DNA of 64,000 bases, taken from contig OY782041.1 of assembly GCA_963677595.1 (NCBI GenBank), positions 960,001 through 1,024,000 of the forward strand. The letters are read 5' to 3'. The DNA comes from Spirochaetia bacterium (GTDB lineage: Bacteria; Spirochaetota; Spirochaetia; CAKZLE01). The notes below the pieces were generated by a model that worked only from the letters and a program-made list of their open reading frames with translations, was not told where the DNA came from and did no database searches. Of the stretch, positions 1 to 64,000 are shown one piece after another. Position 1 is the first letter of the stretch. Every line of letters starts with the position of its first letter. The translations under genes were made by a program, and so were the position numbers.

Positions 1-297
1 CGAAGGCGCCTCCGCCGCCAGGCGGGGGAAGACCTTATGGTCATGGTTCCCGGCTACCGTGACGATTGCGATCCCCTGCTCCTCCAGTTTCCTGACCTGC
101 TTCAGCAGCGGCCCGTAGGCCTCGAACCAGGCATCATCCTGGTCGATCACGTCGCCGGCAATGGCGAGCACATCGACTCGCTCACGGATGGCAGTCTCCA
201 CTACCGCATCCCATGCGGCAGAGTTCGTGAGGGTTGTTGAGCTGGGGATAGCGGGGATCCTCCCCAGGTGGATATCGGCACAAGCTAAGATTTTCAT
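1..297 (-). CDS. SbcD/Mre11-like metallophosphoesterase (DNA repair exonuclease), 5' part only; runs off the window start
   Basis: Not in the ORF track; translated by hand: MKILACADIHLG...AIAGDVID...VAGNHD (DxH, GD, GNHD motifs); AAGGAG RBS upstream of ATG at 297. Confidence 0.85.
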   Translation of the reverse strand, partial: MKILACADIHLGRIPAIPSSTTLTNSAAWDAVVETAIRERVDVLAIAGDVIDQDDAWFEAYGPLLKQVRKLEEQGIAIVTVAGNHDHKVFPRLAAEAPS

Positions 298-386
298 GGA
301 CTGGAATGCTCCTTCTTAGGGATCTTCTTACACATACTATCATGAATCATGGGTTATGTAAGGATGAGAGAAACGCCATCCAGGGT

Positions 387-2582
387 TCAATACTCCAGGG
401 AGGCCATCCCATCCTCATAATCGTGGTAGACATCGAGGAACTCGTTGATCAGGGGCTGCTGGGCATTGTACAGGCTGAATACCTGGAGGTTATCTATGCA
501 CCTGGTCATGGAGACATACAGCAGCCTCCGTGTCGAGTTCTCGGCTGTTGCCTGGTCAAGTCTCGTTGAGACCGTGACTTCCGGGATGAACAGCATCACT
601 ACCGGGAACTCCACTCCCTTTGCTGAATGGATGGTCGATATCCTGATGCCGTCATCCTTCCTGAAATCGAAATCCCTGGCCTTGATCTCCTTGTATGCAA
701 GACCTGCCTTCTCCAAGGCCCCCTTGGTCCTGGCAAGCAGGTCCTTCGAGGGGACGAGGACCGCGAGGTTCTCAGGCTCGTATCCCAAGGTCTCCAGAAA
801 GAACTGAATCCGTTTCATCAAGACCGGGAACAGAGCCGTTACGGAGTCTTCCAGCCAGAGTTCCGGGGAGGGACCATCGCGGAAGGTATCCGCAGATGCA
901 TCCTGGGCTGCTGCCGGGATCTCTCCAGGCAATAGCCTGAACCGGTACATCTCAGCAAGATGATGGATCTGACGCGTATTCCGGTAATTCAGAAGGAGTG
1001 TAGAGGCATGCCCTATGATGTTCACCCCGAGCTTCTGGAAGGAGAACCCAGCCTGGTATATTGCCTGGGTCTCATCCCCGGCCATGACCAGCCCCTCTTC
1101 TGAAAGCATGGAAAGCAGCTGGATACCTACAGGGGACAGGTCCTGGACCTCATCAAGGTAGATCCGCTTCACGGAGAGCTCTGATGCAAGGCTGGGGTCC
1201 TGCTGCAGGGCTTGCAGCAGGACCAGCCTGCTGTAGCCTTTTGAGAATCCCTTCTTCTCATCCATCTCTTCCCTGAGCTTCAGTGCAAGTTCCCAGACCG
1301 CTTCCTTCTGGTTCCTCGAAAGAGCCTTCTTCATCCCTGCCCGAACTCCCGGCACCAGGATATAATCATCATGTGAGGTATCCCGCCCAAAGATCGCGGT
1401 CTCGAGTTCCGCGTTCAACTCTTTCCCTGTCAGGAACGGCAGGGTATCATCCGTGATGCGGTTATCGAGGAAATGGTAATCTATGGAATAGCCAGGATCG
1501 ATCCTCTTCAGTCGTTCCAGGAAGAAGTCATCCACTGTCTTGACCTGGAATTCTGGCTCCCCATCTGCGAACAGTGCAGCCAGGTAGCTGTTGAAATGGA
1601 CGAGTGCATTCGTGTAGGTCAGGAGATACCGTTCGGCTCCGGCACTGAAGTCAAACTGCTCCTTGGCGGCCTTCTGATGGGAGAGCAATGCATGGAGCAG
1701 CACCAGGGTCTTGCCGGTACCGGCACTTCCCTTCACCAGGTAATCGCCGAAATCCCTGATCCTGCTGCTGATCCGCAGCTGTTCAGGGGTCAGCCGCATC
1801 AGGGCCCGCTCGTAATCATACCTGGACCTGGTGTAGAAGGTGAACCGTTCCATGTAGGTCAGGTAGTCTTCCTTGAACCGGAGTTCTTCAAGCTCCCTGT
1901 CAAGCTGCTGCTTCTTCTCCCTGACATCGAAGAGGTCCTTCCTGAGTTTGTCTTGTTTATCATGCTGCTTCTGGAGTTTCAGCTCCATGGTATGTAATGT
2001 GTCAGACCTCTCTTTCAGCTCTGCTCTCAGACGTTCCAGTTCGTCACGGCTCACGGTCTGCTCAGCCAGGGCACGTTTCAGTTCCTGGTTCTCCTCCAAG
2101 GCCTGCTGCATCTGCTGTCGGAGATGATACAGTCTCTGGTGATCTTCCACAGGATTGAACTTGTCATCCCATGCAGCACGGAATCCCCGAAAGGTATCAA
2201 GTTTCGGGTCAGACCAGTCCACGAACATGCAGAAGTTGATGAACTCGCTGGTCATGGAGATCGCCTCATGCTTGGTAAGCTCCTTGAACTGGTGGCGTAC
2301 CCCGTTGGTGAGATGGTGCCCGCCGGAAAGCTGAAACAGCAGTCTGGAATAGGAGTGCTGTTCAGGAGTTATCTGCTCAAAGAACAGTCGCAGCTTGTCA
2401 CTGAACTTCTCGGTAAGAAAGGCAATCTGCGGGTCCTTCATGCAGATGTAGCACTCTATCCAGGAGAAGAGGGAGAGGACATAGAACCCCTCATCAACCC
2501 CGTAGAGGTTGATGATGCGGTCAAGGTTCATTGACAGTTCGGTTCTCTGTTCTTCCATACGCTGCTTCTCCTCACACACCAA
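387..2582 (-). CDS. UvrD/Rep-like SF1 helicase with N-terminal helical domain and long coiled coil
   Basis: GSAGTGKT, DEVQD, GDETQAIY, NYRN, STIHSAKGVEF, LYVSMTR motifs. Confidence 0.88.
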   Translation of the reverse strand: MVCEEKQRMEEQRTELSMNLDRIINLYGVDEGFYVLSLFSWIECYICMKDPQIAFLTEKFSDKLRLFFEQITPEQHSYSRLLFQLSGGHHLTNGVRHQFKELTKHEAISMTSEFINFCMFVDWSDPKLDTFRGFRAAWDDKFNPVEDHQRLYHLRQQMQQALEENQELKRALAEQTVSRDELERLRAELKERSDTLHTMELKLQKQHDKQDKLRKDLFDVREKKQQLDRELEELRFKEDYLTYMERFTFYTRSRYDYERALMRLTPEQLRISSRIRDFGDYLVKGSAGTGKTLVLLHALLSHQKAAKEQFDFSAGAERYLLTYTNALVHFNSYLAALFADGEPEFQVKTVDDFFLERLKRIDPGYSIDYHFLDNRITDDTLPFLTGKELNAELETAIFGRDTSHDDYILVPGVRAGMKKALSRNQKEAVWELALKLREEMDEKKGFSKGYSRLVLLQALQQDPSLASELSVKRIYLDEVQDLSPVGIQLLSMLSEEGLVMAGDETQAIYQAGFSFQKLGVNIIGHASTLLLNYRNTRQIHHLAEMYRFRLLPGEIPAAAQDASADTFRDGPSPELWLEDSVTALFPVLMKRIQFFLETLGYEPENLAVLVPSKDLLARTKGALEKAGLAYKEIKARDFDFRKDDGIRISTIHSAKGVEFPVVMLFIPEVTVSTRLDQATAENSTRRLLYVSMTRCIDNLQVFSLYNAQQPLINEFLDVYHDYEDGMASLEY

Positions 2583-2668
2583 GATCTATCATTATCCATT
2601 ACTCAGTATCATCATAGCATAAATAGACAGGCAGCGTCAGCGATTATGAAGGAATGTCGTATTGGCGA

Positions 2669-2698
2669 TTTACTTTTAGCATGTGAGCATGCTATGAT
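2669..2698 (+). promoter_or_regulatory. Putative sigma70 promoter (TTTACT-18-TATGAT, extended TGn) with operator-like palindrome TAGCATG-N4-CATGCTA
   Basis: Read directly at 2669-2698; palindrome at 2677-2694. Confidence 0.45.
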
Positions 2699-2913
2699 TC
2701 CTCTATCAATGAGTAAATAGTCCGTATACGCAACTCGGGATCTGCATGTGCATGAGGGTAACGGGATGACTGTGTTCACAGGCCATCCATGAACATCCTC
2801 ATCCTTACTGACCTCGCTGCTTTCATGGCATGGTCGGCTTTCTACCGGCTGTGATCGTCTCAACCCGTAAGTCTCTTGAGGGGTCTTCCTTCAAGAGGGA
2901 AGGAGCTGCTTAC

Positions 2914-4242
2914 ATGCGAAGAACGATATGTATACTGGTGCTGGCGGCAATGGTCATGACGCTCATGACCGGCTGTGATGCTTTTGGCCTATTCGGAGGA
3001 TCCGGGACCGGTTCCTTCAAGATCGACGGGGTACTCAAGGCAGGCACTGACCGCGAGGTTACCGATACCCAGCTGGAATTATGGGTGATGCCGCTGTATA
3101 CGGGAAGCGATGAACCTATCGCCCATTCCAGTGTCTATGAGTTGAGGAAATATCAGGCGGCAGAAGACGGCAGCTATGCTATACCGATGGAGGAGATCCC
3201 CAATACGGCATTCGTCATCTTCATCGTTGAGACCAACGAGACTGCCGTCTATGACGTACTCGGATTCCTCAGCTTGAGTGTCGATGAGGCTGAAGCACTC
3301 TCGACCTTCCCGAATCCTGAAGAGATCATCGATACCGTCGAGTTCGGTATAGTGGAGCTTATGGGCGATAGTAGCTATTCCAGTTTCTCCGACAACACGC
3401 TCACTGACAACAGGAGTGCATTCACCTCTGCAACCTTCGATGAACTCCATGAGAACGTGGTCCTTCACAATACCGGGCAGATGGCACTGAACATCCTGCT
3501 GAACACCAACCCAGATCCGGAAGTGAACGACTATTACGCGATCGACCTGAGAATGTCCTATCGCACCCAACTTGGAAGTTCCGTCCAAAACTCAGCGCAG
3601 GTCGACTGGGCTTCCGACGTGAAACTGAGGATATACTCCAGTGATTCCACTTCAAAGGCTTCGTTATTCACCCCGGACGGGACCAACCTTAAGGGGGCTG
3701 GCGTGTTTGTAGACCCGTACGGGGAACAGAGTGCCGTCCAATACGAATTCCCCATCTCGTTCGAGAACTTCAAGACCCATGCCCAGCCTGGACAGTTCTG
3801 GGAACTGCGGGATGACAGCGGCACGGTCCTGGCAAGCTTCGACATGTCCGTTGCCATGCTGCTCGATGACCAGGATTACCCGATCATCCCGATCACCGAA
3901 CCCACCTATACCTTGGATGAGGGAGGTACTGTCATCGATACGGTGGACTTCAACTGGTTCTACTTCGAATCGGACGGTACCACGAAACACGAACTGACTG
4001 ATCCTGTTGTACTGGAAGAGATCATCGGGAAAACGGAGTTCTATCTCCAGACTGACACGACTGACCCAGTAGTCACCTATATGTATCGGGACCCGGGAGA
4101 AGGAGGTATGGGAGGCATGGAGGGAGATGTGGCGACCGCCTACTCCTTCAGCCCGGTCCTGACCGAAGCAGCATTCCAGAACGTGTCATTCGGGTACCGC
4201 TTCACCCTGTTCAGGTGCTCCACATCGTGGTGGGAAAACTGA
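2914..4242 (+). CDS. Putative lipoprotein of unknown function (acidic)
   Basis: GAAGGAG RBS before ATG 2914; signal peptide MRRTICILVLAAMVMTLMTG-C with lipobox-like Cys. Confidence 0.75.
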   Translation: MRRTICILVLAAMVMTLMTGCDAFGLFGGSGTGSFKIDGVLKAGTDREVTDTQLELWVMPLYTGSDEPIAHSSVYELRKYQAAEDGSYAIPMEEIPNTAFVIFIVETNETAVYDVLGFLSLSVDEAEALSTFPNPEEIIDTVEFGIVELMGDSSYSSFSDNTLTDNRSAFTSATFDELHENVVLHNTGQMALNILLNTNPDPEVNDYYAIDLRMSYRTQLGSSVQNSAQVDWASDVKLRIYSSDSTSKASLFTPDGTNLKGAGVFVDPYGEQSAVQYEFPISFENFKTHAQPGQFWELRDDSGTVLASFDMSVAMLLDDQDYPIIPITEPTYTLDEGGTVIDTVDFNWFYFESDGTTKHELTDPVVLEEIIGKTEFYLQTDTTDPVVTYMYRDPGEGGMGGMEGDVATAYSFSPVLTEAAFQNVSFGYRFTLFRCSTSWWEN

Positions 4243-4267
4243 GATTCAAGCTGAATGTGCATCACTG

Positions 4268-4292
4268 ATCCCCCGTAATGACAGCGGGGGAT
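4268..4292. terminator. Hairpin between convergent genes
   Basis: ATCCCCCG-N9-CGGGGGAT. Confidence 0.55.
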
Positions 4293-4314
4293 TCCTATTT
4301 CTAGGCTCTGAGTA

Positions 4315-6945
4315 TTACTGAGAATCCGCCACATACGACCCAGCTTCAGGCTGATGCCTGTAGGCAGCCTTGAAGGAGAATTCCTGCAATCCACCCAACT
4401 CCTGGTAATAGGCTTCAAGGTCCGCTGCCAGTTTGGTCTCAAGCCGTTCAAGATCGTTATGAGCGAGCAGTTCATCCCAGAGGGTTCGTGAGAATGAGAG
4501 TATATTCAGGTCCTTCAGGTCTGCATGCTTCTGTTTGTCCGTGCGATCAGGTTTGGCATGGAACATGAAACGTTTGCGCTCGAACTTCTCGAAGGGGTTG
4601 GCAAGGATGCTCTTGCTCACTTTGGGCGCGGTATTCAGGTATACCTCCGTGTAGGGACAGCCCTTACGATCAACAGGCAGGTCATGGGCTAGCCTGTCCT
4701 GGTAGAACCGTGAATAGAGGTTGAGGAGCTCATCCAGGTTGCAGATCCCGTTCTCCTGATCCGCCAGGGCCAGGAATGAGAGCAGGAAGACCATCTTGTA
4801 GGAATAGGTGTAATCACCTTTCTCAATGAAGTCCCAGAAGTCCTGGTAGATCGTACTCTGGTCATGTTTTGCCAGGCCTCTCTCCTCCCGTATTCCCTCG
4901 ACCCTGTCAGGCTTGAAATAAGACAGGGTACTCCTCCCGAAGGGGATGGAAACATCAGCCGTCAGTTGGCCCTTTCGCATCCAGCTCTTGATGCTGCCGG
5001 TAGAGACGAACAGTTCCCGGGCCAGCTGCTCAGGGCTGAGGTAAGCCCCGTACTTCTCCTCGAAGGTGAAGATATCGATCTCCTCGATCTTCCTGATAGC
5101 TTCAGTCAACCCAGACAGGAACAGCTCCTCCCTAGTTTGATCATCATGGTTGAAGATATCAGCCCAGGGCTTATAGAGCTTGGTTCCGGTCAGGGCATGG
5201 ATGGACCAGGGGTTGGTGAAAGCCCCGTAGTTATCCACCACATCGATGATGTAGAGAGCCTCTTTCCCATCACACTTCCGGGTTCCCCGGCCGATCTGCT
5301 GGGTATAGAGTACCTTACTCATGGTCGGTCGTGCCATCACGATCACGGAGGTCTGGGGACTGTCCCACCCCTCGCTGATCAGGGAGCAGGAGGTCAGGAA
5401 CTGCAGTTCCTTCTTCTCATACTGCTCAAGGTATTGTGCAGACTTCTTGATCGTTCCCGCTACAGCTTCAGCTCTGATCCCGAAATTCCTCAGGCATGCT
5501 GCCATACGTTTCGCATGGCGGACATTCACACAGAATACCACACCCTGCTTACGCATCCCCTCCTTAGTGAAGTACTTCTGGATCACCTTGGCGATCAGTT
5601 CATCCCGCGAGTCTATGACGATGGATTTCTCCAGGTCTGTTGAGACATAGTCCTTCCCCATGAACCGTATCTCTGACAGGTCAAGGTTGCTCTTCACCCG
5701 ATAGGCATGGATTGGGGCCAGGATCCCTTGCAGGATAGCCTCTTTCAAGGTCATATCAGTCTCATACTGGCCGAAGACATCCTCCAACTTCCTTGCATCC
5801 AATCGCTTGTCCGTAGCAGTCATCCCGATCAGGAATTCGGGATTGAAATGTTGGATGGTCCTCTGTAGGGTTGGCGCCACAGCATGATGGGCCTCATCGA
5901 CCGCTATATAATCATAGTAGTCACCGGGATAGTTGAAATAGTGGAGTCCCATCCATGAGTAGGTATGGATATCAATGGAAGCAAGTTGAACCCCTGCACG
6001 GATAATGGCATCCCGGACCTGTTTCTCAAGATGCTTCGTCGGTATGAGGATGAGGACTTTTGCCTCCTCATTGGTCTGGGACAGCGCCTTCAACTCCTCG
6101 ATGAGGATCTGAGTCTTCCCCGTGCCTGTCGGGAACACGACCAAGGCACTCCTGAGACCTGCAGCCCTATCCTGCTGCAGGCGTTCGAGACACTGCTCCT
6201 GGTGGTCATATAACTTGAACTCCCTGTCAGCCTTGACATGGTTGATCGTCAGGAGATTCGTGCCGTCCCCAAAATAGCTCCTGATATCATCGATGAAGTT
6301 ATCTTTGTCGACCATACTTCCGATAGACCAACGATAGAGCTTGTTCCCATTCGTCACGAAAGAGTTCTGTTTTCGCAGCTGATCTTTATACCGTTCCTTC
6401 CCGATAACAGCTGGATGATGGTATTGCTCACCATTCTGCTCAACCGCAATATAGTGATGGGGTTCCTCCATCTCTATCAGGTAGTCATAGAACTTCTCAT
6501 TGCCGTGGATATCGAAGAATGAAGCTTCCTTGCAGATCTTATCGGAGGATCCCCTCCCATACAGGTCGATGAACGCATCCTCGAACTTGCATTCAGTCGG
6601 GGAAGAATCAGGGAATGCAAGAGCCCTGTCATAGGGACTGGACCTGAACTCAGCCACATCACTGGAATCAAGAGTAAAATCGACCAGGGACTGCAGGTCT
6701 CGTTCCGCCTCTTCAAGATCGGACTCATCCTCGATCACGAAACGGTAAAGGGAATCGAACCGATGCATCAGTTCGTTCTGGTGTCTCGTGTAGTCTGAGT
6801 AGTACAGTCTCCGGTCCCGGCAGATATCACGGTCGATGATGATGAGCCTGCTTCCCTGAATATCCTGAAAGCAATGGGAGGTGCGGAACGTACTGGTCTC
6901 AGTAAAGTCCCATCTCTTCAGCCATTCTCGTATTCTCTCAATCAT
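4315..6945 (-). CDS. SF2 DEAD/DEAH helicase (ResIII-like) with N-terminal Vsr/DUF559-like nuclease, internal HTH and C-terminal SYK-motif domain
   Basis: PTGTGKT, DEAHH, TAT, QQIGRG; D..I..IAVEQNGEQYH..KQNS nuclease-like motif; LSPEQLARELFVSTGSIKSW HTH; YSYKMVFLLS. Confidence 0.85.
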   Translation of the reverse strand: MIERIREWLKRWDFTETSTFRTSHCFQDIQGSRLIIIDRDICRDRRLYYSDYTRHQNELMHRFDSLYRFVIEDESDLEEAERDLQSLVDFTLDSSDVAEFRSSPYDRALAFPDSSPTECKFEDAFIDLYGRGSSDKICKEASFFDIHGNEKFYDYLIEMEEPHHYIAVEQNGEQYHHPAVIGKERYKDQLRKQNSFVTNGNKLYRWSIGSMVDKDNFIDDIRSYFGDGTNLLTINHVKADREFKLYDHQEQCLERLQQDRAAGLRSALVVFPTGTGKTQILIEELKALSQTNEEAKVLILIPTKHLEKQVRDAIIRAGVQLASIDIHTYSWMGLHYFNYPGDYYDYIAVDEAHHAVAPTLQRTIQHFNPEFLIGMTATDKRLDARKLEDVFGQYETDMTLKEAILQGILAPIHAYRVKSNLDLSEIRFMGKDYVSTDLEKSIVIDSRDELIAKVIQKYFTKEGMRKQGVVFCVNVRHAKRMAACLRNFGIRAEAVAGTIKKSAQYLEQYEKKELQFLTSCSLISEGWDSPQTSVIVMARPTMSKVLYTQQIGRGTRKCDGKEALYIIDVVDNYGAFTNPWSIHALTGTKLYKPWADIFNHDDQTREELFLSGLTEAIRKIEEIDIFTFEEKYGAYLSPEQLARELFVSTGSIKSWMRKGQLTADVSIPFGRSTLSYFKPDRVEGIREERGLAKHDQSTIYQDFWDFIEKGDYTYSYKMVFLLSFLALADQENGICNLDELLNLYSRFYQDRLAHDLPVDRKGCPYTEVYLNTAPKVSKSILANPFEKFERKRFMFHAKPDRTDKQKHADLKDLNILSFSRTLWDELLAHNDLERLETKLAADLEAYYQELGGLQEFSFKAAYRHQPEAGSYVADSQ

Positions 6946-6950
6946 CTCAT

Positions 6951-6992
6951 CTCTGCCGTCTCAAGGAACAGTCTCCTGGAGAATCCTCCCCT
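6951..6992 (-). repeat. 42-bp direct repeat: displaced copy of the 3' end of the MazG-like gene (other copy 8581-8622)
   Basis: 38/42 identity to 8581-8622; reads RGGFSRRLFLETAEMR* with the TGA overlapping the helicase ATG. Confidence 0.9.
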
Positions 6993-7818
6993 ATTCGCTC
7001 TCGGTGAAGAATGCGTTCTTGAAGAGGTCCATAAGCTGGTGTCTGTCATCGACTCCGGCCTTATCGAAGATGTTCTTGATGTGGGTCTTCACCGTCTGTT
7101 CCTTGATCCCCAACAGGTCGGCGATCTCCAGGTTCGAGCCTCGCGTCTCGCAGAGGGTCTGCAGTACATCCATCTCCCTCGGGGTGAATCCCATCTGGTC
7201 CGGATCGAGAGTCTCTCCCATCAGCTTGTCAAGTTTGTCCTTGACCTCCAGGAGACGGGTATGGTACTTCTTCGTGAGGCCGAGGTATCGGCTGAGCTCA
7301 TCGTAGAACATGATCAAAGCTATCCCAAAGAAGAACACCCCGAAGAGGATGACATACAACCCTCTCATGACCATGTTGTCAGAGAAGGCAGAGTACTCTA
7401 TGACCGCTGCCATGTAGATGATGAAGATGATCAGGCCTCTGGTGGCAAAAAACCTGTACTTGATCCCCATGAGCCCTGAGAGCATGATCAGGGCGAGCAG
7501 ATACTGGTTCTGGTGGTCATCAAGAGCCGAGAAGGTGGTGATCAAGATGAGAACCAGGAGCTGAAAGCCTTTGTTTATGGTATCCAGTCTGATAATGATA
7601 TTCTTTTTCGCTGTACCGAACCGGAGGCTCTCCCGGGGAATGAGGGAGAGGGTGATCATGATAAGACCGAAGGCGAGGATGAAGTAGTTCCACCAGGAGA
7701 ACCCTCCTCCCTGCTGCATGTCAACTTTGGCAGAGGTTGAGATGTAGTTCATAACGACCACTAATAACCCGATTGTTCCGAACAGCGTACCGATTATATT
7801 GTGTACTTTCCGCTTCAT
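6991..7818 (-). CDS. Membrane-embedded LuxR-family regulator (about 6 TM helices + C-terminal LuxR HTH)
   Basis: Hydrophobic N-terminal 170 aa; FTPREMDVL..SNLEIADLLGIKEQTVKTHIKNIFDK. Confidence 0.85.
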   Translation of the reverse strand: MKRKVHNIIGTLFGTIGLLVVVMNYISTSAKVDMQQGGGFSWWNYFILAFGLIMITLSLIPRESLRFGTAKKNIIIRLDTINKGFQLLVLILITTFSALDDHQNQYLLALIMLSGLMGIKYRFFATRGLIIFIIYMAAVIEYSAFSDNMVMRGLYVILFGVFFFGIALIMFYDELSRYLGLTKKYHTRLLEVKDKLDKLMGETLDPDQMGFTPREMDVLQTLCETRGSNLEIADLLGIKEQTVKTHIKNIFDKAGVDDRHQLMDLFKNAFFTESE

Positions 7819-7823
7819 GCGTC

Positions 7824-8351
7824 TTAATCCTCCCAGAATGATTGAATATAGGTATCAGGATCTAGAATCGGTCGAAATAGATCCTGGTAGGGTGCGAACG
7901 CTTCCTCGAGCTCCCCAGCAAGGGTCTCATAGTCCCACTTCCCGCTCACAAGAGGGTTATACTTTCCCTGTTGCATATCTTCCTGTCTGTCACGATGGTA
8001 GTCTTCGAGCATATTCCGCGCGATGAGAACCACTCCGGCATTCGCGATGGCCTCATTGCCGGAACTGATCGTCGAGATCAGCTTAAGCCTGTGCATGATG
8101 TGGACATCATCGGTCTCACCGTGAAGGTAGTATTCTTTCGTTCCGGGGAGTATCGACAACAGATAGGTCATCATGTGAGTCAGTGCATCCCGCCTCGGAG
8201 CAGCTGAAGCTGCAAGATAAGGTATTGCCGTAATGAGAAGGAGGGTCTGGTTACCCAACAGGCTCTCTTTCCTGCCATCGGGCAGGTGTATGATGCCAGA
8301 CAGGTCATCAAGGATGGACTGCATCTCATCGAAGATCTCTGATCTGTTCAT
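7824..8351 (-). CDS. Hypothetical protein with isoprenoid-synthase-like Asp-rich motif and C-terminal Trp tail
   Basis: ATG 8351 with GGGGGGAAG RBS; LEDYHRDRQEDMQQGKYNP; ends DPDTYIQSFWED; 5 nt from the luxR start. Confidence 0.7.
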   Translation of the reverse strand: MNRSEIFDEMQSILDDLSGIIHLPDGRKESLLGNQTLLLITAIPYLAASAAPRRDALTHMMTYLLSILPGTKEYYLHGETDDVHIMHRLKLISTISSGNEAIANAGVVLIARNMLEDYHRDRQEDMQQGKYNPLVSGKWDYETLAGELEEAFAPYQDLFRPILDPDTYIQSFWED

Positions 8352-8525
8352 CTTCCCCCCCAGCTCTTCACCGCTCAAGACTCTTTAAGCTGTATGGAGT
8401 TCAGGCAGGAACACGACATACTCTCAGTAACAAAGAATCATTCGATGTATATATCGGTTATATAGCATGCCAGGAGTAAAATCAAGAGAATACGGATATT
8501 GATGCAGGCAAGCGGGGGGAGGTAT

Positions 8526-8551
8526 GGAACATACTGGACTCAGTATGTTCC
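8526..8551 (-). terminator. Stem-loop downstream of the MazG-like gene
   Basis: GGAACATACTG-GACT-CAGTATGTTCC, 11-bp perfect stem. Confidence 0.55.
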
Positions 8552-8556
8552 CCCGA

Positions 8557-8889
8557 TCACGGATCCTGCTGATCATGCTCCTCTACCGTTTCAAGGAACA
8601 GTCTCTTGGAGAACCCTCCCCTCTTTTCCTGCTTACTGATCCTGATTTCCTCAAGTTCCTGGGCATCCGCACCATGCGTCTCCGCCAATGCTAACACCAC
8701 TTCCATGATATCAGCCAGCTCCTCCAGGGAGGGATCATCAAGGTATTCAGCAACCTCTTCCTTCAGCTTCTCAGAAAGAAACCTCACAAATTCCTGTTCA
8801 TCCAGTACCCTGGTTGTGCAGGAATTGCCGCTTGTTTCAATGATCTGTGGGATCCTGTCCCGAATGAGTTTGTTATAGGTCTTTTTCAT
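8557..8889 (-). CDS. MazG-like nucleoside triphosphate pyrophosphohydrolase (PRA-PH-like)
   Basis: YNKLIRDRIP, KLKEEVAEY..EELADIMEV, KRGGF motifs. Confidence 0.88.
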   Translation of the reverse strand: MKKTYNKLIRDRIPQIIETSGNSCTTRVLDEQEFVRFLSEKLKEEVAEYLDDPSLEELADIMEVVLALAETHGADAQELEEIRISKQEKRGGFSKRLFLETVEEHDQQDP

Positions 8890-8968
8890 CGTTCACTCTT
8901 CATACCCATAATCCATGGCTTATAGATACGAGTATACACGATACGGGCGGTTCCGATAAGGAATTTCT

Positions 8969-9520
8969 CTACCCCCACACCATCTCCCCGGTATCTATCC
9001 GGTAGAAGCAGCTGGTGATCATGAGGTCCGTGACCTGTCCGAGAATGGTTGACCGTTCTATGATTGCCCGTGCAACATCCTTGGTATGGGCTATGGTCAC
9101 CGCATCGATGGACATGTGGTCCCTGACTACCGGCTGTATGGCCTTGATGAGGCTGGTAAGGTGCACCGAGTCCGTGGGGGAGTCTTCCACCGCCGCGGTG
9201 ATCGCCCCGCAGGAGGAGTGGCCCTTTACCACGATGAGGCGTACGCCCAGGGTCGTGACGGCATACTCGATGCTGGCAAGGTCATAGTCGCTGACGACAT
9301 TCCCCGCAGTCCGTATGACGAAGAGTTCCCCGAACCCTGCATCGAAGAGCAGCTCCGGGGGTATCCTGGAATCGGAGCAGGAGACGATGACCGCGAAGGG
9401 CTTCTGCCCGCCAGCCGTGAGCCGTGCCTGCCCGACAGACCTCTTTGCTGTCTCGCGGGTATCGCCGAAGAACCTGCTGTGGCCATCTTTCAATCTCTGA
9501 AGGGCTTGTCTTGCATCCAT
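8969..9520 (-). CDS. Beta-class carbonic anhydrase
   Basis: CSDSR, RTAGN, GHSSCG; RBS-supported ATG at 9520. Confidence 0.92.
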   Translation of the reverse strand: MDARQALQRLKDGHSRFFGDTRETAKRSVGQARLTAGGQKPFAVIVSCSDSRIPPELLFDAGFGELFVIRTAGNVVSDYDLASIEYAVTTLGVRLIVVKGHSSCGAITAAVEDSPTDSVHLTSLIKAIQPVVRDHMSIDAVTIAHTKDVARAIIERSTILGQVTDLMITSCFYRIDTGEMVWG

Positions 9521-9592
9521 GAACGGTACTCCTGCTTTTCTACTATTCCTGACATATTGCACTCTTTTTGTCAAGATAAACAAGCGTTCGTG

Positions 9593-10921
9593 TCAATAGG
9601 ACGGGAGGGCCAGCGGCTGCTCCTTAGCCCTGGGGATGAGGATCTGGAAGACGGTGATCCCCTCGCTCTCGATCGACTGGACCTCGATCTCCCAGCCGTG
9701 GGACTCGACGATCGACTTCACCGATGCGAGGCCGAGGCCGAAGCCCTCGCCCCTGCGTGAGGAGTCACCGCGGTAGAACGGCTCGAACATATGGCGGATC
9801 ACATCCCGGCTGATCGGGTTCTCATGCCGGTTGATGAAGGCGATCCTGATATACTCCCCCTTGTACTGGCAGAGCATCCGTACCGGCTTGTCCTTGATCC
9901 CGTAGCGGTAGCTGTTCTGCATGAGGTTCTCCATGGCACGGGTGAGCAGGTCCGTATCGAAGGATACGACCGTGTTACGCTCGATGTCTATCTCATAGAT
10001 GAACTGGTAACCGAGCAGGGCAGCCTCATCTGCCTGGAGGTTGGCGAAGTCCTCTAAGAAGGGACAGAGCATCTGGTAGGAGAGGTTGGACTGGAAGTCA
10101 TTGTTCGTGAGCTTGATGTACTGGATCAGCTGGGCTATCCGCTTATCGAGGAGAGCACCCTTCTTGTTGATGATCTGCAGGTACTTGTCCCTCGTCTCCT
10201 TATCCTCGGCAAGGCCGTCGAGGAGCGCCTGGGAGTAGCCCGTGATCGAGGCAAGGGGTGTCTTGAGGTCATGGGAGACCCCGGTGAAGAACCGGGTCCT
10301 CCGGTCATACTCCTCCTTCACCTTCTTCCGCATGGAATTGATCGAGTCGGCAAGCTCGATGAAGGTGTCATCGTCGTAGAGGAGTATCGGGGTATCAAGG
10401 TCCCCGTCCGCCATCCGTTTCGTTCCCTCCTCGAGCTTCTCGAGGGACTTCGAGATCGACCGTATGGTCATAAAGGAGATGATGATGATGAACACCAGGA
10501 TAGATACCATGGCGATGAAGTTGAAGTAGCCCCGGTAGGGCATGGTGAACCCAGACCCGAGGAGCACAGAGTAGTAGTTCCCGTCATCGAACCTGAGCCG
10601 CTTCGTCGTGACGAGCTGCTGGGAAGTCGCATCGGTGAGCGTCTTGAACCCTGAGAACCCCTCGTTCCGGTAGACGACGTTCTTCTCATCATCGAGGATG
10701 ATGAGGAAGAACGGCTCGGGGAACTCAGTACTCAGCTGCTTCACCCGTTCCAGGGATACCCCGTCCTCGAGCTCGTTGAAGAAGTGGCCGGTCTTCCACT
10801 CAGCCGCCTTGATGATGGAACCAAGATCCGGAGCTATCAGGAGCATCGTGAGAAAGGTGACTGCGATCGGGACGATGAGCGTCCCGATGATGATCCCGAG
10901 GAACCGGTTCTTCAGCTTCAT
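9593..10921 (-). CDS. HAMP-domain sensor histidine kinase
   Basis: 2 TM, HAMP, SHDLKTPL H-box, GFGLGL G2 box. Confidence 0.93.
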   Translation of the reverse strand: MKLKNRFLGIIIGTLIVPIAVTFLTMLLIAPDLGSIIKAAEWKTGHFFNELEDGVSLERVKQLSTEFPEPFFLIILDDEKNVVYRNEGFSGFKTLTDATSQQLVTTKRLRFDDGNYYSVLLGSGFTMPYRGYFNFIAMVSILVFIIIISFMTIRSISKSLEKLEEGTKRMADGDLDTPILLYDDDTFIELADSINSMRKKVKEEYDRRTRFFTGVSHDLKTPLASITGYSQALLDGLAEDKETRDKYLQIINKKGALLDKRIAQLIQYIKLTNNDFQSNLSYQMLCPFLEDFANLQADEAALLGYQFIYEIDIERNTVVSFDTDLLTRAMENLMQNSYRYGIKDKPVRMLCQYKGEYIRIAFINRHENPISRDVIRHMFEPFYRGDSSRRGEGFGLGLASVKSIVESHGWEIEVQSIESEGITVFQILIPRAKEQPLALPSY

Positions 10922-11610
10922 GCTGTCTTTTCCCTGTCGAAGAGATACCCCTTCCCATGGATGGTCTTGATGTACTGCGGGTTATGGTAGTCATCCTCTA
11001 TTTTCTTTCGGATCCGCTGGATGTAGACAGAGACCGCCGAGACGTCGCCGAACTCCTGCCCCCAGATCTCCTCATAGATCTCCTGCAGGCTGAAGACGGT
11101 CCCGGCATGCTCAACGAGGAAGCGCAGGATCTCGAACTCGCGCACCGCGATGGGTACGATCTCCCCGTCCCGCTTGATATTATACCCGTCATAATCTAGC
11201 TCGAAGGGACCGAAGGAGAACTTCCGCTTCTCCTCACCGGAGAAGACCTTCGAACGGCGCAGGAGCGCACGGATCCGTGCGCTCAAGACCCGCGGGGCGA
11301 AGGGCTTTGTGACGAACTCATCGGCACCGATGCCGAGCCCCATGATCACGTCCTCGTCAGCCTCCCGGGCCGAGACAATGATCACCGGGACCGTGGAGTC
11401 CTTCCTGAACCGCTGGAGGAACTCGAACCCGTCCATCCCCGGCAGGTTAATATCGAGGACGATGAGGTCGAAGGAGGACTCCTCGATACAGGCGAGCCCC
11501 TTCTCGGCAGTACCCGCCCATACGGTATCGACTCCCTCGTTCCTCAGGTAGAGCTGGACCAGCTCTGCGATCTCCTGCTCGTCCTCTATGATCAGCACAT
11601 TCGCTTTCAT
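10918..11610 (-). CDS. OmpR/PhoB-family response regulator
   Basis: REC (EDE, LDINLP, KPF) + wHTH; overlaps the kinase start. Confidence 0.95.
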   Translation of the reverse strand: MKANVLIIEDEQEIAELVQLYLRNEGVDTVWAGTAEKGLACIEESSFDLIVLDINLPGMDGFEFLQRFRKDSTVPVIIVSAREADEDVIMGLGIGADEFVTKPFAPRVLSARIRALLRRSKVFSGEEKRKFSFGPFELDYDGYNIKRDGEIVPIAVREFEILRFLVEHAGTVFSLQEIYEEIWGQEFGDVSAVSVYIQRIRKKIEDDYHNPQYIKTIHGKGYLFDREKTA

Positions 11611-11612
11611 GG

Positions 11613-13073
11613 CTAGAAACTCGTACCCCCGAGCGAGAAGGTCAGGGAAGTCGAGAGGGTGCTGCCGTCGGAGAGCCCAAGACTGGAAGTCAGCGGATTG
11701 GCCGAGTACTCCGGCGTGAACTGGTCGCCCAGGTCCCCGTAGGTCATCGTCGCACCGAGGGAAGCCGAGATGTAGTCGGCGATGCCCCAGTTGATGCTTG
11801 GCCGCAGCATCCCGGACATGTCATCGAGGTTGCTGTACCAGAAGAGGCTCGTGGACACTGAATCGGTCAGCGTGAGGGAAGCCGTTGCCGCCCCGTAGTT
11901 GAACCCGGAGGTAGTGAAGGAGTTCGCGAAGAGGTCATCCCCGTTGTAGCCTTCACCGTTGAAGTAGTACTGGGCCATGAGGGATACCCCGAAGTCACTC
12001 TCATCGGCAGACCAGGAGTACAGGCCTCCCACCGTACCAGAGAGGTAGAGCTTGTCCTCGAACTCATGGAAGCCAGGCACGAACCCGTCAAGGGTTGATA
12101 TACTGTTGGTCGACCCGTAGGAAGCCAGGCCCTCAGCGAAGAACATGATGTCCTTGAAGAGCGTCGTGGAAAGTGTCGCCATAGCCTTCGGAGGCTCGTC
12201 GTACTGGTAATATGCTCCAAGACCAACCTCGGCCCCACCGAGGACCTTCTCGTACTTCAGCGCATAGGCCAGGTCCTCGATCTCACTCGCACCATCAGGC
12301 AGGATCACATAGCCGTAGAGATTGTCGATCCCGATCGGTGCATTCATCTTGATCGACAGCGGCCCCTCGAGCTCGGCAGTCGGGTTCTCCGGATCAACCT
12401 GCGAGATGTTCAGCAAGTTGGCAGGTGAGAAGAAGTACCCCACCCCCCAGTTGAGTGCCTGCTTCCCCACTCGGAAGAAGACCCGGTCATTGATGTTGAA
12501 GTCGCTGAAGAGCTCCTTGATGCTGATGATGTCGCTTCCCTGCCTTCCTTCAGCAATCGCATAAGGAAGCTCATCCGGTGTCAGGACATCACTTACATAC
12601 AGGGGATTCTCTACAAGGTATGAACCGCTCTCCGTGAACGGATACGATATATCAGCCTTCCCATAGACCCTGATCGATGCATCGGGACGTGCATCGAAGA
12701 AGAGGGTCGAGGAGAGGCTGGAGCCTCCCAGGCTCCAGTCAGAACTCTCATCATCGAAGTTGTAGGTGAAGGTTGGGGCCACTGCCATGGAGAAGCTCCC
12801 ACCGATGGTGACGCCTTCCTCGTTGACGAGCAGCAGCTCGTTGAGGTTGAGGTCGGTCTCCTGCACGTCGGTGACCAGTGAGTCACTTGCGGTGTCCGTC
12901 TCTTCTCCGAAGAGGTCATCCATGCTTCCTGAATCATCCCCGAAGAGGGAATCGAGATCATCCGATGACTCCTCCCCGAAGAGGGAGTCCAGGTCATCGG
13001 CAGCGGTGGCCACCGCTGCCGGGATCAGGAGGATGAGGAGGATGATCAGTAGGTTCTTTCCTAAGGTTCTCAT
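11613..13073 (-). CDS. Secreted putative outer-membrane (beta-barrel-like) protein with acidic DxLFG repeats
   Basis: Signal peptide; DDLDSLFG x2 plus DDLFG; GKQ..WG.G.F.P motif; terminal Phe. Confidence 0.7.
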   Translation of the reverse strand: MRTLGKNLLIILLILLIPAAVATAADDLDSLFGEESSDDLDSLFGDDSGSMDDLFGEETDTASDSLVTDVQETDLNLNELLLVNEEGVTIGGSFSMAVAPTFTYNFDDESSDWSLGGSSLSSTLFFDARPDASIRVYGKADISYPFTESGSYLVENPLYVSDVLTPDELPYAIAEGRQGSDIISIKELFSDFNINDRVFFRVGKQALNWGVGYFFSPANLLNISQVDPENPTAELEGPLSIKMNAPIGIDNLYGYVILPDGASEIEDLAYALKYEKVLGGAEVGLGAYYQYDEPPKAMATLSTTLFKDIMFFAEGLASYGSTNSISTLDGFVPGFHEFEDKLYLSGTVGGLYSWSADESDFGVSLMAQYYFNGEGYNGDDLFANSFTTSGFNYGAATASLTLTDSVSTSLFWYSNLDDMSGMLRPSINWGIADYISASLGATMTYGDLGDQFTPEYSANPLTSSLGLSDGSTLSTSLTFSLGGTSF

Positions 13074-13093
13074 GCTTTTTCTCCTCCTCTATG

Positions 13094-13852
13094 CTAGTTG
13101 TTCACTCGTTCGACGTAGGACTTGGTGAAGATCGTATCAGGCACATCCTTGGTGGAGATGTCGCTGATGGTGATCGTCGTCTTCTTGCCCGCGATGAGCT
13201 CATCGACGAAGATCATCTTCGTCGGTATGAAGTTGGTCCCGGCCTTGGCGTAGGAGGGGTAGTAGCTCGTCCTCATGAGGCGGTCGCCGGCGCTGTAGTC
13301 CTCGGTCTTGAGGACGAGCGACCCGTTCTGAGTGACCCAGAGCTTCTGCGTCGGGTAGGTCACCTCGTCGTTGTTCGCCTCGATCACCATGATGTAGACC
13401 TCGTACTTGCCGAGCTTGCCCTCCTCGATCGAAGTCACCTCGTAGTCAGCTGCGACGGAGGACTCGTTGAAGTCCGAGTTGTTGGCATCGGAACCGTTGA
13501 ACTGCTCCTTCATCGAGGTGTGGGAGAACTTCCTGCTCTCCGGGTCGTAGAACCAGAGGTTATCCTCGATCATCAGGTAGCCCTGCCCCTTCTGGGCCAG
13601 GGGCTCCTGGATGAGCATGAGGAACTTGTCGTTGTCGTCGTCACGGAACTGCTGTACCGTGGTCTTCTCGATCCCGTCCTCGGGATCCTCCGAGATGAAG
13701 GACATGAGGGCTGAGAAATCGGTACCGGAGAAGTTCCCCATGTTGTCAATCTCCTCGAGGATCCGCTGCCCGTCTGCAAGGGTCACCGCTGAGAGGGAGG
13801 CTGCTGCCATGATGAGGAGCATGGCCGAAAGTATCAGTAGCTTCTTTTTCAT
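13094..13852 (-). CDS. Outer membrane lipoprotein-sorting (LolA-like) protein
   Basis: Signal peptide; P...KGQGYL...NLWFY.P, GSD..NSD, F..SYVER pattern. Confidence 0.85.
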   Translation of the reverse strand: MKKKLLILSAMLLIMAAASLSAVTLADGQRILEEIDNMGNFSGTDFSALMSFISEDPEDGIEKTTVQQFRDDDNDKFLMLIQEPLAQKGQGYLMIEDNLWFYDPESRKFSHTSMKEQFNGSDANNSDFNESSVAADYEVTSIEEGKLGKYEVYIMVIEANNDEVTYPTQKLWVTQNGSLVLKTEDYSAGDRLMRTSYYPSYAKAGTNFIPTKMIFVDELIAGKKTTITISDISTKDVPDTIFTKSYVERVNN

Positions 13853-13874
13853 TCTTCTATTCCTTATTTGCCTG

Positions 13875-15179
13875 TTACGCCCTCAGGGCGTCAGCAGGAT
13901 TCATCTTCGCAGCCTTCCTGGCTGAAGAACTAACCGAGAACAGGGTGATCACCGTGATGATCACCGTGACCAGCAGGATCATGGTCCCGACGATATGGAG
14001 CCCGAGGTACCCCCCGTTGAGGAGGAAGGCAAACCGGTTTGCCACCCCGAAGTTGATCAGGTTCACGATGAGGATGATCGCCACTTCAAGGATGATACCG
14101 ATGAAGGCTCCCCGTAAGGCAAGGATCACAGCCTCGAGCAGGAAGAGGCGCTTCACGTCCTTCTGCTTCATGCCGACGGCCCGCATGGTCCCGATCTCCT
14201 TGACCCGTTCGATCATGATCATCCGGAAGGTGTTCATGATGCCGACCATGGTAATCAGGAGGATCACGAGGAAGACTCCCATGGCGATCCCGTTGAGGAT
14301 GCTCACGATCTGGGTGACCGCGTCCATGAAGTCATTCAGTGTCGTTATATCGAAGCGGGTACCCTCCCAGGGCTCCTCATCCCCCTGCTCGAACATCGCC
14401 ATAGGGTTCATAGAGGCCTCGAGCGTCTCCTTCGGCTTCACCGGGGACCCGATGGCCTCGATCTCGGTCCTGATCTGATCCGAGATGGTGTTGATCATCG
14501 TCACGTCCTTCAGGATGAGGTTGAGTGACTGGTACTCAGTCGGGCCGATCCCCACCAGTTCGTTCACGTAGTCGATGTTGGCATAGGTCGAGGTGAACCC
14601 GAAGCCCGTTGTGTCCTTGGTGAGGGCAACGACGGTGAACTCACCGACATTGGCCTGCCCGGTGACGGTCTCGAGGCTGATGAGGACCTCCTCACCGACC
14701 ACGACGCCGAGTTTGGCTGCCATATCCTCCGGGAGGACGAGCGCCTTACGCTCACTCACCCGGTCGAGCGATCCTTCGGTCACGACCAGGGAGTCGACGA
14801 GTTCCGACTCATGTGACCAGTCAATACCGTAGATGACCCCGCTCTCCGAGGCGGAGCGGAAGATCATGGTCCCCCCAAGGGTGGACCGCTTCTGGTAGTC
14901 CGCTATATAGGGTTCGAACTGGGTCAGGACCGTCTCGAGGACATCGGTATCTGTGATCTTATGTACCGACTTGCCGCTCTCCAGCAGCTCCTCTCCGCTG
15001 ATGTATATATGCCCACCAAGGACGGAGGAGAAGTTCTTCTCCGTGTTGGTGATGAGCCCGGAGGTGAGCGAGTTCACCAGCAGGATGATCATCACGCCGA
15101 ATGCGATGGCAGCTGCCAGCAGGTTGCTTCTCCGTTTATGCCTTGATACATTCCTGTATGCTATTTTCAGTATATTCAT
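13875..15179 (-). CDS. FtsX/LolE-like ABC permease
   Basis: KIAYRN, ERVKEIGTMRAVG, 4 TM. Confidence 0.92.
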   Translation of the reverse strand: MNILKIAYRNVSRHKRRSNLLAAAIAFGVMIILLVNSLTSGLITNTEKNFSSVLGGHIYISGEELLESGKSVHKITDTDVLETVLTQFEPYIADYQKRSTLGGTMIFRSASESGVIYGIDWSHESELVDSLVVTEGSLDRVSERKALVLPEDMAAKLGVVVGEEVLISLETVTGQANVGEFTVVALTKDTTGFGFTSTYANIDYVNELVGIGPTEYQSLNLILKDVTMINTISDQIRTEIEAIGSPVKPKETLEASMNPMAMFEQGDEEPWEGTRFDITTLNDFMDAVTQIVSILNGIAMGVFLVILLITMVGIMNTFRMIMIERVKEIGTMRAVGMKQKDVKRLFLLEAVILALRGAFIGIILEVAIILIVNLINFGVANRFAFLLNGGYLGLHIVGTMILLVTVIITVITLFSVSSSARKAAKMNPADALRA

Positions 15180-15194
15180 TTCGCTCTTGCTCCC

Positions 15195-16700
15195 CTAACC
15201 GTTCTTGTTCATTGCCTCGAGAGGCGAGATCTTCAGGGCTACCGATACCGGGTAGAGACTGGAGATGACCCCCACGAGTGAGATCATGACCATCGAGAGG
15301 ATGATAGCGCTTCCTGAGATAGCCGGCCTGAAGATCTCCCCGCCAAGGAGGATCTGCAGGAACTGGTTCGTCGCCTCGATCCCGATCGCCCCCATGATGA
15401 GGAGGACGATGACCCCGAGGGCCACCCCGACCAGGCCGAAGAGGATCGTGATGATCAGTGTCTCGATCGAGATCATGGAGCGGACGAAGCTCTTCTTCGC
15501 CCCGATCGCCCGCATGGTACCGATCTCGCCGTAGCGCTCCGATACCGAGATCACGAGGGTGTTCATGATGACGATCACCGCCACGATGGCGATGATGAAG
15601 AGCAGGACGTTGAAGACCACACTCATGGAGTCGGCCATCCTGGCCGACATCCCCGCACCCTTGATCCACTCATAGGCGGTGGCATCGATGCCGTTCTCCT
15701 CGAAGTAGGTGTTGAGGTCCTTCAGCACCCGGTTCGTCTGGTTGTTGTTCTCGAGCTTGACGAGCAGGTAGTTCCAGGCGTTCGGGTCGGTCTCGTTCAC
15801 ATAAGCCCTGCCTGAGGTGTCTCCGAGGATCCCGAGCCAGTCCTCCTCCGTGGTAGCCGCCGTATCGTCTGTCACGAGGGCGTCAGTGACCAGGTCATCG
15901 CCGAAGAGGGAGTCCATATCGCTGGAACCGAAGAGGTCGTCCTCTGCGAGGGTCCCGAGGGAGGACTGCTCCTCTGCAGAGAGGTTCAGGTCCTCGGCGG
16001 TGTTGAGGACCATCCCATTGAGGGTCCGTAAGTTCCCCTCATCGATGAAGCAGATGAAGGAGAGGTCGAAGGAGGCATCCCCGTAGTCGTGGATACCCCG
16101 TACGGTCACCTCACGGATCTTCGTCCCCGTGGTGGAGTTGAGCATGGTCAGCACGATCCGGTCACCGGGTTCGATCTCATCGTCCGCAGACTCGTTGAGC
16201 ATGTCAGCCACGGTGGTGGAGAGGACGATGCCCTCTTCCCCGGGGCTGAGGAACTCACCCCCGGTGATGTTCACCCCGGTGGGGAACATCTGCTGGTAGG
16301 ATTCGCTGTCGACCCCGAAGAGGAGCATGAACCCTTCGCCGAGCTCGCCCCACTTGGCCGAGGCTACGCCGTTGATCTGCCCGGTAGTCGAGACGACCTG
16401 GGGCAGGGACTCCACATACGCTCTCACCGACTGGAAGTCGGGGACCGTCTTCGGCTTCGACTCGAAGAGCTCGTTCGACATGATCAGGGAGACTTCCTCG
16501 AGCTGCGAGGAGGCGATGAAGATATCGCCGGTGTAGTTCTCCACATAGTTCTCTTTGATACCCTTCTTGACGGTATCCATGAAGCTGTTGCCGACCACGA
16601 GGATGGCGATACCCAGGGTGATGAGTATCCCGATGATCAGCGTCTTCGTCTTGTGTTCCTTCAGGTTCCTGAAGGCGATCTTGAACAGTACGCCGTTCAT
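15195..16700 (-). CDS. FtsX/LolC-like ABC permease with acidic periplasmic insertion
   Basis: KIAFRN, ERYGEIGTMRAIG; EDDLFGSSDMDSLFGDD loop. Confidence 0.92.
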   Translation of the reverse strand: MNGVLFKIAFRNLKEHKTKTLIIGILITLGIAILVVGNSFMDTVKKGIKENYVENYTGDIFIASSQLEEVSLIMSNELFESKPKTVPDFQSVRAYVESLPQVVSTTGQINGVASAKWGELGEGFMLLFGVDSESYQQMFPTGVNITGGEFLSPGEEGIVLSTTVADMLNESADDEIEPGDRIVLTMLNSTTGTKIREVTVRGIHDYGDASFDLSFICFIDEGNLRTLNGMVLNTAEDLNLSAEEQSSLGTLAEDDLFGSSDMDSLFGDDLVTDALVTDDTAATTEEDWLGILGDTSGRAYVNETDPNAWNYLLVKLENNNQTNRVLKDLNTYFEENGIDATAYEWIKGAGMSARMADSMSVVFNVLLFIIAIVAVIVIMNTLVISVSERYGEIGTMRAIGAKKSFVRSMISIETLIITILFGLVGVALGVIVLLIMGAIGIEATNQFLQILLGGEIFRPAISGSAIILSMVMISLVGVISSLYPVSVALKISPLEAMNKNG

Positions 16701-16703
16701 CCG

Positions 16704-17420
16704 CTACTCCTTCTCCTTCCTGACGTTCTTCACCACGACCCCGTCCCTGAGGCGGATGACGTGGTCAGCGATATCGACGATCGTCTGGTCATGGGTGGAG
16801 AAGATGAACGTGGTGCCCACGTCATTGTTCATCTTCTTCATCAGCTCGATGATCGCCTCGCCGGTCGTCGAGTCAAGGTTGGCAGTCGGTTCGTCCGCGA
16901 GGACGATGTCCGGTTTTGTCACGAGCGCACGGGCAATCGCGACCCGCTGACGCTGCCCGCCGGAGAGCTCATTGGGCTTGTGGGTCCTCCACTGCTCAAG
17001 ACCGACCATCATGATGAGGTAGTCGATCCACTCCTTGCGCTCCTCCTTGCTCCACATGGTGCTCTTGTCGAGCAGCAGCGGGAACTCGATGTTCTCGTAG
17101 ATGTTGAGGACCGGGATCAGGTTGAAGCTCTGGAAGATGAACCCCAGCGTCTGGTGACGCAGCCGGGTGATGTCGTTGTCCTTCATCCCGCTGGTCACGG
17201 TGCCGTTGATCGCCACCGTGCCCTCGGTCGGGGTGTCGATGCACCCGATCATGTTGAGGATGGTTGATTTGCCCGACCCTGACGGCCCGGCTATGGAGAT
17301 GAAGTCCCCTTTCGTGATATCGAAAGAGACGCCCTTTACGGCGTGTACCTCGGTCTTTCCCAGCGGGTAGACCTTGTGTACATCCTTCAGTGATATGATC
17401 ACGTTATTGTTCTCTGCCAT
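16704..17420 (-). CDS. ABC transporter ATP-binding protein (LolD/MacB-type)
   Basis: GPSGSGKS, LSGGQRQR, ADEPT; RBS-supported ATG at 17420. Confidence 0.95.
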   Translation of the reverse strand: MAENNNVIISLKDVHKVYPLGKTEVHAVKGVSFDITKGDFISIAGPSGSGKSTILNMIGCIDTPTEGTVAINGTVTSGMKDNDITRLRHQTLGFIFQSFNLIPVLNIYENIEFPLLLDKSTMWSKEERKEWIDYLIMMVGLEQWRTHKPNELSGGQRQRVAIARALVTKPDIVLADEPTANLDSTTGEAIIELMKKMNNDVGTTFIFSTHDQTIVDIADHVIRLRDGVVVKNVRKEKE

Positions 17421-17638
17421 GTTTCTAGTCACTCCTAACTCATTCGCTTTTTATGTACTTGTACCTATACATACCAAGGTACATTACTACAATAGTCATA
17501 ACGCGGGAAGAAAGCCATTGTCAGAGCATGAATATTAGATAACAAATTGTTACGGAGCATGGATGCCCATGCTCCACACACTGTTTATGCTCGTGTTTGC
17601 TCTTTGATACTACACAGTACACCAGATACGCATGAATC

Positions 17639-17690
17639 CTATTTCGCAAAAATGGAAAATCCTTGTTTTTGCGAAATAGCGTAGTATACT
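17639..17690 (+). promoter_or_regulatory. 14-bp perfect inverted repeat overlapping the promoter of the first AAA ATPase; probably a leaderless transcript
   Basis: CTATTTCGCAAAAA-N13-TTTTTGCGAAATAG; TATACT at 17685-17690, ATG 6 nt later with no SD. Confidence 0.6.
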
Positions 17691-17696
17691 TAAGCT

Positions 17697-18890
17697 ATGA
17701 AACTGATAGAACGTACACAGTATATGAGCAGGCTCATCAACACCATCGGGACCCCTGATATCAAGGTCATCACCGGTGTGCGGCGCTGTGGGAAATCGAA
17801 GCTGCTGGAGGCCTTCATCGGGTATGTGGGGGACCATATCAGCGACGCACAGGTGATACATATAAACTTCAACCTGATAGAACATGAACACCTGATGGAA
17901 TACCATGCATTGTCAGACTTCATCAGGGAACAGTATGTACCAGGCAAACGGAACTTCGTATGCATAGATGAGATCCAGATGTGCCAGGGCTTCGAACGGG
18001 CTGTAAACGGGCTTCACGCTTCTGAACAGTATGAGATCTACCTCACAGGTTCCAATGCATTCCTGCTGAGCAGCGACTTGGCTACCCTATTCACCGGCAG
18101 GACGTTGGGCATAGAAGTATTCCCCTTCTCCTTAGGGGAGTTCATGCAGTACTACGCATTGACCGATCCATCTGAAGCCCTCGAGCGCTATATCACAGAA
18201 GGTGGGATGGCAGGCTCCTATCTGTATCAGACACCGCAGGACAGATACCGCTATATCGAGGAGGTGTTCAATACGCTCATCGTGAAGGACATCAAATTCC
18301 GGAACAACCTCAGGAACATGTCGCTGATGGATCGGTTGACTGATTTCCTCATGGACAACATTGGCAACCTCAGCTCATCGAGAAGTATCGCAGGAGCCCT
18401 GACTGCTGGGAGTTTCAAGACGAATGACCGGTCCATCGCCTCATACGTATTCTATCTCTGTCATGCTTTCATCTTCTACAAGCTCAGCCGATATGACATC
18501 CAGGGGAAGAAGTATCTTGCCACACAAGATAAGTACTACCTGGTCGACCACTCCTTCCGGTATGCAGTACTGGGAACAAGGAACATGAATTACGGGAGAA
18601 CCCTCGAGAATATCGTCGCAGTGGAACTGCTTCGAAGGGGGTATGAACTCTATGCAGGTGTGCTGTACAAGAAAGAGATAGACTTCGTCGCCGTGCGGCA
18701 GAGTGAGAAATGCTATATTCAGGTCTCTGATGATATAACGAACAACGATACCTTCAAGCGGGAGTATGAACCCCTGCTCAAGATCAATGATGCATATCCC
18801 AAGATGATCCTTGCCAGGACCCATCATGACAGCTATGACTATGAAGGGATCAGGATCTGGGACATCGGGCGATGGCTGATCTCGGGATGA
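17697..18890 (+). CDS. AAA_14 ATPase with DUF4143 / C-terminal PD-(D/E)xK-like domain
   Basis: GVRRCGKS, IDEIQ, TGSN, EN.V..EL, EIDF..IQV. Confidence 0.9.
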   Translation: MKLIERTQYMSRLINTIGTPDIKVITGVRRCGKSKLLEAFIGYVGDHISDAQVIHINFNLIEHEHLMEYHALSDFIREQYVPGKRNFVCIDEIQMCQGFERAVNGLHASEQYEIYLTGSNAFLLSSDLATLFTGRTLGIEVFPFSLGEFMQYYALTDPSEALERYITEGGMAGSYLYQTPQDRYRYIEEVFNTLIVKDIKFRNNLRNMSLMDRLTDFLMDNIGNLSSSRSIAGALTAGSFKTNDRSIASYVFYLCHAFIFYKLSRYDIQGKKYLATQDKYYLVDHSFRYAVLGTRNMNYGRTLENIVAVELLRRGYELYAGVLYKKEIDFVAVRQSEKCYIQVSDDITNNDTFKREYEPLLKINDAYPKMILARTHHDSYDYEGIRIWDIGRWLISG

Positions 18891-18938
18891 GCAGCTGAAG
18901 TGCAGCGGATTCTTCTACCGAAGAGATCTATCATCCTT

Positions 18939-18982
18939 TAGTTTATGCACCTGAATGCACAAACTACCCTTAGTTTGTGCAT
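18939..18982 (+). promoter_or_regulatory. Triple TAGTTTRTGCA site (operator-like) upstream of the second AAA ATPase
   Basis: 18939-18949 direct copy; ATGCACAAACTA-CCCT-TAGTTTGTGCAT perfect 12-bp IR at 18955-18982. Confidence 0.6.
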
Positions 18983-19014
18983 CATCGTAATAAATACTGC
19001 AAATGAAGTGACCC

Positions 19015-20373
19015 ATGATGATATTCCCCAGGGCGATCGAGACGTTTCTCAGCGCATGGCGAGATGATCCGTACCGAAAACCGTTGATCCTGCGCGGGGC
19101 AAGACAGACAGGTAAGACGACTGTCATACAGGAATTCGGGAAATCGTTTCCCCAGTTCATCTCCCTGAACCTGGAGAGGCATGAGGACAGGAGGCTGTTC
19201 CTCGAGGAGCGCCCGCTTTCACAGGTAGTTGATGAGATGTTCTTCATACACGATTCGAACAGGGCTGGTACTACCCTTATCTTTATCGATGAGATCCAGC
19301 ACTCTTCCCGGGCTGTATCGCTTCTGCGATACTTCTACGAAGATTATCCCCAATACCATATCATCGCTGCGGGGTCGCTCCTTGAGCAGTCCTTCGATCT
19401 TGAGACCTCAGTCCCTGTAGGCCGTGTACAGTTTGCCTATATACATCCCGTATCATTCGAGGAATTCCTGCTGGCTACTGACGAGAGGGCCGCCCTCGAG
19501 GCATATACCACCATTCCCGTCCCCGATTATGCCCATCAGAGACTGTCGGGACTGTTCCAGCAATACCTGTTCATAGGGGGGATGCCGGAAGCTGTCAGGG
19601 TCTATCTGGAAGGAAGGGACTTAGGTCGGGTCAGTGCCGTACAGAGGGACCTGGTATCCTCCTTCACTGATGATATACTGAAATACACAGGGGTTCGTTC
19701 GATTCATGATGTCCTCGGGCATGTCTTCTCCCAGATCTTCTCCCTCCCCTGTGAACGAATCACCTATAACGGCTTCCAGAACAGCCCCTACGGATCCCGG
19801 CAGGTCAAGCAGGTGTTCACCCACCTGGAGAAAGCCATGCTCTGCCAGGTCATCCATCCCCTGACCAGGACTGAATTCCCCATGATACGGAATCTCAAAA
19901 AAAAACCCAGGCTGCACCTGCTCGATACCGGCCTCTGCTGCAATGCCCTTGGGATCCAGCAGGAACTTTTGTCCCTGCAGGACCTGTCCCAGGCGGCACA
20001 CGGCCGGATAGCCGAACATATCGTCGGCCAGGAATTGAAAGCATCTTCCCCTGACAGCCTTGAGACGATCAACTTCTGGGTCAGGGAAAAGAGCCAATCC
20101 AGTGCAGAGATAGATTACATCCTGCCCCATGGGAATTCACTGGTGCCGATAGAAGTGAAATCAGGGAGCACCGGGACACTGCGGTCACTGTTCCAGTTCA
20201 TGGACCGGGCAGGCCATGCAACAGCACTGAGGATTTATGGCGGCAGGTTCTCGGTGACCGAATTGAACAGCAGGGAAGGGAAACCGTTTAATCTTATAAG
20301 CATTCCCTATTACCATGCAGGGAAGGCGGTGCAGTATATCAGGGAACTCTCGGAGGATCCCCTCGAATACTGA
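19015..20373 (+). CDS. AAA_14 ATPase with DUF4143 / C-terminal PD-(D/E)xK-like domain
   Basis: GARQTGKT, IDEIQ, AAGS, EIDY..PIEVKSG. Confidence 0.9.
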   Translation: MMIFPRAIETFLSAWRDDPYRKPLILRGARQTGKTTVIQEFGKSFPQFISLNLERHEDRRLFLEERPLSQVVDEMFFIHDSNRAGTTLIFIDEIQHSSRAVSLLRYFYEDYPQYHIIAAGSLLEQSFDLETSVPVGRVQFAYIHPVSFEEFLLATDERAALEAYTTIPVPDYAHQRLSGLFQQYLFIGGMPEAVRVYLEGRDLGRVSAVQRDLVSSFTDDILKYTGVRSIHDVLGHVFSQIFSLPCERITYNGFQNSPYGSRQVKQVFTHLEKAMLCQVIHPLTRTEFPMIRNLKKKPRLHLLDTGLCCNALGIQQELLSLQDLSQAAHGRIAEHIVGQELKASSPDSLETINFWVREKSQSSAEIDYILPHGNSLVPIEVKSGSTGTLRSLFQFMDRAGHATALRIYGGRFSVTELNSREGKPFNLISIPYYHAGKAVQYIRELSEDPLEY

Positions 20374-20509
20374 CTGAATATGGAAGGCTTATCTTCAACT
20401 TTTCAAACCAAACGTTCGTAAATATGGTATAGTTTTAGCATCCGGCAGCAGGATTACGGGATGAGCCGAACGAGACTGCCAGGAAAGAGAGCTGGACACA
20501 GCTACGAGG

Positions 20510-22885
20510 GTGGTACGGGTTTTGGGCAGCACAGACAGGAACACAACAGCGAACGTCTCTAGGGTTCTCGCCTCTCCAAGCTTCCGTTCCTCCCTTCCGG
20601 TCCTCGTTACCCTGCTGCTGGCGGTGATCATCGTACTGCTTACCCTGGCAGCGCTCAACAGCACCTATGAGTCCCATATAGAGAAGACTGCAGGGATCTT
20701 GGAACATGAACACCACAACATCCAGAACATCCTCAACACGGCCGTGGTCTACCTGGACCTGATGGAACAGGGGATCACCCATACAGCCCGGTACCATACC
20801 GGGGAGAGCCATGAGGAGCTGGACGACCGAATGCTGCGCTACAGCTCCTTCTATGCGGGGATGGGACCGGACTCCCCGGAGATCAAGGAAGAGCTGATTG
20901 CAGCCCTTGAGATCATCCCGGTCGTGCAGGTCCTCCAGCGTGACGAGCAGTCGATCATCCGGTACAGCTACTTCTCCCCCAACGGGTTCATCGTATCCTA
21001 CCCGGAGGCTGCAGCGTCCGACCTCCCCTCCCCGGACACCTACGGGAAGATCATCGGGAACCTGGCCGATGCCTCGGTATTCAGGCTCGGGGAGGACAAG
21101 GGTATTACCATGCCCTATATGTCTGCCCAGTCACGCATACCGGTCGTCTCCTTCACGCAGCCTGTCACTATCGCCTCTTCCCCCGGGCAGGGCATGCTCG
21201 CCATCGATGTCACCCTGGAATCCCTGCAGGAGATCATCTCTGCACTGCCCGGGGAGGAGCAGGTCGAGACGGTCCTGGTCAGCGAGGAAGGCGAGGTCGC
21301 CTGCACCGCAGGGAACCTCCTCGGGGAGGAGCTGCCGACTCTGCTGCAGGATATAACCCAGGAGCTCTCGGATGCCGGCCCGGGCAATTCGGTGATCCGG
21401 CATGGAGCCTACACGATCATGGTCTCCAGGCTGGATGCAATTCCCTGGGACCTGGTCGCGATCGAGAGGACACGTACGGTCTTCTTCGAGCCGCTCACCT
21501 CCTACCGGTTCTTCCTGCTGATCCTTGCGATGCTCGTCACTGCCGGGGTCATCTATCTCTTCATGCGGCGATCATACCGAGAGGTCGAAGAACTGGCGGC
21601 AGAGATGGAGGTCTCGTTCGACCAGTCACCGTTGTTCCTGGCCAACCTGGACCGGGAGGGCCGGATCATCACGATCAACTCGAGGCTACTCTATTTCCTC
21701 CGTGCGACCAGTGAACAGGCCGTGGGCAGGAGGCTTGATGAGCTTGCCCGGATGCAGCATGTGGAGGGGCTTAAAGAGTTCTTCAGCCAGTCCATAGATA
21801 AAGTCAGGCAGGGAGAGACTGTCCGGGAGATCCTGAGCGGAACCATACCTGAGGATGGCACGGTCCTTCATGTCGACGTGAGACTCTCCCCGGTGCTGAG
21901 GAAGGACGGGAGCCTGCTTCTCATGAGCCTCGCTGCACAGGACGTGACCGAGAACTGGGAGCTGCATGCCGCCCTGGAGCGGGAGTCCCGGCAGGACCAC
22001 CTGACCGGTCTGCTCAACAGGCGCAGCTTCGAGGAGCACCTTGAACGGGAGATGAGCCGCAGCGGGCGTTACAGCATCCCGCTCAGCTTCATCCTCATGG
22101 ACATCGACAAGTTCAAGCTGATCAACGACAACTACGGACATGACTATGGGGACACCGTCCTGGTAATGATCGCGGAACTCATCAGTAAGAATATACGGAA
22201 GGCCGATATAGCGTCACGCTGGGGCGGTGAGGAGTTCATCATCCTGATGCCGGAGACGGACCAGGCAGCTGCAGCCATGACTGCAGAGAAGCTGCGGGTC
22301 CTGACAGAACAGACAGTGTTCCCGAATGATGTTCATATCACGATGAGCTTCGGGGTAGCCCAGTGGATGCAGGTGGAAGAACCACGCACCTGGTTCAAGC
22401 GGGCTGATCATGCCCTCTACCGGGCAAAGCAGTCCGGACGCAACCAGGTCGAAGAGTGCCGCTGGTGCAAGATGATACCGGTGGGAACCACCGGGCTCGA
22501 CTGGAACCCCGTCTATGAGACGGGCAGCCCGATCGTCGATGGGGAACACCGCGAACTGCTCGAGATAGCCTCACGCCTGCTGAAAGACATCGATGACCAC
22601 GCCCATATGGTCAGGGCACGGGATGAGCTCAAGAGTCATATCATCGAGCACTTCGCCCATGAAGAGGAATTGATGGACGAGACCGGCTACCCCGGGAAAG
22701 GGAAGCATGCAGCCATACACCAGCACTTGATAGAGCGCGCACTGCAGATCTTCGAGGAGATCGACAAGGGGTTCTTCGACAACTTCCACCTCTTCCTCAT
22801 AGAAGAGATCGTCCTCGAGCACTTCTTCATCGCAGACAAGCCGTTTGTCGACTTCATGCAGCAGGAAGGTTCCAAGCCGGACTGA
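20510..22885 (+). CDS. Diguanylate cyclase: TM-Cache-TM-PAS-GGDEF-hemerythrin
   Basis: DHLTGLLNR, RKAD I-site, GGEEF; C-terminal H..HxxxE..HxxxH..HxxxxD hemerythrin ligands; start uncertain. Confidence 0.88.
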   Translation: MVRVLGSTDRNTTANVSRVLASPSFRSSLPVLVTLLLAVIIVLLTLAALNSTYESHIEKTAGILEHEHHNIQNILNTAVVYLDLMEQGITHTARYHTGESHEELDDRMLRYSSFYAGMGPDSPEIKEELIAALEIIPVVQVLQRDEQSIIRYSYFSPNGFIVSYPEAAASDLPSPDTYGKIIGNLADASVFRLGEDKGITMPYMSAQSRIPVVSFTQPVTIASSPGQGMLAIDVTLESLQEIISALPGEEQVETVLVSEEGEVACTAGNLLGEELPTLLQDITQELSDAGPGNSVIRHGAYTIMVSRLDAIPWDLVAIERTRTVFFEPLTSYRFFLLILAMLVTAGVIYLFMRRSYREVEELAAEMEVSFDQSPLFLANLDREGRIITINSRLLYFLRATSEQAVGRRLDELARMQHVEGLKEFFSQSIDKVRQGETVREILSGTIPEDGTVLHVDVRLSPVLRKDGSLLLMSLAAQDVTENWELHAALERESRQDHLTGLLNRRSFEEHLEREMSRSGRYSIPLSFILMDIDKFKLINDNYGHDYGDTVLVMIAELISKNIRKADIASRWGGEEFIILMPETDQAAAAMTAEKLRVLTEQTVFPNDVHITMSFGVAQWMQVEEPRTWFKRADHALYRAKQSGRNQVEECRWCKMIPVGTTGLDWNPVYETGSPIVDGEHRELLEIASRLLKDIDDHAHMVRARDELKSHIIEHFAHEEELMDETGYPGKGKHAAIHQHLIERALQIFEEIDKGFFDNFHLFLIEEIVLEHFFIADKPFVDFMQQEGSKPD

Positions 22886-22998
22886 CGGCCTGAGGTTGCC
22901 AGGAAGGATTCCCCTACCGGCCTAGATAGAATTGCCTATTGTACATTTCCCCGTATTTTCCCATCATAGGGGAAACCTGTACCACCTGTGAGGATACT

Positions 22999-23664
22999 AT
23001 GGCACTGCTTCGCTGGATCGACACACACATCACCCTACATGAACACGACAACCCGAAGGAAGAGCGTGCGAACGCGCTGACCCACCTGCTCGGGATCCTG
23101 CTCTCGGCAGCGGCCTTCCTGGCCGTGGTCGTGAACCATGCGTCCTACAGCCGGGCCGGCCTGCTAGGAGCCTTCCTCATCTACACCGGGTCCATGCTGC
23201 TGCTCTACTCGGCATCCACGCTCTACCACCACCTGCCGCGCAACGTGCTGAAGAAGCTCTGCAGGGTCTTCGACCATGCGAACATTTACATCCTCATCGC
23301 GGGGACCTACACCCCGATCCTTACCTTCATCGGGTCGAGTGAGGCGAACTACCTCCTCCTGCTGCAGTGGGGTATCGTCGTGGCCGGGATCATCCTTACC
23401 CTCGCCTTCTGGGGACGGTTCAAGATCCTCCATGTCCTGCTCTATCTGGCCATGGGCTGGTCACTGGTATTCTTCTGGGATGCCGTCATCCCCAACATAC
23501 CGAAGGGACTCCTGGCCTGGGTCCTCGCAGGGGGTATCACCTATACGGCAGGGACAGGCTTCTATGCTGCGAAGAAGCTCCCCTACTACCATGCGGTCTG
23601 GCACCTCTTCGTGCTCGGCGGAAGCATCTGCTTCTATATCGGGTTCATGCGCTACCTGGTCTAA
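22999..23664 (+). CDS. Hemolysin III / PAQR (TrhA) family membrane protein
   Basis: EE.ANALTH, STLYH, DHANIY..AGTYTP, HAVWHLFV. Confidence 0.92.
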   Translation: MALLRWIDTHITLHEHDNPKEERANALTHLLGILLSAAAFLAVVVNHASYSRAGLLGAFLIYTGSMLLLYSASTLYHHLPRNVLKKLCRVFDHANIYILIAGTYTPILTFIGSSEANYLLLLQWGIVVAGIILTLAFWGRFKILHVLLYLAMGWSLVFFWDAVIPNIPKGLLAWVLAGGITYTAGTGFYAAKKLPYYHAVWHLFVLGGSICFYIGFMRYLV

Positions 23665-24533
23665 CTGGCAGGCTCGCACTCCGCCTCAGGGAAGATATAG
23701 TCCCTGACCACCGACCGTTCGACCGTTATTTCCTGCGAGACCTCGATAAACGTCTCTATATCGATGATCCTAAAGAAGACGCTCAAGCTGTCATGGAACT
23801 CATTGATCAGCTCCGACCGGATGGACCAGGTCTTTCCGTCTGCCCTCCTCCACCAGTCTGCCGGGTACCCGGCCGTGATGAAGAACGCCGGCTTCATCTC
23901 CATCCTGACCTTTGCAAGGACCTGCGCCCATTCCAGGACAGCATCGTACCGCTTCAAGCCGGTCTCCTCTTCATGGATGAACGGCGGCAGGTGGAGCGCG
24001 TTCCTGCGCGCTGCCTCCTCCTGAAGCCGTTCGACCTCAGGGTATGGTGTGGCAGGGCCTATCTTCTCCTCGTCGAAGATCCCGGAGAGGATAGTGATGA
24101 TCCTCTTCGCCTTGCCGGTATACTCCCTGCGTTTCCGGTCGATCGATGACCGGAAGTCCTCAAGCCCGTGCTGGAGCACATCGAGACATTCATACAGGTC
24201 CCCGATGGCAGGGTTCCCCGTCTCCCTGAGCTGCCCGAGAAGAAGCTCCACCTGGCCGTCGAAGGACTCCCTGAACTCGTAGCACTCGTCGATCTTCTCC
24301 CTGATGATGCACGGGCACCGGTTAAGGTAGGTCTGCGCCGCCTGGTGGGGGACCCACAGCTGGTCCCGGTAGGTATCGAGGAGGGTGAGGACCATGTCCA
24401 TCTCCCCGGCTTTCCTGCTGTAGAGAGAAAGGAAGAAACTGGAATCGAGGATGAAGGTACTCTCCTTCCATACCTCGAACATCTCGCTTCGTGTCGGTTC
24501 GAAACTTCCGGGAAAGATCTGTCTCATACGCAT
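23661..24533 (-). CDS. PIN-like domain protein (PIN_8/DUF4935), apparently degenerate
   Basis: F.LD....SLY, LWVPHQ, R..LHLPP, DWW...RSELINEF pattern. Confidence 0.7.
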   Translation of the reverse strand: MRMRQIFPGSFEPTRSEMFEVWKESTFILDSSFFLSLYSRKAGEMDMVLTLLDTYRDQLWVPHQAAQTYLNRCPCIIREKIDECYEFRESFDGQVELLLGQLRETGNPAIGDLYECLDVLQHGLEDFRSSIDRKRREYTGKAKRIITILSGIFDEEKIGPATPYPEVERLQEEAARRNALHLPPFIHEEETGLKRYDAVLEWAQVLAKVRMEMKPAFFITAGYPADWWRRADGKTWSIRSELINEFHDSLSVFFRIIDIETFIEVSQEITVERSVVRDYIFPEAECEPAS

Positions 24534-24718
24534 GCCTCACATTGATAGTATTCCACGATAAAGAGCCATACTACTGACTCATCGCGGAGAAAACAACTAG
24601 CTAGGCATATAATTCCGGCTTGCCCGGGGAGTTCCCGCTCCAGCCGATCACCCTGTACAGAAGTGCCATGCCGCCGTATACTGAGAATGTACCAGGATCA
24701 CCCCGGGAGGTATGAAAC

Positions 24719-27457
24719 GTGAAACGGGAACGACTCCTCACCAGATGGGCTGCATGGTCAGCGGTCTCTCACAGTAAGGCACTGCTGATCGGCCTGACCA
24801 TCACCATCCTGCTCTCTCTCGGCTTCCTCCGTCTCGAGATGGAGATGACCTTCTACTCCATGATGCCCAGGAGCTCGGAACAGGTCCAGGACTTCGAGAC
24901 GATCACCGAGGATTTCCCCTTCGCATCTCAGGTCGTCGTGGTCGTCGGCACCGACGGGAAGGCGACGACCGACCAGGTGAAGCAGACCATCGACGCCCTG
25001 CAGGAGGAGTTCTCGGACCCCGGCTACAGCTATGCGATCGCCGGGGTCTACAGCTCCCTCGACCGGGATTTCCTCTCCGACCACGGGCTCATGTTCATGA
25101 AGCCCGATGATATAGCGAAGTTCCGTGAGACCTACACAGACTTCAACCTCACTCCGCTGGTCAGAAGCATCAATGACGAGCTCGAGCGGGAGTACTCAGG
25201 GGACTCGGAGAACCTCGAGGATCACGAGCTTGCCGCCGTCTCCCAGTTCAAGGCCCTGAGCCACCTGCTCGAGCTCATCGACGGTGCAGCGGGTGGGGAG
25301 GAGACCGACTCCATGGAGGTTACCCGCACGATCGAGGACTACCTCCTCGGGGAGCAGTACCTGCTAAGCGAAGATGAGCGCATGGGCCTCATGTTCATCA
25401 TGCCGACGATCACGATCAACGACTTCATGGACTACGGCTATATCGTGGAGTTCGAGCAGACTGCCAAGCGGATAGCCGCCGAACACGGGACCACCGCAGG
25501 CCTCACCGGCATGCTCGTCGTGGGGAAGGATGAGATGATGACCTCCGAACAGGGACTTGGTGCCTCTATGACCATCGCCTTCATCCTCATCATCGCGCTG
25601 ATGATCCTGGCCTTCAGGATGAACTCCGCCCCCATCCTGGCAGGGCTCCCCCTCTTAGTCGGCATCATATGGACCACCGGGGCATCCGGGCTGCTCATCG
25701 GGCGGCTCACCATCATGACGGCCATGTACATGGTCGCCCTTCTTGGCCTCGGGATCGACTATGCCATCCACATCTTCGCCACCTATATCCAGGGGCGAGA
25801 CGAGGGGATGACGTGGCTCGACGGAATTACCTATGCCTACCGGACCAGCGTGCCCGGTATCATCACCGGTGCGCTCACCACGGCAGCAGCCTTCTTCGCC
25901 CTGAGCTTCGCGAAGACCGACATCATGCGGGAACTCGGCCTCATCGCCGGGATCGGTATCGTCTGCGAGGCGGCAGCCATGCTCCTGCTCATCCCGCCGC
26001 TGCTCGGTCTCCGTCATGCCAGGCTGGAGAAGCGCGGAAAACCCGACACGATTGGCAGCAGGAAGGTCCGCATCAGCTCGAGCCTGACCGGGAGGGTTGG
26101 CTCCTTCGTGACCCGCAACCCGGGGAAGATCGCAATGGCCTTCCTGTCCGCCGGCATCGTGCTAGCCCTCTTCGCCCCGGGAGTCTCCATCGAGGACAAC
26201 ATCATGAAGATGGAGGCGAAGGGTCTGGAGTCTGTCGAGCTGCAGGACCTCCTTGTAGATGAGTTCGGGATGGCCCCGGACGGGATGTTCCTCCTTTCGG
26301 ACGACCTGCAGGAGATGGAAGAGGTCACCGAGGAACTCAAAGACCTCGAGACGGTTGCCTCCGTCGATTCGATCACCGCATACATGCCTTCTAAAGGTGA
26401 ACAGGCAGCCAGGGCGAAGGAGATCACGGCCTTCCGTGATGTGCTGGCCTCACGACCGGCAGCCGGGGAGACCATCGACAGCTGGGAACTCACCGATGAG
26501 ATCTTCAGGCTCGAGATGAACCTGATAGAACTCGGGGACATGGCCTTCCTTGGGAACATGGAGCGGCTCTCTCCTGTCCTCAACGGGATCACCGGCATCG
26601 ATGATGAGGGGAAGAAATTCAAGGAGACGGTGTTCGACCGGCTTGCAGTCTCGCTGGAGACCGAAGCAGTCCATAAGGACCTCTACCGGCTCCAGGAGCA
26701 AATAGATGCCGGCATGGGCCGGATCCTTGATGACATGGCTGACCCGCAGGAGATCACGGCAGACATGCTCCCGAAGATGGTCACCGACTCCTTCCTCTCC
26801 CGGGACGGGGATTCGTACCTGCTCTCCATCAGCCCGAAGGAGAACCCCTGGGAGGGGGCTAACCGATCCGCCTTCAAGAACCAGCTCGCCACCGTGACTG
26901 ATAAAGCCACCGGGATGATCCTCGTGGCTGACCAGCTCACCTACATGGCTACCGTCGACGGGATCCGCTCCTCGATCATCGCCCTCATCGTCGTCGGGAT
27001 CATCCTCCTGCTCGACTTCAGGAACCTCAAGCTCACCCTCCTCACCTTCGTCCCTCTGCTCCTCTCATTCGGCTCCCTCTTCGGGATCATGGCGCTCACC
27101 GGCATCAGGTTCGATTTCGTGAACATCATCGCGATCCCGCTGCTGATCGGGATCGGCATCGACGATGCGGTCCACATAAACCACCGGTACCGGCTCGAGG
27201 GAACCGGCGGGATGGAGCGGGTCATCACGAAGACCGGCACGGCGGTCCTCCTGACGACCGTCACGACGATCGTAGGGTTCGGCTCCTTCATCCCGTCGAT
27301 CATGCGGGCTATGCGGTCCACGGGCATCGTGCTCTCCTTGGCGATGGCCCTGGCCTTCATCTACTCGATCTTCCTCCACCCTGCCGTGCTGGTGCTCGTC
27401 CATGAGAAGTTCGGGGCCTCCCTGGAACCCTGGGGGAAGAAGGAGGGACAGTCGTGA
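24719..27457 (+). CDS. MMPL/RND-family transporter
   Basis: Two repeats with GLGIDYAIH and GIGIDDAVH. Confidence 0.92.
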   Translation: MKRERLLTRWAAWSAVSHSKALLIGLTITILLSLGFLRLEMEMTFYSMMPRSSEQVQDFETITEDFPFASQVVVVVGTDGKATTDQVKQTIDALQEEFSDPGYSYAIAGVYSSLDRDFLSDHGLMFMKPDDIAKFRETYTDFNLTPLVRSINDELEREYSGDSENLEDHELAAVSQFKALSHLLELIDGAAGGEETDSMEVTRTIEDYLLGEQYLLSEDERMGLMFIMPTITINDFMDYGYIVEFEQTAKRIAAEHGTTAGLTGMLVVGKDEMMTSEQGLGASMTIAFILIIALMILAFRMNSAPILAGLPLLVGIIWTTGASGLLIGRLTIMTAMYMVALLGLGIDYAIHIFATYIQGRDEGMTWLDGITYAYRTSVPGIITGALTTAAAFFALSFAKTDIMRELGLIAGIGIVCEAAAMLLLIPPLLGLRHARLEKRGKPDTIGSRKVRISSSLTGRVGSFVTRNPGKIAMAFLSAGIVLALFAPGVSIEDNIMKMEAKGLESVELQDLLVDEFGMAPDGMFLLSDDLQEMEEVTEELKDLETVASVDSITAYMPSKGEQAARAKEITAFRDVLASRPAAGETIDSWELTDEIFRLEMNLIELGDMAFLGNMERLSPVLNGITGIDDEGKKFKETVFDRLAVSLETEAVHKDLYRLQEQIDAGMGRILDDMADPQEITADMLPKMVTDSFLSRDGDSYLLSISPKENPWEGANRSAFKNQLATVTDKATGMILVADQLTYMATVDGIRSSIIALIVVGIILLLDFRNLKLTLLTFVPLLLSFGSLFGIMALTGIRFDFVNIIAIPLLIGIGIDDAVHINHRYRLEGTGGMERVITKTGTAVLLTTVTTIVGFGSFIPSIMRAMRSTGIVLSLAMALAFIYSIFLHPAVLVLVHEKFGASLEPWGKKEGQS

Positions 27458-28209
27458 AGAAGCTCCTGACGATATGCATGCTGGTACTGGCCGTTAGTGT
27501 ACTGACCGCTGAGGATGCCGAATCCATCCTCAGGCAGGCAGATGCTATCTTCACCTTCACCAACATGTACCAGAAGAGCAGCATGGTCATCTACTCGGGC
27601 TCTCAAGCCCAGCCCGAGCAGGTGATGGAGTCCTATTACCTGAAGGAGGACGGGAAGAGCCATTCGCTCATGGTGTTCCTCCAGCCCTCCAGGGTCAGGG
27701 GGACTGCCTACCTCACCATAGGTGATGACCTCTGGGTCCGCTTCGCCTCCACGGGAAGGACCCGCAAGCTCTCCTCCTCTGCCAGGCAGAACTCGGCGAG
27801 CGGAAGCGACTTCTCCTATGACGACATGGGGGAAGGCAGCGACGGGTACGCAGCAGATTACCAGGCTGCTTCAGTCGAGCATGCCGTGATCAAGGGGGAG
27901 GCCTGTTACCGGATCACTCTCACCCCGAACGACCCTGCAGGATCAGCCTATGACAAGGCTGTCTGCTTCATCACCGAGGATACCTACCACTATGTGCGGA
28001 TCGAGCTCTACAGCAGCGGAGCCCATATAAAGACGATGACCCTCGAGGACTACCGGCAGGTATCAGGGAGTTACTACCCCTTCACGATCTCGATGGCCAG
28101 CGAGATCAGGGACTCTAAGACGGTGATCACGACCACCGAGTTCGAGTATGACAGCCCCAAGGTACAGAAGCGTCTCTTCTCGAAGTCTTACCTCGAGAGT
28201 CTGAGATAG
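27454..28209 (+). CDS. Outer membrane lipoprotein-sorting (LolA-like) protein
   Basis: Signal peptide; F.QP...RGTAYL, GSDFSYDD, LFSKSYL. Confidence 0.85.
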   Translation: MKKLLTICMLVLAVSVLTAEDAESILRQADAIFTFTNMYQKSSMVIYSGSQAQPEQVMESYYLKEDGKSHSLMVFLQPSRVRGTAYLTIGDDLWVRFASTGRTRKLSSSARQNSASGSDFSYDDMGEGSDGYAADYQAASVEHAVIKGEACYRITLTPNDPAGSAYDKAVCFITEDTYHYVRIELYSSGAHIKTMTLEDYRQVSGSYYPFTISMASEIRDSKTVITTTEFEYDSPKVQKRLFSKSYLESLR

Positions 28210-28362
28210 GGGAGCAGGGCAGTGTACCCGAAGGAGGCTGTCCATTTCGGGGAGAATTTCTCAGAACTGTGTTTTCCCTATGGTATCTTGAGTAAGTGAA
28301 AACGCCGGTAGAAACGCCGGTAGAAATGACGATGAAAAGGGCGGACACTGGGAGGTAGGAGA

Positions 28363-29475
28363 ATGAACCCTATGAGGAGAATACTCGTGAGATATCCAAT
28401 ACTGATCATCCTGACCCTGTTTGTCCTCTTCCCACTCACGGCAGGGGATGCATACCTGGGAGGTACGGCATCGACATCGGTAACGGCTCTCTTCTCAGAT
28501 TCAGCTTTCACCTTCGATGATCTATCGTTCACGGCAGCCAGCTCCTTCGAGCTGGAGAGTGAGGGGCTCTCCTACTGGACGACGGTAGAAGCGACCGAAG
28601 ACGGGGTGAGCATCAGCCTCGAGCGTCTCTCCCTCCTGCTCAACCTGACAGACCACCTGCTGCTCACGATCGGCCGGCAGGGACTACTCACCGGCTATGG
28701 CTACGGGTGGAACCCGTCTGACCTCTTTTCCGGTGCCAAGGACCCCACTGACCCGGAAGGGGGTCGCAGGGGGACGGATGCTGCTGCCCTGCTCTATGAC
28801 GACTGGGACTCATTCACAGGCAAAGCGATCATCCTACTCGAGGCAGATCCCACGACGGAAGACATCTCCCCCTCCGATATTTCGATCGGCGGGGAAGCCG
28901 GTCTCCTCCTTCCCGCAGTTGAGCTCAAGCTCACCGCCCTAGCCGACCTTCCCGGAACGGGAGAGGAGTTGGCGCTCTCTGCAGGGGCAGCAGCCTATGC
29001 AGACATCGCGGGGATCGGGATCTACGGGGAGATCAATACCGACCTCGACATCCTCGCAGGCTGCGAGTACTTCTTCGAGAACGGCATGAGCCTGACGGCT
29101 GAGTATCTCTACCACCATGACGGCCTGGATCTTCCGGGCCGCCAGTCCTTCTTCACTGACCTGTACACCGCCCTTCTTGCAGACCCTGCGTATGTACCCG
29201 ACTACCATCCCGGGTATTTCGCCCAGCACTACCTCCTGGCCAGCCTGGCCTACTCGACCTACGACCCCTCACTAGACCTGGTCGCAGCGGCCCTCTACTC
29301 TCCCGACTCCTCTGCCCTCATGCTCACCCCGTCAGCCAGTCTCCATACGGCATGGGGACTTACCATTACAGGCAGTTATGTCGGCCTGGTCAGCCTGCAG
29401 GCTGACCAGTACAGCGAGTTGGGACTCTACCCCTTCGACCATGCGGTGCAGGTCGGCTGTTCCTATGCCTACTAA
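28363..29475 (+). CDS. Secreted putative outer-membrane protein, related to 11613-13073
   Basis: Signal peptide; GRQ...GYGYGWNPSD..DPTDP..G; terminal aromatic residue. Confidence 0.65.
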   Translation: MNPMRRILVRYPILIILTLFVLFPLTAGDAYLGGTASTSVTALFSDSAFTFDDLSFTAASSFELESEGLSYWTTVEATEDGVSISLERLSLLLNLTDHLLLTIGRQGLLTGYGYGWNPSDLFSGAKDPTDPEGGRRGTDAAALLYDDWDSFTGKAIILLEADPTTEDISPSDISIGGEAGLLLPAVELKLTALADLPGTGEELALSAGAAAYADIAGIGIYGEINTDLDILAGCEYFFENGMSLTAEYLYHHDGLDLPGRQSFFTDLYTALLADPAYVPDYHPGYFAQHYLLASLAYSTYDPSLDLVAAALYSPDSSALMLTPSASLHTAWGLTITGSYVGLVSLQADQYSELGLYPFDHAVQVGCSYAY

Positions 29476-29511
29476 AAAAATCAAGGCCCTGATCGTGTAT
29501 GACCAGGGCCT
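29474..29511 (-). terminator. Rho-independent terminator (bidirectional hairpin, U-tract on the minus strand)
   Basis: AGGCCCTG..CAGGGCCT stem preceded by A7. Confidence 0.65.
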
Positions 29512-29533
29512 CTAGATTGAACAGGCAAGCTGC

Positions 29534-29974
29534 TTATGCGAATCTGAACTTCGAGCTGTAGTAGTCGTATGCCTTATCTGCTTCCTTCATGATGTATGAA
29601 GTTACCGGGTTCTTACCTTCCTTGTAGGTATAGTCCCTGACTGCAACGTCAGCAAAGACATCTGCATCCTCTTTCATCAACTCGAACCAGTGCTCAGCCA
29701 TCTCGAGGTAGAGGTCTGACTTGTTCTTTCCCCGGAACATGAGGCCGACTCTCCAGGAGTTCATCTCATGCTTGAGTGGGATATAGATGTTCTCATGGTA
29801 GCAGAAGACCCCATCGAAGAATGAGAGCTTTGTCCCGAGCTTTCCTTCGAGGTCTGTAATGTATGATTCTATATGATCTAAGAGAGTATTCCATTTCTCA
29901 TCACTGCTCATGACCAAACCGACGTTTCCGAAAGCGATCTCTACATGGTTCCTTTTGTCAGTCATCTGTGACAT
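29534..29974 (-). CDS. Hypothetical protein (146 aa)
   Basis: AAGGAG RBS, own AT-rich promoter region and terminator. Confidence 0.75.
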   Translation of the reverse strand: MSQMTDKRNHVEIAFGNVGLVMSSDEKWNTLLDHIESYITDLEGKLGTKLSFFDGVFCYHENIYIPLKHEMNSWRVGLMFRGKNKSDLYLEMAEHWFELMKEDADVFADVAVRDYTYKEGKNPVTSYIMKEADKAYDYYSSKFRFA

Positions 29975-30328
29975 ATGCCACTCCTTATAATTGGTATTTC
30001 TTTATCGATAACATACTGAATCTTACAAAAATAATCAATAGTTTTTTAAAACTTTTCCTTGACAAATATCTTTTTTACCCCTTGTAGTGTTATTGCTGTA
30101 TGTATTCTGTGTTTTATATGGTTTTTCTTGTGAATATTCTCAGAAAAATGAGTTCTTATGAAAAATATTACTTTTTTTACTTCTCAGCCCCATACGTTCC
30201 CGGCACGTCCTGTCAGTACGTTCCGGCCTATGTCCTTCACTTCCAGAGAAAAAGTCACGCTGGTATATACGGCTGTGCAGGGATCCTGTGCTATACTGGA
30301 TTATGTTAATACAACCATGAGATGAGGT

Positions 30329-31606
30329 ATGTCTATGAACCCTTCCCTGAATCCGCTGGTAACCTGTATCAAGGAGTCAGCTACGCTGGCCATCAACCTT
30401 CGAGCACGTGAGCTGCGAGCCCAGGGAAAGGAGATCTCCCACTTCGGGTTCGGCCAGGCGGCCTTCCCCGTTCCCGACATACTCCAGGAGGCACTTCGCA
30501 GCAATGCTGACAGCAACATGTACCTGCCCACCCAGGGGATGGTCGAGCTGCGGGAAGCAGTCTCCGACTATTACCACAAGCAGTTCGGCCTGGACTTCCC
30601 CGCAAGCCAGATCTGCGTGGGACCGGGAAGCAAGGAGCTGATCTTCCAGACCCTCTACCTCGTGGAGGGTGCCCTCCTCATCCCCGCCCCGAGCTGGGTC
30701 AGTTACGGACCGCAGGCATCACTTCGCGGGAAGGAGGTCTTCCCCATCGAGACCGAGCGGGAGAACAGCTACAAGCTCACCCCCGACGAACTGGATAGGG
30801 CATGCCACTCCCTCGGCCAGCAGCAGAAGATGCTGATCCTCAACAACCCGAACAACCCCACCGGGGCGGTCTACACCCAGAGGGAGGTCGATGCACTGGC
30901 CGAGATCTGCAGGGCCTACCAGGTGATCGTCATCTCTGACGAGATCTATGCCGGGATCGATTTCACCGGCCGGCCCCAGGCCAGCATGGCGAAGCCCTAT
31001 CCTGAAGGGACAATCGTGAGCGGCGGGCTCTCCAAGCTGTTCGCCGCCGGCGGCTACCGCCTGGGCGTGATGCTCTTTCCCGAGAGCCTCGCCAACCTGA
31101 TGGCAGCGATCAAGGCGATCATCAGCGAGACCTTCAGCTGCGTGAGCGCCCCGATCCAGTATGCCGGCCTTGCGGCCTATTCCCGGTTCGATGAACTCAA
31201 ACCCTTCGTGGAACGTACCCGGGACATCTACCGCTTCGCCTCCACCTACTTATGGGACCGATTCATCGACATGGGGCTCAACTGCCCGAGACCTGAGGGG
31301 GCATTCTACCTCTTCCCCGATTTTGACAACTTCAAGTTCAAGCTGAGGAAGCACGGTCTCTATACCGGGCTGTCGCTCTCGAAGCGGGTACTCGATGAGG
31401 CAGGCGTCGCCCTGCTGCCCGGATCAGACTTCTACTTCATGGCCACCAATCTCGGGGCAAGGATCGCATCTGTCGATTTCGACGGTGCCAAGGTCTATGA
31501 GGCCTGGCCAGACAGGCCGGACGACCATGAGCAGGTAGTGGAAGAACTTTTCCCCAACCTGAAGATGGGGTGTGACAGGCTCGCCGGCTTCCTCAACCAT
31601 CTGTAG
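30329..31606 (+). CDS. PLP-dependent class I/II aminotransferase (aspartate aminotransferase-like)
   Basis: NNPNNPTG, SDEIY, GLSK...GGYRLG. Confidence 0.93.
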   Translation: MSMNPSLNPLVTCIKESATLAINLRARELRAQGKEISHFGFGQAAFPVPDILQEALRSNADSNMYLPTQGMVELREAVSDYYHKQFGLDFPASQICVGPGSKELIFQTLYLVEGALLIPAPSWVSYGPQASLRGKEVFPIETERENSYKLTPDELDRACHSLGQQQKMLILNNPNNPTGAVYTQREVDALAEICRAYQVIVISDEIYAGIDFTGRPQASMAKPYPEGTIVSGGLSKLFAAGGYRLGVMLFPESLANLMAAIKAIISETFSCVSAPIQYAGLAAYSRFDELKPFVERTRDIYRFASTYLWDRFIDMGLNCPRPEGAFYLFPDFDNFKFKLRKHGLYTGLSLSKRVLDEAGVALLPGSDFYFMATNLGARIASVDFDGAKVYEAWPDRPDDHEQVVEELFPNLKMGCDRLAGFLNHL

Positions 31607-31751
31607 GAGCAGGACCGAGGTAATAATGCCAGGTTGTCTTCGGATGGTGGCAGCAGCCCCATCCCGTCTCCCAGTAATGGATGGCAATCTGCCAAGGTTC
31701 ATATTCCCAATTAGCAGGCTATGAAGATGTTGGGAAACATCAGTGCATATA

Positions 31752-31890
31752 CAGTTGGTAATATAACCACCAGTTGGTAATATAACCAACACCTCTATGC
31801 CAAATGTTTGTTATTTGTTTTATATACAAGGAGTTATTATCGGTGGTAATATAACCGCCTGTTTGTTATATAACCAACAGCTGTTTGTTA
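31752..31890. repeat. Four GKTKGTWATATAACCRMC palindromic boxes in two 19-bp-spaced pairs, plus half sites
   Basis: Copies at about 31754, 31773, 31842, 31861. Confidence 0.85.
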
Positions 31891-32021
31891 TCTGGCCTTG
31901 CAGATAGTATTGGGACCCTTTCTGGCAGCAGCGTGTTCTTAGCAGAATGTTACTATTTTGTAATGACATATATTGACTTTTGCGTTACACATGCAAATCC
32001 TATAGAAGAGGAGATCATTGT

Positions 32022-32279
32022 ATGGGACAATCAACAGTGAATATCACTTTTCGGATGGATTCTGAGCTGAAACGCAATCTGGAACAAACTTGCCAGGAGC
32101 TGGGATTAACACTCACTGCAGCATTCACCATCTTCGCAACGAAGGTAGCCAGGGAGAAACGCATACCGTTTGAAGTTGCTGTTGATCCTTTCTACAGTGA
32201 CCAGAACATGGCCAGACTTCATACATCTATTGCACAGATGGAAGCGCTAGGCGGGACAATCGAGGGTATCAGGGAATAA
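32022..32279 (+). CDS. RelB/DinJ-family antitoxin (orphan)
   Basis: ITFRMDSELK..C.ELGL....AF.IF...V.RE.RIPF..DPFYS; GAGGAG RBS. Confidence 0.88.
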   Translation: MGQSTVNITFRMDSELKRNLEQTCQELGLTLTAAFTIFATKVAREKRIPFEVAVDPFYSDQNMARLHTSIAQMEALGGTIEGIRE

Positions 32280-32333
32280 TCTGTTGGTACTCTGTTCAAC
32301 AGAGGTTGTCTCATATGGTATCTGCCAAACCAT
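32247..32333 (-). pseudogene. Truncated RelE/ParE-type toxin remnant
   Basis: MVWQIPYETTSVEQ starts inside the 3' end of the RHH antitoxin, like RelE N-termini; stops after 28 aa. Confidence 0.55.
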
Positions 32334-32550
32334 GTGCTTCGATGACCGTATCCAGTGTATGTGTGCTGCTTCGGCCTGCCCTGAGATCTTCTTCTCGCTT
32401 CTCTGCCAAATACACCATTTCCTGCTCGGATACCTTTTCCAGAAGAGCTTCCTGGATATAATACGTCTTTGTTCTTCCTGTCCGTTTTGCCAGATTATCG
32501 ATGCGGTCAATCAGCTCTTCCGGCAGTCTCACAGATATCGTTCTTCTCAT
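32311..32550 (-). CDS. Ribbon-helix-helix (RelB/StbD-like) antitoxin
   Basis: ISVRLPEEL..RI..LAKRTGRTKTYYI.EAL; AGGAG RBS. Confidence 0.88.
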   Translation of the reverse strand: MRRTISVRLPEELIDRIDNLAKRTGRTKTYYIQEALLEKVSEQEMVYLAEKREEDLRAGRSSTHTLDTVIEAHGLADTI

Positions 32551-32684
32551 GACTGTAATCTCCTGAGAAGATTGTATCACATGTATTACGGGCAAGACAA
32601 ACCAAGATTGGCACCAAGTTCAACAGGGAAAGATATCGTCTCCTGAACACCCTTGTTTTACCGTCGGACCGACCCAAATCTCTT

Positions 32685-33854
32685 CTACACCATACTTTCA
32701 AGATGGATTGCCATACGAACCCTCAACAGCATGACATTGGGGATCAGTTTATTCTCCGGCGTTCTCACGAGCAGGTTCATGTCCTCCAATGCCTCAAGGT
32801 CACGTATGAACGTACGCTCAGATACTTGCCTGTAGAGAAGCAGCACCTCCTGAGATGCATCCTGAAATCCTGAGCATGCCCTCCCCGGCTGCCAGTTCAG
32901 GACCAACTCCCTTCGTCTCCTGTGCAGGGAGCTGAGCTGAGCGGTATGCCGAGATCTCAAGGAATTGAACTGTTCGAATATATAGCTTCTCCACGCAATC
33001 TGCAGAGCGGATACCTGAACTGTATCCAACACCTCCCTCAACCCGTCAAGCAGCCCTTCCACCGCATACCGCAGAAACTCACTCAAGTCGTTGCTCCGGG
33101 TAGCCTGCCCGATCTTCGCATAATACATAGCCCTGGTGTCATTATAGTGGTTTGATAGAATGTGCGATGCAATATTCGGCATCCCCGCCCTCATCAGGAT
33201 ATAGAATTCCAGCAGCCGAGCTGTCCGTCCATTGCCATCCAGGAATGGATGTATCCAGGCAATATACATATGGGCAACTATAGCCTGTACTATTGCTTCC
33301 GTTATTGACTGGGCTGCTCCGAAATGGAACTCTGACTTCAGCCATTCACACAAGTCATGTACATACTTCGGGACTTCACTGAAGTTTGGCGCCCGGTAAT
33401 CACCGACATAGACATTCCTTCGCCTGAACGTACCGGGGTCAGCTTGAAAAGACTCCCCTACATCCCTCCCGACCAGCTCATGCAGCTGCAGCAGAAGAGA
33501 TTCACTGATATACTCAATATTATTCTTGAACACCAGCTCGCCCATGATAAAACTGAATGCACTCAGAATATTGCTGACTTCCTTCTCCTGATACTCCTTG
33601 CTTGGCTTCGGGGCATGTCCGACACTCCCGATCTTTTCGATCTCCACCAGAGAAAGGGTGTTCCCCTCGATGGCAGTGGTAGCCTGGGCTCCTTTTCTCA
33701 TGGAGACAAGCATCAACTGCTGATGATATTGCGGAAGAATGGGTGTATCGGAGATGGCTTGTATCAATCCCTTACATTCACCAAGCATGCTGGCAAGTTC
33801 CTGGTCGATCTCCCATCGTTTCCTGAAACAGATATGATCATGATTGGTATGCAT
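32685..33854 (-). CDS. Fic family protein (class II) with C-terminal wHTH
   Basis: HPFLDGNGRTAR; inhibitory-type TTAIEGN; VSERTFIRDL. Confidence 0.93.
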   Translation of the reverse strand: MHTNHDHICFRKRWEIDQELASMLGECKGLIQAISDTPILPQYHQQLMLVSMRKGAQATTAIEGNTLSLVEIEKIGSVGHAPKPSKEYQEKEVSNILSAFSFIMGELVFKNNIEYISESLLLQLHELVGRDVGESFQADPGTFRRRNVYVGDYRAPNFSEVPKYVHDLCEWLKSEFHFGAAQSITEAIVQAIVAHMYIAWIHPFLDGNGRTARLLEFYILMRAGMPNIASHILSNHYNDTRAMYYAKIGQATRSNDLSEFLRYAVEGLLDGLREVLDTVQVSALQIAWRSYIFEQFNSLRSRHTAQLSSLHRRRRELVLNWQPGRACSGFQDASQEVLLLYRQVSERTFIRDLEALEDMNLLVRTPENKLIPNVMLLRVRMAIHLESMV

Positions 33855-33874
33855 ACAAGGCTCCTTTCATAACC

Positions 33875-33902
33875 ATTATACGCAGAATAGAGACCATGTC
33901 AA
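33875..33902 (-). promoter_or_regulatory. Consensus sigma70 promoter of fic (TTGACA-16-TATAAT)
   Basis: TGTCAA at 33897-33902 and ATTATA at 33875-33880 on the + strand. Confidence 0.7.
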
Positions 33903-34082
33903 ACTCTATCATACTATTTAGCATGATTCCTGTCGCGATCAACAAGAAATCTGTCAAAGATTATATCTTTTCAGTATTAGCAGTTATTTGCCAATTTTCA
34001 TGTTTTTGACAGAAAAGTTGTCAAGAATAATTCAGAATTCTGTCAAGCGTTTTGTCAAGCATCCTGTCATGGATGCTGTCTT

Positions 34083-34796
34083 TCAGTACAGTCCCTTGCA
34101 GATCGGGCAGTCGGGGTCCCGCTCTACGGAGAGGGTGTCTAGGGACATCGCCTCCAGGTCACTGAGCCAGACCTTGCTATACAGCCCCTCGTCCTGCCCA
34201 AGGATGATCTTCACGGCCTGCAGGGCCTGCAGGGAGCCGATGACCCCAGCCACGGCACCGAGGACCGGGACCGGGCCAGATGGTTCTGCGGGGTTCCCCC
34301 AGAAACAGCCGAGGCAGGCATCCCCCCTCCTGATATTCATCTGAAACCCGGTGTATGCGTTGATCCCGGCCTCCACAACCGGTATATCGAGAAGCATCCC
34401 TGTCCGGTTCACCGTCATCCTCGTGTGCACGTTATCGACACAGTCGACGATGACATCGTGGCCCGAGAGGAGCATGTGAGCATTCTCCTCCGTGACCCGT
34501 TCGGTATGGGTATGGTATGTGATCCCTGAATTGAATGATGAGAGTTTCTCTTTGGCTGATTCGGCCTTCATCCGCCCGAGATCACGCTCCCAGTGGAGGA
34601 CCTGCCGGTTGAGGTTGGTCATATCAGCGGCATCATCATCGATGATAGTGATCTCCCCCACCCCTGCAGCTGCAAGGTAGTAGAGGACCGGGCTCCCGAG
34701 CCCCCCGGAACCGATCACGACAGCTTTTGCAGCAACAATACGCTCTTGGCCTTCCTCGCCGAAATCCGGGATGAGTATCTGTCTGGCATATCTCAT
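34083..34796 (-). CDS. moeB: HesA/MoeB/ThiF family adenylyltransferase
   Basis: RYARQ, GSGGLG, NLNRQ, two CxxC. Confidence 0.9.
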   Translation of the reverse strand: MRYARQILIPDFGEEGQERIVAAKAVVIGSGGLGSPVLYYLAAAGVGEITIIDDDAADMTNLNRQVLHWERDLGRMKAESAKEKLSSFNSGITYHTHTERVTEENAHMLLSGHDVIVDCVDNVHTRMTVNRTGMLLDIPVVEAGINAYTGFQMNIRRGDACLGCFWGNPAEPSGPVPVLGAVAGVIGSLQALQAVKIILGQDEGLYSKVWLSDLEAMSLDTLSVERDPDCPICKGLY

Positions 34797-34855
34797 GGCT
34801 TCAACCCCCTGAACTTATGTATATCCTACCATACCATGGGGATCAGATACAGGGT

Positions 34856-35065
34856 TCAGCCGCCTGCGGCGAGGGTATAGATCCGGATGTCATCACCATC
34901 CTGCAGCTTCGGCCGCTCAGAGGAGAGCCTCACGAGCCGGCCGTTGATGCTCACGGTGATGAAGTTCATCTCATCGGGCTTGAGCTCTTCATCCCTGATG
35001 AGTTCCTCGATAGTGACCTCGTCATCGATCTCTTTGGGCCTGGTGTTCACCAGGACCCTAATCAC
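34856..35065 (-). CDS. MoaD/ThiS sulfur-carrier protein
   Basis: GTG start overlapping the aor stop; about 69 aa ending in GG. Confidence 0.88.
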   Translation of the reverse strand: MIRVLVNTRPKEIDDEVTIEELIRDEELKPDEMNFITVSINGRLVRLSSERPKLQDGDDIRIYTLAAGG

Positions 35066-36779
35066 GTGCGACGACCTTCTGTCCCATCCTGTCGTAGATC
35101 TCCTGCAGCTGCTCATAGGGGACATCGAAATGGTTCCCGGTCATCGGTGAGGTCTCATCCCGGAAGCGCCGGGGCAGGTCCTTCACCTGCTCACTCCAGC
35201 CGGCCTTGAGGTTGAACTCCTTCTCCCAGCCGATGATCTCAGCACCGATGTCGATGATCTTCTGCCACGACCACTGGCCGCCGTAGAGTCCCTTCATCAT
35301 CTTGACGAGAAGCTTGGAGAAGTACCCCATATCGGCACAGAAGGGCATGATGGTGAACATGCAGAAGCTGCTGTCGATCATGACCGTCAGTGCCTGCTGG
35401 AACAGGGCTGAGGCGACATAGCTGCCGTCCTCGTTGGCAGCAGTGGCCGTCGTATGGTCAGCCCCCTGCGGGGAGACCGCGAAGACGACCCCGAAACCCT
35501 TGTTGTTCTTGGGATCGAAGGAGGGGAAGGTCTGGCCGTTGACCTCGGCGACACGGTCGCACCCGAGGTATTCGCTCAAGGCACGGATGCCCGAGGCAAG
35601 CTGTACACCCTCCTCTTCACCGGTGCCTATCCCATCGATGAGCCTGATAGACCCTTCGGCATCACCCCACTCGAGACGACCTGCATCCATGAAGAGTGCC
35701 AGGGCATGACCGATCTCCATGGTATCGACACCTAACTCATCACACTTCCGTGAGATGACAGCTATCTGGTCAAGGTCATGGATGAGACAGTTGGTGCCGC
35801 AGAGCGCCACGGTCTCATACTGCAGCCCCGAGGTGATGTACTCACCCTTGTCGTTGCAGTAGGTGTTGGAACTCCTGATCACGCAGCCGGGATGGCATAC
35901 GAGGCCATGTTTCCCGCCGTTCTTCTCGAGCTTGTCGAACAGGGCGTTGGCATCCACCTGGTCGAGTCCCTCACAGACCTCAGCCCGGAAGTTCTTCACC
36001 GGGAGCATGCCGTTCTCGGCCATGGGCCGCAGGACAGCCATGGAGCCGTACTTGGACCGGTTGGCAGTCCCCGGGTGCTTGAGCAGCGCCTTCGCAAACT
36101 CCCTCGCAGTCGTCTTGAAGAGTTCCTCATCGGCATAATCGGGTTTGGAACGGACTTCTGCGTTCTCGATGAGGAAGGCCTTGATCCGCTTGGATCCCAT
36201 GACCGCACCGAGCCCCCCTCGTGCGGAAGCACGGCAGGGCTCGCCGGTGGCGAAGTCGGTGTTCATGATTGCCGATACCGGGTAGAGCTTCTCACCGGCA
36301 GGGCCGATGATAGAGATCGCACAGTCGCGGCCGAACCGTTCATAGAGTTTGTTGACAGCGGTGTAGGTGTCCGCACCGATGAGGTCATCGACCTCATCGA
36401 GGTGGGCCTCCCCCTTGCTGTCGATCCGTACGATGTAGAGATGGTCATCCTCTGGCATGCCCTCGACGATGATCGTCTTCACCCCGTGACGGGTCATATA
36501 GGTGGAGGTGAGCCCTCCGGAATTCGCCTCTTTGATCCCCTTCGTCAAGGGACTCTTGCCCCCGATGGAGATCCTTCCTGCTGTGGTGGCAGTCGTGCCG
36601 GCAAGTAACCCGACGGTCACGATGAGCTTGTTGTCCTTCCCGAGGGGATCACATGCAGGGGGTACTTCATCGGTGAGGATCTTCGCGACGAGTCCCCTCC
36701 CGCCAAGACAGCGGTATGCTTCAGGAACAGCTTCATACTGCACCTGTTTTGTTTCCATATCTACCCGCAGCAGTTTCAT
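35058..36779 (-). CDS. aor: Tungsten-dependent aldehyde:ferredoxin oxidoreductase family protein
   Basis: LGGRGL, KSPLT.GIKEANSGG, RGGLGAVMGSK, YET, D.LG.DT, GADHT. Confidence 0.92.
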   Translation of the reverse strand: MKLLRVDMETKQVQYEAVPEAYRCLGGRGLVAKILTDEVPPACDPLGKDNKLIVTVGLLAGTTATTAGRISIGGKSPLTKGIKEANSGGLTSTYMTRHGVKTIIVEGMPEDDHLYIVRIDSKGEAHLDEVDDLIGADTYTAVNKLYERFGRDCAISIIGPAGEKLYPVSAIMNTDFATGEPCRASARGGLGAVMGSKRIKAFLIENAEVRSKPDYADEELFKTTAREFAKALLKHPGTANRSKYGSMAVLRPMAENGMLPVKNFRAEVCEGLDQVDANALFDKLEKNGGKHGLVCHPGCVIRSSNTYCNDKGEYITSGLQYETVALCGTNCLIHDLDQIAVISRKCDELGVDTMEIGHALALFMDAGRLEWGDAEGSIRLIDGIGTGEEEGVQLASGIRALSEYLGCDRVAEVNGQTFPSFDPKNNKGFGVVFAVSPQGADHTTATAANEDGSYVASALFQQALTVMIDSSFCMFTIMPFCADMGYFSKLLVKMMKGLYGGQWSWQKIIDIGAEIIGWEKEFNLKAGWSEQVKDLPRRFRDETSPMTGNHFDVPYEQLQEIYDRMGQKVVARD

Positions 36780-36793
36780 GATACGTCTCTCCT

Positions 36794-38014
36794 CTACTCT
36801 GAGTAGCGTGATTTCGTGATCTTTTCCGTCAGGACAGACAGAATGAACGCGATCACAGCCAGGACGATGAAGATGATGATCATCGGACGATAGGAACCGA
36901 GCACATCATATGCAGAGCTTATCACCGGTATACCCAGAGCGGTCCCCCCGGTGAGGATGGCAACGAAAATCCCAATGAACTTGTTGTAATCCTCACTCTT
37001 GATGAAAGAGGAAACGAAGCACGGGACAATAACTGTCTGAGAAGCTACCGAGATACCGAACACGATCGCGAAGATGACGGCTACCCACTGGCTGGCAGTG
37101 ATCAATAGGATCAGGCTGCCGCCGATGAAGGTGGCAAAGACCACACCCATGGTCTTTACAGGCCCGAATTTGTCATAGAAGATCCCGAGTCCCATCTTAC
37201 CGAAAGCAGCCGAGAAGTAGACGACTCCGGAGATAGTCGCTGCCACGACCGGATCGATCCCCTTGTCCTGCAGGAACACCGGTGCGATAACGAGTACCGG
37301 GTGGATGATGATACCCATGATCAGCACAGCGAACGCTCCAAGGATGAAGTTACCGCGCTTAAACCCTTCCTTATAGGTCAGGGTCCCCTCTTCATGGATG
37401 ACCTCATCCCCTGCTTCACCGGCATTCTTGCCCTTGAGGTCTTTCGGTGAATTTCTCACCAGGAGAGTGATCACGATGACCGCTGCCAGGATGAGAATCG
37501 CGGAGACCCGAAAGGAGTACTTGAACCCATGCTTCTGGATCATCTCGCCCACGAGCATACTGAAGACCGTACCGCCGAACCCGCTTCCGGCGAAGATGAG
37601 GCCCATGACGGTACCTTTCTTCTTGGTGAACCAGTTATTCACCAGGGCCGCAGCAGATGATATCGAACTGAAGCCGAACCCAAACCCAAGCAGAGAACCT
37701 GCGAAGTAGAAAGCCGGCAGGGTCGTCGATATTGAGAAAACCATCAAAGCCGCCGTGATGATGATACCACCCATAAAAATCACTTTCCTGACCCCAAGTT
37801 TCTTCTGAAGGACCCCGAAAGCTAGATGTGCAAACATAGCGAAAACCATGAACAGGCTCAAGACGACCGAATATGAAGTTCGGGAGAATCCATACTCCTG
37901 GGTGATCGGTATCTGGTAGAGACTGTTCGGGGAGTTTGCTAACCCGACAACCATGAACGTCATGATAAACGCCCCGATAAACACAACCCAGGCATAACTT
38001 ATTTTTTTACTCAT
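36794..38014 (-). CDS. MFS transporter (OFA/monocarboxylate-like)
   Basis: 12 TM; WF.KKKG..MG, G.FYDKFG. Confidence 0.88.
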   Translation of the reverse strand: MSKKISYAWVVFIGAFIMTFMVVGLANSPNSLYQIPITQEYGFSRTSYSVVLSLFMVFAMFAHLAFGVLQKKLGVRKVIFMGGIIITAALMVFSISTTLPAFYFAGSLLGFGFGFSSISSAAALVNNWFTKKKGTVMGLIFAGSGFGGTVFSMLVGEMIQKHGFKYSFRVSAILILAAVIVITLLVRNSPKDLKGKNAGEAGDEVIHEEGTLTYKEGFKRGNFILGAFAVLIMGIIIHPVLVIAPVFLQDKGIDPVVAATISGVVYFSAAFGKMGLGIFYDKFGPVKTMGVVFATFIGGSLILLITASQWVAVIFAIVFGISVASQTVIVPCFVSSFIKSEDYNKFIGIFVAILTGGTALGIPVISSAYDVLGSYRPMIIIFIVLAVIAFILSVLTEKITKSRYSE

Positions 38015-38110
38015 TTCGACCTCTGCTATTCATTGGTTTACAGACACAAGTGACCATGTCTTACCATGGCCACCGGTTCGTATCGTATCAGGCATACGCC
38101 TGCATAATAT

Positions 38111-38584
38111 CTAGTTGAATACGGCGCCTTCGTAGCCTTCCCACATCGCTGCCCCGTCCTTGATCCTCTTGACCCTGAACTCAGGCAGGCCTTCGCCCCA
38201 CTCGGTAGCGATGAAGACGTCAGCCATCTCGCAGGCCATCCGCAGGCTGGTGGTGGTGCCGCCGAGGGCAAGGATGTTCGCATCATTGACGATACGTGAA
38301 TCCCGTGCTGCCCAGACGCTCTCCACACGGGCACATCGTGCACCCTTGTTCTTGTTCGCAGCGATGCTGATACCCACACCGGTACCGCAGACCACGATCC
38401 CGAGTTCTGCCTCTCCGCCGGTCACGGCTTCTGCGACATTCCTCGCAACGGTCATATACATCACGGGAGCATCAGGATCGGTAGTCCCGACATTGTTCAC
38501 GTCATGCCCCTGCTCTATCAGGTGCTTCTCAAGTCCAACCATCATCTCATAGCCGCCGGGATCGGCGCCGATCGCTAATTTCAT
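38111..38584 (-). CDS. RpiB/LacAB-family isomerase (atypical, His residues missing)
   Basis: CGTGVG.SIAANK; DP in place of DH, IVND in place of EHNN. Confidence 0.88.
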   Translation of the reverse strand: MKLAIGADPGGYEMMVGLEKHLIEQGHDVNNVGTTDPDAPVMYMTVARNVAEAVTGGEAELGIVVCGTGVGISIAANKNKGARCARVESVWAARDSRIVNDANILALGGTTTSLRMACEMADVFIATEWGEGLPEFRVKRIKDGAAMWEGYEGAVFN

Positions 38585-38669
38585 CGTTTCCCTCCGTCAA
38601 TAGTATATGTTCTTTTCATATGCACAGCCGCCATCCGGCAGCTGTGCATCCTTCAGCTTCGATACGTCG

Positions 38670-39641
38670 TTATTTCTTCTTTGCCGCGATAACAGCTTCT
38701 GCTGCCTCGACGATGTCCTTGTCGGTCATCTTCATGATCACCTGGAGCTCATCAGGCTGGGCAACCTCACCGAACCGGTTCGGTACACCGATCTTCTTCA
38801 TCGGGACCTGGCAGTACTCGTCACAGAGGACTTCCGCTACCGCACCGCCGAGTCCGCCGGTGATGGAGTGGTTCTCTGCCGTGACGATGGCACCGGTCTC
38901 GTTCGCGCACTTGACGATGGTCTCGACATCGATCGGCTTGATCGTGAAGATATCGACGACACGTGCGGAGATCCCTTTCGCTGCGAGCAGCTCAGCTGCC
39001 TTGAGGCAGTTGTTGAGCATGAGGCTTCCCTCTGCGATGAGGGTGACATCGCTTCCCTCGCGGATGACGTTCGCCTTGCCGAGCTCGAACTCTGAGTCAT
39101 CCTCGTAGACTTTGACGCTTGCCAGTCGTTCAGCACGGATGTAGTAGACGCCGAAGTTCTCGGCTGCGTTCCTGACTGCCCAGCGCATTGCGGCACTGTC
39201 CGCAGGCTCCATGATGACGGCATCGACCATTGGCCGTACCAGCGCGATATCTTCGAGTGCATGGTGTGTCCCGCCGTTCTCCCCGGATGAGATCCCGGGA
39301 GCCGAGGCGATGATCTTCACGTTGTTCTGCCCGTATGCACAGGAGATGTAGTTCTGGTCGCACATCCTTCGTGAAGCGAATACCGCGAAGGTGTGGCAGA
39401 ACGGGATCATTCCGACTGCTGAGAGTCCTGCGGAGATACTCGAGAGTGACTGCTCCGCAACCCCGATATTGACATACCTCTCCGGGAACTCCGCCTGGAA
39501 GTTCGGCCCGAAGATACAGTTACCAAGGTCTGCCTCGACATCGACGATGTTCGGGTTCTCTTTAGCTGATGCGATGAGCTGCTCGTTGTAAGCCAGGGTC
39601 AGCGCTATATCGTTATAGTTCTCTTTTACTAGTTTTACCAT
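38670..39641 (-). CDS. Transketolase, C-terminal subunit
   Basis: GVAEQ, ENGGTH, TIKPID, AENHS..GGLG. Confidence 0.92.
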   Translation of the reverse strand: MVKLVKENYNDIALTLAYNEQLIASAKENPNIVDVEADLGNCIFGPNFQAEFPERYVNIGVAEQSLSSISAGLSAVGMIPFCHTFAVFASRRMCDQNYISCAYGQNNVKIIASAPGISSGENGGTHHALEDIALVRPMVDAVIMEPADSAAMRWAVRNAAENFGVYYIRAERLASVKVYEDDSEFELGKANVIREGSDVTLIAEGSLMLNNCLKAAELLAAKGISARVVDIFTIKPIDVETIVKCANETGAIVTAENHSITGGLGGAVAEVLCDEYCQVPMKKIGVPNRFGEVAQPDELQVIMKMTDKDIVEAAEAVIAAKKK

Positions 39642-39666
39642 AATGCAAATCTCCTTCTATATTCTC

Positions 39667-40494
39667 TTACGCAAGGGCTTCAAGTTCTTTACGAAGATCC
39701 GCAATGACCTCGTCCGCACCGTCGAATGCCACGCCTCTGCAGGCATGATTCCCGAGGACCGCCTCTTTTGCAGGCCATCCCTTACCCTTGATCGTGTTCA
39801 GGTTGATGAACCCGGGTTTGTCCGATGCCTTGCATCGCTCGATGGCTGCATCGATCGCGTCCACATCGTGACCGTCGACATCTTCCACGTGCCAGCCGAA
39901 CGCCTCGACCTTCTTGCATACATCGCCGATACTGTTGATGTTGTCAACGAACTCGTCAAGCTGCTGCTTGTTATTGTCCATCAGGACAATGAAGTTCTTC
40001 ACACCCTTGTTCGGTGCGATCATCATCGTCTCCCAGACCTGGCCTTCCTGTGCCTCACCGTCACCGATGATGGAGTAGACCATGTTCTCCTTGCCGGCGA
40101 TCTTCAGGCCGATCGCCATACCCAGGGCACAGGATACTCCCTGCCCGAGGGAACCGGTCGTCATGTCGATCCCGGGTGTCTTGTTCTTGTCAGCATGGCT
40201 CGGCAGCCGTGTCCCGAGCTTGTTGATCGTGAGCAGTTCCTCTCTCGGGAAGAACCCCTGAATTGCGAGCGCCGAGTAGAGCGCCGGTCCGCAGTGACCT
40301 TTTGAGAGTACGAAATAATCCCTCTCATCCCACTTGGGGTTCTTGGGATCATACTTCATCTGCTTCCCGTAGAGGACCGCGATCGCGTCCGCTACGGAGA
40401 GAGAGCCTCCGATATGACCGAAACCATGCTTAGCCATCATGTTTACCGTCTCGATTCGAATTTCAAGCGCTAACTTCTTAGGATCGTCCACCAT
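39667..40494 (-). CDS. Transketolase, N-terminal subunit
   Basis: GH.GGSLS, LSKGH, TGSLGQG, GDGE..EG TPP motif. Confidence 0.93.
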   Translation of the reverse strand: MVDDPKKLALEIRIETVNMMAKHGFGHIGGSLSVADAIAVLYGKQMKYDPKNPKWDERDYFVLSKGHCGPALYSALAIQGFFPREELLTINKLGTRLPSHADKNKTPGIDMTTGSLGQGVSCALGMAIGLKIAGKENMVYSIIGDGEAQEGQVWETMMIAPNKGVKNFIVLMDNNKQQLDEFVDNINSIGDVCKKVEAFGWHVEDVDGHDVDAIDAAIERCKASDKPGFINLNTIKGKGWPAKEAVLGNHACRGVAFDGADEVIADLRKELEALA

Positions 40495-40542
40495 ATGTGC
40501 CTCCGTTAATAAATATCAATTCTTTTGCCTGGTAAGGCAGTT

Positions 40543-41616
40543 CTACTCCTCGATGTCTCCATGAGGATGGATGATGACCTTCAAGGTAGACTTGTCGGTC
40601 TTGTTTGTATCGAGTGCAGTGAAGTAGTCATCCAGGTCGAACGTATGGGTGATCAGGAACTTCACGTTGCATTTCCCGCTCTGCATGAACTCGATCGCCC
40701 GCGGGAAGTTGTTCACCTGGCAGCTGACCCCGACATAGCTCTGGTTGTTGTAGTGTATCTCGTTGAGGAACTTCGCCTGGTTCTCGATCTGGATCTGTGA
40801 GTGGTAGCTGCCGTACTGGATGAACCGTCCGCCCTTGCGGAGGTACTTCATCAGGCTGCTGACCATTGACCATGCCCCGGAGGTATCGATGATCAGGTCG
40901 ATCCCATCGGGAAAGAGCTCATCAAGCACCTTCTCATGCACGGAGGGGTCATTCCGTTCTGCAAGGATGGTCGATACCCCGTAGCTCTCAAGGGTGTCGA
41001 GCCGTGACTGCACGAGCCCGATCGCCACAGACTTCTGGGCATTGGAGTGGTGGCAGAGCTGCGCCATGATGAGCCCATGAGGGCCCATGCCGCTGACTAC
41101 CACGTTCTCCCCCGGCTGGATCTGTGCCCGGTCGAGCGCCTCCACCGCGCAGGCTACCGGTTCTGCGACCGTAGCCTCGTCGTATGAGAGGTGGTCGGGG
41201 ATCTTCACGACATTACGTGCGATGATGTTCATGTACTGGGCGAACCCGCCGTTCTTGTTATGTCCGTGGGACCCGAAATGCTCACAGTAGAGCGGCTGGC
41301 CGTTCCTGCAGTACCAGCACTCCCCGCAGGGGACTGCATTGTCCGCTGTTACCCGGTCGCCGGGCTTGAAGGCAGTGACGTTCTTACCGACTTCCTCGAT
41401 GACTCCGGCGAACTCATGGCCGGTGATCACCGGGTACTTCGCCAGGGAACCGCCGCCCCCGATCGTGTCATGGTTGATCTCCGCCCACTTGCAGATTCCG
41501 CAGGCCATGATCTTGATGATCACCTCATCGTCCCCGCAGGTTGGGTACGGAACCATCTTTATACTCGCGTTCGGGCGTCCTGCACCTTCATGCACGAGTG
41601 CTTTCATTGTACGCAT
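40543..41616 (-). CDS. Zn-dependent alcohol/polyol dehydrogenase
   Basis: CGIC, GHE, C..C..C structural Zn; RBS-supported ATG at 41616. Confidence 0.9.
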   Translation of the reverse strand: MRTMKALVHEGAGRPNASIKMVPYPTCGDDEVIIKIMACGICKWAEINHDTIGGGGSLAKYPVITGHEFAGVIEEVGKNVTAFKPGDRVTADNAVPCGECWYCRNGQPLYCEHFGSHGHNKNGGFAQYMNIIARNVVKIPDHLSYDEATVAEPVACAVEALDRAQIQPGENVVVSGMGPHGLIMAQLCHHSNAQKSVAIGLVQSRLDTLESYGVSTILAERNDPSVHEKVLDELFPDGIDLIIDTSGAWSMVSSLMKYLRKGGRFIQYGSYHSQIQIENQAKFLNEIHYNNQSYVGVSCQVNNFPRAIEFMQSGKCNVKFLITHTFDLDDYFTALDTNKTDKSTLKVIIHPHGDIEE

Positions 41617-41741
41617 GTAATGCCACCTCTCTTTAGTATGTAAATAATAAACTGCTGATTGTTCTTTTGTCAACCTAATATGATACATTTCTAATCATAA
41701 CTAGTTTATTTATTATCATTAGTGATCTAAACCATGCCCGG

Positions 41742-42221
41742 TCAAGACTCCGAATGTGCTTTCACCTCGTCGACGTTCACGACCTCCATGTCGAAGCCGA
41801 GCTGGCTGTCCGTGTCGAAATAGGCCCAGACCAGGCCGGGTGTGTAGCGGTTCGAGAGTCCGTGCTGGACGAGCTCGACCCCGTTGGAGGCCATCTGCTC
41901 CTTAGCTTCGGCCATGTTGTCCACCGGGAACCCGATATGATGTACCCCGGGGCCGTGTTTTTCCATATGGGTCTTCCAGACCGATTCACCCTCGCTCTTG
42001 TCCTGGATGAACTCGAGGTCGATGTTCTCGAAATGGTAGATGCACAGGGTGTTGTTGAAGTTGCCCGGCTCATCCCGGTAGACCCCGCCGTCCCTCCTGA
42101 TATTCTCCAGCAGCACATCGGGCTCCATGCCGAAAAGCCGCTTCATCGTCTCCATCGTCTCCTTCAGGTCCTTGACGACCACGCCTACCTGGTCGATCTT
42201 GCCGAACTTGTTCTTCTTCAC
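41742..42221 (-). CDS. VOC/glyoxalase family protein (methylmalonyl-CoA epimerase-like)
   Basis: QVGVVV.D, LE.IQ, G.GVHHIG, E. Confidence 0.85.
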   Translation of the reverse strand: MKKNKFGKIDQVGVVVKDLKETMETMKRLFGMEPDVLLENIRRDGGVYRDEPGNFNNTLCIYHFENIDLEFIQDKSEGESVWKTHMEKHGPGVHHIGFPVDNMAEAKEQMASNGVELVQHGLSNRYTPGLVWAYFDTDSQLGFDMEVVNVDEVKAHSES

Positions 42222-43249
42222 AGCTGTCCTCCTTCCAATGGGATTTCTCTATCTTTGACAGCTTCATACTGTCTCCTGATCAATTCATAGGGGACGAGCC
42301 CGTAGGGGCATCTCGGCACGCAGGTCCCGCACTCGGTGCAGGTCGGGATCTTCTCCATGGCGAGCACCCACTGCTGCTGCATGTAGTCGTCGAAGACCAT
42401 CCTGCGCAGGAAGCTCTCCATCCTGCCCCCGAAGGAGATGTTGATCCCTTCAGGACAGGGCATGCAGTAACCGCAGCCCCGGCAAAAATCGCCGCCGAGC
42501 GATGCCCGCTCCCGCAGCACAGCCTCAGCCATCGTCTTATCATAGTCGGGGCAGTCAGAGTCCAGGGCTAGGATCTCATCGAGTTCCCACTCCTTTTCGA
42601 ATCCCCAGATCGGGACGACGTTCCCAAAGCTGTAGAGGTAGGAGAAGTTCGCCGCGATGTTCCGGATCAGCCCGCCGCTCAGCGCCTTCATGGCGATGAA
42701 CCCGACATCCTCCTGCCGGCAGAGTTCCACCAGTTCCACATCCTGCTCACCCGAGAGCGAGGAGAAGGGGAACTGCACCGTCTCATAGAACCCGGAGGCT
42801 GCCGCCTCCTTCGCGTTCTTCAGGCTGTGGTTCGTGATCCCGATATGGCCGATGAGGCCTTTTTGCTTTGCGTCATACATGGCGTCATACAGCCCGTCTT
42901 CCCCGCCGGGAAGCGGTACGAAGGGGGGATTGTGGAGCTGGAAGAGGTCGATATGGTCGGTCCCGAGTTCCTTCAGGCTCTCCTCGAGGTCACGGGTCAG
43001 CTCCTCACCCGTCGAGGACATGGACTTGGTCGCGATGACGACCTCATCGAGTACATCCTTCAGGGCGATCCCGACCTTCTGTTCGCTGTCGGTATAGAGC
43101 CGTGCAGTATCGAAGAAGTTGATCCCGTGCTCATGTGCCCGCCTGAGCAGTGAGACCGCCTCAGCGGTGCTCCTCCTCTGGATCGGCAGGCAGCCGAACG
43201 AGGAGCGGCTCACCATGAGACCGCTCTTCCCGAGACGTACCCTCTCCAT
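42218..43249 (-). CDS. Aldo/keto reductase with C-terminal Fe-S domain
   Basis: FFDTA..Y, IATK, DL.QLH; CRGCGYCMPC and CTECGTC...CP. Confidence 0.92.
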   Translation of the reverse strand: MERVRLGKSGLMVSRSSFGCLPIQRRSTAEAVSLLRRAHEHGINFFDTARLYTDSEQKVGIALKDVLDEVVIATKSMSSTGEELTRDLEESLKELGTDHIDLFQLHNPPFVPLPGGEDGLYDAMYDAKQKGLIGHIGITNHSLKNAKEAAASGFYETVQFPFSSLSGEQDVELVELCRQEDVGFIAMKALSGGLIRNIAANFSYLYSFGNVVPIWGFEKEWELDEILALDSDCPDYDKTMAEAVLRERASLGGDFCRGCGYCMPCPEGINISFGGRMESFLRRMVFDDYMQQQWVLAMEKIPTCTECGTCVPRCPYGLVPYELIRRQYEAVKDREIPLEGGQL

Positions 43250-43254
43250 GACCT

Positions 43255-44073
43255 CTACCCGAATACCCTTCGCATGGTCGCGAGGTCCTGCTTCGCGAGG
43301 TCAGCAGGCTCCCCCTTCTGGTTGAAGGGTTCGAGGGCATAGTAGTTCTCGCTGACGAACCAGCCGGTATAATCGGTGCCCTTGATGAGCTCAGCCGTCT
43401 TGTGGAAATCCCCCATCCCCTCCCCGAAGAAGGTGCAGCCCACATTGTCGAAAGGGGCATCCTTGAGGTGGTAATGGTCGATCACCCCGGCAAGCGGGAG
43501 GATCTCGTCCAGGGGACTTGCTGTCCCGAACCTGATCGGGTTGTAGATGTCATAGCAGACCTTCAGTCCCTCGCCCGCGATATCGATCATCCGCAGGATC
43601 TCCTCCACGGTGAGGATACTCTCGAAGACGATCGAGACCCCGTGGTCGGCACCGACCTTGCAGGCCCTCTTGAACATCTCGGCGGTATTGAGGAACTCCG
43701 CCTCGTTCTCTATCTGGCAGGCCATGCCGGAGGTGAGAAAGAGCTCGGGGATCTTCATGGCCGCACAGGCCGAGATCCCCTTCATGATGCTGTTCCAGCC
43801 CGCCTCCCCTTCCGAGGTGGAGAAGGGGTACTTCATCGTCCCTTCCCGCACGAGGGTGTAGAGGTGAAGGCCCTGGTATGCGATCCCGTACCGTTCTGCC
43901 GCCTCGATATACTGCTGCTGCACGGAGGCACGGTTGAGGGGGAAGGACTCTTTCGCCCCGCCTGCATCACCGAGCTGGATCCCGTCAAAACCGACCCCAG
44001 CTGCGAACTGCACGGCATCCACGCCGGAAGCCGGCAGGACCCATTCACATACCCCGTATCTGTTCTTTCCCAT
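43255..44073 (-). CDS. Sugar phosphate isomerase/epimerase (xylose-isomerase-like TIM barrel)
   Basis: E, D..N, H.KD, E metal ligands. Confidence 0.85.
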   Translation of the reverse strand: MGKNRYGVCEWVLPASGVDAVQFAAGVGFDGIQLGDAGGAKESFPLNRASVQQQYIEAAERYGIAYQGLHLYTLVREGTMKYPFSTSEGEAGWNSIMKGISACAAMKIPELFLTSGMACQIENEAEFLNTAEMFKRACKVGADHGVSIVFESILTVEEILRMIDIAGEGLKVCYDIYNPIRFGTASPLDEILPLAGVIDHYHLKDAPFDNVGCTFFGEGMGDFHKTAELIKGTDYTGWFVSENYYALEPFNQKGEPADLAKQDLATMRRVFG

Positions 44074-44179
44074 AATCTTTCTCTCTTTATTTCTTCACCG
44101 GCCAGGCAGAGGATGATACGGCGATCCTCCCGGATCGCCGCTGCCTTCTGCCCCTGGTCCTCTAGTGATCCGGACCTGG

Positions 44180-45217
44180 TCAGTCTATCTCGATGATCGT
44201 CTTGATGTTGTTCTGCTTGTCCGCGATGGTGTCGTCATACGCCTGCTGGGACTGGTCGAACGGATAGACCTTGGTCACGATGCTCTTGATGTCGATCCTG
44301 CCTGAAGCTACCGACTCGATCGCTGCAGGGAAGATGTTCCGGTAACGGAAGACCGTCTTGATCTGTGCTTCCTTGATGTAGAGGTTCCGGAAGCTGTAAG
44401 GGACTTCATCAAAGAGATTCCCCACGATGACTACCGTACCGCCCCGCCCTACCAGATGGCTGGTCTGAGCATAGGTGATCTTGTTGCCGGCTGTCTCGAA
44501 GACCTGGTTGGTCCCCTTCCCGTCGGTCAGCTCCATGGCCTTCTTGATCGTATCGTCCTTCAGCGGGTTGATGACATAGTCGGCACCGATCTTCAGGGCA
44601 AGCTCGAGCCTGCTCTCGACCAGGTCGGCAACGATGGCCTTCGAGGCCCCCCAGGCTTTCGCTGCCAGCAGGGTCGCAAGGCCGATACAGCCGCCGCCGA
44701 GTACGGTGATGGAGTCGCCCATCGATACCTCTCCCTGCTTCACGGCATGGATACCCACAGCCAGGGGTTCGATCAGTGCTCCCTCGAGGGTGGACATCCC
44801 CTCAGGCAGCTTGAATGCCATGTAGGCAGGATAGCTCATGTACTTCCGCATAGCTCCGTCATAGGGTGGTACTGCCATGAACTGCACATCCGGGCAGAGG
44901 TTGTAGCGCCCGGAGAGACAGTACTCGCACTTCCCGCAGGGAAGGCCCGGTTCGAGTGCCACGGTATCACCGACAGCAAGATGCTTCACATTCTTCCCGA
45001 CCTCGTAGACCACCCCGGCACACTCGTGCCCGAGGATCAGCGGGAGCTTGGTCTCTCGGGTGGGGATCCCGCCCAGCTCGAAGAGATGCGCATCGGAACC
45101 GCAGATCCCGACATGCTTCATCTGTACCCCGACCTCATCATCCCCGACGGTCGGCATGGGGATCTCCTGTATCTCGAACTGCTTGGCTTTTACCATGAAT
45201 ACGGCTTTGTTCTTCAT
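44180..45217 (-). CDS. NAD(P)-dependent polyol (sorbitol/xylitol-type) dehydrogenase
   Basis: GICGSD.H, GHE, EPG..C..C..C, EPLAVG, GGGCIG, FRY. Confidence 0.92.
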   Translation of the reverse strand: MKNKAVFMVKAKQFEIQEIPMPTVGDDEVGVQMKHVGICGSDAHLFELGGIPTRETKLPLILGHECAGVVYEVGKNVKHLAVGDTVALEPGLPCGKCEYCLSGRYNLCPDVQFMAVPPYDGAMRKYMSYPAYMAFKLPEGMSTLEGALIEPLAVGIHAVKQGEVSMGDSITVLGGGCIGLATLLAAKAWGASKAIVADLVESRLELALKIGADYVINPLKDDTIKKAMELTDGKGTNQVFETAGNKITYAQTSHLVGRGGTVVIVGNLFDEVPYSFRNLYIKEAQIKTVFRYRNIFPAAIESVASGRIDIKSIVTKVYPFDQSQQAYDDTIADKQNNIKTIIEID

Positions 45218-45597
45218 AATCTGTCTGAACCTCGAATATTGGAATGGAATTGTCTAATAAGCATAATACACAATCATTTACCTGTCAATTATATTGTTGT
45301 TTTAGTTCGTACTATGATTGTTTATGATCATTATCTGTTTGCAAATCAGAGAACCAAGGGAGGAGATTCGCTCCGTTAAGACGGGGAACAGGGAGGCATG
45401 AGTGGCAGAATCGTTGGTGCCCAGCAGGAGGACCAAATGTTCTTTTTGAAAGAAGATATCAGAACATTCTTATTTTTCTAGTAAAAACCAAGATAATATG
45501 CTATATTATAGCCAGGTATGTGTTCATTTTGTACTTTTTGTTCTTATTCAGTCATGCCAATACCTGATCACCTATCCATAAGATAAAGGAACTGACT

Positions 45598-46377
45598 ATG
45601 CAGATAAGTACCATCGCCTCCAACCGGCATGTGAAGATCCTAGATATCCTCTCGAAAGAGGGAAAGGTACGGGTAGATACGCTCAGCGACCTCTTCGATG
45701 TCGCCCCGATCACGATCAGGCGGGACCTGGACTACCTTGACAGCCAGAAACTCCTGATCAGGACCCACGGGGGTGCGACACGGATCGATGCAGGTCCCAC
45801 CATCATCCCGGAGGAGAACTTCTCCGAGAAGGGGATCTCCCATACCTTCGAGAAGCAGCGGATCGCGCAGAAGGCTGCGGAACTGATCGAGGATGATGCC
45901 ATTCTCTATGTGAACAGCGGTTCTACCGTCCTTTACTTCATCCAGGCCCTGAAGGACAAGCATATCAGGATCATCACCAACAATGCTGGTGCGATCGGGA
46001 TCAAGAAGGACCCGTCCATCGAGATGGTCATGCTCGGGGGCGAATACCGGGAGAAATCGAGATCGTTCATCGGGATCATCACGATCGAGAACATCCAGAA
46101 GATAAACAGCACCCATACCGTGCTCGGCATCAACGGGTTCAGCCTGGAGCGGGGACTCATGACATCAGTCCTGCAGGAATGCACCGTTAACCAGGCAATG
46201 ATCCAGAACACGAACGGGAATGTGATCGTCCTTGCGGATCACTCGAAAATCGGCAAGGTCTCCAACTTTGCCACCGCGACCCTCGACAAGGTCGACATCC
46301 TCGTTACAGATGATCAAGCCCCCAAAGAGATCATAGCTGAACTCGAGAAAGCAGGGATCACGGTGATCATTGCGTAA
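45598..46377 (+). CDS. DeoR/GlpR family transcriptional regulator (UlaR-like role inferred)
   Basis: TIRRDL, RTHGGA, SGST, ADHSK. Confidence 0.93.
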   Translation: MQISTIASNRHVKILDILSKEGKVRVDTLSDLFDVAPITIRRDLDYLDSQKLLIRTHGGATRIDAGPTIIPEENFSEKGISHTFEKQRIAQKAAELIEDDAILYVNSGSTVLYFIQALKDKHIRIITNNAGAIGIKKDPSIEMVMLGGEYREKSRSFIGIITIENIQKINSTHTVLGINGFSLERGLMTSVLQECTVNQAMIQNTNGNVIVLADHSKIGKVSNFATATLDKVDILVTDDQAPKEIIAELEKAGITVIIA

Positions 46378-46382
46378 TATGA

Positions 46383-47861
46383 TCACAATCCCTTGATCGC
46401 GGCATACAGTCTTTTCTTCTTTTCCTTCAGGTCACTGAAAACCTTCACCCCTTCAGGTCCCGGCTGATACGTCCTGCTCTTCGTATAGCCTGCATACCGC
46501 GAAAAAGCTGCTTCATAGGAACCATACAGCCCAATCGTCACTGCCGTGCTCATCCAGGCACCCACGGCGGTCGCCTCCAGGTTGTCATACCTGGTCACGG
46601 GCATGCTGAACCCGTCAGCCTGCATCTGGTTGTAGAGATCGAACCGGGTCATCCCGCCGGCAACACTCACGGTCTCTACAGGTATCCCGAGTTCATCGAT
46701 CAGGTCGATGTTCTCAGCAGTCTCAACGACGATACCCTCGAGAATCGACCTCGCAATATCACCCCGCTTCGTTGCCAGGCTAAGCCCGAAGAATACACCT
46801 TTCGCACCGGGGTCCCAGTAGGGGGCACCCCGCCCTGTCGGGTGCGGCAGGCAAACCACTCCATGCGATCCGGGGACCGAGTCCATGATCTCACGGTCGA
46901 TCCTCCTGAAGACCGGCTCCCCCTCGGGGAGCTCCTCATAGAGTTCCTCACTGAGCCACCGGTAGATGGTCCCCGAGGCAAGGGTTCCTGCCTCGATGAT
47001 ATACCTGCCGGGGATCGCCCCGACATTGCAGAAGAGACGCTTGTCCTCATCGATGACCGGATTGTCGCTGCAGGCGATCACATAGGATCCGGTCCCGGTA
47101 TTCACCACGATGTTCCCGGGGGCGATGAGGCCGAGTCCAAGAGCAGCGCACTGCTGGTCGCCACCGGCAGAGATCACCGGTATCGTATCACTGGAGTTAA
47201 GCATGTCCAAATATGGCCTTGTCAAGGCCCCGCAGATACTGCCGGGGGCAACGAGGTCGCAAAGGTGTCCCCTGTCGACCTCGAAGACCGAGAGGAGTTC
47301 CTCATCCCAGTCGAGAGTCTCGAGGTTGAAGAGGTTGGTACGGCTTGCCAGGGAGTGGTCGGTGACGAACCTCCCGGTCAGCAGGTAGATGATGTAGTCC
47401 TGCACCCCGATGTACTTATGGGCTTGCGCATGCAGCTCAGGCCTGTTCCGTCTGAACCAGAGCATCTTGACCCCGGAGAAGACCGAGGTGATCTTGAGCC
47501 CTGATTTCCTGAAGACCGTATCATCATGATGTAGTAGCTCCTCGCAGAGCGCATCGGTACGTTTGTCCTGCCACATGATCGCAGATGCCAGCGGAGTCCC
47601 GTCCTCAGAGACCGGGAATACCGGCGAACGGAAGGCCGTGACGCCGATGCCCAGGATATGGATCTCAGGTCCTCCTGCGATCTCCGTGAGTATCTCAGTC
47701 AGGGCGTCCTTCCAGATGAGCGGATCCTGTTCGACCCGGCCTTGCTCACGGAAAGAGGGGCAGGTATGGCGCTGGGAGATCGTGATCATCTCCCCGGAAG
47801 GGGAGAAGAGCACGCCCCGCATGCTGGTGGTCCCTATGTCGAGAGAAAGAATAGCCTCCAT
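46383..47861 (-). CDS. FGGY-family carbohydrate kinase
   Basis: DIGTTS, WQDKR, GGDQQ, GTG, GGM. Confidence 0.92.
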   Translation of the reverse strand: MEAILSLDIGTTSMRGVLFSPSGEMITISQRHTCPSFREQGRVEQDPLIWKDALTEILTEIAGGPEIHILGIGVTAFRSPVFPVSEDGTPLASAIMWQDKRTDALCEELLHHDDTVFRKSGLKITSVFSGVKMLWFRRNRPELHAQAHKYIGVQDYIIYLLTGRFVTDHSLASRTNLFNLETLDWDEELLSVFEVDRGHLCDLVAPGSICGALTRPYLDMLNSSDTIPVISAGGDQQCAALGLGLIAPGNIVVNTGTGSYVIACSDNPVIDEDKRLFCNVGAIPGRYIIEAGTLASGTIYRWLSEELYEELPEGEPVFRRIDREIMDSVPGSHGVVCLPHPTGRGAPYWDPGAKGVFFGLSLATKRGDIARSILEGIVVETAENIDLIDELGIPVETVSVAGGMTRFDLYNQMQADGFSMPVTRYDNLEATAVGAWMSTAVTIGLYGSYEAAFSRYAGYTKSRTYQPGPEGVKVFSDLKEKKKRLYAAIKGL

Positions 47862-47875
47862 ACATCCCCTCTTAT

Positions 47876-48580
47876 TCACTTCTGTCCGTAATAGGCATCC
47901 TTACCGTGCTTGCGCAGGTAGTGCTTGTCAAGCATGGCTGACGGGATGCTCTCATGCCCAGGGGAAAGCAGCATGGTCTGGTAGGCCATGGCCGCAAGCT
48001 CCTCCATGACGACCGCGTTATGGACCGCATCCTCCGGGCTCTTCCCCCAGGTGAACGGGCCGTGACAGGCGACTACCACACCGGGCATCGCTGCCGGGTC
48101 GATTCCAAGTCCCCTGAACGTCTCGCTGATGACCTCACCGGTATTCACCTCATAGGCAGACTCGATCTCATCACGGGTCAGTCTCCTGGTGCAGGGGATA
48201 TCCCCGTAGAAATAGTCGGCATGGGTCGTCCCGAATGCCGGGATGTCCATCTCGGCTTGTGCCCAGGTCGTCGCCATCCTCGAATGGGTATGGACGATAC
48301 CCCGGCACTCCGGGAAGTCCCGGTAGAGCACGAGGTGCGTGGCAAGATCCGAGCTTGGCCTGTACGACCCTTCTAGCGTGATCCCGTCCATGTCAACGAT
48401 GACCAGGTCATCTATGCCCATTGTATCATAGGAAACCCCGCTCGGCTTGATTATTACCCTGGTCCTGTCTTCGGTGATCCCGCTGACATTCCCCCAGGTA
48501 TAGGTCACCAGGCCCTTTCTCGGGAGTTCGAGGTTAGCCTCCAGCACCCGTTCCTTCAATGCTTTCAATTCTTCTTTCAT
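47876..48580 (-). CDS. araD: L-ribulose-5-phosphate 4-epimerase (UlaF/AraD)
   Basis: [31 protein letters not shown]. Confidence 0.95.
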
Positions 48581-49455
48581 TCCAGATACCCGCCTTCTCT
48601 CATCTGCTCAAGCATCCACTCCCGGGCCTCACGTACAGCCGCCTCGGGATCGTCACTCTTCTCGGTCCACATCTCGATCAGGAAGGGACCGCGGTATTCC
48701 AGCTCCCTCAACAATGAGAAGACGCCGGGGAAATCGACGCAGCCGGCCCCGAACGGGACCTCCTTGAACTTCCCTGGGTACTCATCGGTGACTGCGAGGG
48801 TATCCTTGAGGTGGATGGCGGTGATCTGGTTACTACCCTTACGGAGTTCCGCCTCCACGTCATTGCCCCAGGCAGTCAGGTTCCCGACATCGGGATAGAC
48901 GGTGAACCAGGGGGAAGGGAGCTCTTCTTTATAGGTGAGATACCGGGTAATGGAGCTCATGAGGGGAGTGTCCATGATCTCCATGGCGAGCATTACCTGC
49001 TCCCGCGCAGCATACGACACGGCTTCAGCCAAGCCTTCTCTGAACCACTGGAGGGTCTGCTCGTCACTCTCCTCATAATAGACATCATAGCCTGCGAGCT
49101 GGATCACCCGCACACCGAGATCTACCGCGAGATCCACGGCCTTCCGCATGATCTCCCGTCCCTTCGCTCGTATTTCGGGATCATGGGAACCGAGCGGGAA
49201 CCGCCGGTGCCCGCTCAGGCAGATCGACGGGATCCGGATGTCGTGTGCATACATGGACGAGACGCAGGAGAGGCGCTCTTCCCTGCTCCAATCGAGCCTG
49301 GCAAGCCGTTCATCGGTCTCATCGACCGACATCTCCACGAAGTCGTACCCGCACCGTCTTGCCAGGGAGAAACGTTCATCCCAGGAGAGTCCCTTCAGCA
49401 GGGCCTTCTCATAGATACCGAGCTTGAGTTCATGTTCTGTAAGAGACTTCATCAT
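48577..49455 (-). CDS. ulaE: L-xylulose-5-phosphate / L-ribulose-5-phosphate 3-epimerase
   Basis: [33 protein letters not shown]. Confidence 0.95.
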
Positions 49456-49457
49456 CC

Positions 49458-50108
49458 CTACCAGAGCCTGTCGATCTCTGCCTTGAAAGCCCGTGCGACT
49501 GCCACTGGGTCAGGTGCGCCCGAGAGAGATCTGCCTGCGATGAAACACTTCACCGGGATTCCCTTGAAGTATTCAAGATCCTCAGGGTTGAGCCCTCCGG
49601 TAACGGAGATATTGAACCCCATCTCTGCCATCTTCCTGATCTTGTTCAGGTCGTTCTCTCCCCACTTCTGCCCGGCAAGCTCTGCATCCCGGCCCCGGTG
49701 GTAGATAGCCTGAGTCAGCCCGAGCTTCCGCCACTCGGCAGCATGCTCGAAGGTCCAGTCCCCGTAGAGCTCGACCTGGATGTCGCCGCCATGCTCGTCG
49801 GCTACCTTCTTGGCAGCTGCCATGGTCGCATAGGGGGCGGAGCAGATGACCGTCATCCAGGTAGCCCCCTTCTCGAAGACCTGCTTTGCCACGACTGTGC
49901 CGGCATCGGCAGCCTTGAGGTCAGCAAGTACGATCTTCTCAGGGTAGAGAGCCCGAAGGGTCTCCACTACCCGGGGAGCCCCTTCCGCGTAACAGAGGAT
50001 CGTCCCTCCCTCCAGTACATCGACCTCATCAGCCAGGACCCTCGTGGTCTCCAGGGCTTCTGCCAGACTCAGGTGGTCCAGCGCTACCTGCAGCAATGGT
50101 TTACTCAT
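49458..50108 (-). CDS. ulaD: 3-keto-L-gulonate-6-phosphate decarboxylase
   Basis: LQVALD, E.GTIL..AEG, AD.K.ADAG, YHRGRD. Confidence 0.95.
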   Translation of the reverse strand: MSKPLLQVALDHLSLAEALETTRVLADEVDVLEGGTILCYAEGAPRVVETLRALYPEKIVLADLKAADAGTVVAKQVFEKGATWMTVICSAPYATMAAAKKVADEHGGDIQVELYGDWTFEHAAEWRKLGLTQAIYHRGRDAELAGQKWGENDLNKIRKMAEMGFNISVTGGLNPEDLEYFKGIPVKCFIAGRSLSGAPDPVAVARAFKAEIDRLW

Positions 50109-50317
50109 ATTCTCCCTCCTTGAACGTCACATAGTGAAATGTTCTATCAGTTCGTTTTTATGCTTTTTTATGTTCTATGAGTGTAATAGTAGAGCGATAT
50201 CATCCATTTGTAAAGATAATAATGTTTCTTTTGTTCTTTTTTTATGTTTTTTTTGTTGACAAATGAACAGGGCGGGTGTTTAATAGAATTATAAGCAACT
50301 GACATCAGGAGTGATGA

Positions 50318-51382
50318 ATGAAGAAGATAGATACCATAACACGGGAATCCTGGATCCTGTCGACCTTCCCGGAATGGGGCACCTGGCTCAACGAGGAGAT
50401 CGAGGAGACGGTCGTGGCACCCGGGACATTCTCCATGTGGTGGCTCGGCTGTACCGGCCTGTGGGTGAAGAGTGAGGGCAATGCCAACATCTGCATCGAC
50501 CTCTGGACCAAGACCGGGAAGAAGTCACAGAAAGACAAGCTCATGAAGCAGCAGCACCAGCACCAGAGAATGATCGGCTGCGTGGCACTGCAGCCGAACC
50601 TGCGGAACGTCCCCTGCGTGATAGACCCCTTCGCGATCAGGGAAGTGGACGCGATCCTCGCGACCCATGACCATGGCGACCATATAGACGAGAACGTGGC
50701 AGCGGCAGTCCTGCAGAACTGCGATGCTTCCGTCCCCTTCATCGGGCCGCAGGCCTGTGTGGACCTCTGGGTTTCCTGGGGAGTACCCGAGGAGCGATGC
50801 ATCGCCATGAAGCCCGGCGATTCGGTCACGATCAAGGATACCACCATCAAGGCCCTTGACTCCTTTGACCGCACCGAGCTCGTGACCGCACCGAAAGGCG
50901 TCACGCTGAAAGGCAAGATGCCCCAGGAGATGGACCGGCTGGCAGTCAACTATTACATAACGACCCCGGGAGGTTCTCTCTACCACAGCGGTGACTCCCA
51001 CTACTCCAATTATTATGCCAAGCACGGCAACGAGCACAAGATCGATGTGGCCCTCGGTTCTTTCGGCGAGAATCCGAGAGGCATGACTGACAAGATGACA
51101 GCTGTCGATATCCTCAGGATGGCAGAATGTCTCAATGCGAAAGTGGTAATCCCCATCCACCATGACATCTGGACGAACTTCCAGGCGGACCCGAAAGAGA
51201 TCCAGGTCCTCTGGGAGATGAAGAGGCACCGCCTCCAGTACGGGTTCAAACCCTTCATCTGGCAGGTCGGGGGGAAGTTCACCTGGCCGGACGACAAGGA
51301 CAGGATGGAATACAACTACGCCAGGGGCTTCGATGACGCATTCGCCATCGAGCCGGACCTGCCGTTCAAGTCCATGCTGTAG
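50318..51382 (+). CDS. ulaG: L-ascorbate-6-phosphate lactonase
   Basis: [36 protein letters not shown]. Confidence 0.95.
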
Positions 51383-51461
51383 GAATGCGGCATGCATGAA
51401 GAGGATTTACAATTTCATGAGATGGAATGTGAGTAAATACAGAGAGGAAAAGGAGAGAATT

Positions 51462-52433
51462 ATGAAGAAGAAGATTTTGTTGGCGTTAGTATTGGTACTC
51501 GCTGCATCGTTCAGCCTGATGGCTGCCGGGTCCCAGGAACAGGAAGAACAGCCGGCGTATCCGAAGAAGGATATCCAGTTCATCGTACCATTCCCGATCG
51601 GGGGATCCACAGGTACCCCTGCGCAGATCCTCATCAACTACCTTGATAAGGAATTCCCTGATGTAGATGTCGTCCTGAGTCAGATCACCGGTGCCGGCGG
51701 TTCTGTCGGTGCACGGTCAGTCATGGGTGAGAAACCTGACGGGTATACCTTCCTCATTGCTGTCCCGGGCTTCAGCGTCCAGAAGGTCCTGGCTGACCTT
51801 GACTTCACCTTCAGGGATTTCGAGCAGGTAGCAGCATACGGAAGCGCAGAGCAGGTGCTCGTCGTCCGTGGCAACTCGGACTACAAGAGCTTCGATGACC
51901 TGCTGGCTGCAGCCAAGAAGAACCCCGGCAAGCTCAACGTAGGGGCTCCTACCGGTACATCACTGCAGATGGCTACCCTTGCGATCGAGGCAGAGATGGG
52001 CGTTGACTTTAACATCGTCGATATCGGCGGCGTCTCAGTCAAGCCACCAGAGCTGCTCAGTGGAAGGGTCGAGGCGTACATCGACTCAACCGCAAAGACC
52101 ATCCCCTACATCGAATCGGGTGATTTCCGGGCCGCAGGCCTCTGGGGCATTGAACGAAGCCCGTTCCTCCCCGACGTCGCTGCCCTGAATGAGTCAGGCT
52201 TCGATATGATGCTCGAAGAGGTACAGGGTGTATGGGCTCCGAAAGACACTCCTGAGTACATCCTCGAGGCTATGGCAGATGCGATCAAGACGGTCACCTC
52301 CAACCCTGAGTTCGTCAAGGAGTTCGAGGGCAAGGGCTTTACCAAGGTCTCGTACAAGGACCGTGCAAGCTATATCAAGTTCCTGGAAGAATATGAAGCA
52401 ACCTGTGTGGAAGTCGCAGAGAAACTGATGTAA
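51462..52433 (+). CDS. Tripartite tricarboxylate transporter substrate-binding protein (TctC/Bug)
   Basis: YPKKDI.FIVPF..GG, GAGG.VG, KPDGYT. Confidence 0.9.
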   Translation: MKKKILLALVLVLAASFSLMAAGSQEQEEQPAYPKKDIQFIVPFPIGGSTGTPAQILINYLDKEFPDVDVVLSQITGAGGSVGARSVMGEKPDGYTFLIAVPGFSVQKVLADLDFTFRDFEQVAAYGSAEQVLVVRGNSDYKSFDDLLAAAKKNPGKLNVGAPTGTSLQMATLAIEAEMGVDFNIVDIGGVSVKPPELLSGRVEAYIDSTAKTIPYIESGDFRAAGLWGIERSPFLPDVAALNESGFDMMLEEVQGVWAPKDTPEYILEAMADAIKTVTSNPEFVKEFEGKGFTKVSYKDRASYIKFLEEYEATCVEVAEKLM

Positions 52434-52447
52434 ATTATGAGAGGGTG

Positions 52448-52483
52448 ATGCAAAGCTTTGGCAGCAATACCAAAGCTTTGCAT
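52448..52483 (+). other. Intercistronic 14-bp stem-loop after tctC
   Basis: ATGCAAAGCTTTGG-N8-CCAAAGCTTTGCAT, no U-tract. Confidence 0.7.
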
Positions 52484-52500
52484 GCATCCAAGAGGTTATT

Positions 52501-52968
52501 ATGGAAATACTATTTCTGGGGATACTGTTCATCATCTCGGGTATCCTGTTCATTCAAACACTATCATATTCAGTCCCCTCGTATGACACGTCTGGAGGGC
52601 CTGCGTTGTTCCCGCAATACATCCTGATTCTCATGATGATCTCTATTGTGGTACTGATCATCCAGCTGCTTAAGAACAAGTCAGGCAAGGAGTTCGTCTT
52701 CCTGAATCTCTTCAGAGGCCTGCGGGGGATGTTCCTCCTGACTATCGTGCTGTATCTCATTGCCTTGAAGTTCTTCGGGTTCTTCATTGCCACCGCGATA
52801 TTCCTGGTATTCACCGTAAATTATCTTACGAATGAGTATACGTCATCCATCGGCACCGTGAAGCAGGTCATCATCCGGTCTGTCTTCCTGGTCGCATTCA
52901 CTGCTGCAATCTATTTCCTCTTCGGAGATATCTTCAAGATCATGCTGCCGAAAGCTTCGCTATTCTAG
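52501..52968 (+). CDS. TctB-family small membrane subunit
   Basis: GPALFP, GF...T, F...LP. Confidence 0.88.
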   Translation: MEILFLGILFIISGILFIQTLSYSVPSYDTSGGPALFPQYILILMMISIVVLIIQLLKNKSGKEFVFLNLFRGLRGMFLLTIVLYLIALKFFGFFIATAIFLVFTVNYLTNEYTSSIGTVKQVIIRSVFLVAFTAAIYFLFGDIFKIMLPKASLF

Positions 52969-52986
52969 ACGGCATCGAGGTGTAAA

Positions 52987-54492
52987 ATGATTGATATTTT
53001 ATTAAGTGTTATAAATCCTTTGACAATACTTGTGATGGCTGCCGGGGTAGCATACGGGATTATCTTCGGGGCAATCCCGGGTCTCTCCTCCAGTGTGGCT
53101 GTTGCCTTGATCATACCATTGACCTACGGGTTCGATTCCCTGCTGGCGATCTCATTGATGGTTGCCGTATACGTAGGCGGGGTATCAGGGGGGCTGATCT
53201 CAGCTATTCTCCTGAGAATCCCGGGCACCCCGTCTTCCATCGTGACGACGTTCGACGGGTACCCTCTCGGCCAGCAGGGGAAAGCCGGCCAGGCCATAGG
53301 CTTAGCTATCTTCTCATCTGTGATCGGCGGGCTTATCGGGGCATTCTTCCTCATAACCCTTTCTCCGCTCCTGGCGAAAGTCACCATCATCTTCAGCCCG
53401 TTCGACTATTTCGGCATCACCGTATTCTCGCTGAGTCTCGTCTGCATGCTGTTGGGTGAGAATGCTGTGAAGGGGCTGATCACCACACTGATCGGGCTGA
53501 CGTTATCGTTCTTCGGGACCAGCCCCATCGACGGCAAGCCGAGGTTCACCTTCGGGAACCACAACCTCGACAACGGTTTCAACGTGATCGTGGTCATCAT
53601 CGGAGTCTTTGCGATCTCCGAGATGCTGAACTCCGTCCTCAAGGGCGGGGATAAGAGCAAGGAGACCTCCTTCTCGAAGAAGCAGGGATTCTTCCCGTCC
53701 CTCTCAAAGATCAAGTTCCATGCAGTGAACATGGTCCGTTCCGGACTGATCGGGACGGCTTTAGGTATCCTTCCCGGTCTGAGCGGGCCGGAGGCTGCCC
53801 TGATCTCCTACTCGAGGGCACAGAAACGGTCCAAGGAACCCGAGAAGTTCGGCCATGGCAGTGAGGAGGGCCTCGTTGCATCCGAAGCATCGAACAATGC
53901 CGTCGCAGGGGGAGCTCTCATCCCTATGCTCGCTCTCGGTATCCCAGGAAACGCCGTTGCCGCCGTCATCATGGGAGGGTTCATCGTCCATGGGGTCCAG
54001 GTGGGACCGATGCTCTTCACCAACAGCCCCAACCTGGTCCGGGGGATCATGATCGCCTTCTTCGTCGCGAACATCCTGATGCTCCTCATCGAGTCCTTCG
54101 CGATCAAGGGATTCGTCAAGATCCTCTCCGTTCCCAAACAGTATCTCTATCCTATCATCATCATGTTCTGCGTCATCGGCGTCAACAGCGTGAACAACCG
54201 GTTCTTCGATGCGATCCTGATGCTGGGATTCGGGATCCTCGGGTACATCCTCGAGAAGAACAAGTATCCGCTCGGCCCACTGGTATTGGGCTTCATCCTT
54301 GGAAGCATCATCGAGCTGAACTACAGAAGGGCGATCATGTACCATGGGACCTTTGCCAATATCGTGACGAGTGAATTCACCATCGGGACGGTATTCATCA
54401 TCCTGGCAGCCATCCTGCTGTTCATGAACTTCGTCATGCCGATCATCAAAGGTGCGAACAAGAAGAAGACCGTATCAGATACGGAAAAATAA
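52987..54492 (+). CDS. TctA-family permease
   Basis: GAIPGL, IPGTPS, EASNNA, LGIPG. Confidence 0.93.
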   Translation: MIDILLSVINPLTILVMAAGVAYGIIFGAIPGLSSSVAVALIIPLTYGFDSLLAISLMVAVYVGGVSGGLISAILLRIPGTPSSIVTTFDGYPLGQQGKAGQAIGLAIFSSVIGGLIGAFFLITLSPLLAKVTIIFSPFDYFGITVFSLSLVCMLLGENAVKGLITTLIGLTLSFFGTSPIDGKPRFTFGNHNLDNGFNVIVVIIGVFAISEMLNSVLKGGDKSKETSFSKKQGFFPSLSKIKFHAVNMVRSGLIGTALGILPGLSGPEAALISYSRAQKRSKEPEKFGHGSEEGLVASEASNNAVAGGALIPMLALGIPGNAVAAVIMGGFIVHGVQVGPMLFTNSPNLVRGIMIAFFVANILMLLIESFAIKGFVKILSVPKQYLYPIIIMFCVIGVNSVNNRFFDAILMLGFGILGYILEKNKYPLGPLVLGFILGSIIELNYRRAIMYHGTFANIVTSEFTIGTVFIILAAILLFMNFVMPIIKGANKKKTVSDTEK

Positions 54493-54510
54493 TATAAAGG
54501 ATTTATCGTA

Positions 54511-56004
54511 ATGAAAGCCATACTGGTCATGATGGATAGTCTCAACAGGGAGTATCTTGAAACCTACAACGAAGACACACATGTGAAGTCACCGAACCTC
54601 CTGCAATTCTCGAAGGAGTCACGGGTCTTCACCAACCACTACATCGGTTCAGCACCCTGCATGCCGGCACGGCGGGACCTCCTCACCGGGAGACTCAACT
54701 TCCTGGAACGCGGATGGGGACCGGTCGAGGCATATGACACCACGATCAATTCCCTCATGAAGAAGAACAATATCTATTCTCATATCGTCTCCGATCATTG
54801 TCACTACATGGACCGGGGCGGAGAGAACTACCTGCAGGAATACAACACCTGGGACTACATCCGGGGGCAGGAGTATGACCCATGGGTCTCTCAGGTAACC
54901 CAGCCGGTGAAGGAGGACCACTATGGGGTCATCTTCACCCAGTACGAACTGAACAGGACTGCTTTCAAGACGGAGGAGGATTACCCTACCCCCAGGACGT
55001 TCACGGCTGCCTGCGAATGGCTAGAGAAGAACAAGGATGAAGATGACTTCTTCCTTCAGGTCGAGGTGTTCGACCCGCATGAACCCTTCGACACCCCCCA
55101 GAAATACCTCGATATGTACGACGACCACTATGACGGCCTGCGGTTCGACTGTTCTACCTACGATGCAGTCACCGAACCCGCAGATGCGATAGAGCACCTG
55201 CAGAAACGGTATTCTGCCAGTGTGACCATGACTGATGCCTGGTTCGGGAAGTTCATCGACAAGGTCAAGGAACTCGGGCTGTACGATGACACCATGATCA
55301 TCGTCACCACCGACCATGGCCACCTGCTGGGCGAACACGGGTTCACCGGCAAGAACTACATGCACGGCTATAACCGGCTCACGAACATCCCGAGCATGAT
55401 ACGCTTCCCCGGCATCGACAACTCCGGGCAGCGCGAGGATTGCCTCTCCCAGCTCATTGACCTCTCTGTGACCCTGCTCGATTACTTCAACATCGAGAAG
55501 ACTGAGACCATGCAGGGGGAATCCCTGATCCCGGTTCTCACTGGCGAGACAGATACAGCAAGAGAAGAGATCCTGTACGGCTGGTTCGGTGGGACCATCA
55601 ATGTCTACGACGGGAAGTATACCTACTTCAGGGCACCGAAGAGGGAAGACAACATGCCGCTCTACCACTACTGTTCCACGCCAACCACCCTGTTGAAGTT
55701 TCTTGGGCCCGATGTCGCAGATGAGATCGAGACGGGCAGGTACCTCCCCTACACGAACTTCCCGGTATACAAGATCCCGGGATACTTCCCGATCGGGGGG
55801 CATTTCAAGTCAACGAAGTACATCCGTGACACCCTGCTGTTCGACCGGGATTCCGATTACTACCAGGAGCACCCCATCAAGGATGAGGAGATCGAGAAAT
55901 CGATGGCCTCCAAGCTGGTCAAGCTGATGCTTGAGGCAGACTCCCCAGAAGAGCAGTTCGTCAGGGTCGGGCTGGAAGAGGAGCTTGCAGCCTACTCTGG
56001 ATAA
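54511..56004 (+). CDS. Formylglycine-dependent (Cys-type) sulfatase, cytoplasmic
   Basis: CMPARRDLLTG (CxPxR), DPHEP, TDHG..LGEH; no signal peptide. Confidence 0.93.
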   Translation: MKAILVMMDSLNREYLETYNEDTHVKSPNLLQFSKESRVFTNHYIGSAPCMPARRDLLTGRLNFLERGWGPVEAYDTTINSLMKKNNIYSHIVSDHCHYMDRGGENYLQEYNTWDYIRGQEYDPWVSQVTQPVKEDHYGVIFTQYELNRTAFKTEEDYPTPRTFTAACEWLEKNKDEDDFFLQVEVFDPHEPFDTPQKYLDMYDDHYDGLRFDCSTYDAVTEPADAIEHLQKRYSASVTMTDAWFGKFIDKVKELGLYDDTMIIVTTDHGHLLGEHGFTGKNYMHGYNRLTNIPSMIRFPGIDNSGQREDCLSQLIDLSVTLLDYFNIEKTETMQGESLIPVLTGETDTAREEILYGWFGGTINVYDGKYTYFRAPKREDNMPLYHYCSTPTTLLKFLGPDVADEIETGRYLPYTNFPVYKIPGYFPIGGHFKSTKYIRDTLLFDRDSDYYQEHPIKDEEIEKSMASKLVKLMLEADSPEEQFVRVGLEEELAAYSG

Positions 56005-56024
56005 CCCCTACGATATGGTCTAGT

Positions 56025-56058
56025 AAGAACCCCCCGGGTGCATAACCCGGTGGTTCTT
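56025..56058. terminator. Hairpin between convergent operons
   Basis: AAGAACC..CCGGGT/ACCCGG..GGTTCTT. Confidence 0.5.
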
Positions 56059-56089
56059 TCGGTAAGCCGACAATCTTCGGAAGGTGTAT

Positions 56090-57127
56090 TCAGAACAGCT
56101 GCACTGCTGATGTCTTGAAAACGGCGAAGACTCTGGCTCCCTTAGCAAGTTGCATCTGCTCGAACGAGCGTTCTGTTACGACAGCCTTCAGGGAGATCCC
56201 GGCAGGGGATCCGCACTCCACATGGAGCAGCACTCCCCGATCTCCTAGATGATTGACCTTAGCAATAATACCGCTGAAGCTGTTCATGGCACTGCTCTCA
56301 AGCGGCTGGCTCGACAGGATGATATCACTGCTGCGTACCACTGCAGTCGTGACCGTCTCAGGAGCATGGACCACTTTCAAGTCGATCGGGGGATCAGTCC
56401 CCTCAACCTGAAAGTAACTGAAATACTCATCTCGCTTCCATATCTTTCCCCGGAATCCCGAATAATCCATAGGAACCGACTTCCCATGCTCCATATGCCA
56501 GATGACGTCGGCAAGCCTGAAGGCGAATTCCTTGTTATGGGTGGCGATGATGACAGCCTTACCCTGATGCTTCAACTGCAGGACCTGCTTCTCCAGCTGG
56601 AGAATGCTTTTCTCATCAAGGTGCGCAGTCGGTTCATCCAACAGGATGATCTCTCGGTCAGCAAGCAGTGCACCGGCTATAGCCACCCGCTTCTTTTCCC
56701 CCCCTGAGAGTTTATGTACTGAACGTCCACTGAGCTCTGCCAGCCTCATCTCAGAGAGGACTACAGTGATCCGTTCATTGAGCCCTGTCTTGCCCCCGGT
56801 TTGCTTCCTGAGCCCGGGAAGGAGCTTTGCAAGGCTCTGCTCGACCGTCCCGGTCAGGAGGTAGGGGCTCTGGTGAATATAGAGGAGGTCATCAGGCCAG
56901 GAGACCTGCCGGTCCCCAGCCTCGGTATGTACGGTTATGGTCCCGCTGCCGACCTCCAGGATCCCGGCTAGGAGCTTCAAGAGGGTCGTCTTCCCCGTTC
57001 CATTTGCCCCGAGCAGGACAGAGACCTGGCTGGAGTGGAACTCCATCGCGGGGATATCGACCACAGGATTCTCTACCTGGTAGGAGAATGTGACTGCATC
57101 TACTCGCAAGATGAATTCATCGTTCAT
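56090..57127 (-). CDS. tupC: Tungstate ABC transporter ATPase with C-terminal TOBE domain
   Basis: GANGTGKT, LSGGE, DEPT, TOBE-like C-terminus; operon context. Confidence 0.85.
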   Translation of the reverse strand: MNDEFILRVDAVTFSYQVENPVVDIPAMEFHSSQVSVLLGANGTGKTTLLKLLAGILEVGSGTITVHTEAGDRQVSWPDDLLYIHQSPYLLTGTVEQSLAKLLPGLRKQTGGKTGLNERITVVLSEMRLAELSGRSVHKLSGGEKKRVAIAGALLADREIILLDEPTAHLDEKSILQLEKQVLQLKHQGKAVIIATHNKEFAFRLADVIWHMEHGKSVPMDYSGFRGKIWKRDEYFSYFQVEGTDPPIDLKVVHAPETVTTAVVRSSDIILSSQPLESSAMNSFSGIIAKVNHLGDRGVLLHVECGSPAGISLKAVVTERSFEQMQLAKGARVFAVFKTSAVQLF

Positions 57128-57800
57128 GCTTCACCCCGGCGTTGAGCAGGATATTGATTCCGAGGGAGATGATGATCAGCACGATACCGAGGGCAAGTCC
57201 CTGCTCGAAATTTCCCTTACTGGTCTCAAGTGCTATGGATGTGGTGATCGTTCGGGTATACCACCGAATATTCCCCCCGAGCATCATGGATACCCCGACC
57301 TCCCCGATCACCCGGCCGAACCCGGAGACCACTGCCAGCAGGATCTGCAGGCGTACCTCCCGCATGATGATGCTGAATCGTCTGATACCGGAGATCCGGT
57401 ACGTACGGAGCGTCTCAGACAGGGTGGGATCGATGGACTGGATCACACTCGTCGTCATTGAGGTGATGATTGGGATGATCAGGATGGTCTGGCCGATGAT
57501 GATGGCAGCAGGACTGAAGAGCAGTCCCAAGCTGCCGAACACGCCAGATCGAGAGAGGAATGAGTAGACGAAGAGTCCGACGACGACCGTAGGTATTGCC
57601 ATCAGGCTTCTCATCACAACCTGCAGCCACCTGGCTGCACGACGGTGCGAGAACCCCAGCAGGATACCCAGCGGTATGGAGAGCATGGAGGCCAGGATCG
57701 TCGAGATCCCGGCCAGACGAACTGAGACTGATACTATCAGGTAGATCTCATGGTCGAATGAGAAGAGTAACTCCAGGGCGTGTCCCAGTGCTGAATCCAT
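57117..57800 (-). CDS. tupB: Tungstate ABC transporter permease
   Basis: PTVVVGL..Y..LSRSG, GR.I.EVG..M.LGGNI...TRT.TT.IALETSKG. Confidence 0.92.
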   Translation of the reverse strand: MDSALGHALELLFSFDHEIYLIVSVSVRLAGISTILASMLSIPLGILLGFSHRRAARWLQVVMRSLMAIPTVVVGLFVYSFLSRSGVFGSLGLLFSPAAIIIGQTILIIPIITSMTTSVIQSIDPTLSETLRTYRISGIRRFSIIMREVRLQILLAVVSGFGRVIGEVGVSMMLGGNIRWYTRTITTSIALETSKGNFEQGLALGIVLIIISLGINILLNAGVKHER

Positions 57801-57813
57801 GCCGTCCTACAGG

Positions 57814-58683
57814 TTATTTCAATTGTGATGCTGCAATCGCATCAGGATAGAAGAGTTGCTCTCCTCCCTTGGTGAAATCCTTGATAGCCTGCTGTCCCGT
57901 GATGGACGTGAAGAAGGCAACAAGCTGCATGGCTGCTTCATACTTCACGTGGGGATATACCGATGGATTCACCGCGATGATCCCGTACGGGTTGAAGAGT
58001 CTGGAATCACCCTCGACCACGACGGAAAGATCGATAGAATCCTTCATAGCAATATAGGTCCCGCGGTCAGCGATGGTATAGCCCTGCATGTCATCGGTCA
58101 TGGTGATGACCGCACCCATGCCCTGTCCTGCTTCTCGGTACCAGGCGCCTTCCGGCTTGATCGATACCGAGTCCCAAAGCGAGAGTTCCTTGACATGCGT
58201 ACCTGAGTTGTCTCCGCGAGAGACAAAGATACTCTTTGTCGAAGCAACCTTCTTCAGAGCTTCACCGGCATCAGCCATCCCCTTGATACCGGCAGGATCA
58301 CTTGCCGGACCGAGGATGATGAAGTCATTATGCATGACATCTCGACGGTTCACCCCGTAGCCGTCAGCGACGAAGGCATCCTCGAGCGTCCGGGCATGAA
58401 CGAGGATGATATCGACGTCCCCCTTCGCACCAAGTGCGATTGCGTTACCGGTACCGGCCGCGATGACATCCACACCGATCCCTGTCTGCTCCTCAAAGAT
58501 AGGCAGAACTGCGCCAAACAGTCCGGAGTTGTCGGTACTGGTGGTGGAAGCTAAGAGGATTCGCACCTGTTCGGTCGAATTTGCAGTTGCCGGCTGTTCT
58601 GATTGTCCCTCTGCTGTGATCAACATCGCAGAGAACAGGATGGCGACCCCTATCAATAGGGTCTTCTTGATAATTGAGTTCAT
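57814..58683 (-). CDS. tupA: Tungstate ABC transporter substrate-binding protein
   Basis: STTSTDNSGL, GTG.A, SRGD.SGTH, DRGT. Confidence 0.95.
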   Translation of the reverse strand: MNSIIKKTLLIGVAILFSAMLITAEGQSEQPATANSTEQVRILLASTTSTDNSGLFGAVLPIFEEQTGIGVDVIAAGTGNAIALGAKGDVDIILVHARTLEDAFVADGYGVNRRDVMHNDFIILGPASDPAGIKGMADAGEALKKVASTKSIFVSRGDNSGTHVKELSLWDSVSIKPEGAWYREAGQGMGAVITMTDDMQGYTIADRGTYIAMKDSIDLSVVVEGDSRLFNPYGIIAVNPSVYPHVKYEAAMQLVAFFTSITGQQAIKDFTKGGEQLFYPDAIAASQLK

Positions 58684-58684
58684 G

Positions 58685-58785
58685 GTGTCTCCTTTTCAAT
58701 GGTGGAAGGGCCCGCCGTTTCCCGCTGACCCCTGTCGGCCTCATGCCCTACCCTGGTGCTTAGGCATTTCGGCTCGGATACACAT
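58685..58785 (-). ncRNA. Moco/Wco (tungsten cofactor) riboswitch, P3-less variant
   Basis: Minus strand TCCGAG..CCTAAG..GGCC-GAC-AGGG..GAAAC..CCCTTCC..GAAAAGGAG; P1 pairs over the tupA RBS. Confidence 0.8.
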
Positions 58786-58885
58786 TTGTATTGTACAGAC
58801 ATACGCCTGCCACCCGTATCATACCCTCAGAATGCTTATTTTGACAACAGATAACTTACAAAAAAATTATGAATTATCTGAATAC

Positions 58886-59518
58886 TCAAACCCTTCCCAG
58901 CTTGCTGCGGGCATACTGTTCCATGGCCTCCAGGTCGGGAAAGCCCATGGAACGGGCTGTCTCTGCCAGGACCAATTCCGGGTAATTTTTCCCCTGTACA
59001 TCGAGCTCTAACAGAAACTGCCTGTAGGCTTCAAGCAGCTCGACGGGGTAGGTCATGAGTTCGCCCCTTAGGTAGGTCTCTACTGAGGTGCTGTCTTTCG
59101 TGTCCTCTGTGCTCTCCCGGGCTCTACCGAATACTTCGATCGCGGGATACTTCGCATCGAGTTCCTTCTTCCACCTGATATGGAGCCGGATGCATACCTC
59201 GACGAGCTCCTCGGCTTCCGGGCTGACTGCCGGCAGCTGAGATTCCATCGCAGCATACTCCTCCGGGTAGGTGAACTTCATCATGTAGGCATACTTCTCC
59301 GTGATGATGTTCCTGCCGGAATCCTTTGCTTCTGCAGCAAACGCAAGATACCGGGAGAGAAGGTCTAGAGGCCAAGGAGCGAACTGGCTCCTCCTCATGA
59401 CCTCGAACCCAGGCCTGTCACTCTGGCAGGAGGGATCCGGGGTGAGCGATTTCACTTCAGAGAACATCTCCCACTCAACTCCCACGATCTTGCTGATTAC
59501 TTCTTCTCTCTCGTCCAT
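58886..59518 (-). CDS. DUF4125 family protein
   Basis: EWEMF, CQ, MR.SQF, GRN.ITEKY..MM, TS.ETYLRGEL.TY. Confidence 0.88.
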   Translation of the reverse strand: MDEREEVISKIVGVEWEMFSEVKSLTPDPSCQSDRPGFEVMRRSQFAPWPLDLLSRYLAFAAEAKDSGRNIITEKYAYMMKFTYPEEYAAMESQLPAVSPEAEELVEVCIRLHIRWKKELDAKYPAIEVFGRARESTEDTKDSTSVETYLRGELMTYPVELLEAYRQFLLELDVQGKNYPELVLAETARSMGFPDLEAMEQYARSKLGRV

Positions 59519-59521
59519 ACC

Positions 59522-60490
59522 CTACCCCAATAGTATCGGGAGATCCCGTATCTCGGGATCGGTGATACGGCTGTTGATGATCGGCCCATGGTCCAGGATG
59601 AAATCACTGGGAATCTCTGACAGCCCTTCCTCGCGAAACTCCCTGATGATCAGGCTGGATAGCTTCTCTATCAGGTTGACATCGTCAATCCAGTTCTGGT
59701 GTTGTGATACTCCGGACCTGTCCGCACAGAGAGCCGTGATGATTGCATGACTCTCTGCACCGAGGACCTGTAGTTCCTTCACTCCCCTGTGGACCCATTT
59801 GTAGAAGGGCTTGTACTTGTGGTTCAGGAGATAGATGATCGAGGCGGCAGCCTCGATGAACCGTGCCTTGGCAAGGAATGCCGCAGTCTTCTCACCACGC
59901 CGCAGGGAACGGTCATAGTTGTACTGCCCAGTCTGCCCGGCAATGAAGCAGTACTGCGCCATCTTCTTCATCCGTACATCCTCAGGATAGCCCTGTTTCA
60001 GATAGGTCCGGTAGGCAGTGAACTCACCAGCAGGATCGGTGAATACCTCTCCATTCACTGCCGTGGCGAGCCGCTCCTCCGGGATCGGCAACCACTGTGC
60101 ATCAGGGATCGGTTGTATAGAGGTGCCGATGAGTCTCTCGTAAAACATTCCTGTCTCGAAGACTCCCAGCCGGAAATCCACACGCGGCCCACTAAGAAGG
60201 GTCCTGAATCCTTTGAACTCCCAGGGAAGCTGCTCGTAGAGCTCCTGCAGCTGCTGCCCAACTACAGGGAGATCCTCCTTGCTGAGCCAGATACAGAACC
60301 CCGGACCCCAGTCATGGTCCCGTGAGACCACGTCATCATAGCCAAAGCAGGCCGAACCCTCCCCGACAAGACCGACAGCGATGCGGTCGACATGCTCGGG
60401 GAACCCTTGACGGATCAATGGCTCAGCAACCTCTGTATAGAACAATCGGGAAAGTTCCATCCCATTCAAAGATCCTGAATCTGCACTCAT
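59522..60490 (-). CDS. DUF4037 domain protein (nucleotidyltransferase-like)
   Basis: GLVGEGS..FG.DD..SRDHD.GP, GQYNY.R, PFYKW; RBS-supported ATG at 60490. Confidence 0.88.
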   Translation of the reverse strand: MSADSGSLNGMELSRLFYTEVAEPLIRQGFPEHVDRIAVGLVGEGSACFGYDDVVSRDHDWGPGFCIWLSKEDLPVVGQQLQELYEQLPWEFKGFRTLLSGPRVDFRLGVFETGMFYERLIGTSIQPIPDAQWLPIPEERLATAVNGEVFTDPAGEFTAYRTYLKQGYPEDVRMKKMAQYCFIAGQTGQYNYDRSLRRGEKTAAFLAKARFIEAAASIIYLLNHKYKPFYKWVHRGVKELQVLGAESHAIITALCADRSGVSQHQNWIDDVNLIEKLSSLIIREFREEGLSEIPSDFILDHGPIINSRITDPEIRDLPILLG

Positions 60491-60633
60491 ATACCTCTCC
60501 AACAAACGGCAACGCCGGAACATCAATCCCACGTTAACCTGCATTTCCCCACTATACAGCAGGAGGGGCTGTATCACCAACCCCTCCTGACAGCTGCCCT
60601 GAGAACGAGCATGTTCGTCTCTTGACTCCTAGA

Positions 60634-60678
60634 CTATTCAATATTACTATATAGTAGTAGTAAGTGTTACAGAATAGT
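60634..60678 (+). promoter_or_regulatory. Putative PadR autoregulatory inverted repeat
   Basis: ACTATTC...GAATAGT around the promoter. Confidence 0.4.
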
Positions 60679-60690
60679 GAGGTAAGGCAA

Positions 60691-61017
60691 TTGGTACATT
60701 TGACAGAGATGCTCAAGGGGGTGCTGGAAGGCTGTGTACTGGAGATCATCAGCCGTAAAGAGACCTACGGCTACGAGATCACGCGACAGCTGAACGCACT
60801 CGGCTTCACCGAAGTGGTTGATGGGACGGTATACACGATCCTGGTTAGGCTTGAGAAGAACAGCCTGGTAAGCGTAACGAAGAGGCCATCCGAGATCGGC
60901 CCTCCCCGCAAGTTCTTCAGGCTCAATGATGCCGGGAGGAAGGAACTGCAGCGTTTCTGGGAGAGATGGGAATACCTCTCCGCAACGATTGAGGGTCTGA
61001 AGGAGTATGAATCATGA
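60691..61017 (+). CDS. PadR family transcriptional regulator
   Basis: EMLKG.LEGCVL, YGYEI, GTVY..L.RL, GPPRK; TTG start with GAGGT RBS. Confidence 0.93.
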   Translation: MVHLTEMLKGVLEGCVLEIISRKETYGYEITRQLNALGFTEVVDGTVYTILVRLEKNSLVSVTKRPSEIGPPRKFFRLNDAGRKELQRFWERWEYLSATIEGLKEYES

Positions 61018-61382
61018 ATTTCATGGAACGCATAACCGGCAGCGACATGACAGAAGCGTGGAACGGGTTCGAGGCACGGGTCAAGAAGCTTCCCCCTTCC
61101 TATAGGGAAGCCTGGGAAGAGATCAAGACCACCCTCTGGGGAAGTGTCTCTGACACCACGGGCCGCAGGCTGATTCCCATCTTCGGTGGCGTGCTGGAAC
61201 TGCTCGAGGAGTCTGCGGCAGAGGGTCAGGAGATACAGGGGGTGTTCGGGGACGATATCAAAGGATTCTGCACCGCCCTGATCGGTGGTACCGGAGCACA
61301 GACCTATCGTGACAGGTGGCGCAGGCAGCTCAATACTGCTGTAGCGAGAAAACTGGGACGAACACAGGAGTGGGATGAATGA
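61014..61382 (+). CDS. DUF1048 domain protein
   Basis: ITGSDMT, R...LP..Y, L.EE.AA.G, GDD..GFC. Confidence 0.85.
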   Translation: MNFMERITGSDMTEAWNGFEARVKKLPPSYREAWEEIKTTLWGSVSDTTGRRLIPIFGGVLELLEESAAEGQEIQGVFGDDIKGFCTALIGGTGAQTYRDRWRRQLNTAVARKLGRTQEWDE

Positions 61383-61708
61383 ACATCAGGGAGATCATGG
61401 AAAGGAAGAGAGCCTGGCAGGCCCACCAGAAACGGGTGAAGACTCTCCCGAAGGATTACCAGATAGTGTATGGGGAGATGCAGAAGTACCTGTTCAAGGT
61501 CGGTCCTGTCGACCAGGAAGAAGGAACAAACCTGCTGACGGGCATCGTTGACCTGTTCGAGGAGGGTGCAGCATCGGGAAAGTCCGTGCTGGAAGTCATA
61601 GGTAATGAACCTGCAGCCTTCTGTGATGACCTCTTAGGAGAAACGAAGACCTATGCAGATCTCTGTCAGGAAACAGTGGAGTCATCAGTCAAACAGGCAT
61701 TGAAGTAG
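61379..61708 (+). CDS. DUF1048 domain protein
   Basis: LPKDY..VY.E.QKYL, DLFEEGAA.GK.V..V.G...AFCD. Confidence 0.88.
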   Translation: MNIREIMERKRAWQAHQKRVKTLPKDYQIVYGEMQKYLFKVGPVDQEEGTNLLTGIVDLFEEGAASGKSVLEVIGNEPAAFCDDLLGETKTYADLCQETVESSVKQALK

Positions 61709-61764
61709 GGCACTCGACCCCCGGGTAGACAGCCGAGGGGATTGCTTAGTTCTCATAAGAATGA

Positions 61765-61797
61765 TCAAGGGCATCCCCTGCATGGAGATGCCCTTGA
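61765..61797. terminator. Hairpin between convergent operons
   Basis: TCAAGGGCATC-N11-GATGCCCTTGA. Confidence 0.65.
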
Positions 61798-61822
61798 ATG
61801 GTTCCGTATCTTATGCCATGGT

Positions 61823-62890
61823 CTACTTCAGTTCCTCATCGAAGGCGATAGCCACCTTCCCGCACTTACCTGATGCCATCAGGCTGAACGCCTCCGAGGC
61901 TTCAGAGAGCGGGAACCGGTGGGTGACGAGGTCCTCCGGATGGATCCCCCATCGCACGATCCGCTCCACGAGCTCTTCCATCTTCCAGATGCTCGTGACC
62001 CAGGAACCGTAGATCGTCTTCTGGTCATGGATGATGTCGGGACTCGGCTGGAAGGAGGAGGTACCGCCTTCCCCGATGAAGCAGATCTTCCCCCACTTCC
62101 TGGCAGCCTGGATACAGGTCAGCCGTGCCTTGTCGTTCGCAGAACAGTCTACCGTTCGTTCACAGCCCTTGCCGTCCGTGAGCGCCTTGATCTCTGCCAC
62201 GTTGTCAGGACCAGCCTGCAGCACATGGTCGGCAAGCCCGAGCTTCTTTGCCAGCTCGAGCCGTTCGGGGATCACGTCGATACCGATCGTCATGTTCGCA
62301 CCCATCGCCTTCGAGAGCATCAGGGCAGCAAGCCCTACCGGCCCGAGGCCGGTGACGAGCACGCGGTCGTTGCCGCTGATCCCGATCTTCTCCAGTCCTT
62401 CATAGACCGTACCGAACCCGCAGGCGATCTGCGCACCGTCGGTGTAGGTCAGGGACTCAGGAAGCTCGACGAGGTCCTTCTCCTCTGCCAGGATGTATTC
62501 GGCCATCCCGCCGTCACGCTGCCAGCCGTAGGCCCTTCTCCAGGTCTCGTTCGTGCAGCTGATCATGTAGCCGCGCCTGCAGTCATTGCAGACCCCGCAG
62601 CCTGAAATATGGTAGATCACGACCCGGTCGCCTTCCTTGAAGCGGCGGCATCCCGGACCGACCGAGACGATCTGCCCAGAAGGCTCATGCCCGCAGACCA
62701 CATCCTGGTACCCCTCAGGTCCTTTCCCGAGATGCTCATGGTAGATAGCCCTGATGTCACTCCCGCAGATGGTGGAAGACTTCGTCCTGACGAGAACCTC
62801 CCCGTGCCCGGGGACGGGAACGGGGACTTCCTTGAATACTACCGTGCTGTTTCCGGGGAGGAATGCCCCGGTCATCGTTTTCTCACTCAT
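61823..62890 (-). CDS. Zn-binding dehydrogenase (YphC-like)
   Basis: ICGSD, GHEP, C..C..C, ACGFGT, GLGPVG. Confidence 0.9.
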   Translation of the reverse strand: MSEKTMTGAFLPGNSTVVFKEVPVPVPGHGEVLVRTKSSTICGSDIRAIYHEHLGKGPEGYQDVVCGHEPSGQIVSVGPGCRRFKEGDRVVIYHISGCGVCNDCRRGYMISCTNETWRRAYGWQRDGGMAEYILAEEKDLVELPESLTYTDGAQIACGFGTVYEGLEKIGISGNDRVLVTGLGPVGLAALMLSKAMGANMTIGIDVIPERLELAKKLGLADHVLQAGPDNVAEIKALTDGKGCERTVDCSANDKARLTCIQAARKWGKICFIGEGGTSSFQPSPDIIHDQKTIYGSWVTSIWKMEELVERIVRWGIHPEDLVTHRFPLSEASEAFSLMASGKCGKVAIAFDEELK

Positions 62891-63837
62891 GATTCACTCC
62901 TTTTGTAACCTTTTTCTAACATCTCCACCTTCGGAAGAATATGTTCTCTGATATCGTTCTCTTCATTCCCTTCGAAATTACCATAGAGACCCCAGCGTTC
63001 CCGGTGGCTGATCGCCGCCCCCGGCCCCACGTTCACCAGCGGGCTCAAGGTCTCCATCTCGAGGAAGCCCGGCATGGTGAAGAACTCGGCGTTGCACCCC
63101 ATATCAGGATAGAGGGCATCCTCATCGTGGTCATGCAGCTTGATGAAGAGCCCATCATGCAGACGGTAGGCTGCCCAGCCGGGACGGGAGCGCAGACCGA
63201 TCTTCTGCTTTGACTCATAGCGGGAATCCTCCCGCAGCCTGATGTAGCGGTCGCCCCAGGTAAAACGGGGATCGTTCATCCGGGTGAAGTGCCAGAGTAC
63301 GAGCGGACGGGCTGGGTAGAGTGCCTCGGGATGTCCGATGAACTCCTCCTGGGGTATGATCGCCTCTCCCCCGGGGGCCATGACCGAGAGGGCCCAGACA
63401 GCATACTCCGCTGACCAGGCACCGGTATTGTAGATCCGGTGGGTCAGGTCGACCGTGGTCGAACCTGCCTCGAGCGTGATGTCTATCTCCTTACGAAGCA
63501 GATTCTGCTTCTCTTCGGCACAGGAGAGCCGCAGCGTCGTCCCATCCCAGGAATACTCGACCGGGTAATAGTCAGGGTAGTAGGTCCGGGGCTCCACCTC
63601 AGGGGCATGCCAGAGACGGTGGCCGCCGTAGCTCTGCCATTCGTCATGAGGCCTTTCTTTGATCTGATCCTCGAAGATGCGGAAGAGGTTCTCTCCTCCC
63701 GGTTTCCCGAAGAAGAGCACCCTCGGCCCGAACTCGACCGTGATGATCAGCTCGACCTTCCCGTTCGAGAGGGAGAGGCATCCGTCCACTCCTGCATAGG
63801 AGACATGTTTCATCTGTACCATAGATATTTTCTTCAT
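62887..63837 (-). CDS. Conserved hypothetical protein (DUF4380/aldose-epimerase-like beta-sandwich)
   Basis: GPRV, GGHRLW.APE, YPD.GC..E, E.E.LSP; start uncertain. Confidence 0.7.
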   Translation of the reverse strand: MKKISMVQMKHVSYAGVDGCLSLSNGKVELIITVEFGPRVLFFGKPGGENLFRIFEDQIKERPHDEWQSYGGHRLWHAPEVEPRTYYPDYYPVEYSWDGTTLRLSCAEEKQNLLRKEIDITLEAGSTTVDLTHRIYNTGAWSAEYAVWALSVMAPGGEAIIPQEEFIGHPEALYPARPLVLWHFTRMNDPRFTWGDRYIRLREDSRYESKQKIGLRSRPGWAAYRLHDGLFIKLHDHDEDALYPDMGCNAEFFTMPGFLEMETLSPLVNVGPGAAISHRERWGLYGNFEGNEENDIREHILPKVEMLEKGYKRSES

Positions 63838-64000
63838 CGTATACGTATGGTAACCGCTGCAGAAGCAGAAAGGAATAGCTAAAGCTGTCCTCTGCATGGA
63901 TATTCTTGATTTTTCTCCCAACTGCAGTACAATAAAGGGATGAAAAACCAGGATGCACCCTATTTCTCAGACCAGGTGATCAGGGCGAACCGGTTCTACC

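What the first reader, a model, noticed from the sequence alone, without database searches (positions are those of the whole stretch)
46383..56004. PTS-less ula locus with TTT transporter, sulfatase and kinase: candidate ascorbate-2-sulfate catabolic pathway
Seen: divergent operons ulaG-tctC-tctB-tctA-sulfatase and ulaD-ulaE-araD-FGGY kinase; no ulaABC PTS in the window; the sulfatase has no signal peptide. Known: the canonical ula pathway imports and phosphorylates L-ascorbate by PTS, then UlaG, D, E and F yield D-xylulose-5-P; L-ascorbate-2-sulfate is a stable natural vitamin C derivative (brine shrimp, fish, urine). Inference: TTT imports a sulfated ascorbate-like anion, the sulfatase releases it, and the kinase replaces PTS phosphorylation (on ascorbate or 3-keto-L-gulonate). 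I know of no described bacterial pathway with this layout.
Basis: partly seen in the sequence, partly recalled or inferred. Interest (0 to 1): 0.8.

Follow-up and report, generated by a model that had tools for sequence, protein, structure and literature searches.

The report
PTS-free route for sulfated vitamin C
This bacterium has the known vitamin C breakdown genes but none of the usual importer, and the transporter, intracellular sulfatase and kinase that stand in its place, and recur with these genes in other bacteria, likely let it import sulfated vitamin C, remove the sulfate and phosphorylate the freed vitamin with an enzyme activity not yet described.

Summary
The layout is real: ulaG-tctCBA-sulfatase diverges from ulaD-ulaE-araD-FGGY kinase, beside a DeoR gene, and no ascorbate-type PTS was found in the 95%-complete genome.

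Two layers emerge. (1) A conserved core of ulaG plus a distinct FGGY kinase group that is not LyxK. It was seen in 11 of 29 other class genomes with a kinase hit, usually beside an ABC importer. (2) An accessory TTT-sulfatase cassette, not found in 10 of those 11.

The cassette's link to the pathway is well supported. Of 8 genomes carrying this sulfatase clade, 7 have ulaG and the kinase, and 3 have them clustered in three different gene orders; one of these was a successful blind prediction. In two genomes the stand-alone cassette shares an operator-like 18-mer only with the kinase-ulaG promoter.

L-ascorbate-2-sulfate as substrate is inferred, not shown (about 0.55). The sulfatase lacks the canonical LysA, and no RNA or assay data exist.

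The scan earlier proposed sulfated-ascorbate use for an E. coli PTS-sulfatase cassette. That enzyme is a separate branch (40% identical) of the same family. The TTT-plus-kinase form was not found in the literature searches.

The parts
45598..46377 (+). DeoR-family repressor, likely the local regulator
   Evidence: Pfam DeoRC and HTH_DeoR; 28.5% to E. coli UlaR, below the UlaR cut-off; relatives of 33-72% identity sit in most kinase-ulaG loci
46383..47861 (-). FGGY kinase of a ulaG-linked group; predicted L-ascorbate 6-kinase
   Evidence: Pfam FGGY_N/C; below every NCBIfam named-kinase cut-off; 22.9% to LyxK; R-S and non-Tyr substrate-site signature in 19 of 19 ula-context rows versus R-A plus Tyr in 12 of 12 sister rows without ula genes
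47876..48580 (-). araD/ulaF, L-ribulose-5-phosphate 4-epimerase
   Evidence: NCBIfam PRK08193 361.9 > 257; 59.6% to UlaF
48577..49455 (-). ulaE/sgbU, L-xylulose-5-phosphate (L-ribulose-5-phosphate) 3-epimerase
   Evidence: TIGR00542 416.6 > 272; 62.3% to SgbU, 55.6% to UlaE
49458..50108 (-). [quoted passage not shown]
   Evidence: NCBIfam PRK13305 315.5 > 294; 54.2% to UlaD
50109..50317 (.). Divergent control region with TTGACA at 50256-50261 and TGTTC/TGAAC repeats, candidate DeoR operators
   Evidence: sequence; repeats; a similar arrangement in orthologous regions
50318..51382 (+). ulaG, L-ascorbate-6-phosphate lactonase
   Evidence: NCBIfam PRK11709 648.6 > 306; PDB 2wyl E 9e-190; metal motifs intact
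51462..52433 (+). tctC, TTT binding protein with an N-terminal leader
   Evidence: Pfam TctC; 59-81% to five orthologues that precede the same sulfatase; only distant solved relatives
52443..52491 (+). Strong hairpin between tctC and tctB without a U-run; likely stabilises the binding-protein mRNA
   Evidence: 14-bp perfect inverted repeat; -29.3 kcal/mol, z -5.7, 0 of 200 shuffles as stable
52501..52968 (+). tctB, small TTT membrane subunit
   Evidence: Pfam TctB
52987..54492 (+). tctA, large TTT membrane subunit
   Evidence: Pfam TctA 482 bits
54511..56004 (+). Cytoplasmic Cys-type (CxPxR) S1-fold sulfatase of an uncharacterised D-H-x-H family
   Evidence: Pfam Sulfatase; C50-P52-R54, D9, H190, D268-H269, K281 conserved; model pLDDT 96 with S1 fold, at most 24% identity to solved chains
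56025..56058 (+). Terminator-like hairpin that closes the operon against the convergent tup genes
   Evidence: the folding z-score is weak (-1.5)

Best explanation
This is a PTS-free version of the ascorbate (ula) pathway in which the TTT transporter likely imports L-ascorbate-2-sulfate, the intracellular sulfatase likely removes the sulfate, and the FGGY kinase is predicted to phosphorylate the freed ascorbate at C6. UlaG, UlaD, UlaE and AraD would then convert L-ascorbate-6-phosphate to D-xylulose-5-phosphate, as in E. coli. Shown: gene identities, no ascorbate PTS found, co-conservation of kinase with ulaG and of the TTT-sulfatase cassette with both. From established knowledge: the UlaG to UlaF chemistry. 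Inferred: the kinase substrate, sulfatase activity after maturation by the genome's anSME, the TctC ligand, and DeoR control of both operons.
For: (1) UlaG is a true orthologue (72.6% to E. coli). The 5 columns that separate PTS-linked from PTS-less UlaGs mostly carry the E. coli residue in the PTS-less group (4 of 5), so it should still need a 6-phosphorylated substrate, and no PTS was found to make it. (2) The kinase group travels with ulaG: 11 of 29 other class genomes with a hit have ulaG within the fetched stretch, as does a Levilactobacillus plasmid; it has its own substrate-site signature. (3) The sulfatase clade (22 rows, SH-aLRT 98 in a quick tree; G953 placed) is anchored in 8 genomes. 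All 8 have tctCBA directly upstream and 7 have ulaG plus the kinase, against ulaG in 23 of 401 phylum genomes. (4) Three different clustered orders: G000, G404 (deoR-ulaG-tctCBA-sulfatase-UROD-ABC-kinase, with a non-orthologous TTT) and G953 (deoR/tctCBA-sulfatase-kinase-ulaG-x-ulaE-araD). G953 was found by the sulfatase alone, before ulaG was looked for; 4 control genomes of its family lack a true ulaG. (5) In G844 and G859 an 18-mer from the kinase-ulaG promoter matches exactly two sites per genome at up to 2 mismatches, that promoter and the distant tctC-sulfatase promoter; the reversed control gave 0. (6) Family members lie beside FGE, radical-SAM/SPASM and TauE genes, and anSME is over cut-off in G000 and 4 of 5 others tested, which points to a formylglycine sulfatase. 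(7) A separate branch of the family (40% identity) is paired with a UlaA-like PTS IIC (38.7-39.4% to UlaA) in E. coli and Enterobacter. (8) Ascorbate 2-sulfate is a natural, oxidation-stable derivative (PMC6191929, passages).
Against: No activity, ligand or expression data. The active site is non-canonical: the LysA position holds Asp or Thr/Ser, depending on the alignment, so it fits neither the arylsulfatase signature (Lys + His) nor the phosphonate-hydrolase signature (Tyr + Thr/Asp) of PMC5488252. 10 of the 11 other kinase-ulaG genomes in the class search lack the clade sulfatase (only 3 candidates scored per genome), and 0 of 80 metagenome loci of the wider family have ulaG within the fetched flank. 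G401 has the cassette with a GntR gene and no ulaG or kinase, though it is only 74% complete; G402 also puts the cassette behind GntR. G844 has an EIIC-GAT gene elsewhere. ulaD was not seen in the G953 cluster, nor ulaD/E/araD in the G404 stretch; those genomes were not searched for them. The 18-mer was spotted by eye first, G844 and G859 are close kin (96% identical sulfatase), and a matrix trained on 14 core promoters ranked the cassette promoters only modestly (top 0.3-8% for three, 7-39% for L001). The genome holds 22 sulfatase matches and 8 tctA genes, so chance adjacency in this one genome would be easy.
Confidence: 0.55

Rival explanations
1. The cassette feeds the same pathway from a different sulfated sugar acid or pentose (for example a sulfated L-gulonate, 3-keto-L-gulonate or L-lyxose/xylose unit), and the kinase acts below UlaG, as LyxK does.
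For: TTT proteins typically bind carboxylates, which ascorbate-2-sulfate lacks (recalled). The wider family sits in inositol, mannose-type PTS and beta-glucoside PTS loci, so its substrates vary. The organism is rich in sulfatases (22 matches). Dehydrogenase, aldo-keto reductase and transketolase genes lie just upstream.
Against: UlaG would be superfluous, yet the kinase and the sulfatase are directly beside ulaG in G953 and ulaG leads the operon in G000 and G404. No dehydrogenase or reductase is co-conserved in the fetched loci. The kinase is not LyxK-like.
Confidence: 0.2
2. The substrate is a masked ascorbate, but the ester is a phosphate (ascorbate-2-phosphate or a phosphodiester), and the enzyme is an alkaline-phosphatase-superfamily phosphoesterase rather than a sulfatase.
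For: LysA is missing, as in phosphonate monoester hydrolases (PMC5488252). PMHs rank among the top profile hits, and they also use formylglycine.
Against: The Tyr + Thr/Asp PMH signature is absent. Relatives lie beside TauE exporters. Ascorbate-2-phosphate is mainly a synthetic feed additive (recalled).
Confidence: 0.12
3. The TTT simply imports plain ascorbate (or its oxidation products) for the kinase-ulaG core, and the sulfatase is a passenger or a sulfur-scavenging add-on with an unrelated substrate.
For: G000 lacks the ABC binding protein shared (61-81%) by 8 other PTS-less ulaG or kinase loci (best match 24-28%), so the TTT is its only candidate importer in the locus. TTT-sulfatase pairs of other branches recur in unrelated contexts.
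Against: The sulfatase clade stays with ulaG-bearing genomes even when the TTT is replaced by a non-orthologous one (G403, G404: tctC 23-24%). G404 keeps both an ABC importer and the cassette. A second branch of the family is tied to a UlaA-like PTS.
Confidence: 0.13

Closest known systems
E. coli ula regulon (UlaABC PTS, UlaG, UlaD, UlaE, UlaF, UlaR); PMC3219644 and bioRxiv 10.1101/2020.09.08.288738, passages read
   Same: UlaG (72.6%), UlaD (54.2%), UlaE (55.6%) and UlaF (59.6%) homologues; ulaG divergent from ulaDEF; a DeoR repressor
   Different: No UlaABC was found in the genome; a TTT importer, a sulfatase and an FGGY kinase take its place. The gene-context section of PMC3219644 that I read describes PTS-linked regulons only.
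E. coli / Klebsiella yiaK-S operon (YiaK, YiaMNO TRAP, LyxK, SgbH/U/E)
   Same: A non-PTS importer plus an FGGY kinase feeding decarboxylase and two epimerases; ulaE here is closer to SgbU (62.3%)
   Different: It has no UlaG and starts from 2,3-diketo-L-gulonate with YiaK. Here there is UlaG, no YiaK or TRAP in the locus, and the kinase is 22.9% identical to LyxK with different site residues.
Sulfatase gene noted inside the duplicated ula regulon of Sebaldella termitidis (PMC3219644, section 3 part 4)
   Same: A sulfatase gene inserted among ula genes
   Different: That regulon is described with BglG in the PTS-type ula context, and the sulfatase is mentioned only as an insertion, with no function proposed. 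Whether it is of this family was not tested.
E. coli / Enterobacter PTS IIC-IIB-sulfatase cassette (in E. coli between rlmC and artJ); uncharacterised, proposed earlier in this scan
   Same: Same D-H-x-H sulfatase family (40-42%), cytoplasmic, linked to ascorbate machinery (IIC 39% to UlaA)
   Different: A separate branch of the family tree; it imports by PTS, so it needs no kinase or TTT.
Formylglycine-dependent S1 sulfatases and phosphonate monoester hydrolases (BT1918, SpAS1/2, choline sulfatase, RlPMH)
   Same: Fold (VIA Z 30-35, rmsd about 2.5-3.8 A over 306-404 residues), CxPxR, metal ligands, HisB and LysB
   Different: At most 24% identity; an invariant D-H-x-H replaces G-K-x-H, so LysA is absent. 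No close characterised relative was found.

Membership tests
Ula (L-ascorbate PTS) system | UlaG lactonase orthologue | tested here: met
   648.6 bits > 306; 72.6% to E. coli UlaG
Ula (L-ascorbate PTS) system | UlaD, UlaE, UlaF homologues | tested here: met
Ula (L-ascorbate PTS) system | UlaABC phosphotransferase importer | tested here: not met
   0 EIIC-GAT and 0 PTS_EIIC matches in G000, 95.4% complete; no UlaA/B/C tblastn match
Ula (L-ascorbate PTS) system | UlaR repressor responding to ascorbate-6-phosphate | tested here: inconclusive
   DeoR family, co-conserved, but 28.5% to UlaR and under the cut-off; effector untested
Ula (L-ascorbate PTS) system | Growth on or induction by L-ascorbate | not testable with these tools
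   needs culture
YiaK-S pathway | YiaK reductase and YiaMNO TRAP importer in the cluster | tested here: not met
   none in the locus; best genome matches 28-30% (YiaK) and up to 37% (YiaO), all elsewhere
YiaK-S pathway | LyxK-type kinase | tested here: not met
   22.9% identity; site words FRSP/GGDQQ versus QGKG/LFDVV; separate branch
S1 formylglycine sulfatases | CxPxR motif and alkaline-phosphatase fold | tested here: met
   C50-M-P-A-R54; fold
S1 formylglycine sulfatases | Metal ligands, HisB and LysB | tested here: met
   D9, D268, H269, H190, K281 conserved; assigned by sequence alignment to solved sulfatases
S1 formylglycine sulfatases | LysA + HisA arylsulfatase signature (PMC5488252) | tested here: inconclusive
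S1 formylglycine sulfatases | Maturase in the genome | tested here: met
   anSME 436 bits > 349; FGE-domain genes also present
S1 formylglycine sulfatases | Sulfate-ester hydrolysis | not testable with these tools
   needs assay
Phosphonate monoester hydrolases | Tyr at LysA and Thr/Asp at HisA | tested here: not met
   D-H-x-H in place of Y-T-T
Tripartite tricarboxylate transporters | TctA, TctB and TctC together | tested here: met
   all three over Pfam cut-offs
Tripartite tricarboxylate transporters | Ligand identity | not testable with these tools
   only distant solved relatives, best E 1.9e-32

The most novel reading that the evidence does not exclude
Anaerobic spirochaetes and some other bacteria run a widespread PTS-independent vitamin C pathway built on an undescribed L-ascorbate 6-kinase. 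The slot after ulaG holds interchangeable 'import and unmask' cassettes for oxidation-stable, masked ascorbates: TTT plus the first bacterial ascorbate-2-sulfatase here, ABC plus GH3 or GH29 glycosidase for ascorbate glycosides, and ABC plus a conserved URO-D/MtaA-like protein for another conjugate such as O-methylascorbate.
Probability: 0.3. Interest if true: 0.82.

Novelty: new variant of a known kind. Interest (0 to 1): 0.66.

Why it matters
If true, it names two enzyme activities that my literature searches did not find described in bacteria, an L-ascorbate 6-kinase and an ascorbate-2-sulfate sulfatase. It gives a first candidate substrate for a large uncharacterised sulfatase family (at least 2006 proteins at E <= 1e-100) and a non-carboxylate ligand for a TTT protein. 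It would also offer a microbial sink for ascorbate-2-sulfate, a metabolite that the search listing shows is often measured in human and animal metabolomics. All three predictions can be tested with purified proteins and purchasable compounds.

Tried and rejected
- ula PTS elsewhere in the genome: not found.
- Kinase as LyxK, xylulokinase, gluconokinase or glycerol kinase: under all NCBIfam cut-offs, and the site residues differ.
- Whole sulfatase family tied to ulaG: rejected; 0 of 80 metagenome loci (35-66% identity) have ulaG in the fetched flank. Two genomes with relatives outside the clade (56% and 46%) have no true ulaG.
- Sulfatase as part of the conserved core: rejected.
- Kinship with the acesulfame (enol-sulfamate) sulfatase: PMC11500405 passages give it 30% to choline sulfatase, and nothing read links it to this family; sequences were not compared.
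- Expression: no RNA holder listed; no evidence either way.
- Sigma-70 scan: 11 sites versus 6.6 +/- 2.8 in shuffles, and it did not list the ulaG promoter; uninformative.
- Operator matrix: only modest specificity. Its best hit in G000 lies before an unrelated ABC binding-protein gene near 1,699,934, so the motif is probably generic for DeoR proteins.
- A search of 17 genomes of one further family found no clade sulfatase.
- Literature searches without a matching description: 0 papers; 0 papers for 'ascorbate kinase' terms. The library lacks most subscription journals. The 2020 JACS paper on another ascorbate pathway was not held, and I recall it only. Supplements were not read; the gene-context figure and additional files of PMC3219644 may list further loci.
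Full report
Observation. On the plus strand ulaG (50318-51382), tctC (from 51462), tctB, tctA and a sulfatase (54511-56004) follow one another with gaps of 79, 67, 18 and 18 bases. On the minus strand ulaD, ulaE, araD and an FGGY kinase are tightly packed, and a DeoR gene (45598-46377) converges on the kinase. UlaG is 72.6% identical to the E. coli enzyme and passes its NCBIfam equivalog cut-off. The genome G000 is one contig of 4.33 Mb, 95.4% complete. It gave no match to EIIC-GAT or PTS_EIIC, and none to UlaA/B/C or mannose-type IIC/IID by tblastn. The sulfatase has no leader peptide. The genome has 22 sulfatase matches and 8 tctA genes, so adjacency in this genome alone proves little; comparison was needed.

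Layer one: a PTS-less core. ulaG was found in 23 of 401 phylum genomes, counting G000 and one distant 35% hit. Of 20 loci fetched, 17 have ulaA nearby and 3 do not. The kinase had hits in 30 of 401 class genomes, counting G000. Of the 29 others, 11 have ulaG within the fetched stretch, 3 have the related deoR but no ulaG in the stretch (two are short contigs), and 15 show no ula gene. The same-genus and same-family relatives keep the kinase-araD-ulaE-ulaD/ulaG-deoR block almost unchanged, but with an ABC importer and a URO-D-like gene instead of TTT and sulfatase. At the positions that PMC3245297 (passages) names as specificity-determining in glycerol kinase (Arg83, Glu84, Tyr135), 19 of 19 ula-context kinases have Arg-Ser and a non-Tyr residue. 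The 12 sister kinases without ula genes have Arg-Ala and Tyr, and E. coli LyxK is far away at 22.9%. Three partial or interrupted hits (L167, L202, L203) were left out of that tree, and 2 of the 19 rows lack ulaG on their short contigs. A Levilactobacillus plasmid carries the same kinase type directly before ulaG, with only a PTS IIC annotated in the stretch shown. PTS-less UlaGs keep the metal motifs and show no substitution that E. coli UlaG would argue against. Since UlaG acts on L-ascorbate-6-phosphate (PMC3219644, passages), the simplest role for the kinase is to make that compound from free ascorbate. This is an inference.

Layer two: the TTT-sulfatase cassette. The wider sulfatase family is large and not tied to ulaG: 0 of 80 metagenome loci. 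A well-supported clade of about 62% identity or more (22 rows, SH-aLRT 98; quick tree, because the careful search did not finish) is different. It could be anchored in 8 genomes: G000, G401, G402, G403, G404, G844, G859 and G953. All 8 have tctCBA directly upstream, and 7 of 8 have ulaG (61-81%) and the kinase. The exception, G401, is 74% complete. Three genomes cluster the genes, each in its own order: G000; G404 (deoR-ulaG-tctCBA-sulfatase-UROD-ABC-kinase, with a TTT only 23-35% like ours); and G953 (deoR divergent from tctCBA-sulfatase-kinase-ulaG-x-ulaE-araD). G953 was picked by its sulfatase alone (identical to P0011, which its source names as uncultured Sphaerochaeta). ulaG then turned up 1.5 kb downstream, while four other genomes of its family had no true ulaG. 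In G844 (sulfatase identical to P0007, named by its source as Treponema parvum) and G859, the cassette stands about 0.85 Mb from the kinase-ulaG operon by the shorter way round. An 18-mer from the kinase promoter matches only that promoter and the tctC promoter at up to 2 mismatches; the reversed control gave none. The motif was noticed by eye, the two genomes are close kin, and a matrix trained on 14 core promoters gave weaker ranks, so this is supportive but not decisive. The cassette is accessory: 10 of the 11 other kinase-ulaG genomes in the class search have no clade sulfatase with this query. Kin are not independent. The seven positive genomes amount to about five lineages, and they span both main branches of the UlaG tree.

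Is it a sulfatase? The model is confident (pLDDT 96) and has the S1 sulfatase fold, with no solved relative above 24% identity. CxPxR, the metal ligands, HisB and LysB are conserved by alignment. An invariant D-H-x-H replaces G-K-x-H, so LysA is missing. PMC5488252 (passages) separates arylsulfatases (Lys + His) from phosphonate hydrolases (Tyr + Thr/Asp) at these sites, and this family fits neither. PMC9063841 (passages) reports that LysA did not contact sulfate in choline sulfatase structures, so its loss need not exclude sulfatase activity. Context favours sulfate. Relatives sit beside FGE genes (L050, L059, L067, L230), radical-SAM/SPASM genes (L078, L082, L151) and TauE exporters (L059, L148, L230). 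anSME passes its cut-off in G000 and in 4 of 5 other clade genomes tested. In G402 a TauE gene follows ulaG directly.

Mechanism. TctCBA likely imports L-ascorbate-2-sulfate, the matured sulfatase likely frees ascorbate, the kinase is predicted to give ascorbate-6-phosphate, and UlaG, UlaD, UlaE and AraD lead to D-xylulose-5-phosphate. Because the kinase also occurs without the sulfatase, desulfation before phosphorylation is the more economical order. Ascorbate 2-sulfate occurs naturally and is stable to oxidation (PMC6191929, passages). I put this whole reading at 0.55. The link of the cassette to the ula pathway alone I put near 0.85-0.9. Rivals are another sulfated sugar acid (0.2), plain ascorbate import with a passenger sulfatase (0.13) and a phosphate ester (0.12).

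Comparison with what is known. It works like the E. coli ula pathway below the first step and like yiaK-S in using an importer plus kinase (pathway description in bioRxiv 10.1101/2020.09.08.288738, passages; gene lists). It is a member of neither: the PTS is absent, and so are YiaK and a LyxK-type kinase. PMC3219644 (section 3 part 4) notes a sulfatase inserted in the Sebaldella termitidis ula regulon without proposing a function. Earlier notes of this scan proposed sulfated-ascorbate use for an E. coli PTS-sulfatase cassette. I checked the cassette: its IIC is 38.7% identical to UlaA, and its sulfatase belongs to the same D-H-x-H family but to a separate branch. This suggests that the family joined ascorbate machinery more than once. 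The notes' substrate claim is untested and adds no independent proof. Searches (listings and abstract starts only) found no description of an ascorbate kinase, a bacterial ascorbate sulfatase or a TTT-linked ula locus; most subscription journals are not in the library.

Verdict. This is a new variant of a known pathway, with two candidate new enzyme activities that can be tested directly. Interest 0.66.

Noticed in passing
L004:11500-12663, L184:14916-16052, L188, L190, L191: A URO-D/MtaA-like gene forms an orthologous group (44-96% among themselves, at most 32% to any G000 paralogue) beside the ABC importer of PTS-less ula loci, in some of them in the slot that the sulfatase takes in G000. 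Function unexplained.
   Followed up: partly
L042:13516-14826; L214:4088-5821; L215:14096-15829: GH29 and GH3 glycosidase genes follow kinase-ulaG-ABC in three Treponemataceae-level genomes; they may unmask ascorbate glycosides.
   Followed up: partly
L145:187-1218; L004:3749-4849; L222:200-1255; L044, L045-L047: A 340-366 aa protein without a Pfam match recurs beside ulaG in both PTS and PTS-less loci, but was not found in G000. The Atlas groups it with VCBS/FG-GAP beta-propellers, with an AUDH propeller as a lower-ranked lead.
   Followed up: partly
L184:11718-13076 and L028, L185, L187-L190, L200: An orthologous ABC binding protein (61-81%) marks most PTS-less ula loci; it is a candidate ascorbate-binding protein.
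   Followed up: partly
G000:C1:645000-664900 (L148) and L147: A paralogous TTT-ROK-sulfatase (45%) operon with an inositol-dehydrogenase-like gene, TauE and TIM-barrel genes suggests use of a sulfated cyclitol.
   Followed up: no
window 36794-45217 (-): An adjacent operon (two Zn dehydrogenases, TIM-barrel epimerase, aldo-keto reductase, VOC protein, split transketolase, RpiB, MFS) diverges from the deoR gene. It was not found beside the related ula loci, so it is probably a separate polyol pathway, though its transketolase could use xylulose-5-phosphate.
   Followed up: partly
L216 (G498:C9:4987-15104): The same-genus relative has a second, divergent ulaG (54%) behind another TTT, with araD, TIM, lactate-racemase-like and URO-D-like genes and no sulfatase.
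   Followed up: no
G000:C1:1065332-1066105: A stand-alone TauE gene about 50 kb from the locus is 62% identical to the TauE that follows ulaG in G402; a possible sulfate exporter.
   Followed up: partly
L050, L059, L067, L069, L230, L231: Other branches of the same sulfatase family are coupled to mannose-type or beta-glucoside PTS genes, mostly with FGE and in some with TauE, pointing to further uncharacterised sulfated-sugar pathways.
   Followed up: no
window 56090-58683 (-): A tungstate-type ABC operon (tupABC-like, below NCBIfam cut-offs) converges on the sulfatase; an aldehyde ferredoxin oxidoreductase and MoeB-like gene lie at 34083-36779.
   Followed up: no
L034 (G181:C19): A PTS-linked ula locus appears to be decaying: a stop inside ulaG, a fragmented ulaA and a partial ulaD.
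   Followed up: no
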